This document shows positions 1-64,000 of a stretch of DNA of 64,000 nt, one piece after another. The position numbers and the translations under genes are program-made. Source of the stretch: Candidatus Latescibacterota bacterium (GTDB taxonomy: Bacteria > Latescibacterota > UBA2968 > UBA8231); contig OZ241362.1 in the NCBI GenBank assembly GCA_965200315.1, forward strand, positions 512,001 to 576,000. The letters are read 5' to 3'. How positions within the stretch are numbered: the first letter of the stretch is position 1; each line of letters starts with the position of its first letter. The notes under the pieces were generated by a model, which saw only the letters and a program-made list of their open reading frames with translations, was not told the origin of the DNA and made no database searches.

Positions 1-1150
1 GGACATCGCCGGTAGTATCAACAGACGATGTACGCGACAGGCATCGATCAAGCTTCGGATGGGATTCAAGGGCCGGGTCAAAACGAATAAGCTCTTGCAA
101 CACGTCCCCCTGTCGCCCCGGCGATTCCGGTGAGAAGGCACGATCCCAATAGGGCAACGGAGTGTCCTCACCGTTGTGGTAGTCGCTGCAAAAGTGAACG
201 CCGAATAGGATATAGACCAGTGCGGCCCGCAGCTCGCGGACAGTGATGTGGGTTTCGCCGCGCAGGTGAACGGCTTGCAACATCTCAAATAAGCACTGTC
301 GAGCGCGATCCCGCTGATCTTGCGGGGCTATGCCGGGCAGCCCTTTGGGGCCAAACAGCCGCATGGCGCGGCGAACCTCACACCGGTCTTGGGCCGAACA
401 CGTCTCGCAAGGTTCCCAAATCTGGGGGGCCTTGTCTCTGCCGTAGAGGCTGTCTAGCAGATCTTCAAGAAAGCTAGTTTCAATGTTCGATTCGCTCGGC
501 ACAACACTTCCAACAAGCGACCGTTGGTTGAGGCTGATGAAGCGAATATGCGATTCGGGAGCGGATTCTTCGCCGTTGAGCAGGTCGCGGAGAGCCCGTG
601 TCAACGGCGTTTCACTCTCGACTCTCTCAATCCACTCCAAGAGACGCCCATCGTTGATCGCCAAAAGATGGACAATGTCCTCGTCGGGCGGGCCTTTTTG
701 GAACGGCTCCAAAAATTCATCCAAAAGCTCATCGGCGGAACGGCCCTGCCACGACGCCGACCCATCGAGATTCATGCGGACGATCAGATCATCCTCCATC
801 GGATGCTCCAAAATGCGCTCTTTGGAATCGTGGACGCCAAATCCGAGGCAACCGGCAAGGTGCTGAAGCAACGCGGTTTTCCCGTCGCCAGCGTTGCCGC
901 ACAGGATGACGAGCCGGATTTTTCGACACACAATGTCGCCATACAGTGCCTCTTCGATACGGGTTTTAACATAGGTTCGCGCGGCGAAGTCCGTGTCGAG
1001 GCCGCGTGTCTCGCTGTTTCCCCAGCGAGAGCCGGGGTAGGATTGCAGTAGGGATTGGAGCCAATCCACCTCGTTCTCGCTGCGAACGGGCGGTTCCGCA
1101 CGCTCACTCTCGTTGACAGCCGGGCCACAGCTAATATGGGTTACTTTCAT
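1..1150 (-). CDS. P-loop NTPase, MAD6/DndF-like defence-associated protein (3' end runs off window)
   Basis: Not in the ORF track. Manual translation from ATG 1150 is open to base 2: MKVTHISCGPAVNESERAEPPVRSENEVDWLQSLLQSYPGSRWGNSETRGLDTDFA...LVILCGNAGDGKT (Walker A)...LAINDGRLL...CETCSAQDRC...HITVRELRAALVYILFG. Confidence 0.8.
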   Translation of the reverse strand, partial: MKVTHISCGPAVNESERAEPPVRSENEVDWLQSLLQSYPGSRWGNSETRGLDTDFAARTYVKTRIEEALYGDIVCRKIRLVILCGNAGDGKTALLQHLAGCLGFGVHDSKERILEHPMEDDLIVRMNLDGSASWQGRSADELLDEFLEPFQKGPPDEDIVHLLAINDGRLLEWIERVESETPLTRALRDLLNGEESAPESHIRFISLNQRSLVGSVVPSESNIETSFLEDLLDSLYGRDKAPQIWEPCETCSAQDRCEVRRAMRLFGPKGLPGIAPQDQRDRARQCLFEMLQAVHLRGETHITVRELRAALVYILFGVHFCSDYHNGEDTPLPYWDRAFSPESPGRQGDVLQELIRFDPALESHPKLDRCLSRTSSVDTTGDV

Positions 1151-1195
1151 CCGTTGTCGCTTTCTATAAGCATTTGAGAAAATCCTAGCTTTCCC

Positions 1196-2206
1196 CTACC
1201 CCACGCGATACCTCTCCACGGCCTCCACGTCCAGCTCAACGCCCAGCCCGGGCGCGTCCGGCACGGCCACGAAGCCATCGACCGGCGTCAGCGCACCGCC
1301 GATTAGGTCGTTTTCGCGGGTGAAGTGCAGGCTGTCCGAGGGGATGGTGGCGTTGGGAATGGTCGCGTGGACGTGCGTGCCGTACGCGCCCGACACGCCC
1401 AACCCCAACCCCACGACCTGCAACCAGACCGGCATCCCGGCCGCCGCAGCCATGCCAGCGCAGAGCTGCGCTCGCTCGAGGTTGCCGCCCAGATTGAAGC
1501 AATCGGCCGCCTCGGCGCGGATCGCGCTCAGGACCATCTGCGGATCGCCCAAATGGGGCGCGAGCCGGATGCGGGTGTGGCGGCGAAAATCGCGGTACTG
1601 GTGCCAGCCCGGCAAGTACTGGAAGGGATCTTCAAACGCCTCGATGTTATACGGCTCCAATGCCTCGGCCAGCCGCAGGCTCGCGCTCAAATCGCCAAAA
1701 GTGAAATTCGGATCGACGATAATGCCGTAGTCCGGGCCAGCGGCTTTGGTCATCAGCTCGACGGTCTCAACGATGTTCCAAGGCCGCGCCTTGAGCTTGT
1801 GGGTCTTAAACCCCCGCTTGGCCCCTTCTTCGGCCATGGCCGCGAATTCGCGCGGCTCCAGCGGCGGCGACCACCAGCCCACCGGCACTCGGTCCCAGTG
1901 CTTGGCCCCCATCAGCTTCCACGCCGGCACCCCGAGGGCCTTGCCGACGATGTCGTATAAGGCCATGACCATCGCCCCGCCTTTGTCGCCCAAGTTGACC
2001 TGTATGGGATCGACCCCGAGCCACTCGGCCTCCAAGCTGGCCAATGAGCCGCCGCGCCCTCCTTCGCCCACTCCGTAGATCGCTTCGTCGGTATGCACCT
2101 TAATCAGGCTGATGGGCCGCTCTACGTAGTCTCCGGGACGACTCTTTTCGATGGAGGGAATGTGCGGCACTGCGGTGACAAACTCTTCGATCTGGGTGAT
2201 TTTCAT
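1196..2206 (-). CDS. Mandelate racemase/muconate lactonizing enzyme family (enolase superfamily)
   Basis: MALYDIVGKALGVPAWKLMG, KLK motif, DPN, EDP, PGLGVELD; start moved to ATG 2206 with GGAGGTG SD. Confidence 0.88.
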   Translation of the reverse strand: MKITQIEEFVTAVPHIPSIEKSRPGDYVERPISLIKVHTDEAIYGVGEGGRGGSLASLEAEWLGVDPIQVNLGDKGGAMVMALYDIVGKALGVPAWKLMGAKHWDRVPVGWWSPPLEPREFAAMAEEGAKRGFKTHKLKARPWNIVETVELMTKAAGPDYGIIVDPNFTFGDLSASLRLAEALEPYNIEAFEDPFQYLPGWHQYRDFRRHTRIRLAPHLGDPQMVLSAIRAEAADCFNLGGNLERAQLCAGMAAAAGMPVWLQVVGLGLGVSGAYGTHVHATIPNATIPSDSLHFTRENDLIGGALTPVDGFVAVPDAPGLGVELDVEAVERYRVG

Positions 2207-2208
2207 GG

Positions 2209-3388
2209 TTACACCTCCCTTAGCCAGTCCTCGGGGATGTCGATCCCAAACCCAGGGCCTTTGGGCAGCCCGAGCAGGCCGTTTTGTGGCACGTTGGTCC
2301 CCGGCGGAATTTTGTAGTGTCGCTGCCCCGATTTTGAAGGCGTCCCGATATAGCACTCAGCCAATGGCACCCCGGGGAGGGAGCCGACAAAAAATTCGAT
2401 CAGCGGGGCATTGGGCATGGCCGCTGTCCAGTGCTGGCCATACGGGTCGTTGCCCCCGGTGTGCAGGCACATCTGGACGCCTTGCGAATCGGCGTAGTGG
2501 GCCAGTTTCATGGCCTCGGTAAAGCCACCGATCCAGTAGATATCGGCTTGGATCAAATCGACGAGCCGCTCTTGAACGGCCCGCATGCCCGGATGGCGCG
2601 TGGACCAGTGTTCGCCATCGGCCAGCGTCTGCCAAGGTACGCGCTGGCGCAGGGCGCGGAGCCCGTCCCAGTCGTGGGGCATCAGCATTTCCTCCATCCA
2701 GCGCATCCGCTGCGGCTTGAGTGCCTCGCAGAGACGCACGGCAAAGTCGAGGTCAAAGGTCATCCAGCAATCGAGCATCAAGTCGGCATCCGGGCCGATT
2801 AACTCGCGGCACTTGGCCATCAGCTCAACCGTGCCGTCGATGCCGGCTTGGCCATCAACGGGTCCGTGCGGAGCTTGAATTTTTTGAAACCCAACTCCAA
2901 GTGCCAATCGACATCGTTGCCGGTGGCATAGACTTCCATCTGGGTGCACTGCGGGCCGCCGGCCAGCCGATAGACGGGCTGGTCGAGGGTTTTGCCCCAC
3001 AGATCCCACAGCGCCAAATCGACTCCAGCGACCGCCCGCGCCGTAAGCCCTTCGTTGCCAAAGGAGAGCGTCCCCCGCCACATGCGATCGTTGCACCGGT
3101 CAATGGCCCCCACCTCCTGCCCGACGACTAGGGGCGCTAGGCACTCGGCGATGATCGGCTGGGTGGCACGAGCCAGCCAAAGGTGCCGTCCTCGGCGATG
3201 GCCTTGACCCAGAGCACCCCGCCCGGCTTGGGCATCATTCGCTCTTCGGGCGCGAATTTATCCATGGGCGTGGCCTGCCGAGGAGCCCAAAGCCACGCCT
3301 GCTCGCGCAGCGGGCGCGTCCCCTCTTCACTCGGTGGTGGAGGCAATAATTCAAAAGTTTGGATAGCAGCTATTTTCTTGGCGCACAA
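2209..3388 (-). pseudogene. L-rhamnonate dehydratase-like enolase-superfamily gene, frameshifted twice
   Basis: Homologous segments in three successive ORFs (AEDGTFG | ARATQPIIAECLAP...VDLALWDLWGK...YATGNDVDW...FKKFKL | PHGPVDG...LMLDCWM...WMEE...DGEH...PGFG); breaks near 3172 and 2870. Confidence 0.8.
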
Positions 3389-3401
3389 ACTCCCCGTCCT
3401 C

Positions 3402-3825
3402 TCAGTCAAGCATTGGATAGCTCTTCACCTTGATCCGTTTGACCGCGGCAACCACAAAGTTCGCATCCTGTGCCGCCTGCCGTGCATCTTCTCCATGGTA
3501 CTCGTGTTCCACAATAAAACGCTGGGGCCCGAGCTTGCGCCAGCCATAGGGAAATCTCTTCGATTCGGTCTAGTTCCAGAGTATCTACGGATTCCCGCTT
3601 CTGCCGGAGTTGCTCGGAAAACACCGGGGCAACATCGTGTACTTTGGGATAATCTACGCCCAGCACTTTCAGGCCTCCCTTCAGGGCAAGCTCGACGACT
3701 TCCTGCGAGCGCCGCACAGCCAGATTGGAGTCGGCTTCTTGCAGGGCACCTTGTACATCGCGCAGGTAGATGCGTTCGCTTTCGGCGATAAGCTGCTTGC
3801 CGATCTCTTGGAGGCTATCTTTCAT
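3402..3825 (-). pseudogene. HEPN domain protein (MNT-HEPN toxin side), apparent 1-nt frameshift near 3513
   Basis: AVRRSQEVVELALKG...PKVHDV...RAPAFY; the typical C-terminal helix VEHEYHGEDARQAAQDANFVV lies in the shifted frame ending at TGA 3402. Confidence 0.72.
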
Positions 3826-4364
3826 AGTACCAACACCTCGTTCGGTTTCAGATCTGGTTTTAAGTACCAGTACCAGCTATTGTCGAGCCAGATTTTTCGG
3901 GCACCCAATTGCCGCAGTCTATCCTGTAATTTGTCTAAGCGATGGCGAAAAAAATGCCCTCGATCCAAGAGAATCCGCGCATCTTCAATCATGTCCAAGT
4001 AGAGCGGCAGGTTTTGGTCTGCCTCTTCTCGCGTGAGAATGACGACGCTGGGGGAAGGAAAAATGCGTTGCGCGACTAAGGCCGCCCAACAGGCTTGACG
4101 CCGCAGATGTCGCAAGATAGGCAGCAACAACTGGATCCGTTCGCGAAAAGCCGGAGGGGCTTTTTCCAGCACGAGCAACAAATCCACATCGCTTTCCGTT
4201 GTCGCGTTGCCGCGGGCTACAGACCCATAGAGGACAACGGAAAGGACCGCACTATCCAGAGCTTCTTGGACCGCGGCGACGAAGCAGTCAAGCAACGGCT
4301 TATAGGTTGAGTAGCCAAATTGGGCTGGTCGGTAGGTCTCGTCGTCGATGGGAATGGTTCTCAT
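3822..4364 (-). CDS. Minimal nucleotidyltransferase (MNT antitoxin)
   Basis: LYGSVARG...SDVDLL pol-beta motif; ATGA overlap with the HEPN gene. Confidence 0.88.
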   Translation of the reverse strand: MRTIPIDDETYRPAQFGYSTYKPLLDCFVAAVQEALDSAVLSVVLYGSVARGNATTESDVDLLLVLEKAPPAFRERIQLLLPILRHLRRQACWAALVAQRIFPSPSVVILTREEADQNLPLYLDMIEDARILLDRGHFFRHRLDKLQDRLRQLGARKIWLDNSWYWYLKPDLKPNEVLVL

Positions 4365-4373
4365 ATTTGCTTC

Positions 4374-5402
4374 TTACAGTTCGAGTTGGCAGCCTCGCTC
4401 AGCCGCCTCGTACGCCGCCTCGACAAAGCGCATAGCCTGCCAAGCATCGTCGCCGTTGGTGATAAAAGTACCCTGCCCCCGGCTGGCGGCGACAAAGTCG
4501 GCGATAAAACCCAATCCGGCCGCCCCACCGTACCCGGGGGCCTCGCCAACCGAGAGGTCGAATTGACGGTACTCGTCCTCGGTCCAGCCCTCGGCTTGGC
4601 TCTGGACGACGAGCCGATCGCCGCGTCCGTCCCAGTCTTGCATCACCCAAGTCGCATCCCCGGCAGTTCCCCTGAAACACAAGTAGATATCGCCGTAACG
4701 GCGCGGCAGGACATAGCCCGCGTGGAGGCTGCCGAGCGCACCGTTGTCCATGCGGAACGAAGCGGCGAGCACGTCCTCGACGTCGATGCCAGCACCGCTC
4801 AGGGTTGCCTTGTGCGCGCTGACGCCCTTGTACTCTAGGCCGCTGATATAGCGGATCAAATCGACCGTGTGGATCGCCAGCCAGTGCAGGATGCCCCCAC
4901 CCGCCTGTGCGCGGTCAAAGAGCCAGTGGTCTGGATTGCGCTGCTGGACGGTACTGGTGATCATCCGTCCCTCAATGGAGACGATGCGGCCCAAGACGCC
5001 GGCGGCGACAAGTTGACGCGCTTTGCTGGCAACCGGATGACAGCGGTTCAAAAAGGCCGTCGCCCACAAGACCTGCTTTGCGGCGGCGATTTCGTTGAGA
5101 CGAGCGATATCAGCGGCCGTGCGCGCGACCGGTTTCTCGGCAATGGTCGGTACACCAGCCTGCAAAAGCTGCGCGATGCGGTCTGGCGCTTGGTCGTTGC
5201 GCGTACATACGATGGCTAATCCCAGCTTTTCGGCCGCCAGTAGCGCGTTTAGATTGCCATACACCTGATCGACGTCAGCGCATTCTTCGGCCGCACAGAC
5301 GACCAAGCGACCCACTGCCTCGCAATGCTGTAGCGAAGTCAGCCATCCACGACTGTGGGGATTGTCCAGCCCAACGAGGGCAGCGCACACTTTATCCGTC
5401 AT
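4374..5402 (-). CDS. Gfo/Idh/MocA family oxidoreductase
   Basis: EKP motif, GGGILHWLAIHTVD, DVED. Confidence 0.88.
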   Translation of the reverse strand: MTDKVCAALVGLDNPHSRGWLTSLQHCEAVGRLVVCAAEECADVDQVYGNLNALLAAEKLGLAIVCTRNDQAPDRIAQLLQAGVPTIAEKPVARTAADIARLNEIAAAKQVLWATAFLNRCHPVASKARQLVAAGVLGRIVSIEGRMITSTVQQRNPDHWLFDRAQAGGGILHWLAIHTVDLIRYISGLEYKGVSAHKATLSGAGIDVEDVLAASFRMDNGALGSLHAGYVLPRRYGDIYLCFRGTAGDATWVMQDWDGRGDRLVVQSQAEGWTEDEYRQFDLSVGEAPGYGGAAGLGFIADFVAASRGQGTFITNGDDAWQAMRFVEAAYEAAERGCQLEL

Positions 5403-6378
5403 GGTAATCCACTACCTTTCCTTCCCGCGCCGAGCGGTAGATGTTTTCTAACAGCGCCACCGTGCGCCGCCCCTCGCGGCCATCCACCCGCAGGGCGGTC
5501 CCGTTCTCTAGGGCCGAGACCACGTCCTCGACAACGTTGGTCAGCGGATTGTCTATGGCCAGTAGCTTTTCTTCCAGCCCATCGCCAAAGACGCGCATCT
5601 CGCCCGACAGCACGGCGTCCAGCAGCACCCCCCCTTCGCTGCCGTGGACCTCGGCGCTAAAGTACGGGCTAGCCGGGAAGGTCGTCGTGCCCAAGATGCC
5701 CCCTTTGGCCCCGCTTTCAAAATTCAAGATGGCTTGGCCAATATCCTCGGTTTCAATGTCGTGGTTCATTATGGCGGTCTCGCCATAGACAGTCTTGGGC
5801 ACACCCATGAACCACAGCAGGAGATCGATCAGGTGCGACCCCTGGTTGGCCAGCGAGCCACCGCCATCCATGGCCCAAGTGCCGCGCCAGCCGCCGCCGT
5901 GTTCAAAGTACTCCTGTGGGCGAAACCACTTAAAGCGCACCTCGCCGAGAATGGGCTTGCCCAACAGGCCCTGTTTAAGGGCTTCGGCAACGCGGTAATT
6001 GTTGGCGACGTAGCGGCTTTGGTAATCGACGCCGAGCAAGAGGCCGCCCGCGTCGGCTGCGGCGATTAATTCGTCGCAGGCTTGGGTGCTGACATCCATG
6101 GGCTTGGTGGTAATTACGTGCTTGCCGGCTCTGAGCACCTCAACGCCTATGGTTGCGTGCAGCCCGCTCGGGGTCATCACCAGCACGACGTCCACATCGC
6201 TCCGCCCCAAGGCGTCTTCGAGGGCCGTACACCACGCACAACCCATTTCCTCGCCTACTTGGCGGGCCAAGCCCTCGTTGAGATCGACGACCACGCGCAG
6301 TTCGGCCCCGGCGGTCTCAGCCACTTGCCGGGCGCGATTGCGGCCCATGCCCAGCCCTACAACAGCAAATCCGATCAT
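5392..6378 (-). CDS. Gfo/Idh/MocA family oxidoreductase
   Basis: VVGLGMG, GKHVITTKP, WRGTWAMDGGGSLANQGSHLID. Confidence 0.9.
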   Translation of the reverse strand: MIGFAVVGLGMGRNRARQVAETAGAELRVVVDLNEGLARQVGEEMGCAWCTALEDALGRSDVDVVLVMTPSGLHATIGVEVLRAGKHVITTKPMDVSTQACDELIAAADAGGLLLGVDYQSRYVANNYRVAEALKQGLLGKPILGEVRFKWFRPQEYFEHGGGWRGTWAMDGGGSLANQGSHLIDLLLWFMGVPKTVYGETAIMNHDIETEDIGQAILNFESGAKGGILGTTTFPASPYFSAEVHGSEGGVLLDAVLSGEMRVFGDGLEEKLLAIDNPLTNVVEDVVSALENGTALRVDGREGRRTVALLENIYRSAREGKVVDYHDG

Positions 6379-6392
6379 TTTGCTAGCTCCTT

Positions 6393-7049
6393 TTATATAG
6401 CCAATTCATTAAGGCGTCTATCTGTCAGCCTCTCAAGGCGTTTGGCCTGAGTTAGAAGTGTTTGGCGCAATCCCAACGAAACGTTCCGCTCGCTTATGAG
6501 CCTAGCCAAGCTGGCGATCGTACTGGCCCTTCTTGCTATTCTAATATCTGGATGTTGCTCCCTAGCGTAGATGTGCGCTGGTATTATCTTGGCTCGGTAC
6601 GATTTGGGTAGCTCAATTGGTTCCGTCGGCCGTATATCTTCCTCATTGAGAATCGCACCAATAGCAGATTTCTGCAGGAGCTTCTGGAACACGGTGTATT
6701 CCGCCCTGTCCATGAGGAGTTTGGCCATCCTCTTCTTTTCTGTCGTCTTTAGCGAAATATCAAAGAAGGGCCAAACTTCTACTTGTGCTACTTCTACAGG
6801 ATCGAGGACGAATTTAGCTACCGCATCACTCCTTCTCCCCGTAAGATGGCGACCAACCCGTTCTCGGATCCGTTCAACGGTCTGCCCCACATAAATGGGC
6901 TCATCCTCATAGTCGTAGAATGCGTAGATGCCACAAAGGGCATTGCCAATTTTGCGTCCTTGCGGGTCTTCGATGTCGTAAAATTTCTTTATCTCTTTTT
7001 GAATGTCCCTGACATCTTGTGGAGACGATTGCTTGATTTTTTGAGCCAT
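6393..7049 (-). CDS. GIY-YIG nuclease, putative restriction endonuclease
   Basis: GIYAFYD...IYVGQT...RVGRH, Glu (RAEY) and ILNE; TAATG-coupled to the methyltransferase; lower GC than neighbours. Confidence 0.78.
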   Translation of the reverse strand: MAQKIKQSSPQDVRDIQKEIKKFYDIEDPQGRKIGNALCGIYAFYDYEDEPIYVGQTVERIRERVGRHLTGRRSDAVAKFVLDPVEVAQVEVWPFFDISLKTTEKKRMAKLLMDRAEYTVFQKLLQKSAIGAILNEEDIRPTEPIELPKSYRAKIIPAHIYAREQHPDIRIARRASTIASLARLISERNVSLGLRQTLLTQAKRLERLTDRRLNELAI

Positions 7050-8185
7050 TATACCTCTACCTTGTTCAACTCATCAACAACCGGATTGAGATAATATCGG
7101 GCTATCCACTCAATGGCTGATACGCATACGGCGTCACCAAAACCAAATAGAGCCCTGTTCCGCGGTAGGTCTGGACGGAGCGTAAATTCATCTGCTCCCA
7201 TCAGGCGGGCACATTCCCGCGGCGTAAGCAGACGGACTGCATACTTTCCGTTGCCTCCTCGAAAAAGAATCTGCCGGCCACTGCCACCCCGCGGCGTTCT
7301 CAAACATCCGGCGATACCATCGGTGCGCAGTTCGGCCATGGACCGCTTGTTCCTCACTCGGCGAAAGACCGTACCATAGGAATACTTTCTGCCAGCGATC
7401 ATTTTTTCGGCAATCGCCCGGTGCCGTTCGCTCATCTGGTTCAGCAGGTATTCTGACCGTTCCTTGTTCCACCATTCCTCGACATCGTCTGGCAAGTCTT
7501 CGAGCACGTCTTCGAGTGTTTGGTTGTTACCGGTAATTTCTGGGAGCTTCCTAATATGCCATGCCAGTTCAGGATGTGTAGCCATAAAATGGGCGAGGGC
7601 TTTAGGCCGAATTTGGCTTTCTATGAGTGCCTGTTCGAGCGGTACAGGACCCTTTTGTTCTCCCTCGACGCCCACCACAAAGAGCCTTTGCCGACTTTGC
7701 GGAACAAACCACGCCGCATTAAGGATAAAGGCATCCACCTGATAGTCTAGATCGTTCAGGGCATGTAATGCACAGCACAAGTCATCGCCTTTGTGGGAGG
7801 TCAAGAAGCCGGTGACATTTTCTAAAAGAACGATTGCGGGCCGTCGGTCGTCCATTTCTTCTAAAACCCGCACAAATCCCCAAAAGGCAGAGGACGATTT
7901 ACCGTTTAGTCCACGTCTGGCCCCGGCAATAGAGAGATCATTGCATGGAAAAGAGGCCGTAGCAAGAGTAACTGACGGCAGCCAAGCCCCTTCTACGTTG
8001 TGGATATCTCCTACGATGAAATGCTCGTCGGCATCCGCGAAGTGGGCCTTGTACATCGCATACTTTTCCTCAGCGATATCATTGGCCCAAGATATGTTCC
8101 ACCCTTGGCGTTCAAGGCCCATTCTCATCAGACCGATACCGGCAAAGAACTCGGCAAACGTTTTTTTTATAGTGATCTCGATCAC
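7049..8185 (-). CDS. DNA (cytosine-5)-methyltransferase
   Basis: Motif I FFAGIG, IV SFPCNDLS, VI LENV, VIII PQSRQR, IX RLLTPRECARLMG, X GDAV. Confidence 0.95.
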   Translation of the reverse strand: MIEITIKKTFAEFFAGIGLMRMGLERQGWNISWANDIAEEKYAMYKAHFADADEHFIVGDIHNVEGAWLPSVTLATASFPCNDLSIAGARRGLNGKSSSAFWGFVRVLEEMDDRRPAIVLLENVTGFLTSHKGDDLCCALHALNDLDYQVDAFILNAAWFVPQSRQRLFVVGVEGEQKGPVPLEQALIESQIRPKALAHFMATHPELAWHIRKLPEITGNNQTLEDVLEDLPDDVEEWWNKERSEYLLNQMSERHRAIAEKMIAGRKYSYGTVFRRVRNKRSMAELRTDGIAGCLRTPRGGSGRQILFRGGNGKYAVRLLTPRECARLMGADEFTLRPDLPRNRALFGFGDAVCVSAIEWIARYYLNPVVDELNKVEV

Positions 8186-8220
8186 TCCTTACTTCCGTAC
8201 CTACGAAGCGAAATTCTTTA

Positions 8221-8373
8221 GAAGCCGTCTGAAAACGCCAAGTTCGGCTCCTCAAACGGCTCCAAGACCCTTGGATCGAGGGCGTCTCGCCCTCGCAAAA
8301 CGCTTAACGCCACGGCCACGGGCCAGCTCACACCAAGCACCAAGCAATCCAATGGGAGTTTTCAGACCGCCTC
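8221..8373. mobile_element. 153-bp MITE (non-autonomous, IS5/IS1182-like ends)
   Basis: Left end GAAGCCGTCTGAAAAC vs reverse complement of right end GAGGCGGTCTGAAAAC (14/16); TTA on both flanks (8218-8220, 8374-8376); no transposase. Confidence 0.72.
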
Positions 8374-8507
8374 TTAGGCAGCCGCACGGCTTAGCTGCGA
8401 CATTCACAAAGAGATTGGCAATTCTAGGTTTCACGATAAAAGCCTTCTCTTTGTCATAATAGTACATACCAAAATCAACCCGGGCGGTTGTGCTACCTTG
8501 TCGCCCG

Positions 8508-10136
8508 TCAATCTTCCACCACATGTAACCGCTGGTTGACAGCCAAGTCTTTGAGCACTTGTATCCCCCCGGCCGGCCAGTGAATTTCCAGCCGCTCGAT
8601 GCGTTCGGCTGTTCCCAAGCCAAACACGGGGTCGCGCTGACTAGTCGAGAGGAAACCCGACCCGGCCTTGACCTCCCTGAACTGCCGTCGGCCATCGGCC
8701 CATAGATACAGGCGGGTGCCGATGCCGTCGCGATTGCTCTGCCGGCCTTCTAGCGCGACCGCGAGGTAGTTGCCTCGGGGACCGTCGTTGCGCAGCAGGG
8801 CGAAGCGGCGGCCGTTGTTGACGAGGGCAATGTCCAAGTCGCCATCTTGGTCAATGTCCCCAAAGGAGGAGCCGCGCACCACGTAGGCGGCTGCGAAAGC
8901 CGGACCGCTTTCAGCGGTCACCTCGCGGAAGACACCCGCGCCCCCATTGCGAAAGAGCTGGGCCTGTTGCGCGTAGGTCACCAACTCGTCGTACTGTTCG
9001 ATGTTGTCGTGGACGTGGCCGTTGCCCACGAACAGGTCGAGGTACCCATCGTTGTCGAAATCGAAAAACCCCGTGCCAAAGCCAAGGTAGTTCAGGCTGA
9101 GGTCGCCGAGGCCAGCCTTGAAGCTGATCTCGGAGTAAAACGAGCCATCGTTGCGATAGAGCCCGTTGTTTTCCAACTGGTAGTTGGTGACGAAGAGGTC
9201 GAGGTCGCCGTCTTGGTCTATGTCGCCAGCATCGACGCCCATGCCCGCTTGGCTAGCCCCGTCGGCGCTCAGCGCGGTCCCGGCCAGCAAGCCGGTCTCG
9301 GCAAAGGTGCCGTCGCCTTGGTTGACGTAGTGGAAATTGGGCGTCAAGTCGTTGGCCACGTATATGTCCGGGTCGCCGTCCCCATCGAAGTCGCCAGCCA
9401 CGGCGCCTAGCCCATTGCCCTCACCCGTGATACCCGCTTGGCGGCCGATCTCGGAAAAGACGCCGCGGCCCTCATTGCGGTAGAGAATGTCTGCGGTGGA
9501 AGCAAAGACTCGTGGATCGCAGTAGAAGCGCAGCCCCATGTCCTCGCGTCCACACCAAGGCTGCTCCCCCAAGACAAAGCGGACGTATTGCGCGGCAAAG
9601 AGGTCAAGGTCGCCGTCGAGATCGTAGTCGAACGCAACGGCGCTAGTCGTCCATCCCGTGTGGCCGAGACCGGCCTCGTCCGTTGCATCGACATAACCCC
9701 CCTCTTCGCGCCGGTAGAACTGGTCTGGCCCCCACGCCGTCAGATAGAGGTCTGGGTCGCCGTCGCCATCGTAGTCGGCCGCGGTCACCCCCATGCCATA
9801 GGAAGTGCCAAGCGCACCCGCTACGCCATCCACCCGTGCAAAGATGCGCCCGTCGTTGCGAAAGAGCTGATTAGAGGCTGTGCCCCGCCCCCGCTCCAAG
9901 TCCCCGCTGTTGACCAAGTACAAGTCCCAATCTCCGTCACCGTCGTCGTCGAGAAAGGCACTGCCAGCACCGTTGGTCTCGGGCAGTCGCTTTTGCGGCG
10001 AGGACCCATTGTCGTGGACGAAGTCAATGCCTAATTCGCGGGCGACCTCCGCGAAGTGGCTCTGCCCATAGCTAGCTGCCGACAGCAGGAGCACGAGCAG
10101 CAGGCTTCGACCTGAGCCCAGCCGAAGGGCACCCAC
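8508..10136 (-). CDS. CRTAC1-family FG-GAP repeat protein with C-terminal ASPIC/UnbV domain
   Basis: Signal peptide; repeated DxDGDGDxDL motifs; SNRDGIG...GSGFLS...FGLG...IHWP. Confidence 0.9.
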   Translation of the reverse strand: MGALRLGSGRSLLLVLLLSAASYGQSHFAEVARELGIDFVHDNGSSPQKRLPETNGAGSAFLDDDGDGDWDLYLVNSGDLERGRGTASNQLFRNDGRIFARVDGVAGALGTSYGMGVTAADYDGDGDPDLYLTAWGPDQFYRREEGGYVDATDEAGLGHTGWTTSAVAFDYDLDGDLDLFAAQYVRFVLGEQPWCGREDMGLRFYCDPRVFASTADILYRNEGRGVFSEIGRQAGITGEGNGLGAVAGDFDGDGDPDIYVANDLTPNFHYVNQGDGTFAETGLLAGTALSADGASQAGMGVDAGDIDQDGDLDLFVTNYQLENNGLYRNDGSFYSEISFKAGLGDLSLNYLGFGTGFFDFDNDGYLDLFVGNGHVHDNIEQYDELVTYAQQAQLFRNGGAGVFREVTAESGPAFAAAYVVRGSSFGDIDQDGDLDIALVNNGRRFALLRNDGPRGNYLAVALEGRQSNRDGIGTRLYLWADGRRQFREVKAGSGFLSTSQRDPVFGLGTAERIERLEIHWPAGGIQVLKDLAVNQRLHVVED

Positions 10137-10138
10137 TG

Positions 10139-10999
10139 CTATCCCCTGAGCAGCGGATCAATATGGTCCTTGGCGCGCAACAAACCTTCCTGTTGCAGTT
10201 CGGGCGTCTGCCAGAAGTAGTGATCTTCGAGTTCCACCGAGAGCACGCCGTCGTAACCCGCGTCTTCGAGTCGGCGTATTACGAAGTTCCAATCTACCTC
10301 GCCCTCGCCGGGGATGGTATAGCGCCACCAGCCCTCGCCGCACACGTAGGTCGAGCTGTATGCCTCGCCCAAGTTGCCGGATTCGTAGAGCTTTTCCGGC
10401 ATGATCTCGGTATCCTTGAGATGGACGTGCCGCACGCGGTCGCCAAACTCGTGCAAGAGCCGCTGATAGTCTATTTGCAGGCGCACGAAGTGGGAGGGAT
10501 CGTAGCAGATGCCCAGCCGTGGCGACGGGCACACTTCAAAAATCAAGCGCAGGCTCTCGGGCGAGCAACCCAGATTGGGGTAGTGGGGCCGGCCGCCCGG
10601 CCAAGGTTCAATGGCGATATTGACGCCCACCTTCTCGGCGTGGGCCACGACTCGGGGATAGACCTTGGAAAAAATCTCAAAGGTCTCGGCTTTGGACATG
10701 CTCGGGTCGTCTGGGCCGAGCACGGTAAAGAGCGTGTGGCCGCCGTGCCGGGCAATCGCGCTCAGGCTCTTCTTGAGCTCGCTCAAGCCCTTGCGGCGCT
10801 TGGCCGCGTCGCGGGTGAGGACTTGGCCGCCACCGTCCGAAGTGCCGATGGCCAAGCCTAATTGATCGCAGGTGCGGGCAATCTGGCGGGTCAAAGGCGG
10901 GGTATCGACCGCGCCAAAACCGCTGTCGGCCAACCACGCGGCATAGGCGTCAAAGCCGATCTGCTGGGAAAACGGGGGCATGCGGGTGCCGATTTTCAT
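10139..10999 (-). CDS. Sugar phosphate isomerase/epimerase (xylose isomerase-like TIM barrel)
   Basis: IAIEP, YDPSH, HVHLKD, PGEGEVDW, LSVELE. Confidence 0.88.
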   Translation of the reverse strand: MKIGTRMPPFSQQIGFDAYAAWLADSGFGAVDTPPLTRQIARTCDQLGLAIGTSDGGGQVLTRDAAKRRKGLSELKKSLSAIARHGGHTLFTVLGPDDPSMSKAETFEIFSKVYPRVVAHAEKVGVNIAIEPWPGGRPHYPNLGCSPESLRLIFEVCPSPRLGICYDPSHFVRLQIDYQRLLHEFGDRVRHVHLKDTEIMPEKLYESGNLGEAYSSTYVCGEGWWRYTIPGEGEVDWNFVIRRLEDAGYDGVLSVELEDHYFWQTPELQQEGLLRAKDHIDPLLRG

Positions 11000-11026
11000 G
11001 GGGTATTCCCTTCTATATGGGTTGGA

Positions 11027-12181
11027 TTAAATGGGTATGCGGCCCTGCTTCTCTGGATCGACCCACTGGGTTACTACCAGCGAGACAAGGGCCAAGAGTG
11101 CGCCGCTGACAAAAATGACCTCGTAGCCAAACAAGAGCCAGGCGTATCCGCCGACTAAGGGGGCGGCCACGGCCGCGACGTGGTTCATGGTCACCCCCAT
11201 AGAGAGGGTGGGTTTGAGTTCGTCTGGGGGCGCGATTTTGTGCGCGTAGGTCGTTAGCGCGATTCCGCCGAAGAAGATGAGGTTGTCGAGGCAATAGAGC
11301 GCGTACAGGCTCAGCCGGTGCTCCACGAACGCGTAGCCCAAAAAGACGAAGACCAACACGCTATAACTTAGCGTGAGCATCCGCCGCTCACCAAAGCGAT
11401 CGACCAAACGGCCCATCCACGCAGCCGTCAAGGTGATGAGCACTTGGTTGATCAACACTAAGACCATGGTCGTCTCCACCGGCATCCCGTGAACTTTCAC
11501 GAGGGCGAAGATGGCGAAGGTGATGAACATCTGCTTGCGCAGGCCCTGAAGGAAATTCAGGGCATAGTAGAGCAGATAGCGCCGCTTGAATACCAAGCGC
11601 TTCTCGCCGGCCGGCCGGTCCTTGGTATCGGCCCAAAACAGGGCCAAACCGCCCGCGGCCGTACACGCACCGGCCAAGACAAAGCCCCCCTCATAGCGCA
11701 AAAACTCCAGTCCCACCATGCACACGCCAATCGCCGCTAGCCAAGCCAAGCTGCTGATACTGCGCAATTGTCCCAGCCAGCGGCCCTTATCCGCGGTTGG
11801 GCTGTAGTTCAAGCCCATGCTCTGCTCTAGCGGGAGCCAGCAGTGAAAACCCAAGCTCCACACCAGCGAGCACGAGGCCAGCATGAAAACCGAGGACACC
11901 TCGGCGTACGCGGCAAGCCCAATCCCCATCACCACCAGTGAAACTGCGGCAACTTTCGGCGGGGCCCAGCGGACGATCAGCACCAGAAAGAACGCGTTGA
12001 GAAAACCGGGGACTTCGCGCAGGGCTTCCACATAGCCCAACTCGTGCGGCTCAATGCCCAGCCGTTCGACGATGAAGTTGTTGAACAGGGTCAACTGCAC
12101 CCCGAAGAACACCCCCGTCCCGGCCACGGCCACGGCTAAGAGCGCGAAGTTTTTATTCCACTCTGCGAAAGGATTGGCGAT
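11027..12181 (-). CDS. MFS transporter (start uncertain: ATC 12181 or GTG 12133)
   Basis: ~12 hydrophobic segments, GRLVDRFGERR motif; SD-like AAGGGGG precedes an in-frame ATC. Confidence 0.85.
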   Translation of the reverse strand: MANPFAEWNKNFALLAVAVAGTGVFFGVQLTLFNNFIVERLGIEPHELGYVEALREVPGFLNAFFLVLIVRWAPPKVAAVSLVVMGIGLAAYAEVSSVFMLASCSLVWSLGFHCWLPLEQSMGLNYSPTADKGRWLGQLRSISSLAWLAAIGVCMVGLEFLRYEGGFVLAGACTAAGGLALFWADTKDRPAGEKRLVFKRRYLLYYALNFLQGLRKQMFITFAIFALVKVHGMPVETTMVLVLINQVLITLTAAWMGRLVDRFGERRMLTLSYSVLVFVFLGYAFVEHRLSLYALYCLDNLIFFGGIALTTYAHKIAPPDELKPTLSMGVTMNHVAAVAAPLVGGYAWLLFGYEVIFVSGALLALVSLVVTQWVDPEKQGRIPI

Positions 12182-12314
12182 AGCAGCCCCCTTGTTGATG
12201 TAGTGAATTCAAGTGTGCTTTCCTCTCGCAGTCAACCGAGCGCCCGGCCACTTGACGCCCGGATGGACAGCCCTTAAGCTAGCGTTTCCAACCAACGCAA
12301 AGGAGATTGTTACG

Positions 12315-13058
12315 ATGGCCGACGAACGCGTCTTTGTTGGCGACCTGACCCGCAAGGAATTCCGCGAGCGCATCCAAGCGGGCACGATCAAGGCCGCCAT
12401 AGTACCCACCGCCGCAACCGAACAGCACAACGAACACCTGCACATGATCCACGACACCTTCCACGCCAGCTATATGGCCGAGCACGCAGCCAAAAAGCTC
12501 CTGCCCCAAGTAGTGGTAGCCACTCCAGTGGGCATCGGCGTTTCCGAGCACTGGATGAAGCACATCGGCACCCTGACTGTGCGGCCGGAAATTTTCTGCG
12601 AATACGTCTTCGACGTCTGCCATTCACTTGCGAGGGCTGGCGTTGAGAACATCTTGGTGCTCAACGGCCACGGCGGCAACGTCAAACCCATGATGCGCCG
12701 CATTGACGAATACCGGGAAAAACTCGGCGTCAACCTCCGCTTCCAGTCCTATTGGGACGTATATGACCCCGACTACGTGCAGCAATACATGGAGCAGGGG
12801 CGCCTGCCTGGGCACGCCGACGAATTCGAGACCTCGACTATGCTCTATCTAGCACCGGAGCGCGTACAGACCGAGGCCATTGACAACCCGGCCGCCGCCT
12901 TGGGTACGCGTACCAAGGGCGAAGCCCTAGTGGGGCCAGCCGTGGCCGGGGTCGCTGCGCTGTTGGAACAAATGATCGCCGGCGAGGAAATCGACCTGCC
13001 GCCGGTGACCTTCTATCCAGAAGGCAAGCGCAACCTCGTTACCGGCGAGCCGGTCTGA
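12315..13058 (+). CDS. Creatininase/creatinine amidohydrolase family protein
   Basis: TEQHNEHL..HD, SEHW, NGHGGN, HADEFETS; AAGGAG SD. Confidence 0.9.
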   Translation: MADERVFVGDLTRKEFRERIQAGTIKAAIVPTAATEQHNEHLHMIHDTFHASYMAEHAAKKLLPQVVVATPVGIGVSEHWMKHIGTLTVRPEIFCEYVFDVCHSLARAGVENILVLNGHGGNVKPMMRRIDEYREKLGVNLRFQSYWDVYDPDYVQQYMEQGRLPGHADEFETSTMLYLAPERVQTEAIDNPAAALGTRTKGEALVGPAVAGVAALLEQMIAGEEIDLPPVTFYPEGKRNLVTGEPV

Positions 13059-14088
13059 GCACGACCCCCAGCGCTTCGGCTGGCGACTCGACGAGTACAT
13101 CTACGGCCGCGGCGATCTCTTCAAGCACAAACTCGTGGGTATAGAGCGGTTGGACGCGCAGCTTCCCGGCGGCCATGGCGCACAGACACTCGGCTAGGTT
13201 GCGCTGAGTCGGCCATTCGACGAAGACCTCGGGATATGCTTGGCCGCGCTCATAAGCTGGGTCGTGATAGCCAGGACCAGTGCGCGCCGCACTCCGCACA
13301 TCCACATTGCCCAGCGCGGCCCCAAACCCGTGCGCTACCTGCGCTCCTCCCACCAAGACAATGCGCCCCATGCGATGCGTATCCGGCGCTTGCTTTAGGC
13401 TCTGATAGATGGCGACAAACGCATCGCTGGCCTCGCCGCCAAAGGCAATGACGCCGAAATCCATACCATACCCTTGGGTAAATTCTCCGGCCTGCTCAAC
13501 CACATCCTGCCCGGCCGGATCGACGACGCCCTCTATGCCCACCTGCCGGGCAATGTCTCGACGGCGCGCAAAGCGATCGGCCCCCAAAACGTGACAGCCG
13601 CTTAGCTGGGCAAATTGAGCCGTAAACTGGCCGACCAAGCCCAACCCGACGACGATCCCATTCTCCCCGTACAAAGGGGCTGTGCGGCGCACCGCGTGTA
13701 ATCCGGTCGCCGCCAGATGTACAGACGCGGCCTCGGCAAAGCCAACGCCTGCGGGTATGGCCGCGCACAAATTCTGCGGCACGCAGGCCCAATCCGCGTG
13801 CAGGGCGTACCCACCCCCCATGCAGGCCACGCCCTGCCCCACTGCAAATTGCGCTACCCCAGCCCCGACCTCCTCAACGACGCCGGCGTTGCTATAGCCA
13901 AAAGGGCGCGGCGGCCTGTGGGGCTGGGGGTTTTCTCGCATCGCCCCCACCCGCCCCAACTCGCTCCCCGGGCTGATCACCGAAGCCTCCACTCGCACCT
14001 TTACCTCGCCGGGGCCGAGTGCGGGCATGGCTTCCTCTAGGTACACTCCCTGACCACGGCCATCAATAGCGGCGACTTTCCGCTGCAT
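13039..14088 (-). CDS. MDR (zinc-binding alcohol dehydrogenase-like) oxidoreductase
   Basis: ISPGSE, GYSNAG, GLGLVG; AAGGAGG SD. Confidence 0.85.
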   Translation of the reverse strand: MQRKVAAIDGRGQGVYLEEAMPALGPGEVKVRVEASVISPGSELGRVGAMRENPQPHRPPRPFGYSNAGVVEEVGAGVAQFAVGQGVACMGGGYALHADWACVPQNLCAAIPAGVGFAEAASVHLAATGLHAVRRTAPLYGENGIVVGLGLVGQFTAQFAQLSGCHVLGADRFARRRDIARQVGIEGVVDPAGQDVVEQAGEFTQGYGMDFGVIAFGGEASDAFVAIYQSLKQAPDTHRMGRIVLVGGAQVAHGFGAALGNVDVRSAARTGPGYHDPAYERGQAYPEVFVEWPTQRNLAECLCAMAAGKLRVQPLYTHEFVLEEIAAAVDVLVESPAEALGVVLRPARR

Positions 14089-14110
14089 AAGCACCTCCTT
14101 CTCGTGCTGC

Positions 14111-14142
14111 TATTACTTATATATTTACTTATATTTACTTAT
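14111..14142. repeat. AT-rich 10-bp tandem (ATATTTACTT x2 plus a partial copy) between divergent genes
   Basis: tattacttat atatttactt atatttactt at. Confidence 0.6.
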
Positions 14143-14173
14143 TCTTTGTATCTATCGCCCTATTCGAGGCCCT

Positions 14174-14944
14174 GTGAACGTCATCATCGCTGCAATTTTA
14201 GGCGGCATCTTCTTGGTTTGGGGCGGGTTTTTGGGCCTGCTCCGCATCGCGGATCCCTTCGAGCGCAAACATGTGTTGATCCTCGCCGCGTACACCACTA
14301 TGGTCGTCGGCTGTGTCATGGGCCTGGTGCTCTTTATCAATCACGATCAGCAAAAGAAACACCGCTCCCAGCTAGACGAGCAAATGGACGAGTTCTCCAC
14401 TCGCCTCTCCGATCTGAGCACCCGACTCATTGGCCAGCTAGAGGAAAAAGCCAATCTGACCACTTCTGAATTCGAGATTCGCTCCCGCCTACAAAACGAA
14501 GTGGATCACCACAAGCGCACCCTCAACCAATTAGCGACCCAAATCGAGCACAACAACGCCCTGCAAAACAAAATGGACGCCGAGCGCAAGGAGCGGCTGC
14601 GCTACCAAGCCGACACCGACCGCAAGCTCGAAGAACGCTTCGAGCAGGAGGACTTGCGCTACCAAAACCTCGCCAAGACCCACCAGCGCTCTTTAGCCAG
14701 CATACAGGCGCAGTTTGGCCCCCTCAACAGCACCTTGACCCGCCTGCAAGAGCAAACCGCAACCTTGCAGAGCAATCAGCAGGCGATTATAGACAGGATC
14801 GCCGCCGCCCGCGGGACTCAGAGGCTCTCGGCGCAAAAACTCGATGCGCTCGCCCGCAGCCTGAGCGCCCTGTCCAACGACTTTAACCAAACTATGGCGC
14901 AAATTGATAGCCTATATAATAGAACATCTATCCCAACACCTTAA
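14174..14944 (+). CDS. Hypothetical membrane protein, 2 TM + long coiled coil
   Basis: Two N-terminal hydrophobic helices followed by Q/E/L heptads. Confidence 0.75.
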   Translation: MNVIIAAILGGIFLVWGGFLGLLRIADPFERKHVLILAAYTTMVVGCVMGLVLFINHDQQKKHRSQLDEQMDEFSTRLSDLSTRLIGQLEEKANLTTSEFEIRSRLQNEVDHHKRTLNQLATQIEHNNALQNKMDAERKERLRYQADTDRKLEERFEQEDLRYQNLAKTHQRSLASIQAQFGPLNSTLTRLQEQTATLQSNQQAIIDRIAAARGTQRLSAQKLDALARSLSALSNDFNQTMAQIDSLYNRTSIPTP

Positions 14945-14954
14945 GGAGCCGACA

Positions 14955-15770
14955 ATGAAACGCATCCTCATCCCTTTCCTCGCCCTATTCCTCGCCGCCT
15001 GCGCCGATAAGGAGCAGGAAATGCTCCTCCTCCAATTACAAAGCGACATGGTCCGCGCCAGCGCCGCCATTGACTCACTGACGTACTCGCTCGACGACTC
15101 CAACCGCTTGCTCGACGACATGCGGGCACAAGTGGACAGCACCCAACAGGTCAATGACAAGCTCCTCGAAAGCGTACAGAAGCTCAACAAGGAACTGCGG
15201 CACTGGAGCAACTTGGCCACCGAATACAAGCAGAGCAATGCGCGGTTAAAGAGCGAAATCGAGCAGCTAAGGCGGGAAAAGCAAGCGGATCGCTACACCA
15301 TTTCCCAACTGCGCACCGAGACCGACCGCCTCAATGGCGAGTTACTGGAAACCCATAGCAGCATCCGCCGCCAGAGCGATCACATCCGCCGCTTAGAGCA
15401 AGAGGTGGCCCAGACCAAGGCCGAACTGGACGAAGCTAAATCCCGGCAAAACGCAGTGTATCTCTACGCTGCCAACGAGACCCAACTCGTAGAGCAAGGC
15501 TACCTCAAAACTAACCGGCCCTTTGGCAGCGGGTTCCGCAAGCAATACGAGTTAATTAAAAAAATTGACCGCGACAACCCAAGTACCCAAGTCGCACCCA
15601 TTGGCCAAGCCATCGCGCTACGCGGCGAGGTCGAGGCCCTTGTCGATCACTACGGCAAGCTCAGGAAGGGGGATGACTACGAAATGACGCACGGCGAAGC
15701 CGGAGTACAGGTCTCGTTCCTCAACGAGCTAGCCGGTGGCACGGGCGTCTTGGCGATACTCAAGGAATAG
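14955..15770 (+). CDS. Hypothetical coiled-coil lipoprotein
   Basis: Lipobox LAAC, ~170-aa coiled coil, globular C-terminus; AAGGAG SD. Confidence 0.8.
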   Translation: MKRILIPFLALFLAACADKEQEMLLLQLQSDMVRASAAIDSLTYSLDDSNRLLDDMRAQVDSTQQVNDKLLESVQKLNKELRHWSNLATEYKQSNARLKSEIEQLRREKQADRYTISQLRTETDRLNGELLETHSSIRRQSDHIRRLEQEVAQTKAELDEAKSRQNAVYLYAANETQLVEQGYLKTNRPFGSGFRKQYELIKKIDRDNPSTQVAPIGQAIALRGEVEALVDHYGKLRKGDDYEMTHGEAGVQVSFLNELAGGTGVLAILKE

Positions 15771-15777
15771 CTTGGCC

Positions 15778-16197
15778 TCACCAAGTGTGGACATAGACTG
15801 CCGAGCGCACCTTTTCTCCGGCTTGGTCGGTCGAGAGCAGCGAGTCGGCAAACGACGCGTGTTTGGCCAGCCGCTCTCGGCTCCCCCCTTTGAGAAACAA
15901 ATGCAAACTAGCTTCGGGCTCGGCGACCAGCCGGCGCACCATCCGACGGAATTCCCACTCGCTCAAGGGGTTGTCGATGGTGTAGCCATCGCGCGATAGC
16001 CCCGTACCCGCGCTCGTGTACAGCACGACCCGATCCCCGGGCTGTGGGTCGTGGCGATGCACCCGCCAGACCGGTTGCGTTGCATTGAGGATCATAATGC
16101 CCAAGCTCAGCATCAGCATCATAATGCCCAAGAAGAGTTCCTTGCTGATATCGTGCTCTTCGAGCTCGGCGGATTGGCGTTTGAGATAGCGGCTCAC
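15778..16197 (-). CDS. Divergent ExbD/TolR-like single-TM protein
   Basis: 139 aa, one N-terminal TM after acidic residues; GTGA overlap with the ExbB-like gene. Confidence 0.55.
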   Translation of the reverse strand: MSRYLKRQSAELEEHDISKELFLGIMMLMLSLGIMILNATQPVWRVHRHDPQPGDRVVLYTSAGTGLSRDGYTIDNPLSEWEFRRMVRRLVAEPEASLHLFLKGGSRERLAKHASFADSLLSTDQAGEKVRSAVYVHTW

Positions 16198-16979
16198 AAT
16201 CTTCTATTCCTCTCTCTGACCCAAGCGTCCTCCTGCCGGGCGAGCCGCTGGACCAAATTGTCGGCAACCTTGCGCAGGGGCAAGTAGGCCAAGAGGCCGA
16301 CGAGCGTGGTCTTAAAGGCCAAAACCAAGCCCTCGGCCATGGCACTAAGCGCCTTAAAGGTCTGGGTCGCCTCGTCAATCTGACTCAATTCCTGCGCGGT
16401 CAGCAGGATGCCGCAAACCGTGCCCAAGTAGCCGTATAGAGGTATCCTCGCCAGATCGCGGCGCACGTGCGTCAAAGGGTCGCCGAGAAAGCCTACAAGT
16501 TCGTCCACCAACGCCTCGTCTCGGCTCTTGAGGTCGCCGTAGCTGGCGGATTGGCGCTGCAGTTCTGCTAGCTGTTCCATTCTCTGGCGGCCCAAGGTGT
16601 TGGAGCCGGGACCGCCGCGCCGCGCCCAAGCTCGCTCCTCGCGCCGCAGATGCAAGCTAATATGTACCAAGCTCAACAGATGACCGCCAGCCGACCAAGT
16701 GATCAGCGCGTATGAGGAGCGGCCAATCCACGCAAAGGCACTGGCCGGCTGCGGGTTGATGAAGAGGTAATAAGCGGCCAGTGCCCCGACGATCAACCCG
16801 GCCAGCAAGCCTATACAGCTAGCCAAGTACTGCAGGCGGGGCAGGTTCAGAGAGTAGGCTGCGTCGTGCCGGCGCATGCGCCGCGCCCGGCGCAGGTGCA
16901 AACAGCTAACCGAGACGCCGCCGGCCAGCACCAACAGGATGCTGCTGACTAGTACCAATTCGTCGCTCAAGAGATCCAT
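16194..16979 (-). CDS. MotA/TolQ/ExbB proton channel family protein
   Basis: IPLYGYLGTVCGI and AFKTTLVGL signature helices; three extra N-terminal TMs. Confidence 0.8.
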   Translation of the reverse strand: MDLLSDELVLVSSILLVLAGGVSVSCLHLRRARRMRRHDAAYSLNLPRLQYLASCIGLLAGLIVGALAAYYLFINPQPASAFAWIGRSSYALITWSAGGHLLSLVHISLHLRREERAWARRGGPGSNTLGRQRMEQLAELQRQSASYGDLKSRDEALVDELVGFLGDPLTHVRRDLARIPLYGYLGTVCGILLTAQELSQIDEATQTFKALSAMAEGLVLAFKTTLVGLLAYLPLRKVADNLVQRLARQEDAWVRERNRRL

Positions 16980-18154
16980 CCCTTCGCGCTGAACAGCTTC
17001 CACCACTGCCGACTTATCACCCCTAGATAGAACAACAGGCCGGTCGCAATCCCCCACAGTTGCCACGGCGCGCTGCGGCTAACCTGGATACTCCGAGCAG
17101 GCGATTCCCCCACGCCCGCTCCCGTAGCGCGGCCCTCGCCTCTAGCTGAGCCGGGGGCAGCCGGGGGCGCGTAATCTCGGCGGCGGTCTGCTTCTCCGCG
17201 CACTGTGCCGGTCACGGTACGCTGCGGCACGACGTGGCTCGTGCCTTTGAGGGCTTGTTTTTGGGGAAAAACTAACTCGCGTTGCGCGGCGGGCAGTTCC
17301 TCGGTCCAAGCGAGCAGTTTTTTCGCCGCCTCTATACTTTCGACTTCGGCCAATCTGCTCGCTTTCCCGAGGGAAAAAGCCAGCCGCCCGCGGACAAATC
17401 CCTCGTAGAGCACGTCCTGTGCGGGGCTGCGGCGTGCGTGGAGCTTTTGCGCCAGTTCATCGCGTTGCTTTTGCAGATGCACCAGACGGCTGACGACCAG
17501 ATGAGTCTCCATGAGCTGGTGAGACACGTTGCCGGCCGCACCTCTGAGCGGCCGACGCCGCGCCGCGCGGGCCAATTGTGCGGCGTCGAACTGGGTCTCT
17601 AATTCGACCTCGCCAAACAGCGTCATCCCCCATATGACTTCGGCCCCGGGAATGTCGGGCAAGCTGTGGTTGTAAAAACGCTGCTCGGCCCGCCGGCCAG
17701 CGACCCACCAGTGGCCACCGCCAGTAGCCAGCACCTTGCGCAAGCGGCCGCGGCCGTCTTGCAAGTATAAACCGGCCATAAAGCCGCTTTCGACTCGGTC
17801 TGTGTCCCAGCAATGGGCACGCAAGACATTGGACTCGCGCAGGTACACGACGGGAATTTCGACTCGAGTTGGGGTCAGGCGTGTCTCCCCGATCCGGTGC
17901 CCATTGAGGAATAACTCGGCTTCGTCGTCGGCCCAGAAAATCAGTATCAGTTTGGAATTGGCCGGCAATAACCGGCTGTCTCCTTTGCGCTTTGCCAGTT
18001 CGCGCAGCTTATCCCCCCCATAGAGGCGGACCAAGGTGTCGATGCTGGCGGACACTTGGTTGTACTGTTGCCTGAGTGCCACCACGTCATCAGCGGTCGC
18101 GGCCGCGGCCCAACCGACCCCACACGCTGCCCAAGCCAACCAACGCATCCTCAT
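16967..18154 (-). CDS. Exported protein with jelly-roll-like domain and C-terminal membrane anchor
   Basis: Signal peptide AAAT|A; WADDEAELFLNG..IG motif; Ala/Gly/Pro linker; C-terminal TM. Confidence 0.7.
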   Translation of the reverse strand: MRMRWLAWAACGVGWAAAATADDVVALRQQYNQVSASIDTLVRLYGGDKLRELAKRKGDSRLLPANSKLILIFWADDEAELFLNGHRIGETRLTPTRVEIPVVYLRESNVLRAHCWDTDRVESGFMAGLYLQDGRGRLRKVLATGGGHWWVAGRRAEQRFYNHSLPDIPGAEVIWGMTLFGEVELETQFDAAQLARAARRRPLRGAAGNVSHQLMETHLVVSRLVHLQKQRDELAQKLHARRSPAQDVLYEGFVRGRLAFSLGKASRLAEVESIEAAKKLLAWTEELPAAQRELVFPQKQALKGTSHVVPQRTVTGTVRGEADRRRDYAPPAAPGSARGEGRATGAGVGESPARSIQVSRSAPWQLWGIATGLLFYLGVISRQWWKLFSAKGWIS

Positions 18155-18921
18155 ATATTGGACTTGGATTGCCCCCCATCGACATTGATACAGGCACCGG
18201 TCACCCATTTGGCCCGGTCAGACGCCAAGAACGCCACTACATCGGCGACCTCCTCTGGAGTACCAAAGCGGCCAAAGGGTATGTTGGCGTCGATAAAAGC
18301 CTCGATTTGCGCTGGATTTTCCTTCATCCGCCGCTCCCAACTCCCCCCGGGAAAGAGAATGGAGCCGGGTGCCACGGTATTGACGCGGATATTCTTTTTG
18401 GCCGCTTCAATGGCTAGGTTGGCTCCTAGGCTGATCAGCGCGGCCTTGGCAGCATTATATGAGATGGGCCCACCGGTTTCGCGGCCAAAAATTGAAGAAA
18501 TGTGGACGATGCTGCCGCCCCCGCGTGCTTCCATCAAGGGAAGCGCCGCACGGCTCACCCGCACGGCCGAAAGAAAGCTCAAATTGATGATGTCGTTCCA
18601 CTCGGCATCGTCGATCTCGACAAAGGGGGTCCACTTCGATCCGCCGACATTGTTTACGAGAATGTCGAGCCCGCCAAAGCGAATTTTTGCCCCCTCCACC
18701 ACAGCGATCGCGCCTTCCGGCGTCGTCACATCTTGCGCGGTAGCTTCCACCTCTGCGCCCTGATCTACTAATTCGGCAGCCACTTCCGCCAGCGCGTCCG
18801 CACCGCGAGCGCAGATACAAAGCCTAGCACCCTCGGCGGCCAAGGCCGCGGCAATGCGCTTGCCAATGCCGCGACTAGCCCCGGTCACCAAGGCGACTTT
18901 GTCTTTGAGTCCTAGATCCAA
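18151..18921 (-). CDS. SDR family oxidoreductase
   Basis: TGASRGIG, LVNNVG, YNAAK, NTVAPG. Confidence 0.93.
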   Translation of the reverse strand: MDLGLKDKVALVTGASRGIGKRIAAALAAEGARLCICARGADALAEVAAELVDQGAEVEATAQDVTTPEGAIAVVEGAKIRFGGLDILVNNVGGSKWTPFVEIDDAEWNDIINLSFLSAVRVSRAALPLMEARGGGSIVHISSIFGRETGGPISYNAAKAALISLGANLAIEAAKKNIRVNTVAPGSILFPGGSWERRMKENPAQIEAFIDANIPFGRFGTPEEVADVVAFLASDRAKWVTGACINVDGGQSKSNI

Positions 18922-18922
18922 A

Positions 18923-19909
18923 CTACACTCCTTTTTCAATGCCCGGAGCCAGCGCCCCAGGGTTGGTCGCGAAAAGCGCGATCAAATAAGCAATGCACAA
19001 CACCAACAACACCAAGCCCTTCCAGCGGTTTAACTCGTAACCGAGCCGCATCAGCCCGAGCATCGTCAGCACGATAGCCAGCATCCATGGAAACATGAAA
19101 TTGACCACGTCGGCTGGTACCACCAGTGGATTGGCCAAGGCCGAAGCACCGGCGATCCAGCAGATATTGAGTATGTCGGCCCCGAGAATGTTGCCCACCG
19201 CCAAAGCCCCTTGGCCTTTGCGGGCGGCGACAATACAGGTGGCGATCTCGGGTATCGAAGTGCCCAAGGCCACGACCACCAAGCCGATGACGACATCCGG
19301 CAGCCCCAACGCTATCGCCACCACCGGAGTGGCTTCGACGATAAAGTGGCTGCTAACGACCACGCCAGCCAAGCCGCCGATGAATAGCAACGCTACCTTC
19401 CAGAGGCTGCGCAGAGGGGCATCCTCCTCCTCGGTCTCAGCACGCGGTCGCCGCTTCTGCTCCCAGAACGAGTATATCAGATATAGGACAAAAAGACCCA
19501 CCAATGCGCCGCCTTCCACCCGGGCCAGCGTCCCGTCGAAGGCCATGTACCAAGCCACTAGATCTATAGTGATGAGGAAAATCGCGGCCGAGCGCAGCAC
19601 AATGCGGTCGATGGCAATGGCCCCCGTGGCAAAAAGCGCGGCCATGGGCAGAGCCAAGCCATCGTCGTAAATGACCGACCCCACGGCATTGCCCAGTGCC
19701 ACTTCGGGCGAGTCCTTGAGGGCGGCGGTCACCGAGACCGCCAGCTCAGGCGAGGTAGTGCCAATGCCGACGATGACGATGCCGATCAATATCGGCGGAG
19801 CGCGGAGGTAGCGCGCAATATCAATGGCTCCCTCGACCAGATAGTCGGCGCATTTGGCCAACAACGCGAAGGACAGGACCATCAGGCCCACAGCTTCCCA
19901 TACCCCCAT
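18923..19909 (-). CDS. Calcium/sodium antiporter (CaCA, YrbG-like)
   Basis: Two alpha repeats GTTSPE and GTSIPE; GNAVGS, GNILGA. Confidence 0.92.
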   Translation of the reverse strand: MGVWEAVGLMVLSFALLAKCADYLVEGAIDIARYLRAPPILIGIVIVGIGTTSPELAVSVTAALKDSPEVALGNAVGSVIYDDGLALPMAALFATGAIAIDRIVLRSAAIFLITIDLVAWYMAFDGTLARVEGGALVGLFVLYLIYSFWEQKRRPRAETEEEDAPLRSLWKVALLFIGGLAGVVVSSHFIVEATPVVAIALGLPDVVIGLVVVALGTSIPEIATCIVAARKGQGALAVGNILGADILNICWIAGASALANPLVVPADVVNFMFPWMLAIVLTMLGLMRLGYELNRWKGLVLLVLCIAYLIALFATNPGALAPGIEKGV

Positions 19910-19917
19910 GATTAACC

Positions 19918-20793
19918 TTAGCCCGGCCCGTCTAAGTAGGAAGCCAAGAGGCGGTCGGCGTTTTGGTAGGCGATCTTGTCAAAGGCTTCCGCAGGTAGAT
20001 CGAGGGCGCACAGAAAATCCATTAGCTGAGTATCAAAGTAGTCCCGACCAAAGAGCAATTTGTCCTGAAATTCGAGGAGAAAATCGCGCCCGAAGTCCCG
20101 GTCCCTTTGCAGCGCACGCAAACCCGACCCAGCCGACAGATCGGCATATAGATTGCGGTACTGGCGCAACATCGGGGCCAAGCGCCCATTCGGCAGCACC
20201 GGACTGATCGGATAGCTCTCCTTGGCGTAGCAATCATCGCCGGAAATATGGGCCCAGAACCCGGGGGCATGACCGATAAAGACCGTCTGCGGACAGGCCG
20301 CAACCGCACGTTCAAGCGCATCGAGGCTGCCGCCATACCACCAGTTAGGGCGAGGATAATCGCCGCGGCCGTGGTCAATTGGATAGTCGAGATGGATCGT
20401 AATGGGCAAGCACATTGCGCCGCAGGCCTCGTACAGGCGCAGCGCGTCTGGATCGTCAAACGGCAAGCGCACCTTCAACTCGGAAGCGACCTGAACGCCG
20501 TGGATTTCAACTGCGGCCTTGAGCCGATCTATGGCGTCGGGCCGCTTGGGATGCGGCATATAGCCGAGGACAAAGCGGTCGGGTGCTTCCCGGCCGACGG
20601 CCAGCACATCTTCTAGGGGGATCCCCCAGCCCGTAGGGGGCAACACCGAGTGATACGAAGGCGAGTATTCATCGGCAGGGACCTCCCACGAGAAAAGCCA
20701 CATTTGGTCGATGCCCTGCTCGTCCATGTTGCGCAGGATTTTGGCGGCGTTAAACCCGTGCCAATTGGGGTGATTATGCGCGTCAATGAGCAT
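19918..20793 (-). CDS. Amidohydrolase family protein
   Basis: IDAHNH, IGHAPG, YADLSAGSG, LFGRD. Confidence 0.88.
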   Translation of the reverse strand: MLIDAHNHPNWHGFNAAKILRNMDEQGIDQMWLFSWEVPADEYSPSYHSVLPPTGWGIPLEDVLAVGREAPDRFVLGYMPHPKRPDAIDRLKAAVEIHGVQVASELKVRLPFDDPDALRLYEACGAMCLPITIHLDYPIDHGRGDYPRPNWWYGGSLDALERAVAACPQTVFIGHAPGFWAHISGDDCYAKESYPISPVLPNGRLAPMLRQYRNLYADLSAGSGLRALQRDRDFGRDFLLEFQDKLLFGRDYFDTQLMDFLCALDLPAEAFDKIAYQNADRLLASYLDGPG

Positions 20794-20839
20794 TTGTTAA
20801 TGATATTCTCGCGGGTGAAAACTGTCAAGATAAAGCACA

Positions 20840-20900
20840 GTTTATTTGCAGTATTTTGTAATAATTATTCTTGATTAATAATTTTTATTTATTATATTAC
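20840..20900. promoter_or_regulatory. AT-rich argG upstream region with possible ARG-box-like sites
   Basis: GTAATAATTATTCT matches 11/14 of the ArgR core TGAATAATTATTCA; lies upstream of argG. Confidence 0.4.
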
Positions 20901-20927
20901 CTACCTAATTTCACAAAAGGAGCAACC

Positions 20928-22187
20928 ATGAACATCGCAGATCTAAAGGGACAGAAGATCATGCTGGCCGCGTCCGGTGGCCTCGATAGCTGTACCATCA
21001 CCCATTGGCTGCAATCCCAAGGCCTAGAAGTCGTCGCTTACACCGCCGACCTAGGCCAGCCCGACGAGGAGCGCATCGAAGACATAGGCAGCCGGATGCA
21101 GGCCTGTGGAGCCGCTGAGATGATTCTCGACGACCGCAGAGAGGCTATTTGTCAAGCCGGCATCCAGCTCGTCCAAGCTCAGGCCCGCTACGAGGGGGGC
21201 TACTGGAACACTACCGGCATCGCCCGGCACGTGACGGTGGCCGGCATGTTGCCCCACATGCAGGAGCGCGGCATCCAAGTAATGGCGCACGGGGCCACCG
21301 GGCGCGGCAACGACCAAGTCCGCTTCCAACTGGCATCGCAGATGCTCGCGCCGCACATCGAGGTGTACGCTCCTTGGCGCGACCCGGCCTTCCTGCAAAA
21401 CTTTGGTGGGCGCAGCGAAATGATCGCTTACTGTCAAGGACACGGCCTACCCATAACCGCCACTCCAGACAAGCCCTACTCCACGGACGCCAACATGCTC
21501 GGACTGACGCACGAAGCTGGCCAACTCGAAGCCTTAGACACCGCGGTCAGCCTAATCGCGCCCGGCATGGGCTGTTTTCCGCAGCAGGCTCCAGATTTAG
21601 CAGAGGTTTTTACCGTGCGCTTTGAACGAGGCGTTCCAATCGCCATCAATGGCCATGCCGTCGGCCCGGTCGCGGCCATCGAGCAGAGCAACGCCATTGC
21701 CGGGCGGCACGGAGTCGGCATTGGCTTACACGCGGTGGAAAATCGCTTCGTTGGCATCAAGTCGCGCGGCGTCTATGAGGCACCAGCCCTAGAGCTATTT
21801 GGCCAGTGTTACGATTACTTGCTCCAGCTCATCCTCGACCGCCGCGCCCGACGGATTTTTGCCGTTGTCTCCGAGTTCATTGCCGAGCAAATCTACCAAG
21901 GATATTGGTTTGACACGGCGACCCAAGCGAGTTGGAAGCTCATCGAGCATTTTAATCAATTGGCGACTGGGACCATCTCCATCTCGCTCTACAAAGGCCA
22001 AGTCGCCTTTTGCGCGGCCAGCGACGCCCCCCATTCGCTTTACAGCGAGTACACCGCCTCTATGGAGGCCATCGGCGACTTCGACCATCGCGACTCCGAG
22101 GGCTTTCTCGGCGTCTTAGGCGTCAGTGCCCGCGCACTTCAGCAGGCCGGGCAGATTGCGCAACCCAATGGCGATACAGGGGCTTGA
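20928..22187 (+). CDS. argG: Argininosuccinate synthase
   Basis: AASGGLDS, HGATGRGNDQVRF, PYSTDAN, ENRFVGIKSRGVYEAP. Confidence 0.96.
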   Translation: MNIADLKGQKIMLAASGGLDSCTITHWLQSQGLEVVAYTADLGQPDEERIEDIGSRMQACGAAEMILDDRREAICQAGIQLVQAQARYEGGYWNTTGIARHVTVAGMLPHMQERGIQVMAHGATGRGNDQVRFQLASQMLAPHIEVYAPWRDPAFLQNFGGRSEMIAYCQGHGLPITATPDKPYSTDANMLGLTHEAGQLEALDTAVSLIAPGMGCFPQQAPDLAEVFTVRFERGVPIAINGHAVGPVAAIEQSNAIAGRHGVGIGLHAVENRFVGIKSRGVYEAPALELFGQCYDYLLQLILDRRARRIFAVVSEFIAEQIYQGYWFDTATQASWKLIEHFNQLATGTISISLYKGQVAFCAASDAPHSLYSEYTASMEAIGDFDHRDSEGFLGVLGVSARALQQAGQIAQPNGDTGA

Positions 22188-22992
22188 CCTCTTTGGGCAA
22201 TAGGTCAAAAACTTCTCGCTCAATCGGCACCATCTCGTAGTTTTTACCTCCGGTCTCCACCACCATGGCCTCGTGTTCGGGCCTGCCGATGAGCGTGGGG
22301 TTTAGGTTCAACCACCACGGAGCGTAGCGCACGATGAGGGCAACGCGATCACTTGCGCTTCGATTGGACGCCACCGCATGCCAAAGCCGACTGTCATACA
22401 CCAAGACGCTGCCAGCCGCTCCTTCGACCTGGCACTCGGTGGGATAAGGGGCGTCCTGATCCATCTCGAGCATATCCCCGGCTGCGGGATTGCGCGGCCA
22501 GCGATGACTGCCCGGCACCACGAAAGTCCCGCCGGTCTCAGCGGAAAATGGCGTCAGCATCCAGATCGTCGAAAGGTGCAAAACCGCGTCTGGATACGGC
22601 GCGGGGATGTGCGAGGCATTCGTTGCGTTGTAAGGCCAGTCGGCGTGCCAATAGCCCCGCGCATTGCCGCGGTGATTGACCACGCAGTCGGTGCAGGAAA
22701 CCCGCGCCCAAGCCCCAAAAAAAGACTCGACCACCTCTAGGAGCCGGCGTTCGACCAAGTACGGAGCAAAGGATTGCACCTGATTGATGACTTGTCTGAG
22801 TTGGGACACGCCCGGATTGCCGATCCGGTGACCGCGGCGGCGAATTGCGGCCAACTCGGCTTCGGAAGAGCGGCGATTGCGCTCGACCGCAGCCGTTAAC
22901 TCGGCGCATATCTCCCCGACCACGGCCTCGGGAATCACTTGCTCGATAACGCAAAAGCCGTCGCGCTCAATTCGCTGTCCGTAGGTAGCCAC
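22123..22992 (-). CDS. Phytanoyl-CoA dioxygenase (PhyH) family 2OG-Fe(II) oxygenase
   Basis: WHAD, GGTFVVPGSH, LWH...N...R. Confidence 0.9.
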   Translation of the reverse strand: MATYGQRIERDGFCVIEQVIPEAVVGEICAELTAAVERNRRSSEAELAAIRRRGHRIGNPGVSQLRQVINQVQSFAPYLVERRLLEVVESFFGAWARVSCTDCVVNHRGNARGYWHADWPYNATNASHIPAPYPDAVLHLSTIWMLTPFSAETGGTFVVPGSHRWPRNPAAGDMLEMDQDAPYPTECQVEGAAGSVLVYDSRLWHAVASNRSASDRVALIVRYAPWWLNLNPTLIGRPEHEAMVVETGGKNYEMVPIEREVFDLLPKEVKPLYRHWVAQSARPAEVRGH

Positions 22993-22993
22993 T

Positions 22994-23893
22994 TCACCCT
23001 CGGAAGAGCGGCGCGACACCCGACCAAATGATCTCCAATTCGGTCAGCGCGTCGTCGTCTAGGACGGGCACGGGTGCCCGGCAGACCGCCGAGCGAATCA
23101 ACCCGCGCTTTTGCAAAATCCACTTGTAGATCGCAATCCCGTAGAGCCGCTCGTAGTTCATCAGCGGCAAGAGCTGATAGAAGTGCGCCCGCGCTGTCTC
23201 GTCGTCTCCGGCTTCGAGAGCGTCCCAGATCGCCGCCATGGCGTCGGTCACGTGACAGCCCGGCATATTGCCGCAGGCACCGCGCCGATATTCGTCGAGC
23301 AAATAGACCCCCCCTTTGCCACCCAATACCCCCTTGCAGGCCGCGCCCGCCAGCGCCAGCGTGCGGCTGACCTGCCAAGGCTCGGGGACGGTCTCTTCCT
23401 TGATGTAATCGACGCCTGCCAACTCGCGGCACATCCGCCCCAACAGTTCGCCGCTCATGGGCGTCCCGACCGGCGCGTCGAAATTCTGCACGCAGATCGG
23501 GACCTCCACCGCGTCCGCCAACTGTTGGTAAAAGGCATAGCAGCCTTCTTGGTCAACGCGCAATACATGCGGTGGCATGGACATGATCCCGTCGGCGCCC
23601 ACATCTTGGGCAAACTGAGCGAGGGCCACGGCTGGCAAGGCATGGCCAGAGGTGACGGAGGCCACTACGGGTACTCGGCCAGCGGCCGTGGCGACGACGA
23701 TCTCGATCCAGCGGCCGCGTTCCTCGTCGGAAAGGGTCGAAAATTCACTGGCATTGGCTGGCCCCACCAAGCCCGTGGCACCCGCTTCAATACTGAAGAC
23801 AACCAAGTCCTGCAAGGCCGCTTCATCGAACGCGTAACTATCGGTAAAGGGGGTCACCACAATCGGCATGATTCCGCGCCACGTTTCAGTCAT
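22994..23893 (-). CDS. Dihydrodipicolinate synthase family aldolase/dehydratase
   Basis: VTPF, SEFSTLSDEER, YIKEE (Schiff-base Lys). Confidence 0.9.
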   Translation of the reverse strand: MTETWRGIMPIVVTPFTDSYAFDEAALQDLVVFSIEAGATGLVGPANASEFSTLSDEERGRWIEIVVATAAGRVPVVASVTSGHALPAVALAQFAQDVGADGIMSMPPHVLRVDQEGCYAFYQQLADAVEVPICVQNFDAPVGTPMSGELLGRMCRELAGVDYIKEETVPEPWQVSRTLALAGAACKGVLGGKGGVYLLDEYRRGACGNMPGCHVTDAMAAIWDALEAGDDETARAHFYQLLPLMNYERLYGIAIYKWILQKRGLIRSAVCRAPVPVLDDDALTELEIIWSGVAPLFRG

Positions 23894-24545
23894 GGCTATC
23901 TCCTTTTAGGCCGAGCAAAGCGGGCACGGCAAAAAGCTCATCCACCACGATGCACTCCCCTATCTCCAACCGACGCCGACTCTGATGGCCGGAAGGCAAC
24001 AGGACGCAATGGACACCGAGCGCAGCGGCCACCTCAATGTCGTGTAGCGTATCGCCGACGAGCAAGATTTCGTCGGCCCGGCAGTTGAGGGCTGCAAGGT
24101 GCCGATGTCCGCGCTCGATTTTCCCCTCCCCCAAGCCATTATCCACCCCGGCGACTGCGACAAAGTGGGGACGCAGCCCGTAGTGAGCAACCATTTCTTC
24201 GAGATCCTCTTCGTTGGAGGCCGATAAGAGTGATTGTCCGATCCCGTTGCGCCCCAGTGCGGTTAGCACTTCGCGTGCTCCCTCGCGCAACCGACACTCG
24301 CGGAGGCGCTGGCCGTAGAGGATGTTGAACTCGCCGCCTGTGGTCGCAAAATCCTCGCGCTCTAAGTCAAAGCCTACGCGCTGGTAGTAAGCCCGCAGGG
24401 GGAACCCGAAGACCTCGCTGTATTTGCACGGCGTGGTCGGCGCGAGTCCTCGGCGCGTCAAGAGTTCGTTAACGATCTCGACGCACAGCCAAGCATCATC
24501 CACCAAAGTGCCGTTCCAGTCCCAAATCACGTGGCGCAGCTTCAT
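23886..24545 (-). CDS. HAD family hydrolase
   Basis: IWDWNGTLVDD, VGDTLHD. Confidence 0.9.
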   Translation of the reverse strand: MKLRHVIWDWNGTLVDDAWLCVEIVNELLTRRGLAPTTPCKYSEVFGFPLRAYYQRVGFDLEREDFATTGGEFNILYGQRLRECRLREGAREVLTALGRNGIGQSLLSASNEEDLEEMVAHYGLRPHFVAVAGVDNGLGEGKIERGHRHLAALNCRADEILLVGDTLHDIEVAAALGVHCVLLPSGHQSRRRLEIGECIVVDELFAVPALLGLKGDSHD

Positions 24546-24562
24546 AGATAGCGGTCGTAAAT

Positions 24563-25306
24563 TCACTCTTTGTAGGCGACTACGCGCAGACGCCAGTAGT
24601 CGGCGTACCAACCCCCATCATCGTACAATGCCGGGCGGACAGCGTTCTCCACCGCAACCAACAGCTCTTCGCGCATCAACGGGGGAATACCCTCTGTAAG
24701 CGTCTCGGCGAACATCGCCATCCAGTCGCGCAACCCGCCCTCACCCTCTAGAGGCGTTGGACGAGGAAAGTGGCTGGCATAAGCAACGCGCAGCCCGGCC
24801 TGCTCCACGAGCCGAGCATATTCCCCCAAACTAGGAAAATACCAAGGCGACTGCGGATAAAAGCCCCGCGCAGCCAATTGACCGATCAGCCCTTGGCGGA
24901 TGATGGCCACGTTCTGCGCACCGCCTAGTTCGGCGACAAAACGCCCGGCCGGCCCCAGACAAGCGGCAATACGCTCAAGTGCCTCTTCCGGCGGCTTGAC
25001 CCAGTGCAGGGCTGCGTTGGAAAAGACCGCATCAAACGGCTCGGCAAAGGAAAAATCCCGCGCATCGCCGACGACAAAAGACAAGCTTGGGAACTCCTTG
25101 CGGGCGGCCTCGACCATCTCGGCCGACAAGTCGATGCCCACGACCTCAGCCCCGGCTGCGGCAATCTGGGCACTCAGTTGACCAGTGCCACAGCCCACGT
25201 CGAGGATGCGTTCCCCAACTTGGGGGTCCAAAATCTCCACCAAGTCGGCACCTGCGGCGGTGACATAGCGGTGTTTGGCTTGGTAGCGTTTGGGGTCTTG
25301 GAACAT
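24563..25306 (-). CDS. Class I SAM-dependent methyltransferase (Tam-like)
   Basis: ILDVGCGTG, FDAVFSNAALHWV, ADYWRLR. Confidence 0.9.
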   Translation of the reverse strand: MFQDPKRYQAKHRYVTAAGADLVEILDPQVGERILDVGCGTGQLSAQIAAAGAEVVGIDLSAEMVEAARKEFPSLSFVVGDARDFSFAEPFDAVFSNAALHWVKPPEEALERIAACLGPAGRFVAELGGAQNVAIIRQGLIGQLAARGFYPQSPWYFPSLGEYARLVEQAGLRVAYASHFPRPTPLEGEGGLRDWMAMFAETLTEGIPPLMREELLVAVENAVRPALYDDGGWYADYWRLRVVAYKE

Positions 25307-25307
25307 A

Positions 25308-26297
25308 TCAGCCCAAGAGATCGGCGATAACCGCACGCTCCTCTTTGAGCTCGTCTTCGGTGGCCTTGATCTTCGCACGGGCAAAGTCGCTCAACTCCAA
25401 GCCCTGTACAATCTCCCAGCCGCCTTGGCCATCGCTGCGAATGGGAAAGGAGAACATCAACCCCTCGTCAATCCCGTAGCTGCCGTCCGAATAGACGCCA
25501 GCCGAGAAAAAGTCCGACGACGACGTGGCGCTCTCCACGCTGACGATGTGGTCGAGCGCGGCATTGGCAGCCGACGCGGCCGACGACAAGCCACGGGCAT
25601 CGATGACAGCTGCTCCCCGCTGCTGGACGATTTGGATGAATTCCTCGCGCAACCAAGCGTGGTGGCCTATGACGTCGTGCGCTGGCCGCCCCTCAATGTG
25701 CGCGTTTTCGGCATCTGGATACTGCGTGGCACTGTGGTTGCCCCAGATGGCCATATTGGTCACCGCCGAGACCTTGACGCCAGCCTTTTGAGCGAGCTGG
25801 GCTTGGGCGCGGTTTTGGTCCAGACGAGTCATCGCGTGGAAGCGGTCGCGGGGGATGCCGGCCTTGTGGCCGTGGCTCATGGCAATCAAGCCATTAGTAT
25901 TGGCTGGATTGCCCACCACCAAGACCCGCACATCCGCGGCGGCTCGGGCCAGAGCCTGACCTTGGCCGACGAATATCGGGCCGTTTTCCCGAATTAAGTC
26001 GCCCCGCTCCATGCCGGGACCGCGCGGCTTGGAGCCAATCAGCAGACCCCAATTGATCCCGTCGAAGGCCTCTTCGGCTTGGTCGGTAATTGCGATGTCG
26101 TCGAGAAGCGGAAAGGCGCAGTCGTCGAGTTCCATAACTACGCCTTCTAGGGCTTTGAGCGCCGGAGTAATCTCCAGCAAGTGCAGCGAAATCCGGACGT
26201 CGCGGCCGAAAACCTCGCCCGAAGCTAAACGCGGCAATATAGCGTAGCCGATCTGGCCAGCCGCCCCAGTGACGGCTACTTTCACAGTGCGTACCAT
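25308..26297 (-). CDS. mdh: Malate dehydrogenase
   Basis: [42 protein letters not shown]. Confidence 0.96.
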
Positions 26298-26461
26298 GTA
26301 TTCCTCCTAAAATAAGGCAGTTTTTATACAGAGAAAATCTGCCAAAAAAATGCGCTCTGTGCAATGCGAGGCCCAGCCATTGACTATACCTTGGCGCGCT
26401 GGTTATTCTACGACTTTGCTTCCAACACACGGCTCGGCTCACGGGCGAAAGGACGACCATT

Positions 26462-27622
26462 ATGAGCGGCGACTTTGATCTCATCATCCAAGGGGGACAT
26501 CTCATTGATCCCAAAAACGACCTCAACGGCCCAGCCGATATTGCCATCAAGGACGGGCTAGTCGCTGCGGTCGCCGACCGAATCGAGTGCAGTTCAGCAA
26601 AGGTCATCGACGCATCCAGCCTCTATGTCACCCCGGGCTTGATCGATATCCACATCCACGTCTATGGGGGATATGGAGGCTGGCTCTTTCCCGACCAGCA
26701 CGCCCTGCCCTACGGAGTGACTACCGTCGTAGATACAGGTGGCGCAGGATGGAAGGATTTTGCCGATTTCAAGCACACCATCATCGATCCCGCCCAGACC
26801 CGCGTCTTGGCCTTTGTCAATATCGTCGGCGCTGGCATGATCGGTGCTCCCGAACAAGACGTCAGCGAAATGGACCCCGCGCTCTGCGCCAAGGCGATTG
26901 AGCAGTACCGCGAGCACGTCGTCGGAGCCAAGTCGGCCCACTTTGGCGGCCCGGGTTGGGAGTCGGCTGGCGGCGCGATTGAGGCGGCGCGGCAGAGCGA
27001 CTCCATCGCCATGATCGACTTTGCCCCCCAGCCCACTCGTTCGTACGAGGAATTGCTCGAGCGCATGAGCCCGGGCGACATCCATACGCATCTCTACGCC
27101 GCCCACATCCCCCTGCTCGACACCGACAAAAAAGTCGCAGGCTATGTGCGCCAAGCCCGGCAGCGCGGCATCGTCTTTGACACGGGGCACGGCAACGGCT
27201 CCTTCTGGTTTCGCATTGCCGTGCCCGCCATGGCCCAAAATTTCCCCCCGGATACCATCAGCACTGATCTACACAAGGCCAGCCGCATGTTGCCCAACGC
27301 CACCATGCCCATAACTATGTCCAAATTCCTGAACCTCGGCATGTCTCTCCAAGAGGTCGTGTATCGCTCGACACACAGACCAGCCGAGGTCATCAGACGC
27401 CCACAGCTAGGCCACCTCAGCGTTGGGGCCGAAGCCGACCTAGCAGCTTTCTCCCTGCACGAAGGGGATTTTGCCTTTGTTGACTCGGGCCGAGCGCGCC
27501 TGCCGGGTCGGCAAAAACTCGAATGCGAGCTAACGCTGAGAGCAGGCCAAGTTGTCTGGGATCTAAACGGCCGCAGCTTAGTGGATTGGGACGAAGCTGG
27601 TGAATACCGACTCCTCACTTAA
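26462..27622 (+). CDS. Amidohydrolase/deacetylase family metallohydrolase (dihydroorotase-like)
   Basis: PGLIDIHIH, GVTTVVDTG, GDIHTH, FDTGHG, ISTDLH. Confidence 0.9.
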   Translation: MSGDFDLIIQGGHLIDPKNDLNGPADIAIKDGLVAAVADRIECSSAKVIDASSLYVTPGLIDIHIHVYGGYGGWLFPDQHALPYGVTTVVDTGGAGWKDFADFKHTIIDPAQTRVLAFVNIVGAGMIGAPEQDVSEMDPALCAKAIEQYREHVVGAKSAHFGGPGWESAGGAIEAARQSDSIAMIDFAPQPTRSYEELLERMSPGDIHTHLYAAHIPLLDTDKKVAGYVRQARQRGIVFDTGHGNGSFWFRIAVPAMAQNFPPDTISTDLHKASRMLPNATMPITMSKFLNLGMSLQEVVYRSTHRPAEVIRRPQLGHLSVGAEADLAAFSLHEGDFAFVDSGRARLPGRQKLECELTLRAGQVVWDLNGRSLVDWDEAGEYRLLT

Positions 27623-27637
27623 GGCCTTGCAAACGAC

Positions 27638-27666
27638 TTGACGCGGCGCTACTCCTTATGTATAAT
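27638..27666 (+). promoter_or_regulatory. Sigma-70 promoter of the sigma factor/tRNA-Tyr unit
   Basis: TTGACG-17 bp-TATAAT. Confidence 0.8.
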
Positions 27667-27775
27667 CAGTTAGTTTCGCCGATACTTATGCTACGCTCAC
27701 CAGATGCACTAGGCATTTAATGCTGTGGCGAGGAGCAAAAACCTGACGGGTAGGTAGCCCGTTTGTACGTCAAAA

Positions 27776-28636
27776 ATGAGAGGCTCTATGCATAATCTGC
27801 ACGACGAAGAAAACACCCTGAGACTCTATTTCGACGATATTGCTGAGTCCACGCCCCTTTCGAGAGAACGCGAAGTAGAACTAGCCGATCGCATCAAAAA
27901 TGGCGATATGCACGCCCGCGAAGAAATGATCAGTGCCAATTTGCGGTTTGTCGTCGATGTGGCTAAGAAGTACCAAAACCGCGGATTATCCCTATCCGAC
28001 CTGATTAGCGCCGGCAATCTCGGCCTCATCACGGCGGCCGACCGCTTCGATGGGACCAAGGGCTATAAGTTCATTTCATACGCGGTTTGGTGGATCCGCC
28101 AGTCCATTCTCCAAACCCTCGCCGAGCACGTGCGCACCGTGCGCCTTCCTCTCAACAAGGTCAGTTTGCTCAAGGATATTTCCAAGGCCTCGCGCAAATT
28201 GGGCCAACATCGCGCCAGTGAGCCTGACATAGAGGAAATCGCCGCTGAACTCGAAGTCCCGGCCGAAGAGGTTCTAGAGACCATCCTCAGCGCCCGCGCC
28301 GTGTGTTCGCTCGACGAGTCCTTTACCGACGACGACGAGCGCAGCCTGCTCAACACCTTGGCCGACAATACAGCCGCTGCCCCAGACGCCGAGATTTTGA
28401 GCGAATCGGCCCGGGAGCAGCTCGAGACGGCTTTGGAAACCCTCGAGGAGCGCGAATTGCGCATTATTAGGCTCTATTTTGGCCTCGACGGCAACGAAGC
28501 CCTGACGCTCGAGGAAATCGGCGACATGATGAATCTCACGCGCGAGCGCATCCGCCAGCTCAAAGAGCGGGCGCTCAGCAAGCTGCGCCATCCTTCGCGG
28601 CATCAAGTGCTTAAAACGCTGGCTAGCGGCACCTGA
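27776..28636 (+). CDS. RNA polymerase sigma factor, RpoD/SigA family (no region 1.1)
   Basis: ANLRFVVDVAKKY, KFISYAVWWIRQ, TLEEIG...TRERIRQ. Confidence 0.95.
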   Translation: MRGSMHNLHDEENTLRLYFDDIAESTPLSREREVELADRIKNGDMHAREEMISANLRFVVDVAKKYQNRGLSLSDLISAGNLGLITAADRFDGTKGYKFISYAVWWIRQSILQTLAEHVRTVRLPLNKVSLLKDISKASRKLGQHRASEPDIEEIAAELEVPAEEVLETILSARAVCSLDESFTDDDERSLLNTLADNTAAAPDAEILSESAREQLETALETLEERELRIIRLYFGLDGNEALTLEEIGDMMNLTRERIRQLKERALSKLRHPSRHQVLKTLASGT

Positions 28637-28652
28637 GATTCTATCGAACGAA

Positions 28653-28738
28653 GGGGGGATACCGAAGTGGTCAAACGGGGCAGACTGTAAATCTGTTGGC
28701 TTATGCCTTCGCAGGTTCAAATCCTGCTCCCCCCACCA
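28653..28738 (+). tRNA. tRNA-Tyr (GTA)
   Basis: GGGGGGA/TCCCCCC acceptor stem, CTGTAAA anticodon loop, long variable arm, GGTTCAAATCC, encoded CCA. Confidence 0.97.
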
Positions 28739-28747
28739 CTAATACTG

Positions 28748-28782
28748 AAAAGGCCGTTTCCCTAGGAACGGCCTTTTCTTTT
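28748..28782. terminator. Intrinsic (likely bidirectional) terminator
   Basis: AAAAGGCCGTT...AACGGCCTTTT between convergent units. Confidence 0.85.
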
Positions 28783-28787
28783 GCGTC

Positions 28788-29918
28788 CTATTGTCCCTCT
28801 TCCACGATCCGTTCCAACTCCAAGCTCAAAGCGTCAGCCAGTAAAAACCCCGCCCGGGTTAAATGCAATCTCTGGTCTTCGAGCGCGGCGTATCCAACTT
28901 TCTCCAGTTCGGCAAAGCGCCTGCTACTCTGCACACGACTGACCTCTTCCTCGGTCAAGGCAACCCCCTCTATGGTGCGTAAACCCAGCCACAGACGTTC
29001 CCTGCGGGCCGTGTCCAAGGCGATGGTCTCCCTCCCTGCGCACGGCGACCGGCCTTGGCCCATAGCGTCGAAATAGGCATTGAGATCTCGTGTATTCCAA
29101 AATCGCTTCCCAGCGATGAAGCTATGGCCCCCGAGCCCAACACCTAAGTAAGGAACCCCCGTCCAGTAGCCCCAGTTGTGGCGCGAGCGGTACCCAAGAC
29201 GGGCGTAGTTTGAAATCTCGTAGTGTTCATAGCCAACCCCTACCAACTGCGCGTCGGTCCATGCTAAGATGCGAGCCTGCCTATCGTCTGCGACGGGCTC
29301 CAGCAGACCCTGACGCTGCCGTTGGGCGAAGATCGTGCCTTCTTCAATGGTGAGGCCATAGACCGAAAGGTGCTCTGGCAACAAGGCGATCGCCCGCTCG
29401 ACGCTAAAGCGCCAATCGGCCTCTGAGCCTCCAGGTACATTGGCCACCAAATCCAAGCTCACGTTGGCAAAACCGGCCGCTCTGGCCGCTGCATACGCCC
29501 TTTCGACATCGGCTGCGCTATGTTGCCGGCCCAAGTGACGCAAATCGGCATCGCGAAAAGCCTGCGCACCAATGCTGATGCGATTGCACCCCAGCGCCTT
29601 TAGCACGACGAATTTTTCGCGATCAACCGTTCCAGGATTGACTTCAACGGAAATTTCCGCGTCTGAGTGTAGCCCCAAATGCCGCTGAGCGGCCTCGAGC
29701 ATCTGCCCAATGAGCACCGGCTCAATTTGGCTGGGGGTGCCTCCGCCCAAGAACACGGTCTCCACCGGCCCTGATAAATGAGCCCAAGACTCAATTTCTC
29801 GGCAGATCGCTTCGGCATATAGGCCGTGGCGGTCTTCTTGGCCAACAACCGTAGCAAAGGCGCAGTAAGGGCAACGTTGGGGACAAAACGGCACGTGGAT
29901 ATAGAGACCCAACGCCAT
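28788..29918 (-). CDS. hemW: Radical SAM heme chaperone HemW
   Basis: LYIHVPFCPQRCPYCAF, GGGTPS, YEISNY, HNxxYW; follows lepA. Confidence 0.9.
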   Translation of the reverse strand: MALGLYIHVPFCPQRCPYCAFATVVGQEDRHGLYAEAICREIESWAHLSGPVETVFLGGGTPSQIEPVLIGQMLEAAQRHLGLHSDAEISVEVNPGTVDREKFVVLKALGCNRISIGAQAFRDADLRHLGRQHSAADVERAYAAARAAGFANVSLDLVANVPGGSEADWRFSVERAIALLPEHLSVYGLTIEEGTIFAQRQRQGLLEPVADDRQARILAWTDAQLVGVGYEHYEISNYARLGYRSRHNWGYWTGVPYLGVGLGGHSFIAGKRFWNTRDLNAYFDAMGQGRSPCAGRETIALDTARRERLWLGLRTIEGVALTEEEVSRVQSSRRFAELEKVGYAALEDQRLHLTRAGFLLADALSLELERIVEEGQ

Positions 29919-29977
29919 TATTTACTTTTTCGGGATTAGGATACGCAGGATCGGCCAGTACGCCTCTTGCTCATAAA

Positions 29978-31774
29978 TTAGGCTTCCATCTTGAGCGCGG
30001 CCAAAAACGCTTCCTGGGGAATTTCCACTTTCCCAAACTGCTTCATGCGCTTCTTGCCTTCCTTCTGCCTTTCGAGCAATTTGCGTTTGCGGGTCACATC
30101 ACCGCCGTAGCACTTGGCGGTCACATTTTTGCGGAACGGCTTGACCACTTCGCGAGCGATAACCTTACTCCCGACTGCCCCTTGGATGACCACCTCGAAC
30201 ATCTGCCGTGGAATCATCTCCTTGAGCTTAGTACAGAGCTGCCGGCCCCACTCATAGGCCTTGTCGCGATGGATGATCACTGAGAGCGCGTCCAACGGCT
30301 CACCATTAATCATGATGTCGAGCCTAGACAGTAAGCCGGTCCGCATCTCCAGATGCTCGTAATCGAATGACGCATAGCCTCGCGACACCGACTTGAGGCG
30401 GTCGTAGAAGTCAATCACTACTTCGGCCAAAGGCATCTCAAAGCTCAGGATCGCCCGGCTGCCGTCGAGATACTCGGTATTGCGGTAGCTCCCGCGCCGG
30501 TCGGTGCAGATTTTCATCACTCCGCCAATGTAATCCCTCGGCACCAAGATCTGGACGGCGAGAATCGGCTCGCGCACCTCGTCAATCTCAGCAACAGGCG
30601 GCAGCAAAGAGGGATTGTCAACATCGATTAGTTCCCCATCCTTGGTCAGAATCTCGTAGAGCACATTGGGGAGGGTCGTGATGATTTCGACCTGGTACTC
30701 GCGGTCGAGTCGCTCCTGTACGATCTCCATGTGCAGCAAGCCTAGGAAGCCGCAGCGAAAGCCAAATCCCAACGCTGGCGAGGTCTCCGGCTCATAGGAA
30801 AATGCGGCGTCGTTGAGCTTGAGCCGCTCTAAAGCGTCCCGCAGCACCTCGTATTCCTCTGGGACAACAGGATAAAGGCCGCTGAAAACCATGGGTTTCA
30901 GCGGTTGATAGCCAGGCAACGGCTTTACTTCCGCCTCTGCATCAACGACCGTGTCACCGACATGGGCCTCGGCTAGTTCTTTAATTCCAGCGATGAAATA
31001 GCCCACTTCGCCAGTCTCAAGTGCTTGAGCTGGCACCCGGTTTAAGACCAAGTGGCCGACTTCTTCGACTTCGTAGAGACGGCCGGTGGAGTAGAAGCGA
31101 ATTTTCTGTCCCTTGTGGATGCGTCCATCAACGACTCGGATAAAGCAAATTACGCCGCGGTACTGGTCGTAGAGCGAGTCAAAAACCAGTGCTCGCAACG
31201 GCCCCTGTTGCTGCCCGGTCGGCGGTGGTACGCGATCGACAATAGCTTCCATCACCCCCTCAACCCCAATCCCCTCTTTGGCACTGATTTGCAAAATATC
31301 CTCGGCTTCACCCCCCAGCAGATCGAGCACCTGTTGCTGCACCGCTACGGCCTGAGCCGCGGGCATATCGATCTTGTTGAGCACTGGGATGACGACCAAG
31401 TCGCTGTTTAGCGCCAGCAACAAATTGCTCACGGTCTGGGCTTCCACGCCCTGTGTGGCATCGACGACCAAAATCGCTCCTTCGCAGGCGGCCAAACTAC
31501 GCGACACCTCATAGGTAAAATCCACGTGTCCCGGCGTGTCGATTAAGTTGAATTGGTATATTCTACCGTCGACCACCTGATAGTGCATTCGCACGGCGTG
31601 GGCCTTGATTGTAATGCCCCGCTCGCGCTCTAAATCCATGCTGTCGAGTACCTGCTCCTGCATCTGCTTGGTTGTCAGGGTCGCAGTTTTTTCAAGCAGG
31701 CGGTCCGCTAGCGTTGATTTGCCGTGATCGATGTGGGCAATGATGGAGAAATTGCGAATCTGTGCTATATCCAT
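29978..31774 (-). CDS. lepA: Elongation factor 4
   Basis: RNFSIIAHIDHGKSTLADR, GFRCGFLGLLH, KCYGGDVTRKRKLL. Confidence 0.98.
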   Translation of the reverse strand: MDIAQIRNFSIIAHIDHGKSTLADRLLEKTATLTTKQMQEQVLDSMDLERERGITIKAHAVRMHYQVVDGRIYQFNLIDTPGHVDFTYEVSRSLAACEGAILVVDATQGVEAQTVSNLLLALNSDLVVIPVLNKIDMPAAQAVAVQQQVLDLLGGEAEDILQISAKEGIGVEGVMEAIVDRVPPPTGQQQGPLRALVFDSLYDQYRGVICFIRVVDGRIHKGQKIRFYSTGRLYEVEEVGHLVLNRVPAQALETGEVGYFIAGIKELAEAHVGDTVVDAEAEVKPLPGYQPLKPMVFSGLYPVVPEEYEVLRDALERLKLNDAAFSYEPETSPALGFGFRCGFLGLLHMEIVQERLDREYQVEIITTLPNVLYEILTKDGELIDVDNPSLLPPVAEIDEVREPILAVQILVPRDYIGGVMKICTDRRGSYRNTEYLDGSRAILSFEMPLAEVVIDFYDRLKSVSRGYASFDYEHLEMRTGLLSRLDIMINGEPLDALSVIIHRDKAYEWGRQLCTKLKEMIPRQMFEVVIQGAVGSKVIAREVVKPFRKNVTAKCYGGDVTRKRKLLERQKEGKKRMKQFGKVEIPQEAFLAALKMEA

Positions 31775-31815
31775 ACAGTTGTTGGTAAGGTTAGTGCGAA
31801 GGACTCGGCAAGTAG

Positions 31816-32421
31816 TCAGGATATGCGCTGGCGATATAGGCTTTCGTCGACCACGCTAGCCATTTGCCGCGCATCTAAGGGAAGGGCGAGAAAATCCTTG
31901 ATCTCGTGGCTTGTGGCCAGCGGGTTGCTCAAAACAGCGGAGTAGTTGACATAGAGCACCTCCATTTGCGGGTGCTTGGCCAACCACTGTTGCACTGCAC
32001 ACAAATGCCGCCTGAAGGCGTCGGCCATCTCGGTGTCGGCAACCTGGTCACAGGGCTGTCCCCGCCGCGCTAACATCGCCTGCTGCGAAGCCAAAATCTC
32101 GTCCATTTTCCGGAGGGCGAATACGATTTTGTACGGCTTGTGGAGCGGCAATTGGTCGAGCAATTGGGATATGACCTTGACGGCTTTACCCTTCGCCGAT
32201 TCGAGCCATACAGTGTCTTTTGCTAGCTGCTTGACTTTCTCGAACTCGTAATATCCCCCGGGATTATCGGCGTCGGCCTCGCGGATACCGTCTGTTAAGA
32301 GCGGCAATCCGCCCGCAGCCAACATCTTCATCAGCATCGAGGTGCCAGAACGGGGGAGGCCGGACACAATAGTTATGTACTCGTCCGGCTTATGTGGAAG
32401 TGAGATGGGATGAGAATGCAA
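31816..32421 (-). CDS. Sulfotransferase family protein (start uncertain)
   Basis: VSGLPRSGTSMLM PAPS-binding loop, DNPGGYYE; no ATG/SD near the domain start. Confidence 0.8.
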   Translation of the reverse strand: MHSHPISLPHKPDEYITIVSGLPRSGTSMLMKMLAAGGLPLLTDGIREADADNPGGYYEFEKVKQLAKDTVWLESAKGKAVKVISQLLDQLPLHKPYKIVFALRKMDEILASQQAMLARRGQPCDQVADTEMADAFRRHLCAVQQWLAKHPQMEVLYVNYSAVLSNPLATSHEIKDFLALPLDARQMASVVDESLYRQRIS

Positions 32422-32426
32422 AACGG

Positions 32427-32474
32427 AAAAAACCGACACACGCTTCCAAAGCATAGCTCCGGAAGCGTGTGTCG
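32427..32474 (-). terminator. Intrinsic terminator of the autotransporter gene
   Basis: Perfect 14-bp stem CGACACACGCTTCC/GGAAGCGTGTGTCG followed by a U-tract on the minus strand. Confidence 0.85.
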
Positions 32475-32500
32475 TATCATGTGCTGCATGTATGAATCAA

Positions 32501-35500
32501 TTAAAAGACCATACGCCCACGCAACAGGAGGCCGTGTCCAGCGGGACCGGCCATGCGTTGCCAGCGCGTACTCTCAAGGCTCACTGACATCGACGAATCA
32601 ACCTCAAGGCGCGTACCTAAGCGCAACTGCATTCGCTCAGGCGCTTGAGTCATTCCGCTGTACACGGTGTACACTCCCCGACCGCCAAGTGCGGCTAAAC
32701 CGTAGCCGACCTCGGCTCTGAGCTGGCCTTGCGCGTTCACAGCACCTCGGTCCGCTATCTCGGCTACGCTGCGCTCCCACAGCGTCAGGCTGTTCGCCTG
32801 CGTACCGTAGGTCGGCATCACCCGCAATGACAACCCTCGACCACCGGTGGCAGCCGAGCGCTGGAGCAACAGATGTGCGCCCCATTCTTGGTACTCGACC
32901 TCGTCGTCACCGTCACTTACCAGACTCCGCGCCATAGCTTCCAGCGTGAAGCCACCCCCCTCATAGCGCAGGCCACCGCCAACTTCTACGCCAGCCCCGG
33001 TCTGTCCGTCGCCACCATCTTGGCGCAGAGCGACCTCTAGCTGGGGTGTCACCTGCCCATCCATACCTGCTTCGTAAGCATGGGAGGCTTTGAGTGCAAG
33101 CCTCAAGCGGTTAGCATTCACCGTCTGCTCGGCGATCCGGTTTCCTTTTCCATTCTCGACTTCTCCACCCTCGACTTCGACCCGTGCTACAGTAGCCGCA
33201 GCCTTGATCCGCAACTGAGTCGGCCCGCTGGCGAGCAAGTCGCCACTGGCCCCTACACCTGCAGTCCGCAGCGATGTATCGCTGGACTGCAGGCCTATGG
33301 TTCCCTGTTGGTCGTCAATTTCGATGTCTCCGCGCCCTAAGCCCGCCGTCAACCACACCCCAAGCCGCCCTGGTGAGAACCCGACGTAAGGATGCAGGCT
33401 CAGCATGCGGGGCGTATAAGTACCGTCGACTCGCTCTTCGCCGAGCAACGGGGCGGTGTAATCGAACGATCCTTGGGCCCAAGATAGCGCCAAACCGGTT
33501 AGCACCTCGGCACCTGGCCGGGCATCCAAACCAATCTGAGCACGGGTTAGGTTGCCCTCCCAATCAAGCGAACCGTCGTCGCTAGACATTTGGCCGTAGT
33601 CTCCCCGGCCCCAGAATGTAGGACTACCGGGACAAAGAATACATCCTCTACCAAAACCGAACGGCGTTGCAAAAGAAGAGCCATTCATAACCTGTGCTAG
33701 ATTGACCGGACGATTCTCGAATATCCGGCCGGATTGAATCATGTCGTGGATGGTAGACTCGGCGGCGAAGCGGAAAGACCTATTCTCGTCGCCAACTCTA
33801 TCCATCTGCTCAAGGCGATCTTCGATGGCGCGATTCGTTCCATCGGCAATAGCCAATGCGTATTTGGACAAGATCTGTTCGTTGAGTTCCGCAAAACGGT
33901 CCGTAGCCGATTCTTCCACTCGAACCTCGAAGCTGAGGATAGCTGCGTCCTCGGCAGTCATATTGTCGTCGAAGTCGTGGGCCGTATATGTCAAGGTATA
34001 GATTCCGACCTCTGCCGGCGTACCCGAAAGCGTCGGCGACATCGGGTTGGGGTCAAACGTCAGCCCCGGCGGCACGTTGTCTAGGGTATACGTCAACTCG
34101 CCGAAATCGACCTCGCCATCCGGATTTAGCGAGAGTAAGTTGCCGCCCGAAGCCAAGGGCAACACCAAGTCTTCAATCGCCTCACCTTCTATGTACGTCT
34201 GGTTGGCCACATCCCCGCTAAAGCTGGGCGCACCATCTACCGTTATGTGAAAGGTCAACTCAGCCGAATCGCCATCGATATCCTCCACTTGGTAGACCAA
34301 GCGATACACGCCAGTGTGCGTCGGCGTACCCGAAAGCGTCCGAGACGCCGCGTCGAAGCTCAGACCCGGCACATTCATATCTAAACTATACGTCAAGTCG
34401 CCGTTGCCGCCCGAAGCCGCTGGGAATTCCCACGAGTCCATCGCCTCATTCTGACGCAAGATTCGATCCTCAATGGTCGCGTCAAAGAAGGTAGGTGTAC
34501 CATCGACTGTCAGGAAGAAGCTCAACTCAGCCGAATCGCCATCTTCATCTTCCACCCGATACGTCAACTCATAGCCCTCGGCAGGATGCGACACATGAAG
34601 CTCCGGCGTTCCCGAAATCGTCCGAGCCGTGGAGTCAAACGCCAGACCCGGCGGCAAATTCTCCTCATTCAAGCTATACGTCAAGTCGCCGTTGCCGCCC
34701 AAAGCCGCAGGCAACTCCAACGGGGCCATCTCCTCCCCTTCAGGAGCCCTCTGATTCGTAATAGATCCCTCAAAGAAGGGCATACCATTCACAGCAATCG
34801 TGAAGGTCAACGGGTCCGGCTCTTCGCCATCGACATCCGCCACCCGATACGTCAACCCATACCCTTCGGGAGAATACGACACATTAGGCGACAACTCACC
34901 CGAAATCGTCCGAGACGTGGGATTAAACGCCAGCCCCGGCGGCAACTCCCCATCCAAGAAATACGTCAACGCCACATTCCCGCCGACCGCTTCCGGCAAC
35001 TCCAAGTTCAAAGCCTCGCCCGCCGTGTACTGCTGGTCTTCTACGACCTGATCGCCGAAGCTAGGTATGCCATTCACCGCAATAGTGAAGCGCAACGTCA
35101 CCGTATCGCCATCCACATCCGCCACCCGATACGTCAGCACATACCCCTCGGCAACGTACAAGTAATCGGCCGGCAGCGTACCTGAAATCGTCGGAGAATT
35201 CGGGTCGCCATCAAACGCCAGCCCCGGCGGCAACGCCCCCTCCAAGGTATACGTCAACGCGCCATTCCCACCGACCGCCACCGGCAGACCTAAGCTCACC
35301 GCCTCGCCCGCCGGGTATAGCTGGTCGTCCACGACCTGAGCATGGAAGCTGGGCATACCATGTACCACGATCGTGAATTCCAAAGCCTCGGGCGCATCCC
35401 CATCCTGATCCATCACCCGATACGTCACCACATACCCCTCGCTCTCAGCAGCATACGTCGCATCTGCCGACAACGTACCCGAAATCGTCCGAGAAGCCCC

Positions 35501-38500
35501 ATCATAGATCAGCCCCTCCGGCAACGCCCCAGCCAACTCATACGTCACAGCACCATTGCCACCCGAAGCCGACGGCAACACCCAAGGATCTATCGTCTGC
35601 CCTTCGGCAAAGGTGACTTGACTCGACACCGTTTCGTCGAAGCGGGGCATACCATCCACCCGAATCGTGAAGGTCAACGGGTCCGGCTCTTCGCCATCGA
35701 CATCCGCCACCCGATACGTCAGCGCATACCCGTCAAAGGTATACCACGTATCCGCCGGCGGCGTTCCCGAAACCGTCCGAGTCCCCGGATCAAACGACAG
35801 ACCCGCAGGCAACGCTCCATCCAAGCGATACGTCCTCGACACATTCCCACCTTCCGCCACCGGCAACTCCAAGCTCAAAGCCTCGCCCGCCGTATATAGC
35901 TGATCTTCCTGCTCCCGGACGAAGCTGGGGATGCCATTCACCCGAATCGAGAAGCGCAACGTCGCCGTATCGCCATCCACATCCGCCACCCGATACGTCA
36001 ACCCATAGAACTCAGCATACGTCACATCCGTCGGCGGCGTTCCCGAAACCGTCCGAGCCACGCCATCAAACGCCAGCCCCGGCGGCAACGCCCCCTCCAA
36101 GGTATACGTCAACGCGCCATTCCCACCGACCGCCACCGGCAGACCTAAGCTCACCGCCTCGCCCGCCGGGTATAGCTGGTCGTCCACGACCTGAGCATGG
36201 AAGCTGGGCATACCATGTACCACGATCGTGAATTCCAAAGCCTCGGGCGCATCCCCATCCTGATCCATCACCCGATACGTCACCACATACCCCTCGCTCT
36301 CAGCAGCATACGTCGCATCTGCCGACAACGTACCCGAAATCGTCCGAGAAGCCCCATCATAGATCAGCCCCTCCGGCAACGCCCCAGCCAACTCATACGT
36401 CACAGCACCATTGCCACCCGAAGCCGACGGCAACACCCAAGGATCTATCGTCTGCCCTTCGGCAAAGGTGACTTGACTCGACACCGTTTCGTCGAAGCGG
36501 GGCATACCATCCACCCGAATCGTGAAGGTCAACGGGTCCGGCTCTTCGCCATCGACATCCGCCACCCGATACGTCAGCGCATACCCGTCAAAGGTATACC
36601 ACGTATCCGCCGGCGGCGTTCCCGAAACCGTCCGAGTCCCCGGATCAAACGACAGCCCCGCAGGCAACGCTCCATCCAAGCGATACGTCCTCGACACATT
36701 CCCACCTTCCGCCACCGGCAACTCCAAGCTCAAAGCCTCGCCCGCCGTATATAGCTGATCTTCCTGCTCCCGGACGAAGCTGGGGATGCCATTCACCCGA
36801 ATCGAGAAGCGCAACGTCGCCGTATCGCCATCCACATCCGCCACCCGATACGTCAACCCATAGAACTCAGCATACGTCACATCCGTCGGCGGCGTTCCCG
36901 AAACCGTCCGAGCCACGCCATCAAACGCCAGCCCCGGCGGCAACGCCCCCTCCAAGGTATACGTCAACGCGCCATTCCCACCGACCGCCACCGGCAGACC
37001 TAAGCTCACCGCCTCGCCCGCCGGGTATAGCTGGTCGTCCACGACCTGAGCATGGAAGCTGGGCATACCATGTACCACGATCGTGAATTCCAAAGCCTCG
37101 GGCGCATCCCCATCCTGATCCATCACCCGATACGTCACCACATACCCCTCGCTCTCAGCAGCATACGTCGCATCTGCCGACAACGTACCCGAAATCGTCC
37201 GAGAAGCCCCATCATAGATCAGCCCCTCCGGCAACGCCCCAGCCAACTCATACGTCACAGCACCATTGCCACCCGAAGCCGACGGCAACACCCAAGGATC
37301 TATCGTCTGCCCTTCGGCAAAGGTGACTTGACTCGACACCGTTTCGTCGAAGCGGGGCATACCATCCACCCGAATCGTGAAGGTCAACGGGTCCGGCTCT
37401 TCGCCATCGACATCCGCCACCCGATACGTCAGCGCATACCCGTCAAAGGTATACCACGTATCCGCCGGCGGCGTTCCCGAAACCGTCCGAGTCCCCGGAT
37501 CAAACGACAGCCCCGCAGGCAACGCTCCATCCAAGCGATACGTCCTCGACACATTCCCACCTTCCGCCACCGGCAACTCCAAGCTCAAAGCCTCGCCCGC
37601 CGTATATAGCTGATCTTCCTGCTCCCGGACGAAGCTGGGGATGCCATTCACCCGAATCGAGAAGCGCAACGTCGCCGTATCGCCATCCACATCCGCCACC
37701 CGATACGTCAACCCATAGAACTCAGCATACGTCACATCCGTCGGCGGCGTTCCCGAAACCGTCCGAGCCACGCCATCAAACGCCAGCCCCGGCGGCAACG
37801 CCCCCTCCAAGGTATATGTCAACGCTACATTCCCACCTTCCGCCACCGGCAACTCTAAGCTCACCGCCTCGCCCGCCGGGTATAGCTGATCTTCCTGCTC
37901 CCGGACGAAGCTGGGCATACCAGCCACCACAACCGTGAAGGTCAACTCAGCCGAATCGCCATCGGAATCCTCCGCCCGATACGTGAACGGATATGACTCG
38001 TCATACAACACATCAGCCGGCGGCGTTCCCGAAATCGTCCGAGTCCCCGGATCAAACGACAGACCGTCGGGCAATTCCCCGATCAAGCTATATGTCAGAG
38101 GGTCGGTGGACCGACCTACTGGCAACTCCCAAGGCTGTTTTATCTCTTCGCCTGCCGTAAAGGTTGTTTGACGCGCAGCGACCGCCGCGAAGGTCAACTC
38201 TACATAGACCGTAAAGGTCAATTCCTCGGCGTCGCTCTCCTCCATATTGGTATCGGAATCTTCCACCCGGTAGGTCATCTCATACGTCCCGGCTATGGTC
38301 GGCGTACCCGAAAGCGTACGAGCCTCGGCATCAAACACCAGACCCGCAGGCAACGCCCCGATCAAGCTAGATGACATAGATGACAAGCTATATCTCGGAG
38401 GTTCCTCATACTCTCCCACCGAAGCCGGAGGCAATTCCAGAACTCCTATATCTTCGCCTGTTTGGTACGACTGATCAGCAACCGTCGCCCCCTCAAAGCT

Positions 38501-39181
38501 CGGCCTCGAGTCGACTTCTACCTCAAATGTCAACGTAGCTGTATCGCCATCGGCATCAGTCACTTCGTAAGTCATCAAGGAAATAGCCACTTCCGAAGGC
38601 GTACCCGAAAGAGTCCGAGTCGCGGCATCGAATGTCAAGCCAGGCGGCAAGGGCCTTAGATCATACGTCAAATCGCCGTTACCACTCGAAGCCACAGGCA
38701 ACTCCAAAGCCTCTATCGCCACCCCGACCGAGAACATCTGATCGGCAACCATCGCATCGCCAAAGCTCGGAACTACATCCTCCTCCTCTACTGAAATATT
38801 GAATGTCAAAGTGGCCGTAGCACCATCGGCATCAGTCACTTCGTAGATCATCGAGTAAAAAATCTTTTCCGGGAAGGTGACAACATCCGAAGGCGTACCC
38901 GAAAGCGTCCGAGTCGCGGCCTCAAATTCCAAACCCAGTGGCAAGGGGCTTAGAGCATACGTCAAATCGCCGTTACCACCCGAAGCCGCAGGCAACTCCA
39001 AAGCCTCTATCGCCACCCCGACCTCGTACATCTGGTTGGCAACCGTCGCCCCCTCAAAGCTCGGCGCATCCTGGGCTTCAGCCGCCGGAGCCGATATCAA
39101 AGTGGCCGCCAAGAAGAGCATACTCAGGCAGAACAGCGATCTATTCCAAACGAGTTTGTTACTAACTACACAACCGCTCAT
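32501..39181 (-). CDS. Large autotransporter adhesin with tandem putative Ig (He_PIG-like) domains
   Basis: Signal peptide AEA|Q; many ~90-100-aa LPxAxGGNG..TY..LPxGLxFD..TRTxSGTP..DxDGD units; C-terminal beta-barrel ending in F; GGAGG SD. Confidence 0.88.
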   Translation of the reverse strand: MSGCVVSNKLVWNRSLFCLSMLFLAATLISAPAAEAQDAPSFEGATVANQMYEVGVAIEALELPAASGGNGDLTYALSPLPLGLEFEAATRTLSGTPSDVVTFPEKIFYSMIYEVTDADGATATLTFNISVEEEDVVPSFGDAMVADQMFSVGVAIEALELPVASSGNGDLTYDLRPLPPGLTFDAATRTLSGTPSEVAISLMTYEVTDADGDTATLTFEVEVDSRPSFEGATVADQSYQTGEDIGVLELPPASVGEYEEPPRYSLSSMSSSLIGALPAGLVFDAEARTLSGTPTIAGTYEMTYRVEDSDTNMEESDAEELTFTVYVELTFAAVAARQTTFTAGEEIKQPWELPVGRSTDPLTYSLIGELPDGLSFDPGTRTISGTPPADVLYDESYPFTYRAEDSDGDSAELTFTVVVAGMPSFVREQEDQLYPAGEAVSLELPVAEGGNVALTYTLEGALPPGLAFDGVARTVSGTPPTDVTYAEFYGLTYRVADVDGDTATLRFSIRVNGIPSFVREQEDQLYTAGEALSLELPVAEGGNVSRTYRLDGALPAGLSFDPGTRTVSGTPPADTWYTFDGYALTYRVADVDGEEPDPLTFTIRVDGMPRFDETVSSQVTFAEGQTIDPWVLPSASGGNGAVTYELAGALPEGLIYDGASRTISGTLSADATYAAESEGYVVTYRVMDQDGDAPEALEFTIVVHGMPSFHAQVVDDQLYPAGEAVSLGLPVAVGGNGALTYTLEGALPPGLAFDGVARTVSGTPPTDVTYAEFYGLTYRVADVDGDTATLRFSIRVNGIPSFVREQEDQLYTAGEALSLELPVAEGGNVSRTYRLDGALPAGLSFDPGTRTVSGTPPADTWYTFDGYALTYRVADVDGEEPDPLTFTIRVDGMPRFDETVSSQVTFAEGQTIDPWVLPSASGGNGAVTYELAGALPEGLIYDGASRTISGTLSADATYAAESEGYVVTYRVMDQDGDAPEALEFTIVVHGMPSFHAQVVDDQLYPAGEAVSLGLPVAVGGNGALTYTLEGALPPGLAFDGVARTVSGTPPTDVTYAEFYGLTYRVADVDGDTATLRFSIRVNGIPSFVREQEDQLYTAGEALSLELPVAEGGNVSRTYRLDGALPAGLSFDPGTRTVSGTPPADTWYTFDGYALTYRVADVDGEEPDPLTFTIRVDGMPRFDETVSSQVTFAEGQTIDPWVLPSASGGNGAVTYELAGALPEGLIYDGASRTISGTLSADATYAAESEGYVVTYRVMDQDGDAPEALEFTIVVHGMPSFHAQVVDDQLYPAGEAVSLGLPVAVGGNGALTYTLEGALPPGLAFDGDPNSPTISGTLPADYLYVAEGYVLTYRVADVDGDTVTLRFTIAVNGIPSFGDQVVEDQQYTAGEALNLELPEAVGGNVALTYFLDGELPPGLAFNPTSRTISGELSPNVSYSPEGYGLTYRVADVDGEEPDPLTFTIAVNGMPFFEGSITNQRAPEGEEMAPLELPAALGGNGDLTYSLNEENLPPGLAFDSTARTISGTPELHVSHPAEGYELTYRVEDEDGDSAELSFFLTVDGTPTFFDATIEDRILRQNEAMDSWEFPAASGGNGDLTYSLDMNVPGLSFDAASRTLSGTPTHTGVYRLVYQVEDIDGDSAELTFHITVDGAPSFSGDVANQTYIEGEAIEDLVLPLASGGNLLSLNPDGEVDFGELTYTLDNVPPGLTFDPNPMSPTLSGTPAEVGIYTLTYTAHDFDDNMTAEDAAILSFEVRVEESATDRFAELNEQILSKYALAIADGTNRAIEDRLEQMDRVGDENRSFRFAAESTIHDMIQSGRIFENRPVNLAQVMNGSSFATPFGFGRGCILCPGSPTFWGRGDYGQMSSDDGSLDWEGNLTRAQIGLDARPGAEVLTGLALSWAQGSFDYTAPLLGEERVDGTYTPRMLSLHPYVGFSPGRLGVWLTAGLGRGDIEIDDQQGTIGLQSSDTSLRTAGVGASGDLLASGPTQLRIKAAATVARVEVEGGEVENGKGNRIAEQTVNANRLRLALKASHAYEAGMDGQVTPQLEVALRQDGGDGQTGAGVEVGGGLRYEGGGFTLEAMARSLVSDGDDEVEYQEWGAHLLLQRSAATGGRGLSLRVMPTYGTQANSLTLWERSVAEIADRGAVNAQGQLRAEVGYGLAALGGRGVYTVYSGMTQAPERMQLRLGTRLEVDSSMSVSLESTRWQRMAGPAGHGLLLRGRMVF
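35206..37816. repeat. 855-bp near-perfect tandem repeat, ~3.05 copies, in frame (285 aa = 3 Ig units)
   Basis: Units start at 35206, 36061, 36916 and 37771 (partial); one synonymous difference noticed at 35801. Confidence 0.95.
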
Positions 39182-39260
39182 AATTGACCCTCCAATGAGA
39201 GATTTAAGTTTTAAGAGTTGTAGCGCAACTTTTTGCGCCTTAGACCGCCGCCTCGCCGCT

Positions 39261-39290
39261 CTAAGGCCACAACCACCCACTCATACTCAT
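39261..39290 (-). other. Putative leader ORF MSMSGWLWP upstream of the autotransporter
   Basis: AAGGGAGAGGAACC then ATG; stop codon lies in the 5' arm of hairpin GCCTTAGA...TCTAAGGC. Confidence 0.45.
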
Positions 39291-39378
39291 GGTTCCTCTC
39301 CCTTAGCGACCCTTACAACTAATAGCTGAAGATCGTGTAGAGAAGCCCGAGATCATTATCATTTCATGTACTCAATAC

Positions 39379-39407
39379 AAAATACGCATCTAATATCTAA
39401 GATGCAA
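39379..39407 (-). promoter_or_regulatory. Putative autotransporter promoter overlapped by a palindromic operator
   Basis: TTGCAT-17 bp-TATTTT; GCATCT-N8-AGATGC at 39386-39405. Confidence 0.5.
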
Positions 39408-39458
39408 GAGGTAGTTTCTAAACTTTAATGGCCCATCAACACCTAGCACGTAGAAAGA

Positions 39459-39911
39459 TCAAGGTCTGGCAAAAAGAGGAATATCTTGACGCAACTCGGC
39501 TTCCAACCTAGAGTGGCAAGAAGGGCAAACCGAAATCAGATGTTCCAGCTTATTGGCCTCTATATTGGAAGAGAAACTGCGGTAGGGAATCTTGTGATGT
39601 ACGTCGAGCTGACGCCCTAGTTCCTCTTCGCTGACTCCGCATATCTGGCAGATGAAGCCATCGCGCGTCCGCGCCTTTAGCGCTTGAGGTTCCCAATTGG
39701 CCCCCCGCCGTTTGGAAGTTCCCCCTAAGCAAACCTCTAAAGAGGGCATAGCCTCTGTCCAAGCACGGCGGCAGGACACGTCGCAAAAGTGCAACTGCGC
39801 TTGACCCGCATACCAAGTCGGCACCTCAATCTCTAGCCGACAGTGCGCACAGCGCGTAGCGATCTGCGCACTGTCGCCAGCAGGGCATCGTTCGCCAAAA
39901 TTAAATCCCAT
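39459..39911 (-). CDS. HNH endonuclease with N-terminal zinc finger
   Basis: CAHC...FCDVSC; RDGFICQICG...LDVHHKIP...AN...VCPSCH. Confidence 0.85.
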   Translation of the reverse strand: MGFNFGERCPAGDSAQIATRCAHCRLEIEVPTWYAGQAQLHFCDVSCRRAWTEAMPSLEVCLGGTSKRRGANWEPQALKARTRDGFICQICGVSEEELGRQLDVHHKIPYRSFSSNIEANKLEHLISVCPSCHSRLEAELRQDIPLFARP

Positions 39912-40065
39912 CTGAGCACTAGAAGAAACCATGATAAAATCACAGGGCTAATTTTATGCGGGCTCCAATTCGTTCTGGCCTTCGCTAGCCTCTTTTTGAA
40001 GACTCGCCTTGCCCCTTCTCCCCACTTCCTATACATTTAAAGGTCAATGTTGAAGGAGAGCAAAG

Positions 40066-40320
40066 TTGCCTAAACTAAAGTCTGCCAAGAAGCACCAAAT
40101 CACTAGTGCCAAAGCCTACGTACGCAACCGCGCACTCCGCTCTCGGATGCGTACAGCCCTCAGAAAAGTCCGCCAAGCCTCGGATAAAGCTTCGGCTGAG
40201 ACCGCTCTGCAAGCGGCGATCTCGACCATCGACAGGACTACCAACAAGGGCATTATCCATAAAAATGCCGCCGCCCGCTACAAGTCGCGGTTGAGCCGTC
40301 TCGTGCAGACGATGGCCTGA
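40066..40320 (+). CDS. rpsT: 30S ribosomal protein S20
   Basis: KSAKK...RN...S.MRT...KGIIHKNAAARYKSRL; TTG start with AAGGAG SD. Confidence 0.95.
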   Translation: MPKLKSAKKHQITSAKAYVRNRALRSRMRTALRKVRQASDKASAETALQAAISTIDRTTNKGIIHKNAAARYKSRLSRLVQTMA

Positions 40321-40327
40321 TGGTCCC

Positions 40328-41245
40328 TCATTCAAAGGCGCGAGTACTCAAGTAACGCAATCCGCTGTCGCAGAGGATCGTCACGACCCGAGCATTTCCG
40401 CCCATCTCGCGAGCAACTTGGGCGGCGATATAGGCGTTGGCCCCTGCTGAAATCCCCACCAAGATCCCTTCCTCTCGCGCCAAGCGGCGGGCCATTTCAT
40501 ACGCGTCATCGTCGGCAATGACCCGCACCTCGTCGATAACCTCGCGGTTGAGAATTGGTGGTACAAAACCCGCGCCAATACCCTCTATATAACTGAATCC
40601 AGCCCTCCCTCCCGAAAGCACGGGCGATCCGGCAGGCTCGACGGCGACGATTCGCACTGTGGATAGAGTCTCCTTGAGCACCTCGCCGACTCCTGTCAAC
40701 GACCCTCCAGTACCCACACCAGCCACAAAGGCATCGATTCTTCCGTCTAGCTGTTCTAGGATCTCACGACCGGTCGTGCGGCGGTGTATCTCGGGGTTTG
40801 CTGCATTCATAAACTGCTGTGGCAAAAAGTAATCTGGATGCTCCCGCTTGAGTTCAAGCGCTTTGTCGATAGCGCCGCGCATGCCCTCAGCCGCTGGCGT
40901 CAACACAACTTCGGCACCGTACGCCTGCATCTGCAAGCGGCGCTCACGGCTAGCCGTGTCGAACATGGTGACGATGAGCTTGTAGCCCTTGTAGGCAGCC
41001 ACCATGGCCAAGCCAATGCCGGTATTGCCGCTAGTGGGCTCAATGATCGTGCCGCCCTTGGCCAGCAGTCCCTGCTCTTCGGCAGTTTCGATCATCGCCA
41101 AAGCGATGCGGTCCTTGACGCTACCGCCCGGATTGGTCGCCTCCAACTTGCCCCACACCTCGGCCACATCCTCCCCGACGACTCGGCTGAGGCGGACCAT
41201 AGGCGTAGCCCCGATTAACTCCAGCACATTGTGGGCGCGTTTCAT
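40328..41245 (-). CDS. cysK: Cysteine synthase A
   Basis: NPGGSVKDR (PLP Lys), EPTSGNTG, GVGTGGS, IEGIGAGFVP. Confidence 0.9.
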   Translation of the reverse strand: MKRAHNVLELIGATPMVRLSRVVGEDVAEVWGKLEATNPGGSVKDRIALAMIETAEEQGLLAKGGTIIEPTSGNTGIGLAMVAAYKGYKLIVTMFDTASRERRLQMQAYGAEVVLTPAAEGMRGAIDKALELKREHPDYFLPQQFMNAANPEIHRRTTGREILEQLDGRIDAFVAGVGTGGSLTGVGEVLKETLSTVRIVAVEPAGSPVLSGGRAGFSYIEGIGAGFVPPILNREVIDEVRVIADDDAYEMARRLAREEGILVGISAGANAYIAAQVAREMGGNARVVTILCDSGLRYLSTRAFE

Positions 41246-41285
41246 CCTGTACCAAACCTAACGCCAGCCGCCTGTATGGTAGCCC

Positions 41286-41564
41286 TCAACTGCCGCCAGC
41301 AATGGCCGGAACGATAGAGACGCTGTCACCGTCGTTGAGAGGCGTGTCCTTGCCGTCGAGGAAGCGAATATCTTCGTCGTTGACGAAGATATTGACGTAG
41401 CGGCGGATCTCGCCCCCCTCGTCGAGCAGTTTATCAGCCAACCCCTCGTAGGAGCTATCGAGACCATCTACCAACTCGCTAATAGTCCCCGCCTCCAACT
41501 CGACCTCGGCTTGATTGTGGGTCAATTTCCGCAACGGCGTGGGAATATGAACAGTAACCGGCAT
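41286..41564 (-). CDS. MoaD/ThiS/CysO-type ubiquitin-like sulfur carrier ending GG-S
   Basis: IPTPLR...RYVNIFVNDEDIRFL...IVPAIAGGS*. Confidence 0.92.
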   Translation of the reverse strand: MPVTVHIPTPLRKLTHNQAEVELEAGTISELVDGLDSSYEGLADKLLDEGGEIRRYVNIFVNDEDIRFLDGKDTPLNDGDSVSIVPAIAGGS

Positions 41565-41635
41565 TTCATCCTCCATGTGGTTAATTTAAGCGGCCCTGTC
41601 GCCCGCATTCTATATCCTATAACTATCAGGCTTTA

Positions 41636-42130
41636 CTAAACTATTTCAACACTCATTTCGGCGTGGCGGCTGCCGTCCCAAGCAAAACATTTGTAGCCCT
41701 GCACTTTCTGCTGGCTGCCCGTCTCCTCGCTACATACGGAGAGCACCAGATACATCGCATCCGGGTCGTCTGGGTCGTCTCCTGCCGCTCGGCTGTTGAA
41801 TATCCAAGTGCGCCTCTCGTCTTCGGCCGAGAAATAGGCCGCGCAATCAATGTGGGAATGGTAGCAACCCGAGACCCGACCACCGGCTTTTTCAGCCGCC
41901 TCTGCAATGCGCAACTGTTCGCCTGCATCAATCAGATAAGCCGTGCTTGCATCGCGGGGATAGTGCTCGGGGTCCTCTTCATGCCGCTGCTGCTGTATGT
42001 TAGTACAAGCATGGGCAGCAGATACCCCACCCGGTGGCTTCCCGACCAACAAACCGCAACACTCGTGTGGGTACTCGGCCAAGGCTTGGGCGCAAATCTG
42101 ATCAAAGTCCCTGCGGGCAATGCGCAGCAT
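41636..42130 (-). CDS. JAMM/Mov34 (M67, Mec-like) metallopeptidase
   Basis: EYPHECCGLL; YHSHIDCAAYFSAED = HxH-x7-S-x2-D. Confidence 0.9.
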   Translation of the reverse strand: MLRIARRDFDQICAQALAEYPHECCGLLVGKPPGGVSAAHACTNIQQQRHEEDPEHYPRDASTAYLIDAGEQLRIAEAAEKAGGRVSGCYHSHIDCAAYFSAEDERRTWIFNSRAAGDDPDDPDAMYLVLSVCSEETGSQQKVQGYKCFAWDGSRHAEMSVEIV

Positions 42131-42142
42131 TCAGCCATTCCT

Positions 42143-43063
42143 TCACTTAGTAACGCCCTCAAAGGCCAGCCGCCACATGGGCGTACTCATGTACTTGTCG
42201 CCGCCATCGCAAAATATCGTCACCACCACCCCCGTATCTATCTGGCGAGCAACTTCCAGCGCGGCCCAATAGGCTCCTCCCGAAGACTGGCCAACGAGAA
42301 TCCCCTTCTCGACCGGCAGCCGCAGTGCAGTATCATAAGCATCATCGGTATCTATCGGTATCTTGTAGTCGAGGAGCGTCTCGTCATAGATACCAGGGAC
42401 AATTGAACTTTCCATGTGCTTAAGGCCCTCAATGCCGTGAAACGGCTCGGCTGGCTCAGCAGCAATGATCTGGATTGCCGGATTGAACTTCCTAAGACCT
42501 CGACCGGTGCCCATCAGCGTCCCGCTAGTACCGATAGTGGCGACAAAATGAGTGACGTGGCCTTGGGTCTGCTCCCAGATTTCGGGCGCAGTAGTGTCGC
42601 GATGGGCGTACCAATTCGCGGGATTATTGTATTGGTCGGGCTTGAAGTACTGGTCGGGATCGGCTTCGTATATTCGCCGCGCTTCCCGTATGGCCCCATC
42701 GGAAAGCTCCCCCGGATCAGTGTACACCACTTCGGCACCATAGGCAGCGAGAATGGCCTTGCGCTCGCGGCTGACATTGGCCGGCATAGCCAATTTTACC
42801 CTATAGCCTTTGGCCGCGCCGATCATAGCGTAGGCAATGCCGGTATTTCCAGAAGTGGAGTCCAAAATGACCTTGCCCGCCCCCAGCGACCCGTCCTGCT
42901 CGCCATCCTCAATCATCCGCCGCGCCGGTCGGTCCTTGACCGACCCCCCAGGGTTGAAAAATTCCAGCTTGGCATACACTTTCACCTGCGGTGGAATCGC
43001 CGGATCCCTCAGCCGCAAAAGCGGCGTATTACCAATCTGTTCGACGACCGATAGGCCAGCCAC
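42143..43063 (-). CDS. cysM: CysM-like PLP-dependent cysteine synthase
   Basis: IGNTPL, SVKDR, DSTSGNTG, GTSGT, HGIEGLKHM. Confidence 0.8.
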   Translation of the reverse strand: MAGLSVVEQIGNTPLLRLRDPAIPPQVKVYAKLEFFNPGGSVKDRPARRMIEDGEQDGSLGAGKVILDSTSGNTGIAYAMIGAAKGYRVKLAMPANVSRERKAILAAYGAEVVYTDPGELSDGAIREARRIYEADPDQYFKPDQYNNPANWYAHRDTTAPEIWEQTQGHVTHFVATIGTSGTLMGTGRGLRKFNPAIQIIAAEPAEPFHGIEGLKHMESSIVPGIYDETLLDYKIPIDTDDAYDTALRLPVEKGILVGQSSGGAYWAALEVARQIDTGVVVTIFCDGGDKYMSTPMWRLAFEGVTK

Positions 43064-43080
43064 AAAAATCTCCCCTCACG

Positions 43081-43154
43081 ATTAAAAGAACCAAAATCCA
43101 CCATGTCAACCAACCCCGTCCTTTCTTGACACCCTTGAAGCTACCTTCTACCTT
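43081..43154. promoter_or_regulatory. Back-to-back sigma-70 promoters (cys operon and aspS)
   Basis: Minus strand TTGACA(43109-43104)-17 bp-TTTAAT; plus strand TTGACA(43126-43131)-17 bp-TACCTT. Confidence 0.7.
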
Positions 43155-43202
43155 ATTTTTTCCCATCTAAAATCCAATTTTATCATTATTTAGGTGTAAC
43201 TT

Positions 43203-44987
43203 ATGGAAGAACCGAGCGCAGGCTTGGGCGACTGGGAGCGTACACACGACTGCGGCACCCTCACGGACAAAGATATCGGTCAACGCGTATTGCTAATGGG
43301 CTGGGTCTGGCGCCGCCGCGACCACGGCGGCGTTATTTTTATCGACCTCCGCGACCGCTACGGCATTACCCAAATCGTCTTCAACCCGCAGCGCGGCCCC
43401 ACTGCCTACCAGCAGGCCGACCACTTGCGCAGCGAGTACGTCATCGCCGTACAAGGCGAAGTCGAGGCCCGCCCTGAAGGCATGGTCAATCCGCAGTTGC
43501 CCACCGGAGCGATTGAAGTAAACTGCGATCAGCTTCGCCTCCTCAACCGCTGTCAGACCCCTCCTTTTCTCATCGAAGATCAAACCGACGCTGGAGAGGA
43601 AATTCGGCTCAAGTATCGCTATCTGGACCTGCGTCGGCCTCGTATCCAAGGCAATTTGCTACTTAGGCACCGGGGCTATCAGATCGTGCGCCACCTGCTC
43701 GACCAGCGAGGCTTCATCGAAGTTGAAACTCCGTTTCTGACCAAGAGCACCCCCGAAGGGGCCCGAGATTACCTCGTCCCCAGCCGAGTCCATCCCGGAC
43801 GTTTTTTCGCGCTGCCCCAATCACCTCAAACCTATAAACAGCTCTTGATGATCGCCGGCTACGACCGCTACTTCCAGATCGTCAAGTGCTTCCGCGACGA
43901 GGATTTGCGTGCCGATCGCCAGCCCGAATTTACCCAAATCGACATCGAAATGGCCTTCGTGCGCGAGGATCACGTCATGGCTATTGCCGAGGATATAACC
44001 CGCGCCCTCTTTGCTGAGTTACGCCAAATCGAGTTACCTAATCCCTTTCCGCGACTCACTTATCGCCAAGCCATGGAGCACTTCGGCTCCGACAAACCCG
44101 ACCTGCGCTTCGGCCTAGAGATCAAAGATGTAGCGACAGCAGCGCGCGCTTCCCAATTCCAAGTCTTTCATTCCTCGCTTGACAGTGGTGGTCGAGTCAA
44201 AGGCATAAATGCTAAGGGCTGCAGTGGATTCTCACGTGGACAAATCGACGATTTAATCGCCTTCGCCCAAGGATTGGGAGCCAAGGGTCTTAGTTGGATC
44301 AAACACACTGACGCCGGCCTTGAATCCTCCATCGTCAAGTTCTTCCCCCAAACGGCTCAAGCCCTGTTGATCGAGACCCTCGAATCCGCCCCTGGCGACC
44401 TAATGCTTTTTGTCGCCGACCAGCCCAAGCAGGTCGCCCGGATACTCGGAGCACTGCGCTTGGAACTGGCTCAGCGTCTCTCATTAGTACCCGAGGATTC
44501 TTGGCAACCCCTTTGGATCAGCCAATTCCCACTGCTAGAGCGCGATGAGGAAGTCGACCGCTTTACAGCCGTACACCATCCCTTCACAGCTCCCTTAGAA
44601 GAGGACTTCGCCCTATTGGATAGCGCCCCTGCCGATGCTAGGGCGCGAGCCTATGACTTGGTCCTCAACGGCAATGAAATTGCCGGGGGCAGCATGCGAA
44701 TTTTTCAGCGCCCAGTACAAGCCCGTCTCTTTCAACTCTTAGAAATCGGCACCGAAGAAGCCGCGGCCAAATTCGGTTTCCTGCTCGAAGCACTTGACTA
44801 CGGAGCCCCGCCACACGGTGGTATTGCCTTTGGCTTTGACCGGCTGATCGCCTTGCTCGCCAACGAGGATTCAATCCGCGAAGTCATCGCCTTCCCCAAG
44901 ACCAATAAGGCCGTGGGCTTGATGGAAAACGCCCCTTCTTCTGTCGATTTGGGCCAGTTGCGCGAATTGGGTATTCGGTCTGCTTGA
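43203..44987 (+). CDS. aspS: Aspartate-tRNA ligase, probably non-discriminating (Asp/Asn)
   Basis: RRDHGGVIFIDLRD, RPEG, TPEGARDY, CFRDEDLRADRQPEFTQ, GAPPHGG. Confidence 0.97.
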   Translation: MEEPSAGLGDWERTHDCGTLTDKDIGQRVLLMGWVWRRRDHGGVIFIDLRDRYGITQIVFNPQRGPTAYQQADHLRSEYVIAVQGEVEARPEGMVNPQLPTGAIEVNCDQLRLLNRCQTPPFLIEDQTDAGEEIRLKYRYLDLRRPRIQGNLLLRHRGYQIVRHLLDQRGFIEVETPFLTKSTPEGARDYLVPSRVHPGRFFALPQSPQTYKQLLMIAGYDRYFQIVKCFRDEDLRADRQPEFTQIDIEMAFVREDHVMAIAEDITRALFAELRQIELPNPFPRLTYRQAMEHFGSDKPDLRFGLEIKDVATAARASQFQVFHSSLDSGGRVKGINAKGCSGFSRGQIDDLIAFAQGLGAKGLSWIKHTDAGLESSIVKFFPQTAQALLIETLESAPGDLMLFVADQPKQVARILGALRLELAQRLSLVPEDSWQPLWISQFPLLERDEEVDRFTAVHHPFTAPLEEDFALLDSAPADARARAYDLVLNGNEIAGGSMRIFQRPVQARLFQLLEIGTEEAAAKFGFLLEALDYGAPPHGGIAFGFDRLIALLANEDSIREVIAFPKTNKAVGLMENAPSSVDLGQLRELGIRSA

Positions 44988-45023
44988 AAACTTACAAGTA
45001 GGGTAGATTTTCACTTGTTCTGC

Positions 45024-45051
45024 TTGACATCCATTCTAGGTCGCCTATATT
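45024..45051 (+). promoter_or_regulatory. Putative sigma-70 promoter
   Basis: TTGACA-16 bp-TATATT. Confidence 0.55.
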
Positions 45052-45126
45052 TGTGGCCATATCCCGTATTTGATGTAAAATAGAATTGCTGTTTGATCCT
45101 TTAAGCTTAGGTGGAGGAACTACTTA

Positions 45127-45411
45127 ATGAGCTATCTTTCCACTTTATCCAATTTGAGATACTCAGGCGTCGCCTTGGCGGTAGTAATTCTGTCGCTCGT
45201 GGCTAGCTGTTCGCGTGTTCCGTCGCAGGAGGACATGGAATACCTAGAACAACAGCGCCAAGCCACTCTGGCCGCCGAAGTAAAAGTAACCGAGTTACAG
45301 GACGCAAAAGCACAGCTCGAGCGCGAACTCGCCGAGCGGCAAGCCACCAAAAAAGCACTAGAAGAAAAGCTAGTCGCTACTAAGAACAACCTCGCCAACC
45401 AAGGCAAATAA
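45127..45411 (+). CDS. Small coiled-coil lipoprotein
   Basis: Lipobox VASC, then heptad repeats; GGAGG SD. Confidence 0.8.
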   Translation: MSYLSTLSNLRYSGVALAVVILSLVASCSRVPSQEDMEYLEQQRQATLAAEVKVTELQDAKAQLERELAERQATKKALEEKLVATKNNLANQGK

Positions 45412-45425
45412 GAAAGGGTCTGACC

Positions 45426-46256
45426 ATGAAGAAGTTGTCCGTTGGTGGGTTGGCTTTAGCATTGCTAGTCCTAGCGAGCGGAAACATCTCTGCTCAAGAG
45501 CAGACGATGACCTGTGAGGAGTACATGGCTCTGGGGAACGAGCTCGTCAACCGCGAAATTGCAGCCAGCACCCAGATCGAAGAGCTAAACGCCCAGCTTG
45601 AAGTGCTTAATATGCAGATTGCCCAACTCGACCGGGCCAACGCCGACCTCAATGCCCAAATCCTCGCAACAATCGGCCACTCCGAATCCGAAGTTATGGC
45701 CTTTGGGCGCGAACTCGACGCTATTATCGCCCAACTCGAAGGACTAATGGCACTAGCTCCAGAAGTGCTCATTATGCGGCGCGGTGAGGTCACCTCTATC
45801 GATTCCCAAGTCGCCGAGCTCAAGCAAAGCAACATAGCCGCCCTGCCCGAAATGATGGACAAGCTATCTATCATCGACCAGATGCTCGCCGAGCTCAAAG
45901 CGCGCGTAGCTCAACCCGTGGTCGTTGACTACAAGGTCGAGCGGGGAGACAACTTGTGGAATATCTCCAAAAAAGAACAAATCTACGACGATCCCTATAT
46001 GTGGCCCCGCATCTACCGAAAGAATAAGGATCAAATCAAAGACCCGGATTTAATCTACCCCAACCAAGTCTTGGGCGTACCGTTCGGGGTAGCCGAAAAT
46101 CAGTATTTGGTCACCCGAGGAGACTTCCTCTTCAAAATTGCCGCCGAACTTTACAACAACGCCGGCAAATGGCATAAAATCTACGAGGCCAACAAGCAGC
46201 AAATCGTCGCGCCCGATATGATTTTTCCTGCTCAAGTCCTCGAAATCCCCAAGTAA
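45426..46256 (+). CDS. LysM peptidoglycan-binding protein (coiled coil + 2 LysM)
   Basis: Signal peptide; YKVERGDNLWNIS...IYPNQVL; YLVTRGDFLFKIA...IFPAQVL. Confidence 0.9.
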   Translation: MKKLSVGGLALALLVLASGNISAQEQTMTCEEYMALGNELVNREIAASTQIEELNAQLEVLNMQIAQLDRANADLNAQILATIGHSESEVMAFGRELDAIIAQLEGLMALAPEVLIMRRGEVTSIDSQVAELKQSNIAALPEMMDKLSIIDQMLAELKARVAQPVVVDYKVERGDNLWNISKKEQIYDDPYMWPRIYRKNKDQIKDPDLIYPNQVLGVPFGVAENQYLVTRGDFLFKIAAELYNNAGKWHKIYEANKQQIVAPDMIFPAQVLEIPK

Positions 46257-46292
46257 TTACAACCTACTTGATTTAAATACGTTTCAAGACTT

Positions 46293-46343
46293 AAAGGGGT
46301 TTGATCCTTCCGGGTTTGAGGGGAGGATTTCAAACCCCTTTTT
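46293..46343 (+). terminator. Intrinsic terminator
   Basis: AAAGGGGTTTGA...TCAAACCCCTTTTT. Confidence 0.75.
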
Positions 46344-46365
46344 GTATTTCTGTCCAGCTACCACT

Positions 46366-47322
46366 ATGAAGGACATTTCTATCGCCGGCATTGATCGCCG
46401 CTCTCTCTTCGGGCGCAACGATCAACACTTGGCTCATCTTGAAGAGAGATACGGCATTCGCTTAGTCGCCCGCGGCGACAAGATCACGATTAAGGGATCC
46501 GATGCCTCGGTGCGCGAGGCCGATAGCTTCCTCAGGCCCCTCATAAAACGTATGCGCCACGGTCCGCCCATTGAAGCAGCCGAGCTAGAGAACTTGATTC
46601 ACTGTAGCTCGATTCTGCCTAAGAGCGACCACAGCACTCTCTCAAACTCCGTAGCCTATACCTATAAGACGGCCATCTATGCCCGCACCGAAGGCCAAAC
46701 GAAATATCTCGCAGCTATCGACAACAACGACGTGGTCTTCGGCATCGGCCCAGCTGGCACCGGCAAGACGTATCTTGCGGTGGCTATGGCTGTTGCTGCG
46801 CTGCGGCAGAAGCAAATATCTCGCATCCTGCTTGCTCGGCCCGCTGTCGAAGCTGGAGAGAAGCTCGGTTTTTTGCCTGGCTCTTTTGAGGATAAAGTCG
46901 ATCCCTACTTGCGCCCGCTCTACGACGCACTACAGGATCTCATGGAACCCGAGCGCCTGCGGCGGATGCAGGACATGAAAGTTGTCGAAGTCGTGCCGCT
47001 GGCCTACATGCGCGGCCGCACCCTCAACGACTCGTTTATTATTCTCGACGAAGCCCAAAATACTACACCACAGCAGATGAAGATGTTTCTCACTCGATTG
47101 GGCAGTCACTCAAAGGCCGTAGTTACTGGCGATATTACCCAAACTGACCTCAGCGACGACCAGCCTTCGGGCTTGGTCGTAGCACCCAAAATTCTGACCG
47201 GGATCGCTGGCTTGGCCTTTGTTCGGCTCAACGAACGGGATGTGGTGCGCAACCCGCTCGTGCAGAAGATCATCAAAGCCTACGACAGCTATGAGGACGT
47301 TCACGACTCGTCCGATTCATGA
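46366..47322 (+). CDS. PhoH family ATPase (YbeZ-like)
   Basis: GPAGTGKT, RPAVEAGEKLGFLPG, YMRGRTL, LDEAQN, GDITQ. Confidence 0.95.
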   Translation: MKDISIAGIDRRSLFGRNDQHLAHLEERYGIRLVARGDKITIKGSDASVREADSFLRPLIKRMRHGPPIEAAELENLIHCSSILPKSDHSTLSNSVAYTYKTAIYARTEGQTKYLAAIDNNDVVFGIGPAGTGKTYLAVAMAVAALRQKQISRILLARPAVEAGEKLGFLPGSFEDKVDPYLRPLYDALQDLMEPERLRRMQDMKVVEVVPLAYMRGRTLNDSFIILDEAQNTTPQQMKMFLTRLGSHSKAVVTGDITQTDLSDDQPSGLVVAPKILTGIAGLAFVRLNERDVVRNPLVQKIIKAYDSYEDVHDSSDS

Positions 47323-49559
47323 ACGCGCTTAAATTCAAGTGGTTTGGCTTCAAACGCCACAGTAATCAGCCCCAACCTTGGCACCCGCATGGCTCGCGGG
47401 TGTTCCACGTCGCCTTGGCAGGCTTAGTCATCGGCCTGCTCACCTATCTATCGCCTTACCAACGTCCCTACAACGTTGCTCAGCTACGCGTCGGCAGCGT
47501 CGCTCAAGAGCGCATCGAGGCTCCTTTTCTCTTTAACGTGCCCAAAAGCGATGCCGAATTGGAGCGCGAACGACAAGCAGCCAGCGCCGAGATACCCACT
47601 ATTTTGTACCGCGATCCCCTAATTCAGGAGCAGCAGCTAGCTCAGTTAGACTCGGTCTTTGCAGTAATGATTCCAAGGATCCGGGTCCAGATGGCCAACT
47701 CCTTCAAGCAACGCGAACTCCAACGCGTGCTCCCTCAAGTCGTAGGTTCGCTCTCGCTCGATGCGCTTTCGACCCTCATCGACCTCCTCTCCACAGCCAG
47801 TGAACCTTATGTACACGATTTCCAAGCCATCTGTCGGCAGATTCTGGCCAATTACTACACTGCGGGCATCATCGCCTCCAAACAACCGATCCTCCTAAGC
47901 CCTTCGACCCAAGTCCGCCTCGGAGATCGGGAACAGCACATAGAAACCCTCTATAGCGAAGAAAAGCTCAAACAAGGCGAATTAATCTCTCACATCCAAA
48001 CGTACCACACGATTGCCGACCGCAATGCCGTCCAAGCTGTACACGAGTTGTTAAGCCTCTTTGTAGTTCCCAATCTAACCATTGACGAGCCGGAGACCGC
48101 CCGCCTCAGGGACGCGGCGCGGCGTGGCGTGGCCAGCATCAAGCGGATCTATGCCCAAAACGACCTCATCATCGACAAAAATGCCACCGTCACCGAGGAG
48201 CACGTCGATGCACTCGACGCACTGGCCGCCCGCATCGCCCAAGATCAATCTCAGCATCCGATTAAGCGCCTGATTCAAGTGGCTGCGGCCGCGACGATTT
48301 CCGGACTCCTGATCTTCGTCTTCGGCTACTTCCTCGCCACGCACGAACGCGCTGTTTTTGACCATCCCGGCCAACTCTTCCTCTTAGCCATCCTGACCGC
48401 TGCCACAGCTATCGCGGCCTCCTATATCAAAACGCACGACCTTTCTCCCTACTGGGTGCCAATCCCTCTCGCCGCCATGCTAGCAACGATTCTGCTAACG
48501 CCACAAATTGGCTTAGTGCTCTCGTTTGTGCTCGCGCTTTTTGTCGGCAACCTCTTCGCCGACTTCTACGTAGTCATAATCTGCGCCCTAACAGCGGCCA
48601 TCGCCGTCTATGCGGTGAGACACGTGCGCCACCGCAATCAGTTCTACCGGCCCATGATCTTCCTGCCGATTTCTTACGCCTTGCTCATCGCGGCGGCGGA
48701 TTTATTGCGCTTCTTTCCGGTCGAACAGATATACGATCATATTCTGCCCGGGATTGTCATTGGAGCGGCCGCCCCCATCCTCACCATCGGCCTGCTGCCG
48801 ATCTTTGAAAGTCTCTTCCACATCACCACGGACATCACCCTGCTGGAACTATCGGATCCCAATCGGACCTTGCTCCGCCAATTGGCTGTCCGGGCACCGG
48901 GAACCTATACTCACAGCTTGATTATGGCCAACCTCTCCGAGAGCGCCGCCGAGGCCATTGCCGCTAATCCGCTCTTGGCCCGCGTCGGCTGTTATTACCA
49001 CGACATCGGCAAGGTGAACAAGCCAGAGTACTTCAGCGAAAATCAGGGACTGCAAGGTGGACGCAATCCCCATGATCGTCTGATGCCCTACCTGAGCATG
49101 CTCATCATCGCCTCGCACATCCGCGAGGGGCTCGAGTTGGCCGAGGAACACGGCCTTCCCCAATCTATTTGCGATCTGATCGCCCAGCACCATGGCACCA
49201 CCGTCATTGAGTACTTTTACGAGCGTGCCGTAGAATTGGGCGACCAAAGCGTGCGCGAGGAAGATTTTAGGTACCATGGTCCCAAGCCCCAGACCAAAGA
49301 GGCCGGCATCCTGATGTTGGCCGACTCGGTCGAAGCGGCGGCCCGCACCCTCGCCGAGCGCACTCCCAGCCGGATGCGCCAGTTAGTACACAAAATTATC
49401 CAGCAGAAATTCACCGCTGGCGAACTCGACGAGTGTGCGCTGACCCTGCGGGATTTGCTCAAAATAGAGGACAGCTTCATCCGCGTGCTGATGGGCGTCC
49501 TCCACAGCCGAATGGCATACCCTTGGCAGAAGGCCAATCGCAGATGGCAGACCGTCTAG
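47319..49559 (+). CDS. 7TM-HD phosphohydrolase (PgpH-like c-di-AMP phosphodiesterase family)
   Basis: Extracytoplasmic domain, multiple TMs, APGTYTHS...YYHDIGK...HHGT...LADSVEAA. Confidence 0.9.
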   Translation: MNALKFKWFGFKRHSNQPQPWHPHGSRVFHVALAGLVIGLLTYLSPYQRPYNVAQLRVGSVAQERIEAPFLFNVPKSDAELERERQAASAEIPTILYRDPLIQEQQLAQLDSVFAVMIPRIRVQMANSFKQRELQRVLPQVVGSLSLDALSTLIDLLSTASEPYVHDFQAICRQILANYYTAGIIASKQPILLSPSTQVRLGDREQHIETLYSEEKLKQGELISHIQTYHTIADRNAVQAVHELLSLFVVPNLTIDEPETARLRDAARRGVASIKRIYAQNDLIIDKNATVTEEHVDALDALAARIAQDQSQHPIKRLIQVAAAATISGLLIFVFGYFLATHERAVFDHPGQLFLLAILTAATAIAASYIKTHDLSPYWVPIPLAAMLATILLTPQIGLVLSFVLALFVGNLFADFYVVIICALTAAIAVYAVRHVRHRNQFYRPMIFLPISYALLIAAADLLRFFPVEQIYDHILPGIVIGAAAPILTIGLLPIFESLFHITTDITLLELSDPNRTLLRQLAVRAPGTYTHSLIMANLSESAAEAIAANPLLARVGCYYHDIGKVNKPEYFSENQGLQGGRNPHDRLMPYLSMLIIASHIREGLELAEEHGLPQSICDLIAQHHGTTVIEYFYERAVELGDQSVREEDFRYHGPKPQTKEAGILMLADSVEAAARTLAERTPSRMRQLVHKIIQQKFTAGELDECALTLRDLLKIEDSFIRVLMGVLHSRMAYPWQKANRRWQTV

Positions 49560-49996
49560 CTAGCCCCCTCCACATAGTCCAAGACACGGGCCTAGTCCCG
49601 CTGCCGGCAGACGCGCTTGCATCCCTACATCACGTCGCCGCGCAGGTCGCTTACGCCCACACACTGCCGGACGCGATCCAGCTAGTCCTCATCAACGACG
49701 ACGACATGAGCAATCTCAACACCACCTATCGCAGCAAGGAGGGCACCACGGACGTCCTGTCTTTCGATTTAGGAACCATACCGGGTCAGAACAGCAGCGG
49801 CGAAGTGTACATTTCGCTGCCCCAAGCGCAGCGACAAGCCGCGGCACTCAGCGTCTCTCCCTTAGTGGAGCTAGCTCGCCTGTTGGTACACGGCCTATTA
49901 CACCTAGCCGGCTGGATACACGACACACCTGAGCAGCTAGACGCTATGGAACGCGAAACAGACCACTTTCTCACCGCAGCCTCCCTCTCCCCCTAA
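49544..49996 (+). CDS. ybeY: rRNA maturation RNase YbeY
   Basis: LN..YR.K...TDVLSF, HGLLHLAGWIH. Confidence 0.92.
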   Translation: MADRLASPLHIVQDTGLVPLPADALASLHHVAAQVAYAHTLPDAIQLVLINDDDMSNLNTTYRSKEGTTDVLSFDLGTIPGQNSSGEVYISLPQAQRQAAALSVSPLVELARLLVHGLLHLAGWIHDTPEQLDAMERETDHFLTAASLSP

Positions 49997-50033
49997 GCGA
50001 CCTTGGCCGGCCGCTTTACCGAAAGGAGCCTTT

Positions 50034-51350
50034 TTGGAACCCCCGCAAGTTGACTTATCCTTGGTCGCATACGCCGCGCTGGTCGGCACAGTCAGCCTCG
50101 TCTGGCTCTTCGTGGTAGCCAGCTATGAGACAACCTTCGCCATTCTCTCCAAATCCGTGCTAGAGAAAATGGCCGAAAGCGGCGTATCCCATGCGTACGC
50201 CATGCTCCGCATCTACGAGCCGCGCCTGCGCCTGCGCCTGATGGCCCGCCTCGGTGAAGCCATCGGCGTCATCGTCCTCGCTCTCTTCCTGTTCTTTCTC
50301 TCACAGGCTCTCACCCTTCCGAGCTATATCTCCGCGGCCGTAGCCTTATTGGGTGCGCTAGGACTTTTTATGGTCGTGGCGACGCCGCGACGCATTCGCT
50401 TTGACGAAGAAGGCGACGAAGTACGCGTACCCATCGTCGCCTTAGCCTATGTGCCGGTACACGCTCTGCTCCTCCCCTTGACCAACCTCCTCGAGCTTCT
50501 CAGCAGCTTCGATTACAGCGACGAGGACTTCCGCGCGGAAAAGGAAGAAGAACTGCGTAGCATCGTCGAGTCAGAAGGCGAATCTGGCGTCCTAGAAGAA
50601 GGCGAGCGCGAGATGATTGAGGGCGTTTTTGGTTTCCACGACCGCATCGTCCGCGAAGTCATGATCCCCCGCGTCGATGTGGTTGCCATCGACCAATCGG
50701 CCTACTTGAAAGACTTGATCGATCTCATCCGGGACAAAGGGCACTCGCGCCTGCCCATTTACCGAGAAAGCCTCGACCACATCCAAGGGATCGTGTACGC
50801 CAAAGACCTGCTGCAGATATTGGTGTCCCATCCCGAAATCGATCTAGCGACGCCGATAAATCAACTACTGACCAGCCAGCAAGAGGACAATCTACGTTTT
50901 ACCCATGATCCTTATTACATCCCTGAGACCAAGAAAATCGACATCCTGCTCAACGACTTGAGAGCCAACAAAATTCGTCTCGCCATCGTCCTCGACGAAT
51001 ACGGCGGCACGGCTGGCTTGGTCACCACCGAAGACCTCGTCGAGGAAATCGTCGGGGAAATCCAAGACGAGTACGACGAAGAAGAAGCATTGCACCACTG
51101 GGAGGTCCCCGGCGAAATACTCATCGCCAATGCCCGCATCGACATAGACGATCTCAACAAGTTGCTTTCCACCGATCTGCCGAGGACGGGCTTTGAAACC
51201 CTCGGGGGATTTATCTACGACCACTTGGGGAGCATTCCCGCGGAGGGCTTAGCCTTCAAGGTAAACGATCTAGCGCTCGACATCCTCAAGGTGGAGGGCC
51301 AGCGCATCGCCCATGTCAAACTCCGGCGCTTGACACCCGTCGGCCATTGA
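50034..51350 (+). CDS. Hemolysin/CorC family CNNM-CBS-CorC protein
   Basis: N-terminal TMs, VREVMIPR, HSRLPIY, DEYGGTAGLVTTED, ETLGG. Confidence 0.92.
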   Translation: MEPPQVDLSLVAYAALVGTVSLVWLFVVASYETTFAILSKSVLEKMAESGVSHAYAMLRIYEPRLRLRLMARLGEAIGVIVLALFLFFLSQALTLPSYISAAVALLGALGLFMVVATPRRIRFDEEGDEVRVPIVALAYVPVHALLLPLTNLLELLSSFDYSDEDFRAEKEEELRSIVESEGESGVLEEGEREMIEGVFGFHDRIVREVMIPRVDVVAIDQSAYLKDLIDLIRDKGHSRLPIYRESLDHIQGIVYAKDLLQILVSHPEIDLATPINQLLTSQQEDNLRFTHDPYYIPETKKIDILLNDLRANKIRLAIVLDEYGGTAGLVTTEDLVEEIVGEIQDEYDEEEALHHWEVPGEILIANARIDIDDLNKLLSTDLPRTGFETLGGFIYDHLGSIPAEGLAFKVNDLALDILKVEGQRIAHVKLRRLTPVGH

Positions 51351-51355
51351 GAGGG

Positions 51356-51384
51356 TTGCGCCCGCCTGCCCCATCCTTTATATT
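51356..51384 (+). promoter_or_regulatory. Putative promoter of tRNA-fMet
   Basis: TTGCGC-17 bp-TATATT ending 11 nt before the tRNA. Confidence 0.55.
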
Positions 51385-51395
51385 ACATAGCTTGT

Positions 51396-51472
<77 letters not shown>

Positions 51473-51476
51473 CCTT

Positions 51477-51508
51477 TCAGGGAGCCGCAAGCGGCTCCCT
51501 GATTTTTT
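51477..51508 (+). terminator. Intrinsic terminator after tRNA-fMet
   Basis: TCAGGGAGCCGC-AA-GCGGCTCCCTGA-TTTTTT. Confidence 0.88.
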
Positions 51509-51510
51509 CT

Positions 51511-51837
51511 ATGCCTATCTACAATAAGGTTCCCGACAATCCCACCACTGCTCCGGCCGAGCGCATCCGCCTCGACGAGCGCTTCGTATCCTTGCTCGTC
51601 GCCGAAGACGCCCAAGATCGCCTTGAAGCCCAAGAGTTGCGCCAGCTCGTCCATCGCGCCCTCCAATCCCTTTCCGACGACGAGATGCGCGTTATTCAAC
51701 TCCGCTATCAATACAAAAAATCGCCCGGACAAGTCGCAGCGCGCCTAGGCATTTCTCGCGACGCAATGGCTGCGCTTGAGCAGAACGGGTTAGAAAAATT
51801 GCGCCAAGGGCTCGCGGATTGGCACCGAGGCATCTGA
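51511..51837 (+). CDS. Stand-alone sigma-70 region 4 (HTH) protein
   Basis: ALQSLSDDEMRVIQLRY...SPGQVAARLGIS...LEKLR; no region 2. Confidence 0.7.
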   Translation: MPIYNKVPDNPTTAPAERIRLDERFVSLLVAEDAQDRLEAQELRQLVHRALQSLSDDEMRVIQLRYQYKKSPGQVAARLGISRDAMAALEQNGLEKLRQGLADWHRGI

Positions 51838-51838
51838 A

Positions 51839-53350
51839 TTGCAGCAGTGGCTCTTTCCCCTGCTGGCCCCGGCCCTACTCTCGGGCCTGCTCTTCGTAGT
51901 TAGCATCCCCAAATTCGATCAGTATTACCTCGCTTGGATTTGTCTGCTGCCGCTTTTTTTCGCTCGAAACTGGCTGCCAGCCCAAAGCCACCTCGCCCTC
52001 GGGCTGGTCACTGGCATCGTCTGGGCTACCGGGCGCACGTACTGGATTACCGAGACCTTGCAATTGTACGGTGCTCTGTCCTTGGCGACCGCCGCAGCGA
52101 CGAATGCGCTGCTCATTTTATACATGGCCTTGTATCTGGCCTGTTTTGTCGCGGTGTGCCGCCGCCTAAACTTTTCTTCCCCTCTCTTTGCTTGGTCGGC
52201 GGCTAGCATCTGGGTCCTTTTAGAGTGGATGCAAAACTGGATGTTGAGCGGCTTTCCTTGGCAACTCTTGGGCTATTCGCAATACCTCAACCTGCCCTTT
52301 CTACAGTGGGCTACCATCACCGGCGTCTACGGCTTGAGCTTTCTCATCGTCCTATTCAACGCCGCGTTGGCCCAAGCCCTCTCGCACCGCGCCTTCATTC
52401 CCTATCTGAGCTTGCCTCTTCTCCTGCTGGTCGCCGTTCATCTATGGGGATTCTATCGGCTACACGACGCGCCGGATCCGCCCGCCACCCTGAAGGTCGG
52501 CGTCGTTCAAGGCAATATCCCCCAAGACCGCAAGTGGAAGGTGGATCGGCTGGCTTGGACGGCTCAGCACTACGCTGCACTCACCCGAGACTTGGCAGCC
52601 GCGGAAAAACCAAAGCTGATCATCTACCCCGAGACGGCTCTGCCGCTCTATTTTGGCGACCCCTTATACGCGGCCTATGTCGATTCGATAACAGCCCTAG
52701 CGCCGGAGCTAGATACGCCCATGCTGGTGGGCAGCCTTAAGGGGGATTCGCAAAATCGCACGGCACCGGTCTATAACCGGGCCTTCCTGCTCAATGCTCA
52801 AGGGAAAGTAGTCGATTACGCCGACAAGGTACACTTGGTGCCTTTTGGCGAGTTTCTGCCCTTCCCAGCCATCTTTCAGTATTTGGGAGGGCTTACGGCC
52901 GAGAGCGGCATCTTCGCCCACGGGGCAAGGCACAAAGTACTGCGCCTTCCGCACAGTGCCACCTCATTCGGGGTCTTTATTTGCTACGAGTCCATCTTCC
53001 CGGAAATCACCCGTACGCTGATGGCTCAAGACCCGGACTTTCTGGTCAACACCACCAACGACGCTTGGTTTGGCACCACCGCGGCCCCGCAGCAACACTT
53101 TGCGCAGGTCGTCTTGCGGGCCGTAGAAGGTGGGCGGGCCGTCGTCCGCGCCGCCAATACCGGCATTTCCGGCTTAATCGAACCGAGCGGGCGCATTGCC
53201 TATCGCACGCCGCTTTTCGCCACGGTGGGCTTTGCCCTAGACGTGCCCCTGCACCGAGAACAGACGATTTACGCACACTGGGGGGACTGGCCGCTCTTGC
53301 TCTGCGCCCTCGCGCTAACGCTGGCTGCTGCACGCAAAATTTGGAATTAG
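51839..53350 (+). CDS. lnt: Apolipoprotein N-acyltransferase
   Basis: GFPW.LLGYSQ, VQGNI, YPE, KVHLVPFGE, ICYESIF, TNDAWFG, RAANTGIS. Confidence 0.95.
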   Translation: MQQWLFPLLAPALLSGLLFVVSIPKFDQYYLAWICLLPLFFARNWLPAQSHLALGLVTGIVWATGRTYWITETLQLYGALSLATAAATNALLILYMALYLACFVAVCRRLNFSSPLFAWSAASIWVLLEWMQNWMLSGFPWQLLGYSQYLNLPFLQWATITGVYGLSFLIVLFNAALAQALSHRAFIPYLSLPLLLLVAVHLWGFYRLHDAPDPPATLKVGVVQGNIPQDRKWKVDRLAWTAQHYAALTRDLAAAEKPKLIIYPETALPLYFGDPLYAAYVDSITALAPELDTPMLVGSLKGDSQNRTAPVYNRAFLLNAQGKVVDYADKVHLVPFGEFLPFPAIFQYLGGLTAESGIFAHGARHKVLRLPHSATSFGVFICYESIFPEITRTLMAQDPDFLVNTTNDAWFGTTAAPQQHFAQVVLRAVEGGRAVVRAANTGISGLIEPSGRIAYRTPLFATVGFALDVPLHREQTIYAHWGDWPLLLCALALTLAAARKIWN

Positions 53351-54129
53351 GAATCGCGACTGAATATTACCGGACAATGCGTCGGGTCGTCGATAAAAGC
53401 CGTCAGGCCCTCCCGCTTGTCGTCCACCGGGCGAGATCGCTCGGAGCGCATGTGAACGGCCAAGCTCCGCCGCGGCCCCGCAGCATGATTGGGACCGCTG
53501 CCGTGTAGCGTCAGGCAGTGGTGAAAGCTCACGCCCCCTTTGGGCAGAGTCGCCGCTACTTCCACCCACTCGCCGCGAGCCAGCGCGGCCAGCTCTTGCT
53601 TCTGCTCGACTAGGTCTTGGCCGAAGAAATCGCTGCCCGGCAGCAATCCCCACTGGTGAGAGCCGCGCACAAAGTGCATCGGCCCGTCCGCCGAGCTGAC
53701 CTCGCTCAAGGCGATCCAAGCTGTAAACAGCTCACTGCCCTCTTCCCAAGCCCCCCAGTAGTTGCGGTCTTGATGCCATCCCACATGGGTTCCGCTAGAC
53801 TCTGCACCCGCAACCGGAGGCTTGTACAGCAACTGCATCCACCAAACTTGGACCCACTCGGCCCCACAGACTTCAGCGGCCAACGCCCCGAGGGCCGGAT
53901 GTTTGATCAGGTCCATAATAGCCCGATTGGCGATGTGCGGCTTTTCAATTTTGCACAGCCGCTGCGGTTCGTCGCCCGGCTGCCAAGCCGAGGGGCGAGG
54001 CGGCACCCCGGTATCGTACTCGCCCCGCCGCACCGCATCCATGCCCGCCACCGCGCGATCAACGGCGTCTGATGGCCATAAGGCCGCGTCGTGGATGTAA
54101 AACCCATCCCGCATATAGGTTTCGCGCAT
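53347..54129 (-). CDS. Phytanoyl-CoA dioxygenase (PhyH) family protein
   Basis: VGWHQD, FVRGSH, HHCLTLHGSGPN...RR. Confidence 0.9.
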   Translation of the reverse strand: MRETYMRDGFYIHDAALWPSDAVDRAVAGMDAVRRGEYDTGVPPRPSAWQPGDEPQRLCKIEKPHIANRAIMDLIKHPALGALAAEVCGAEWVQVWWMQLLYKPPVAGAESSGTHVGWHQDRNYWGAWEEGSELFTAWIALSEVSSADGPMHFVRGSHQWGLLPGSDFFGQDLVEQKQELAALARGEWVEVAATLPKGGVSFHHCLTLHGSGPNHAAGPRRSLAVHMRSERSRPVDDKREGLTAFIDDPTHCPVIFSRDS

Positions 54130-54143
54130 CGGCCCCGTTCCTC

Positions 54144-55250
54144 CTAAACCGGACAAGCGGGAATATCGACCCACCGCCGCTCGGCTGCGGCTTGGAGAAT
54201 GGAGTCGGCAACGGCCTGTGCCCGCATCCCGTGATAAAACGAAGGTACGCAATCGCGTCCCTCGCGGATGGCGCTGACGAATTCCCAAGCTTGGTCATAG
54301 CGAAAAGTCTGCACGGGATCGCCAACGGACGGATCGCGCGGAGCATTGGACCGCTTGAGGAACTCGGCGGGCACGGGCTGGCTCTGATAGGGTTCGCCGC
54401 GGGGCGCGAAGAGCACCTCGTGTGGCGTGTGCAGGCGATAGACGACCGAAGCATCCTCCCCGTTGAGTTCGGCCAAGTCGTGGTCGCCCTTTGGGCCGTA
54501 GCCCTTGCTTAGCTTGCCCATCTCGAAAACGCCCGTGGTGCCGCTTTTGAACTCGGCGATCCACGCGATCCAATCTTCCACATCCTGCGGTGGACACGGC
54601 TGGCCTTCGCGAGTCTCAGCTCTCGGCACCAACTGCTTGGCCGCGCTGCACACGGCCTCTATCGGCCCCAGCAGATCTTCGGCAAAATCAATGCGGTGAA
54701 TACCCATATCGCCCAGTTCGCCCGACCCGGCGTAGCGCTTGTATTGCCGCCAGCCAATGGCGCACTCTCCCCAGTCTTGCAGGCGCTGGAAACGGGCGTG
54801 GCGAATCGCCCCTAAGGCCTCGGTCTGCACCAAGTGGCGGATGTAGTTCATGGCCGGTACAAAGCGATAGGTAAATGCCGTCATGTGACGACGCCCCGAC
54901 GCCTTGCCCTTAGCGTATATTTCCTCGGTTTGAGCAAAGTCCATACCTAGGGGCTTCTCGCACAGCACGTGGCAGCCAGCGTCTAAGGCTTGGACGATCA
55001 GCTCGTAGTGATAGACGTTGGGCACGGCGATGCAGACCGCATCCGGAGCCACTGCATCTAAGAGCGCCTCCAGCCGGTCAAAAGCATCAGCAATACCCCA
55101 CTCGGCCTGCCGCTCTTGCCGCAACGCCTCGTCTGGCTCGCAGATCCCAGCGAGCTCGACCCCGGGAATCAACCGCAACCCTGGATAGTGTACCCCCGCA
55201 CAGACGCCGCCTGTGCCCACCAGCCCTACGCGCAGTGCATTTTGGTTCAT
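54144..55250 (-). CDS. Gfo/Idh/MocA family oxidoreductase
   Basis: VGTGG, HVLCEKP, GELGDMGIHRID. Confidence 0.9.
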   Translation of the reverse strand: MNQNALRVGLVGTGGVCAGVHYPGLRLIPGVELAGICEPDEALRQERQAEWGIADAFDRLEALLDAVAPDAVCIAVPNVYHYELIVQALDAGCHVLCEKPLGMDFAQTEEIYAKGKASGRRHMTAFTYRFVPAMNYIRHLVQTEALGAIRHARFQRLQDWGECAIGWRQYKRYAGSGELGDMGIHRIDFAEDLLGPIEAVCSAAKQLVPRAETREGQPCPPQDVEDWIAWIAEFKSGTTGVFEMGKLSKGYGPKGDHDLAELNGEDASVVYRLHTPHEVLFAPRGEPYQSQPVPAEFLKRSNAPRDPSVGDPVQTFRYDQAWEFVSAIREGRDCVPSFYHGMRAQAVADSILQAAAERRWVDIPACPV

Positions 55251-56176
55251 ACGACCTCTTTCATTTGCATTTGTATTTGCCTCTCTGTCTCAGCCAGCTT
55301 ATCGACGAGCGCGTGCAGCCTCGGCAGATCATCAGCAGCCACGTCCTCGGCAAAAGGCACCACCGGCCCTCCAGCCAGCCCGAACCGCTCCATAGCTGCG
55401 TGCAGGGCCGAGCCACTATAGCGCGCCGCCCGCTCACCGCGCAGATCTTCAAACGGCACCATCTGCTGCCGAATCTCCTCCGCCCCGGCGCAGTCCCCCG
55501 CGGCAAAGCACTCTAGGAGCGTCAGGCTCATGCCGGGAACGAAGTTGGCCATCCCCGAGCTAAACCCAACCGCGCCGACGGCCATATAGTCGATACAGGG
55601 ATCCTCGGCCATGCCGCAGACCATGGCCGCGTCCTCCCCAGCACCAGCGACGATCCGCTGGAACGCCTCTAAGTCGTCAACGGCGTATTTGAGTCCCACC
55701 ACCTCGTCTAACTTACACAGTGCCACTACTTGCTCGACCGGCATGATATCCAGACGGCGCTGATACAGTATCGTGGGCAACCGGGTCTTCTCGGCAATGT
55801 CGCGCAGGCCGACGGCAACGCCCCCGGCCGTGGCCGGCCCGACGATGGGCATAATCATCACCCCGGCGACGCCCAAAGAGCGGGCGATCCGCCCCATCTC
55901 CAGTGCCCGACCATACCCCGGCCCGATCCCCGGCACCACCAACGCCTCTCCGGCGGCCGCCTCCACAAAAGCCCCAACGACAGCCTCGTATTCGTCCAAG
56001 GTCATATCGTACACCAGCCCGGTGCCACACGCTGGCATAATAAAATCGACGCCCCGCTCACAGAGGAAGCGCACATTGCGGCCAATCCCCGCCAAGTCAA
56101 GGCCCCGTTCCGCATCGCGGGGCGTGATCGCCACAACCAGCACGTTGTGGCACTGTTCTTTTTGCAACATCTGCAT
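55247..56176 (-). CDS. DHDPS-family protein, 5-dehydro-4-deoxyglucarate dehydratase-like
   Basis: ITP, CGTG, LYQR, GLKYA, GFSSGMANF. Confidence 0.82.
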   Translation of the reverse strand: MQMLQKEQCHNVLVVAITPRDAERGLDLAGIGRNVRFLCERGVDFIMPACGTGLVYDMTLDEYEAVVGAFVEAAAGEALVVPGIGPGYGRALEMGRIARSLGVAGVMIMPIVGPATAGGVAVGLRDIAEKTRLPTILYQRRLDIMPVEQVVALCKLDEVVGLKYAVDDLEAFQRIVAGAGEDAAMVCGMAEDPCIDYMAVGAVGFSSGMANFVPGMSLTLLECFAAGDCAGAEEIRQQMVPFEDLRGERAARYSGSALHAAMERFGLAGGPVVPFAEDVAADDLPRLHALVDKLAETERQIQMQMKEVV

Positions 56177-56194
56177 ACTATTCTCCTTTATCTG

Positions 56195-56566
56195 CTAGGC
56201 CCAAACGGTCTCGGTGGAGGTTGTGGCGTGTTTATTGTAGTGCTCCATGTAGTCCTCGCGCGGCGGACTGAAGATGTCGAGGATCTTGGCTGGTCCCTCT
56301 TCGACGACCCCCCAGTGGACCACATTAGGCGGAATTAAGAAGGCATCGCCCGGGCCGGTGACGCGCTCCTCTGATCCAATGCGAAAGCGGAAACGCCCAG
56401 CGAGCACCAAGCCGGCCTGCTCGTGCGGATGGCTGTGCTCGGGCACTTCGCAGCCTTCTTCCATGTCCAAAAATGAAAGCATCAACCGCTCGCCAGCCAC
56501 CAAGCCGCTGTTGATTTGGGGAAAAAGCTCCACGGCCGCCAAATTTGCGGGATTGATAAAGGGCAT
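56195..56566 (-). CDS. Cupin domain protein (KdgF-like)
   Basis: HSHPHEQ, IPPNVVH, LDIFSPPREDY. Confidence 0.88.
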   Translation of the reverse strand: MPFINPANLAAVELFPQINSGLVAGERLMLSFLDMEEGCEVPEHSHPHEQAGLVLAGRFRFRIGSEERVTGPGDAFLIPPNVVHWGVVEEGPAKILDIFSPPREDYMEHYNKHATTSTETVWA

Positions 56567-56648
56567 AGTCTCCTCCTATTTCAAACTAATCGTTGGAATC
56601 TTGGGCAACCGCGGTCGCCACGGCCATCGGCTGGCTTTTCAGCACGGG

Positions 56649-57980
56649 TCATTCGACAAAGCTCCGCAACCAAGCATCGCCGCGATAGCGCGGCCACAGC
56701 GTAACAAAGCGGCCCACCATCAGGCCGCTATAGGCCATCCAAGCACCGGCTAGCTCCCAATCCAACCAGTATATAAAAACCAACGCCGCCGGCAAAAATA
56801 CCCCAAAGCTCGCCAGCACCATAGCCTTGAACAGGTATCCCATGTCGCTAGCACCAATAAAAATTCCGTCAAAGACGAAGACCACGGCGTTCAACGGTTG
56901 AATCAGCGCGATGAGCACATAGAGCGCACCAACCTGTTCTACAACTTCCCGATGCGGAGTAAATAGCGCGGCAATAGGCTCCAAGGCCACAAAGTAAGCC
57001 AAGCCAAACCCCGCTCCCAAACCCAAACCCCAGCCGATGATCCGCCAAGCGATCTGCCGGGCCTCGGCGAAGAGGTGCGCTCCTAGACAGCGGCCAACCA
57101 GCGTCTCGGCCGCGTGGGCAAAACCGTCCACGGCGAAGCTAGTCAGCCCCCAGACCTGCAAAATCACGGCGTTGGCTGCCAGCGGTGCTTCGCCCATCCG
57201 CGAAACCATGCCGAGCGTGAAAAAACCGGCAAATTGCAGACATAGGGTGCGGCCAAAGAGAAAGGCGTTGGTCTGCATCAAGTGCTTCATCGCGCACAAA
57301 TCCCACAGCCTTGTAGGCCACTCCCGCAGATAGGAGCGGTAGCGGGAGAACAACCAAAAAACCCCAGTAGCCAACGCCGCCACATTGCCCAGCACAGACG
57401 CCCAAGCCGCCCCTTCGACACCGAGCTTGGGAGCACCCAACTTGCCGTAGATAAGCGCGTAGTCCGCGCCGATGTTGACCAAGTTGGCAACGGTCATAAC
57501 CCAGAGGGGTGCTATGACATTGGCGGTCCCGAGAAAAAAGCCGTTGAGCGTCATAATGCTCAGGGCCAAGGGTGCTTCCCACACCCGGATGGCGAAGTAG
57601 CGTATGCCCCAGTGCTGAACTTGCACAGACCCGCCGGCCAACTCAAACCCAATCCGGCTGATCCAGCCACCGGCCGCCACTATCCCCATGCCGAGGCAGA
57701 CGGCCACAATAAGCGAGCGGTAGAGTACCCCCGCGCTCTGCCGTCGATCTCCTGCCCCGCTGTACTGGGCTACCAGTGCCGTGGTCCCCATCCGCAGAAA
57801 GGCCAGGCACCAGAATATGCCATTGAAGATCAAACTCGCCGTAGAGACCGCGCCCATAAAAGCCACTTCCGGCAAATGGCCGATCATCGCAGTGTCGGCA
57901 ATGCCGATCAGCGGCGTAGATAGGGCAGTAAGGATACTGGGGACGGCGAGACTAAGAATCCGGCGGTCGAGTGAATTCAA
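56649..57980 (-). CDS. MATE family efflux transporter (DinF-like)
   Basis: PLIGIADTAMIGH, FLRMGTT, GVEGAAWAS, FVFDGIFIG. Confidence 0.92.
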   Translation of the reverse strand: MNSLDRRILSLAVPSILTALSTPLIGIADTAMIGHLPEVAFMGAVSTASLIFNGIFWCLAFLRMGTTALVAQYSGAGDRRQSAGVLYRSLIVAVCLGMGIVAAGGWISRIGFELAGGSVQVQHWGIRYFAIRVWEAPLALSIMTLNGFFLGTANVIAPLWVMTVANLVNIGADYALIYGKLGAPKLGVEGAAWASVLGNVAALATGVFWLFSRYRSYLREWPTRLWDLCAMKHLMQTNAFLFGRTLCLQFAGFFTLGMVSRMGEAPLAANAVILQVWGLTSFAVDGFAHAAETLVGRCLGAHLFAEARQIAWRIIGWGLGLGAGFGLAYFVALEPIAALFTPHREVVEQVGALYVLIALIQPLNAVVFVFDGIFIGASDMGYLFKAMVLASFGVFLPAALVFIYWLDWELAGAWMAYSGLMVGRFVTLWPRYRGDAWLRSFVE

Positions 57981-58282
57981 TCCTCCGCCTCAGGTCGCCA
58001 GCCAAACCGTTTCAGGTCGATGCGTTGCGCTGTAAAAATGACGCCCTCCCTGGCCAAAAGCTCGTATTGCATCAGATGACTGCTGCCGCTGCGCGGCGAG
58101 ACCTTGCCTTGGGCGTTGATGATGCGGTGCCAAGGCAGGTCCGACTCCCCGGGCATCCCCGCCAAGACGAACCCAACCTGCCGCGCACGCCCCGGGTAAC
58201 CGGCCAAGGTGGCGATCTGCCCATAGGTGGCAACCTTGCCGTAGGGCACACAGGCGATGGTCTCGTAGAACGCCCGGCGCAT
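57977..58282 (-). CDS. Alkyltransferase-like protein (ATL, MGMT family)
   Basis: VPYGKVATYGQIA, ARQVG, PWHR (Trp in place of the catalytic Cys). Confidence 0.9.
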   Translation of the reverse strand: MRRAFYETIACVPYGKVATYGQIATLAGYPGRARQVGFVLAGMPGESDLPWHRIINAQGKVSPRSGSSHLMQYELLAREGVIFTAQRIDLKRFGWRPEAED

Positions 58283-58289
58283 CGGGCTT

Positions 58290-58514
58290 TCAGCAGTTGG
58301 GAGCTGCGGCCTCATCGCGCCCTTCCAAAAAGCCGAGGGCCTTGATATAGCTGCGCTTATCTAAGTAGTGGCGCAACATCGGCGGAGTTTCGTTGCCCAA
58401 CTCTTGGCCAAGTTCGTCAAGCCGCCGCAGATGCGTGGTAATTGACTCGCTTTCACCGTTGTCGATAGCCGCCATCAGGGCTTGCAGGGTGGTATGCAAC
58501 TGGTCCAGTGCCAT
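58290..58514 (-). CDS. Hypothetical 74-aa protein
   Basis: Fills the operon gap; helical, LRHYLDKRSY.KAL. Confidence 0.7.
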   Translation of the reverse strand: MALDQLHTTLQALMAAIDNGESESITTHLRRLDELGQELGNETPPMLRHYLDKRSYIKALGFLEGRDEAAAPNC

Positions 58515-58517
58515 AGC

Positions 58518-59237
58518 TCAAGCCGCCATGATGAGGTACGCAAGCCACTCGGCGTGCGGGTTGCGAATCGCGTAGCGCGTACCCGGTGGCAGGTGGATCA
58601 TATCCCCTTCCCGAATCTCCTGCAGGTCGCCATCGGCTTCCAAGACGCCGCTGTTTTCGAGCACGTAATAGACCTGCTCTAGCGCTTCGCTGCGCTCGAC
58701 CGTTTGTCCACGCGGCTGTACGGCCTCGCGGTCGATGCAGCGCAACCCCTGTGTAAAGCCCACGCCTTCCTCTCCGACTGGGCCTAGCTGGTGCCAACGC
58801 ACCGCGCCCGCACCGTCGCCCATTGCCGGCACATCGCGCCAGTTGCGGATGGCAAAGTCGCCGCCATTAGCCGCGATTCTTTGGCTGATCACGTGGTGTT
58901 CGAGCCAGTCCTCGCTGGTGTCGTTAAACATCTGGTGGTGGATGCCCGATGGCAGGTATACTGCATCGCCCTCCTGCACGGGGAAGCGCTCTTGGTCAAA
59001 GAGCACGTGGCCGCGGCCCGAGAGTATGTAGTACACCTGTTCGAGGTTTTCGTGTTTGTGATAATCCGAATTCTTGCGGCCCTGTAGCGCGTGGCGGGCA
59101 AAGCCCTGCAGGTGCTCTAGGCGATGGCGCGGATCGGGGGCGTCGTCGCCCTCGCGGTCGCGCAACCCGCCCCAATGAACCACGCTCAGGTGGGCTATGT
59201 TGGGTTGGACGTCGCGCCAATTGATGATATACACCAT
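58518..59237 (-). CDS. Bicupin domain protein
   Basis: Internal duplication: LEQVYY...EGD...LP twice; HKH in the first cupin. Confidence 0.85.
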   Translation of the reverse strand: MVYIINWRDVQPNIAHLSVVHWGGLRDREGDDAPDPRHRLEHLQGFARHALQGRKNSDYHKHENLEQVYYILSGRGHVLFDQERFPVQEGDAVYLPSGIHHQMFNDTSEDWLEHHVISQRIAANGGDFAIRNWRDVPAMGDGAGAVRWHQLGPVGEEGVGFTQGLRCIDREAVQPRGQTVERSEALEQVYYVLENSGVLEADGDLQEIREGDMIHLPPGTRYAIRNPHAEWLAYLIMAA

Positions 59238-59250
59238 GTTTTCCTCCTAT

Positions 59251-60042
59251 TTACAAAGCGACGATCTGGCGCATGCGCGCACCGAGATCGATGAGTTCCT
59301 CGCGGCTGCCGCCCACTTCGTGGATCAGCGTGGAATCGTACCCTGCTGCCCTTAACTCGGCCATGACCGCCGGCCAGTCTGTATCTCCTTCGAGCAAGTT
59401 GACGAAGCGGTGCTCGCCGCGGCGGAAATCCTTGAAATGCACCTTCTTAATGCGCGGCCCCAACTCGCGGATCCAGTGCTCTGGATAGCCGTAGGCCATC
59501 ATGTTGGCCGTGTCGAGGTAAATCCCCACCCACTCGCTGCCGATTTCATCGACAAAAAGCCGGGCTTCGCGCGGGCTGAGCAGGAACTTGTTCCAGACGT
59601 TTTCCAAACCAATGGCCGCCCCCATTTCCTCGGCCAAGGAAGCCGTGTCGCGCAGCGCATCCCGCAACCCATCCCAAGCCTGCTGATAGGTGCCTTCGAC
59701 CTCTAGCTGCCCTGGGTGCAACAGCACCCCATCGACCGACAGCACGCCGGCGATCACGAGCGAGCGCCGCAAGCACTTGAGGCACCGATCGCGCTCACCG
59801 GCATCGCGGCTGAGCAGGTTGCCGCGCTCTTGATACCAGACGATGACGCTGCCGATTTCAACACCAGCGTCCTCGCACTGCCGCCCGACCTGGGCGATTT
59901 CGTCGGCACTCATCTGCGGATCCAAGTCCTTGCCCTCAGCAAAGACCAACTCCACAGCCTGATAGCCCGCGTCCGCGCACAGCCGCAGCGTGTCTGCCAG
60001 CGACATGTTCCCCAAAATGATCTGCGTGATTCCTATTTTCAT
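59251..60042 (-). CDS. Sugar phosphate isomerase/epimerase (hexulose-6-P isomerase-like)
   Basis: GLENVWNKFLLSP, YLDTAN, VHFKDF, LLEGDTDW. Confidence 0.9.
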   Translation of the reverse strand: MKIGITQIILGNMSLADTLRLCADAGYQAVELVFAEGKDLDPQMSADEIAQVGRQCEDAGVEIGSVIVWYQERGNLLSRDAGERDRCLKCLRRSLVIAGVLSVDGVLLHPGQLEVEGTYQQAWDGLRDALRDTASLAEEMGAAIGLENVWNKFLLSPREARLFVDEIGSEWVGIYLDTANMMAYGYPEHWIRELGPRIKKVHFKDFRRGEHRFVNLLEGDTDWPAVMAELRAAGYDSTLIHEVGGSREELIDLGARMRQIVAL

Positions 60043-60149
60043 TAATAGTCCCTCCTTTTGGACAGGGCGAGTCTTTCGCCACTCGTTTGAATCCCGAATG
60101 CAAAATCGCTACGTTTGTCCCCCTAACTTCAACTGCATAGGAGGCCATC

Positions 60150-61040
60150 ATGGCAGAAAAAATCGGCTTTGTCGGCGTGGGGCGCATGGGTTCCAACATG
60201 GCCCGCAACCTCGCCGATAAAGGCTTCACCATCTCGGCGGTATTCGACGCGCATGCTGCTGCCGCCCAAGAACTAGCCGAAGAGCTCGGCTGCGCCGCCC
60301 CCCAAACGCTGGCCGAAGTTACGGCCCTCGCCGATGTGGTCATCACCGTGGTGACCGACGACGCGGCCATGCGCTCCATCTTCGCCCCCTCCGGCGATTC
60401 CCTGCTCGCCGACGCCAAAGGCACGACCTTTATCAACTGCGCCACCATCTCGCCGGCCGTCCACGTCGAGGTCGAAGAGCGCGCCGCTGCCGTCGGTGCG
60501 TCCTCGCTCGAAGGCTGCATGGCCTCTAGCATCACCCAAGCCCGCGAGGGTACCCTGTACCTGATGTGCGGCGGCCAGCGCAGCGTCTTCAACCGCGTCC
60601 GGCCCATCCTCGACGCCCTGAGCGTCGATCTGCGCTACATCGGCTCGGCCGGCCAAGCGGCCCAAGTCAAGGCCCTCGTCAACATGGTCATGAACATCAA
60701 CACCGCCGGCTTAGCCGAAGGGTTGGGCCTAGGCCAAGCCCTCGGGCTGGACCTGAAGATGCTAATGAAGGTCTTCTCCCAGACCGGCGCTAATTCACGC
60801 GTCTTAGAGACCGACGGCGAGGACATGACCATCCGCGACCACGAGTGCTATTTTTCCGCGGACCACGCGGCGAAGGACTCCGGTATCGCCCTCGCACTAG
60901 CCCGCCAAAACAAGCTCAGTCTGCCGCTGGCGCAGGCGACCAAGCGCCAGTACGACAAAATGAAAAAACTGGGCCTTGGCGACCTCGACAAATCGGGCAT
61001 TGCCGAGCTGACCTTTCCCGGTCGCAAAGGCACCAAGTAG
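60150..61040 (+). CDS. 3-hydroxyisobutyrate dehydrogenase-family NAD(P)-dependent oxidoreductase
   Basis: IGFVGVGRMGSNMARNL, GTLYLMCGG, QVKALVN. Confidence 0.9.
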   Translation: MAEKIGFVGVGRMGSNMARNLADKGFTISAVFDAHAAAAQELAEELGCAAPQTLAEVTALADVVITVVTDDAAMRSIFAPSGDSLLADAKGTTFINCATISPAVHVEVEERAAAVGASSLEGCMASSITQAREGTLYLMCGGQRSVFNRVRPILDALSVDLRYIGSAGQAAQVKALVNMVMNINTAGLAEGLGLGQALGLDLKMLMKVFSQTGANSRVLETDGEDMTIRDHECYFSADHAAKDSGIALALARQNKLSLPLAQATKRQYDKMKKLGLGDLDKSGIAELTFPGRKGTK

Positions 61041-61053
61041 TAGCCGTTTTCCG

Positions 61054-61086
61054 AGGGGCAGGTCGCCGCAGGCCTGCCCCTTTCTT
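61054..61086. terminator. Hairpin terminator between convergent genes
   Basis: AGGGGCAGG...CCTGCCCCTTT. Confidence 0.65.
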
Positions 61087-61088
61087 AG

Positions 61089-62096
61089 CTAGATCCGCCC
61101 GTGCCGGATGTCCACCATCCGCTGCGTCAGTTCAAACCGCAGTTCTTTTCCACGAAAAAACCGCACGAACTCATCGACCATTATTGAGAAATAGCGGCCA
61201 AACGTCTCGGGCGCATACCAAGCTACATGCGGGCTGACAAAAGCGTGAGGCAGGTGGCGCAAGCGGCTGTCTTTGGGCAGCGGCTCTGGGTCGAAGACAT
61301 CGAGACCAGCGATTAGCTCGCCCCGGATGAGCCGCTGCGTCAGTTCCTCGTAATCCACCACCGGCCCGCGACAGCAATTGATCAGGATGCGGCCGCGACC
61401 CAACAAATCGAACTCCCTTGCCCCGATCATTTTTTCGGTTTTGGGCGTGTGTGGGACTTGGACGACGAGGATATCCGCGTGTTGCAACACCTCGTCGAGC
61501 GAACCGCGCACAATGCCCAACTCAGCGGCCACTTCCTCGGACAAATACGGGTCCGCGACGCGCAAATCCACTCGAAAGGGGCTTAATAATTCGACCAATC
61601 GCTGCCCCACGTGCCCGCAGCCGACCAACCCGACCTTCTTGCCGGTCAATTCGCCGTGGACAAAATCGTCGTTGCCCGCCCGCGCCCACTGCTCCTCGCC
61701 CGCCATCATCTGCCGATAGATCCCGGCCCCATTGCGCAAGCACAACAGCATCAGGGCCAAGTCCCACTCGGCCACCGGCGCGGCCGAGGCAATGTTGTCG
61801 GTATCCACGGCCCGTACGCCGCACTCCTGAGCAGCCGCCAAGTCGATGCCCGTGCCAAAGCGATCCCCGCTGACGCCGGCGATCCGCAAGTCAAGGGCTC
61901 CCTCAAACACAGCTCGCGTCAGCTCGGGTAGCCGACCTCCGAGGCGGATCACGCCTTCACAGCCAGCCAACACCTCGATAAAAGCCGGCTCGGACAGGCA
62001 CTCTTTCGGCTCGATGACCTCGACCACTTGCCCTAGCCGATCCAAATCCTCTGTTTGCGCATAGCCATGTGGATCCACCAACACTTTAGGTTTCAC
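61089..62096 (-). CDS. D-isomer-specific 2-hydroxyacid dehydrogenase
   Basis: GLVGCGHVG, INCCRG, LDVFDPEP, SPHVA. Confidence 0.92.
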   Translation of the reverse strand: MKPKVLVDPHGYAQTEDLDRLGQVVEVIEPKECLSEPAFIEVLAGCEGVIRLGGRLPELTRAVFEGALDLRIAGVSGDRFGTGIDLAAAQECGVRAVDTDNIASAAPVAEWDLALMLLCLRNGAGIYRQMMAGEEQWARAGNDDFVHGELTGKKVGLVGCGHVGQRLVELLSPFRVDLRVADPYLSEEVAAELGIVRGSLDEVLQHADILVVQVPHTPKTEKMIGAREFDLLGRGRILINCCRGPVVDYEELTQRLIRGELIAGLDVFDPEPLPKDSRLRHLPHAFVSPHVAWYAPETFGRYFSIMVDEFVRFFRGKELRFELTQRMVDIRHGRI

Positions 62097-62105
62097 ATCC
62101 TAGCT

Positions 62106-62193
62106 CCTCATCTCGACCGCGTGGCGAGCCATTTCTGCGTCTATCTGCGCCCATCTGCGGATCACCCTCATTCCGCCCGCGTGGCGAGCCATT
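62106..62193. repeat. 28-bp imperfect direct repeat (60-bp spacing) flanking three 10-bp-period (A)TCTGCG units
   Basis: CCGCGTGGCGAGCCATT exact at 62117 and 62177; ttctgcg/atctgcg/atctgcg between them. Confidence 0.75.
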
Positions 62194-63181
62194 CGACTGC
62201 GGCTTGCCGCCGCGCCTGCGGCGTCTCTGCGCCTGCTGGCAAGCGGTGCAATTCCCAAGCAATCTCGTGCGTCAAGGTCTCGCCCACCTGCAAATAGACC
62301 CAAGGACTTAACAACTCCAATTCGGTGTACTCCGGACAGGTATAGACCTCGGCAGAAAGGCCCCCGTCCGGGTAGTGCTGAGTCCCATCGCGGCGAAAGA
62401 ACTCGGCCATGACCACGTCACCGACAATGCCAGCCAGCCAGCGGTCCGAGTCGGCCCCGGTCTTTTGCGCTTCCTCCGGGTCGGGCACAAAAATGCCAAT
62501 GTCGCCCTCGATGGTGAAGTTGCGCATGGCCGCGCCCTCGGCAAAGCCAAAGGGATGGTAGCTCAGATCGAAGTGACTGTGCGGATTGAGCGGATAGAGG
62601 GTCTGCTCGGGCGGCTGGATTTGGGTGACGTTCCAAATGGTGTAGCGCAACGGCTCGACTTTGGCGTCGGCCAGCTTTTCGATCCGCTGGTCAATTTCCA
62701 CGCGCGTACCCTGCTCTGCGAGGCGAATCTCGCGCACGCTACGCGCCCCATTGTACTCGCTCACCGGGCTGGTGATCACCAGCCCCTCGGGCAGCAACTC
62801 AACCTCGTGTACTGCGCCGTCGAAAGCGTGGTCGGGCGGCCAAGCGTGGCCGTTGATTTTGACAAACTCGCTCTGCTGATTGGGCCAGACCTTGTCGCCG
62901 CCGAAATTAGTCCACTCGTACTGGCCTTTCTCATTGACATTGGGCTGGCCGTCGGGCAACACCTGACCGTGAAGTTCGGGATCGGACCAGAGGATGTTCT
63001 CGCCGCCCGCAAACCCGTAGTGCATAATGCGACCAATGGCCGGCACCACGACTAGGCGCCCATCGGGATTGGCAATTTCAATCGCGTTTGCCCAGCCTTT
63101 GTACTCGATTTCCTCGACTGTAACTTGGGCCATCGCGGGCGCGGCCAGCGCAGCCAAAATAATTCCCTGCAATAATTTCAT
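62168..63181 (-). CDS. Exported DUF4380-like / galactose mutarotase-like protein
   Basis: Signal peptide AMA|Q; VVPAIGRIMHYG, NFGGDKVWP, YPDGG..EVY, YTELELLSP. Confidence 0.7.
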   Translation of the reverse strand: MKLLQGIILAALAAPAMAQVTVEEIEYKGWANAIEIANPDGRLVVVPAIGRIMHYGFAGGENILWSDPELHGQVLPDGQPNVNEKGQYEWTNFGGDKVWPNQQSEFVKINGHAWPPDHAFDGAVHEVELLPEGLVITSPVSEYNGARSVREIRLAEQGTRVEIDQRIEKLADAKVEPLRYTIWNVTQIQPPEQTLYPLNPHSHFDLSYHPFGFAEGAAMRNFTIEGDIGIFVPDPEEAQKTGADSDRWLAGIVGDVVMAEFFRRDGTQHYPDGGLSAEVYTCPEYTELELLSPWVYLQVGETLTHEIAWELHRLPAGAETPQARRQAAVEWLATRAE

Positions 63182-63192
63182 CGTATGCTTCC

Positions 63193-64000
63193 TCATCTGA
63201 GTGCCGAAACCCCGCCGCCTTTGAGCGCACGGGCGACTTCCTTTTCGACATCGTCTCGCGTGACCATGGTAGTATCGCCGATGCACTCCTGCACCAAGAT
63301 GCCGTGGGCGGCTCCCCACTGCACTGCGTCGGCGGCTCCCCGGCCGTCGAGCAGCGCGGCGATCACGCCCGAGGCAAAGGAATCGCCGCCGCCAGTGCGA
63401 TCGGCGATTTCGATGTTTTCGCGCACGGCCGCCTCGTAGATTTCGCCCTCCTCGACGTCGAAGAGCACCGCGCCCCAGTTGATGCGATCCGCGGTCAGCG
63501 CACCGCGCAACTGCGTACCGATGTACTTGAGGTTCGGATAGTCATTGGCGACTTGGTGTAGCATCTTGGTGTAGATCGCCAACCACTGATCAAAGCTGGC
63601 ATCTTTGGCCACCTTTTCGGTTTCGTAGCCCAGCGCATCGTCAAAGTCGTCTTGGTTGCCGACGAGGAACTCGACATGCGGCACAATAGAGCGATTGATC
63701 TGACGGGCGCGCTCCTTGTCCGGCTCGACCTTGGAGCGGTAGTTGAGATCAAAGGATCGGCCTGCGCCGTGCTCGCCGGCTTTCTGCATGGCCTCTAGCG
63801 CTAAGGCGGCCGTCTTCTGCGAGAGCAAGGTGTAAATCCCGCCGGTGCTAAACCACCGCGTCCCCAACGCGCCGAAGAGATGGTCCCAGTCCACATCGCC
63901 AGGCCCGATTTCGCGCACTGGGGTATGGGCGCGATAGTACTCGGTCACCGAAGGCAAGAGCCCCTTGCCGGCCCAAGTGAAGTTGATCCCGTTGTGCAAA
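63193..64000 (-). CDS. PfkB family sugar kinase (KdgK-like), 5' end outside window
   Basis: SFDLNYR, VGNQDD, DRTGGGDSFASG. Confidence 0.9.
   Translation of the reverse strand, partial: LHNGINFTWAGKGLLPSVTEYYRAHTPVREIGPGDVDWDHLFGALGTRWFSTGGIYTLLSQKTAALALEAMQKAGEHGAGRSFDLNYRSKVEPDKERARQINRSIVPHVEFLVGNQDDFDDALGYETEKVAKDASFDQWLAIYTKMLHQVANDYPNLKYIGTQLRGALTADRINWGAVLFDVEEGEIYEAAVRENIEIADRTGGGDSFASGVIAALLDGRGAADAVQWGAAHGILVQECIGDTTMVTRDDVEKEVARALKGGGVSALR

What the first reader, a model, noticed from the sequence alone, without database searches (positions are those of the whole stretch)
1..1150. Hidden defence NTPase: a MAD6/DndF-like protein apparently stripped of its nuclease and kinase domains
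Seen: a 383-codon open frame missed by the ORF track, with Walker A GNAGDGKT, AINDGRLL, a CxxC-x5-C cluster and HITVRELR. From recalled family knowledge, this NTPase module is the C-terminal part of large NERD-kinase-ATPase proteins (MADS MAD6-type) and resembles DndF. The first 17 residues (MKVTHISCGPAVNESER) look like the start of a NERD domain, yet they join directly to the pre-ATPase linker near nt 1100. Inference: an in-frame deletion removed the nuclease and kinase domains, leaving a DndF-like ATPase-only variant. Any partner genes would lie left of the window. A cytosine methyltransferase 6 kb upstream raises the possibility of an m5C-gated MADS/DndFGH-like system.
Basis: partly seen in the sequence, partly recalled or inferred. 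Interest (0 to 1): 0.75.

Follow-up and report, generated by a model that had tools for sequence, protein, structure and literature searches.

The report
DndF-like gene with deleted effector domains
An anti-phage defence gene at the window's left edge has lost, through one clean 2.2-kb in-frame deletion, the nuclease and kinase parts that its closest relatives carry, leaving only its nucleotide-binding core; this is a tidy natural case of domain loss within a defence family already in print, not a new system.

Summary
The open frame is real: window 2..1150 (-), 383 codons, running off the left edge. It is the start of a 606-aa protein, P0002. All four motifs are present.

Residues 1-17 match residues 1-17 of the 1342-aa relative P0122 (16/17). 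Residues 18-601 match its residues 756-1342 (84%). At DNA level the window is collinear with the syntenic Latescibacterota loci L001 and L002 up to nt ~1100, then skips 2,214 nt (738 codons). The lost part holds the NERD nuclease and the kinase region.

The remaining part is a DndF/SspF-like core. It shows no sign of decay: lineage pN/pS 0.19, and 3 deviations at 250 conserved columns, equal to the family median.

In relatives the gene heads an F-G-H operon. G follows F in 77 of 80 loci and H in 75 of 80; the rest lack sequence downstream. An intact G homologue sits on a contig of the same length as P0002's.

The NERD-kinase-DndF architecture is already in print (PMC10853773). The m5C-gating idea is not supported: the methylase pairs with its own GIY-YIG nuclease, and only 5 of 80 related loci show a methylase match. 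No read data were available.

The parts
2..1150 (-). First 383 of 606 codons of a dndF/sspF-like gene (protein P0002), running off the window's left edge
   Evidence: PADLOC SspF 4e-13 and DndF 1.7e-6; DptF TIGR03238 1.1e-5, below cutoff
1100..1150 (-). Native start codon plus 16 codons (MKVTHISCGPAVNESER). This is the vestige of the N-terminus of the ancestral NERD-kinase-DndF protein. Only its last 5 residues fall inside the Pfam NERD match of the relative
   Evidence: 16/17 identical to P0122 residues 1-17; DNA collinear with L001 up to 7785; NERD = P0122 residues 13-83; low pLDDT in the model
1099..1100 (-). Deletion junction. 2,214 nt (738 codons, P0122 residues 18-755) are missing relative to L001 7787-10000. 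No convincing microhomology
875..898 (-). Walker A / P-loop GNAGDGKT (residues 85-92)
   Evidence: invariant in A3
638..661 (-). AINDGRLL (residues 164-171), containing the 'ND' motif described for the DndF P-loop kinase
   Evidence: motif description from passages of PMC10853773
380..409 (-). Cys cluster C248-x2-C251-x5-C257; with C321 (nt 190-188) a likely Zn-binding insert of the lid
   Evidence: four invariant Cys in 75 sequences; Zn-chelating lid insert described in PMC10853773. Metal binding is inferred
227..250 (-). HITVRELR (residues 301-308) with invariant R305, a candidate for the lid arginine
   Evidence: The assignment to the lid arginine is inferred
1151..1195 (-). 45-nt spacer between the upstream MR_MLE gene's stop and the start codon, the same length as in L001. 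The native translation start context is therefore retained

Best explanation
The frame is the 5' two-thirds of a dndF/sspF-family gene in an uncultured Latescibacterota-like genome. Its closest relatives encode a ~1330-aa protein with four parts: a NERD nuclease, a middle region, a Ser/Thr kinase, and a DndF core. The published family description calls the middle region an inactive kinase. The core is a derived P-loop nucleotide-binding domain with a large Cys-containing lid, plus a C-terminal alpha+beta domain. This protein heads a three-gene F-G-H operon in which G is MAD7/SspG-like and H is a 1660-aa protein with a DndH/MAD8-like HerA/FtsK ATPase end. In this genome one 2,214-nt in-frame deletion joined codon 17 to the linker just before the core. 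It removed the nuclease and kinase region but kept the native start, the upstream context and the whole core. SHOWN: the deletion, its exact ends, the synteny, an intact and normally conserved core, and an intact G homologue on a contig of the same length. INFERRED, about 55% likely: the 606-aa product still serves as the nucleotide-binding subunit of an F-G-H restriction complex, like naturally core-only F proteins. The proposed back-up or suicide effector arm (self-DNA cleavage by NERD, protein phosphorylation by the kinase) would be lost. The deletion arose by illegitimate recombination without useful homology.
For: BLASTP of P0002 against P0122 gives 1-17 vs 1-17 (16/17) and 18-601 vs 756-1342 (495/589, 84%). 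blastn shows the window collinear with L001 and L002 through the upstream genes up to nt ~1100, then jumping from L001 7785 to 10001 (sequences). Among the 120 best 'longer' hits, 102 carry NERD PF08378 and 117 carry Pkinase PF00069 (my count of the table). Of 80 related loci, 61 have an uninterrupted F ORF of at least 1250 aa. P0122 domains: NERD 13-83, Pkinase 482-693, SspF-like 798-1054. G follows F in 77 of 80 loci and H in 75 of 80; those without have no room on the contig. No other gene is conserved beside them. G homologue P0398 (599 aa, 82% identity, full coverage) lies on a contig of 5,359,245 nt, the same length as P0002's contig. Core constraint: pairwise dN/dS of the window against its 4 nearest relatives is 0.21-0.23, against 0.14-0.23 among those four long-form relatives and up to 0.30 across the 11-sequence set. 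Lineage-specific changes are 49 synonymous and 29 non-synonymous, pN/pS 0.19, against 0.11-0.21 in the four relatives. P0002 deviates at 3 of 250 columns that are at least 95% conserved, rank 54 of 96, median 3. Two loci with unrelated genes upstream (L051, L066) have naturally short F with complete G and H. In a FastTree of 83 rows the window, L051 and L066 sit in three separate places among long forms. The AF2 model has pLDDT 92.9 and pTM 0.91, with only the first ~20 residues uncertain. The architecture and the proposed roles come from passages of PMC10853773 and PMC12839542.
Against: No reads could be inspected. The allele is seen in one sequence on one contig only. The left flank is outside the window, so F-G adjacency and an intact H in this genome are unverified. 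A neighbouring MR_MLE gene (about 2212-3409) is split over three frames, so either the assembly has indel errors or the region is decaying. If the deletion is very recent, normal conservation says nothing about present function. Matches to the curated DptF, MADS6 and MADS7 models are all below their cutoffs. No member of this clade has been tested experimentally as far as my searches show. My scans annotated only the C-terminal ~340 residues of H.
Confidence: 0.8

Rival explanations
1. The deletion is a loss-of-function lesion. The gene is a young pseudogene in a defence operon that is being lost, and its intact frame is luck (1 chance in 3) plus too little time to decay.
For: Ten of 80 related loci have F broken by frameshifts or stops, including the close relatives L003 and L009, so F disruption is common. 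A neighbouring gene in the window is frameshifted. Conservation tests cannot exclude a very recent event.
Against: The native start and all 589 core residues are intact. Lineage pN/pS is 0.19, not towards 1. There is no excess of changes at conserved sites. G is intact on a contig of the same length. Core-only F occurs naturally with complete G and H (L051, L066).
Confidence: 0.3
2. The deletion is an assembly artefact or a minority structural variant, and the real genome carries the full-length gene.
For: Single assembly, single contig. The neighbouring gene has two frameshifts that could be consensus errors. Reads were not available.
Against: Assembly errors of this type are usually small indels or repeat collapses. 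Here 2,214 nt are missing with no repeat at the ends, and the frame is preserved exactly.
Confidence: 0.06
3. The gene is part of an m5C-gated MADS-like system together with the C5 methylase at 7049-8185.
For: A methylase lies 6 kb upstream on the same strand. The N-terminal half of F in relatives, and their G, resemble MAD6 and MAD7.
Against: The methylase overlaps a GIY-YIG nuclease gene, giving it its own R-M partner. Two MR_MLE genes, two GFO/IDH/MocA genes and a HEPN-MNT pair lie between it and F. A methylase match is present in only 5 of 80 related loci: two remnants, two full-length syntenic copies and one 37%-identical copy. No gene other than F, G and H is conserved within +/-10 kb. 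L001 keeps a full F-G-H operon beside a methylase remnant.
Confidence: 0.03
4. This is an ancestrally short, stand-alone DndF-like gene with no deletion.
For: Core-only forms exist (Chloracidobacterium P0062/P0070, L051, L066).
Against: The 17 N-terminal residues and the upstream DNA are orthologous to those of the long gene at the same chromosomal site. The window protein is nested in a clade of long forms with SH-like support 95.
Confidence: 0.01

Closest known systems
DndF proteins with an N-terminal NERD + inactive kinase + active S/T/Y kinase fusion (a subset of DndFGH systems; PMC10853773, PMC12839542, passages read)
   Same: The closest relatives (84-86% identical in the core) have this domain order and head an F-G-H operon. 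The core shows a canonical Walker A, an ND motif, a Cys-bearing lid and a C-terminal alpha+beta domain.
   Different: The window protein lacks residues 18-755 of that architecture and keeps only a 17-residue vestige of the N-terminus.
Canonical core-only DndF/DptF and SspF
   Same: Length of about 550-600 aa, P-loop at the N-terminus, PADLOC SspF and DndF matches starting at profile position ~32-36, and a partner H with a DndH-like HerA/FtsK end.
   Different: Similarity is weak: DptF scores 24.5 bits against a cutoff of 50. The core-only state here is secondary, produced by deletion. No dnd or ssp modification genes are conserved next to the relatives. G matches MAD7 better than SspG, and no DndG hit was found.
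MADS (methylation-associated defence system) MAD6-MAD7-MAD8 of Pseudomonas aeruginosa (preprint 10.1101/2023.03.30.534895, passages read)
   Same: In the long relatives the N-terminal half matches MADS6 (2.6e-55), G matches MADS7 (6.7e-42) and the H C-terminus matches mad8 (9e-18).
   Different: The NCBIfam matches are far below their curated cutoffs (188 vs 460 bits; 144 vs 410 bits). The MAD6-like half is exactly what the window gene has lost. No mad1-5 equivalents (methylase, specificity subunit) are conserved beside F-G-H.
PglW of type 2 BREX
   Same: The same N-terminal NERD-pseudokinase-kinase arrangement followed by a sensory half, as stated in PMC12839542.
   Different: The C-terminal half and the partner genes are different. 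This comparison was not tested here by sequence.

Membership tests
DndF (as defined in PMC10853773) | Derived P-loop kinase with a canonical Walker A | tested here: met
   GNAGDGKT at residues 85-92; G85, G88-T92 invariant in 75 sequences
DndF (as defined in PMC10853773) | Conserved ND motif and a large helical lid, in some versions with a Zn-chelating insert | tested here: met
   N166-D167 within AINDG. The model is largely helical between residues ~226 and 455. C248, C251, C257 and C321 are invariant. Metal binding itself was not tested
DndF (as defined in PMC10853773) | C-terminal alpha+beta domain after the lid | tested here: met
   The AF2 model shows strands 460-598 interleaved with two helices. 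There is no PDB fold match, in line with the paper's statement that no related fold is found
DndF/DptF (NCBIfam TIGR03238) and PADLOC DndF/SspF | HMM score above the curated cutoff | tested here: not met
   TIGR03238 scores 24.5 bits against a cutoff of 50. PADLOC SspF 4e-13 and DndF 1.7e-6 cover only the first ~270 of 525-600 profile positions
DndFGH / SspFGH-type operon | F followed by G and H | tested here: inconclusive
   In relatives, G follows F in 77 of 80 loci and H in 75 of 80. In the window's genome an intact G homologue lies on a contig of equal length, but adjacency and H could not be seen
MAD6 (MADS) | Match to the MAD6 models (NERD plus kinase) | tested here: not met
   P0001 and P0002 give no mad6 or MADS6 hit. 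The models match only residues 6-578 or 480-760 of the long relative P0122
NERD nuclease (PF08378) | NERD domain present | tested here: not met
   No Pfam hit in P0002. Only 5 residues of the relative's 13-83 match remain
STAND / NACHT NTPases | Pfam score above the gathering threshold | tested here: not met
   NACHT scores 19.6 bits against 26.7, over the P-loop only (residues 79-103)

The most novel reading that the evidence does not exclude
The loss of the MAD6-like nuclease-kinase half is not decay but a recurrent, selected 'disarming'. F-G-H systems would switch between an effector-armed form and a core-only sensor form. The core alone would be sufficient for restriction with G and H, and the N-terminal half would be a dispensable and costly suicide module. 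This window would have caught the switch in the act, with the native start codon and 17 vestigial residues still attached. Support so far: at least three independent losses on the core tree (window, L051, L066), an undegraded core, and disruptions that lie in the N-terminal half while the core stays open in 7 of the 10 broken loci (not statistically tested).
Probability: 0.25. Interest if true: 0.5.

Novelty: new member of a known kind. Interest (0 to 1): 0.35.

Why it matters
The case offers a natural deletion mutant. The N-terminal NERD and kinase domains of this DndF subset have been proposed to be optional back-up effectors bolted onto a sensor core (PMC10853773, passages). Here the same chromosomal locus exists with those domains (L001, L002) and without them (window), with the rest of the protein 84-85% identical. 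This gives a ready-made construct pair for testing whether the core alone supports F-G-H defence and what the nuclease and kinase add. It also warns annotators that this 606-aa protein should not be called MAD6 or a protein kinase by transfer from its 85%-identical relatives. Otherwise it is an ordinary member of a family already in print.

Tried and rejected
(1) Microhomology at the junction. I compared both flanks in 10 Latescibacterota loci. The 4-nt GCGG overlap that BLAST suggested against L002 is out of register, so no convincing repeat was found.

(2) Solved structures. phmmer with P0002 gave 0 hits, and a profile of A1 gave 4 chance-level hits (E 0.16-0.74). Foldseek of the AF2 model against the PDB gave 0 matches at E<=0.001, with only generic P-loop similarity and TM about 0.2.

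(3) Complex prediction of G (alignment A4) with F residues 18-400 (alignment A3). The tool returned 'no answer', with scores 0.00 and 0.00, and the controls were not run. This is not used as evidence either way.

(4) The promoter scan of window 1-2600 found 0 sigma-70-like sites and is uninformative.

(6) The first tree run did not finish in time, so I used FastTree. Eight loci were left out of the tree: L013, L018 and L065 (cut by contig ends); L020, L049 and L069 (core frameshifted); L021 and L026 (stop inside the extracted stretch).

(7) A conserved modification partner was considered and rejected. All-against-all clustering of 2,988 ORFs from the 80 loci gave only F, G and H as conserved real genes; the other large clusters are overlapping ORFs inside them.

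(8) STAND/NACHT assignment was considered and rejected because the match is the P-loop only.

Other copies of the deletion allele and the left flank of this contig therefore stayed unchecked.

Full report
OBSERVATION. On the minus strand an ATG at nt 1150 opens a frame that runs to nt 2 without a stop. It has 383 codons and is open at the window edge. The in-frame codons between the stop of the upstream gene (TAG, 1198-1196) and this ATG contain no ATG, GTG or TTG, so 1150 is the first possible start. The protein collection holds the same protein continued to 606 aa (P0002, 100% identity over the 383 residues; one sequence, one contig of 5,359,245 nt). Their key residues are invariant in a 75-sequence alignment of the family.

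WHAT THE PROTEIN IS. Pfam gives only sub-threshold P-loop matches (NACHT 19.6 bits against a cutoff of 26.7). PADLOC gives SspF (4e-13, residues 62-318 on profile positions 36-273 of 600) and DndF (1.7e-6). NCBIfam gives DptF/TIGR03238 at 1.1e-5, which is 24.5 bits against a cutoff of 50. The P-loop therefore sits where it sits in DndF and SspF, near the N-terminus of a ~600-aa protein. An AlphaFold2 model built from 75 sequences is confident (pLDDT 92.9, pTM 0.91). It shows a P-loop alpha/beta part, a long helical region (about 226-455) and a C-terminal strand-rich domain (460-598). Only the first ~20 residues are uncertain. No solved structure resembles the model beyond the generic P-loop. 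This layout fits the published dissection of DndF: a derived P-loop kinase with a canonical Walker A, an ND motif, a large lid that sometimes carries a Zn-chelating insert, and a fold-orphan alpha+beta domain (PMC10853773, passages read).

THE DELETION. A search among longer proteins found 1397 matches at E<=0.001. The best 120 are 68-86% identical. By my count of the table, 102 of them carry NERD (PF08378) and 117 carry a protein kinase domain (PF00069), and 95 are at least 1250 aa long. In the all-against-library search the match lies at about residues 730-1100 of ~1300-1380-aa proteins. The closest named relative, P0122 (1342 aa, from a Latescibacteria MAG chromosome), has NERD at 13-83, Pkinase at 482-693 and the SspF-like part at 798-1054.

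BLASTP of P0002 against P0122 gives two collinear pieces. Residues 1-17 match residues 1-17 (16/17 identical), and residues 18-601 match residues 756-1342 (495/589, 84%). At DNA level the reverse complement of window 1-9000 aligns with locus L001 continuously through the upstream genes up to L001 7785 (87.9%). It resumes at L001 10001, one base further on in the window. With L002 the upstream collinearity runs from window 8189 to 1096 at 89%. Counting the unaligned base, 2,214 nt (738 codons) are absent, corresponding to P0122 residues 18-755.

The start codon, the 45-nt spacer to the upstream gene and the first 17 codons are orthologous to those of the long gene. In ten Latescibacterota relatives the two break points share no convincing repeat. 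The GCGG overlap suggested by BLAST against L002 is out of register. The event therefore looks like illegitimate recombination.

In a FastTree of the core the window protein sits inside a clade of Latescibacterota long forms (7 rows, SH-like support 95). The tree has 83 rows; 8 loci were left out for cut or broken cores. The short form here is thus derived, not ancestral.

THE SYSTEM. In L001 the long gene (7736-11764) is followed by a 598-aa gene (11772-13568) and then a 1662-aa gene (13570-18558). The 598-aa protein matches PADLOC mad7 at 3.7e-14 and SspG weakly; the window-genome homologue P0398 matches NCBIfam MADS7 at 6.7e-42, which is 144 bits against a cutoff of 410. The last ~340 residues of the 1662-aa protein match DndH (4.6e-23), mad8 (9e-18) and HerA. 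The N-terminal 578 residues of P0122 match NCBIfam MADS6 (2.6e-55, 188 bits against a cutoff of 460).

Across the 80 related loci fetched from species-representative genomes, a G homologue follows F in 77 and an H homologue in 75. The three and five loci without them have no room left on the contig. Clustering of 2,988 ORFs from these loci found no other conserved real gene within +/-10 kb. This is therefore a self-contained F-G-H module. It mixes features that PADLOC and NCBIfam file under Dnd, Ssp and MADS. The F architecture is described in print for 'a subset of DndF proteins' (PMC10853773 and PMC12839542, passages).

For the window's own genome I could not see the left flank. However, a full-length G homologue (P0398, 599 aa, 82% identity, 100% coverage) lies on a contig of 5,359,245 nt, the same length as P0002's contig.

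IS THE REMNANT ALIVE? The 606-aa frame is intact. Pairwise dN/dS of the 366 core codons in the window against its four nearest relatives is 0.21-0.23. Among those four long-form relatives it is 0.14-0.23, and up to 0.30 across the 11-sequence set. Changes assignable to the window's own lineage are 49 synonymous and 29 non-synonymous (pN/pS 0.19), against 0.11-0.21 for the four relatives. At the 250 columns that are at least 95% conserved among 95 long forms, P0002 deviates at 3, which equals the median and ranks 54 of 96.

Core-only F proteins also exist naturally. L051 (Bryobacterales) and L066 (Longimicrobiales) have unrelated genes upstream and complete G and H downstream. A Chloracidobacterium group has 578-aa forms. 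On the tree the label 'short' needs four changes, three of them inside the long-form clade.

Among the 80 loci, 61 have an uninterrupted long F and 7 are cut by contig ends. Ten have the N-terminal region present but broken by frameshifts or stops, and 2 are truly short. All of this is compatible with a still-functional core subunit, but it cannot exclude a very recent inactivating event.

There are further cautions. The second MR_MLE gene next door (about 2212-3409) is split over three frames relative to intact orthologues, so either the assembly carries indel errors or the neighbourhood is decaying. The allele is known from a single assembly.

MECHANISM. The proposed mechanism is inferred from the family literature, not shown here. 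F would act as the nucleotide-binding subunit, proposed in PMC10853773 to sense invader-derived nucleotides or macromolecules. G would act as a DNA-binding subunit. H would act as the restriction and translocase subunit with a HerA/FtsK motor. The same paper proposes that the NERD and kinase domains of the long forms are co-effectors that act suicidally if the main restriction fails. The window allele would then be a system reduced to its core, without that back-up arm.

THE METHYLASE. The C5 methylase (7049-8185, PF00145 at 6e-48) overlaps by its stop and start a GIY-YIG nuclease gene (6393-7049), which makes a plausible R-M pair of its own. Two GFO/IDH/MocA oxidoreductase genes, a HEPN-MNT pair and two MR_MLE genes separate it from F. 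A methylase match is present in only 5 of 80 related loci: L002 and L004 full-length and syntenic, L001 and L005 as remnants, and L055 at 37% identity. The m5C-gating idea is not supported.

VERDICT. The 'MAD6-type NTPase' label and the m5C link are not supported. The family and its domain architecture are already in print. What is new is one clean, syntenically anchored deletion allele. Searches for prior description of such an allele or of this clade found nothing specific. Supplements of the two NAR papers were not opened and may list related architectures.

Noticed in passing
window ~2212..3409 (-): The second MR_MLE (enolase-superfamily) gene is split over three reading frames relative to the intact 420-aa orthologues in L001 (5427-6689) and L002. 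That implies two frameshifts: either a pseudogene or assembly indel errors.
   Followed up: partly
window 6393..8185 (-): A C5 cytosine methylase (7049-8185) and a GIY-YIG nuclease (6393-7049) overlap at stop and start, which makes a likely type II R-M pair. Full-length syntenic copies occur in L002 and L004, and only remnants in L001 and L005.
   Followed up: partly
window 3406..4364 (-): A HEPN (3406-3825) and minimal nucleotidyltransferase (3822-4364) gene pair, toxin-antitoxin-like, is inserted among the metabolic genes.
   Followed up: no
L019 11752-15437; L078 11779-15427: Two Caldilineaceae loci carry two tandem G-like genes between F and H (two tblastn pieces covering 1190-1192 query residues).
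   Followed up: no
L021, L036, L037 (H region, about 13583-17434): In three Bryobacterales loci the H match covers only ~1253 of 1662 residues, so their H appears to lack the C-terminal part seen elsewhere.
   Followed up: no
L003 ~9008; L009 ~8885-8979: The two nearest relatives after L001 and L002 have F split by a frameshift around residue 400. The downstream ORFs of 911 and 971 aa still hold the kinase and the core. This could be real or an assembly error.
   Followed up: partly
all 80 loci (tree): The F core tree mixes many phyla (Latescibacterota, Pseudomonadota, Chloroflexota, Planctomycetota, Spirochaetota, Acidobacteriota and others), which implies frequent horizontal transfer of the F-G-H module. 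The flanking housekeeping proteins are 91-94% identical between the window and L001/L002, against 84-85% for the F core and 82% for G.
   Followed up: partly
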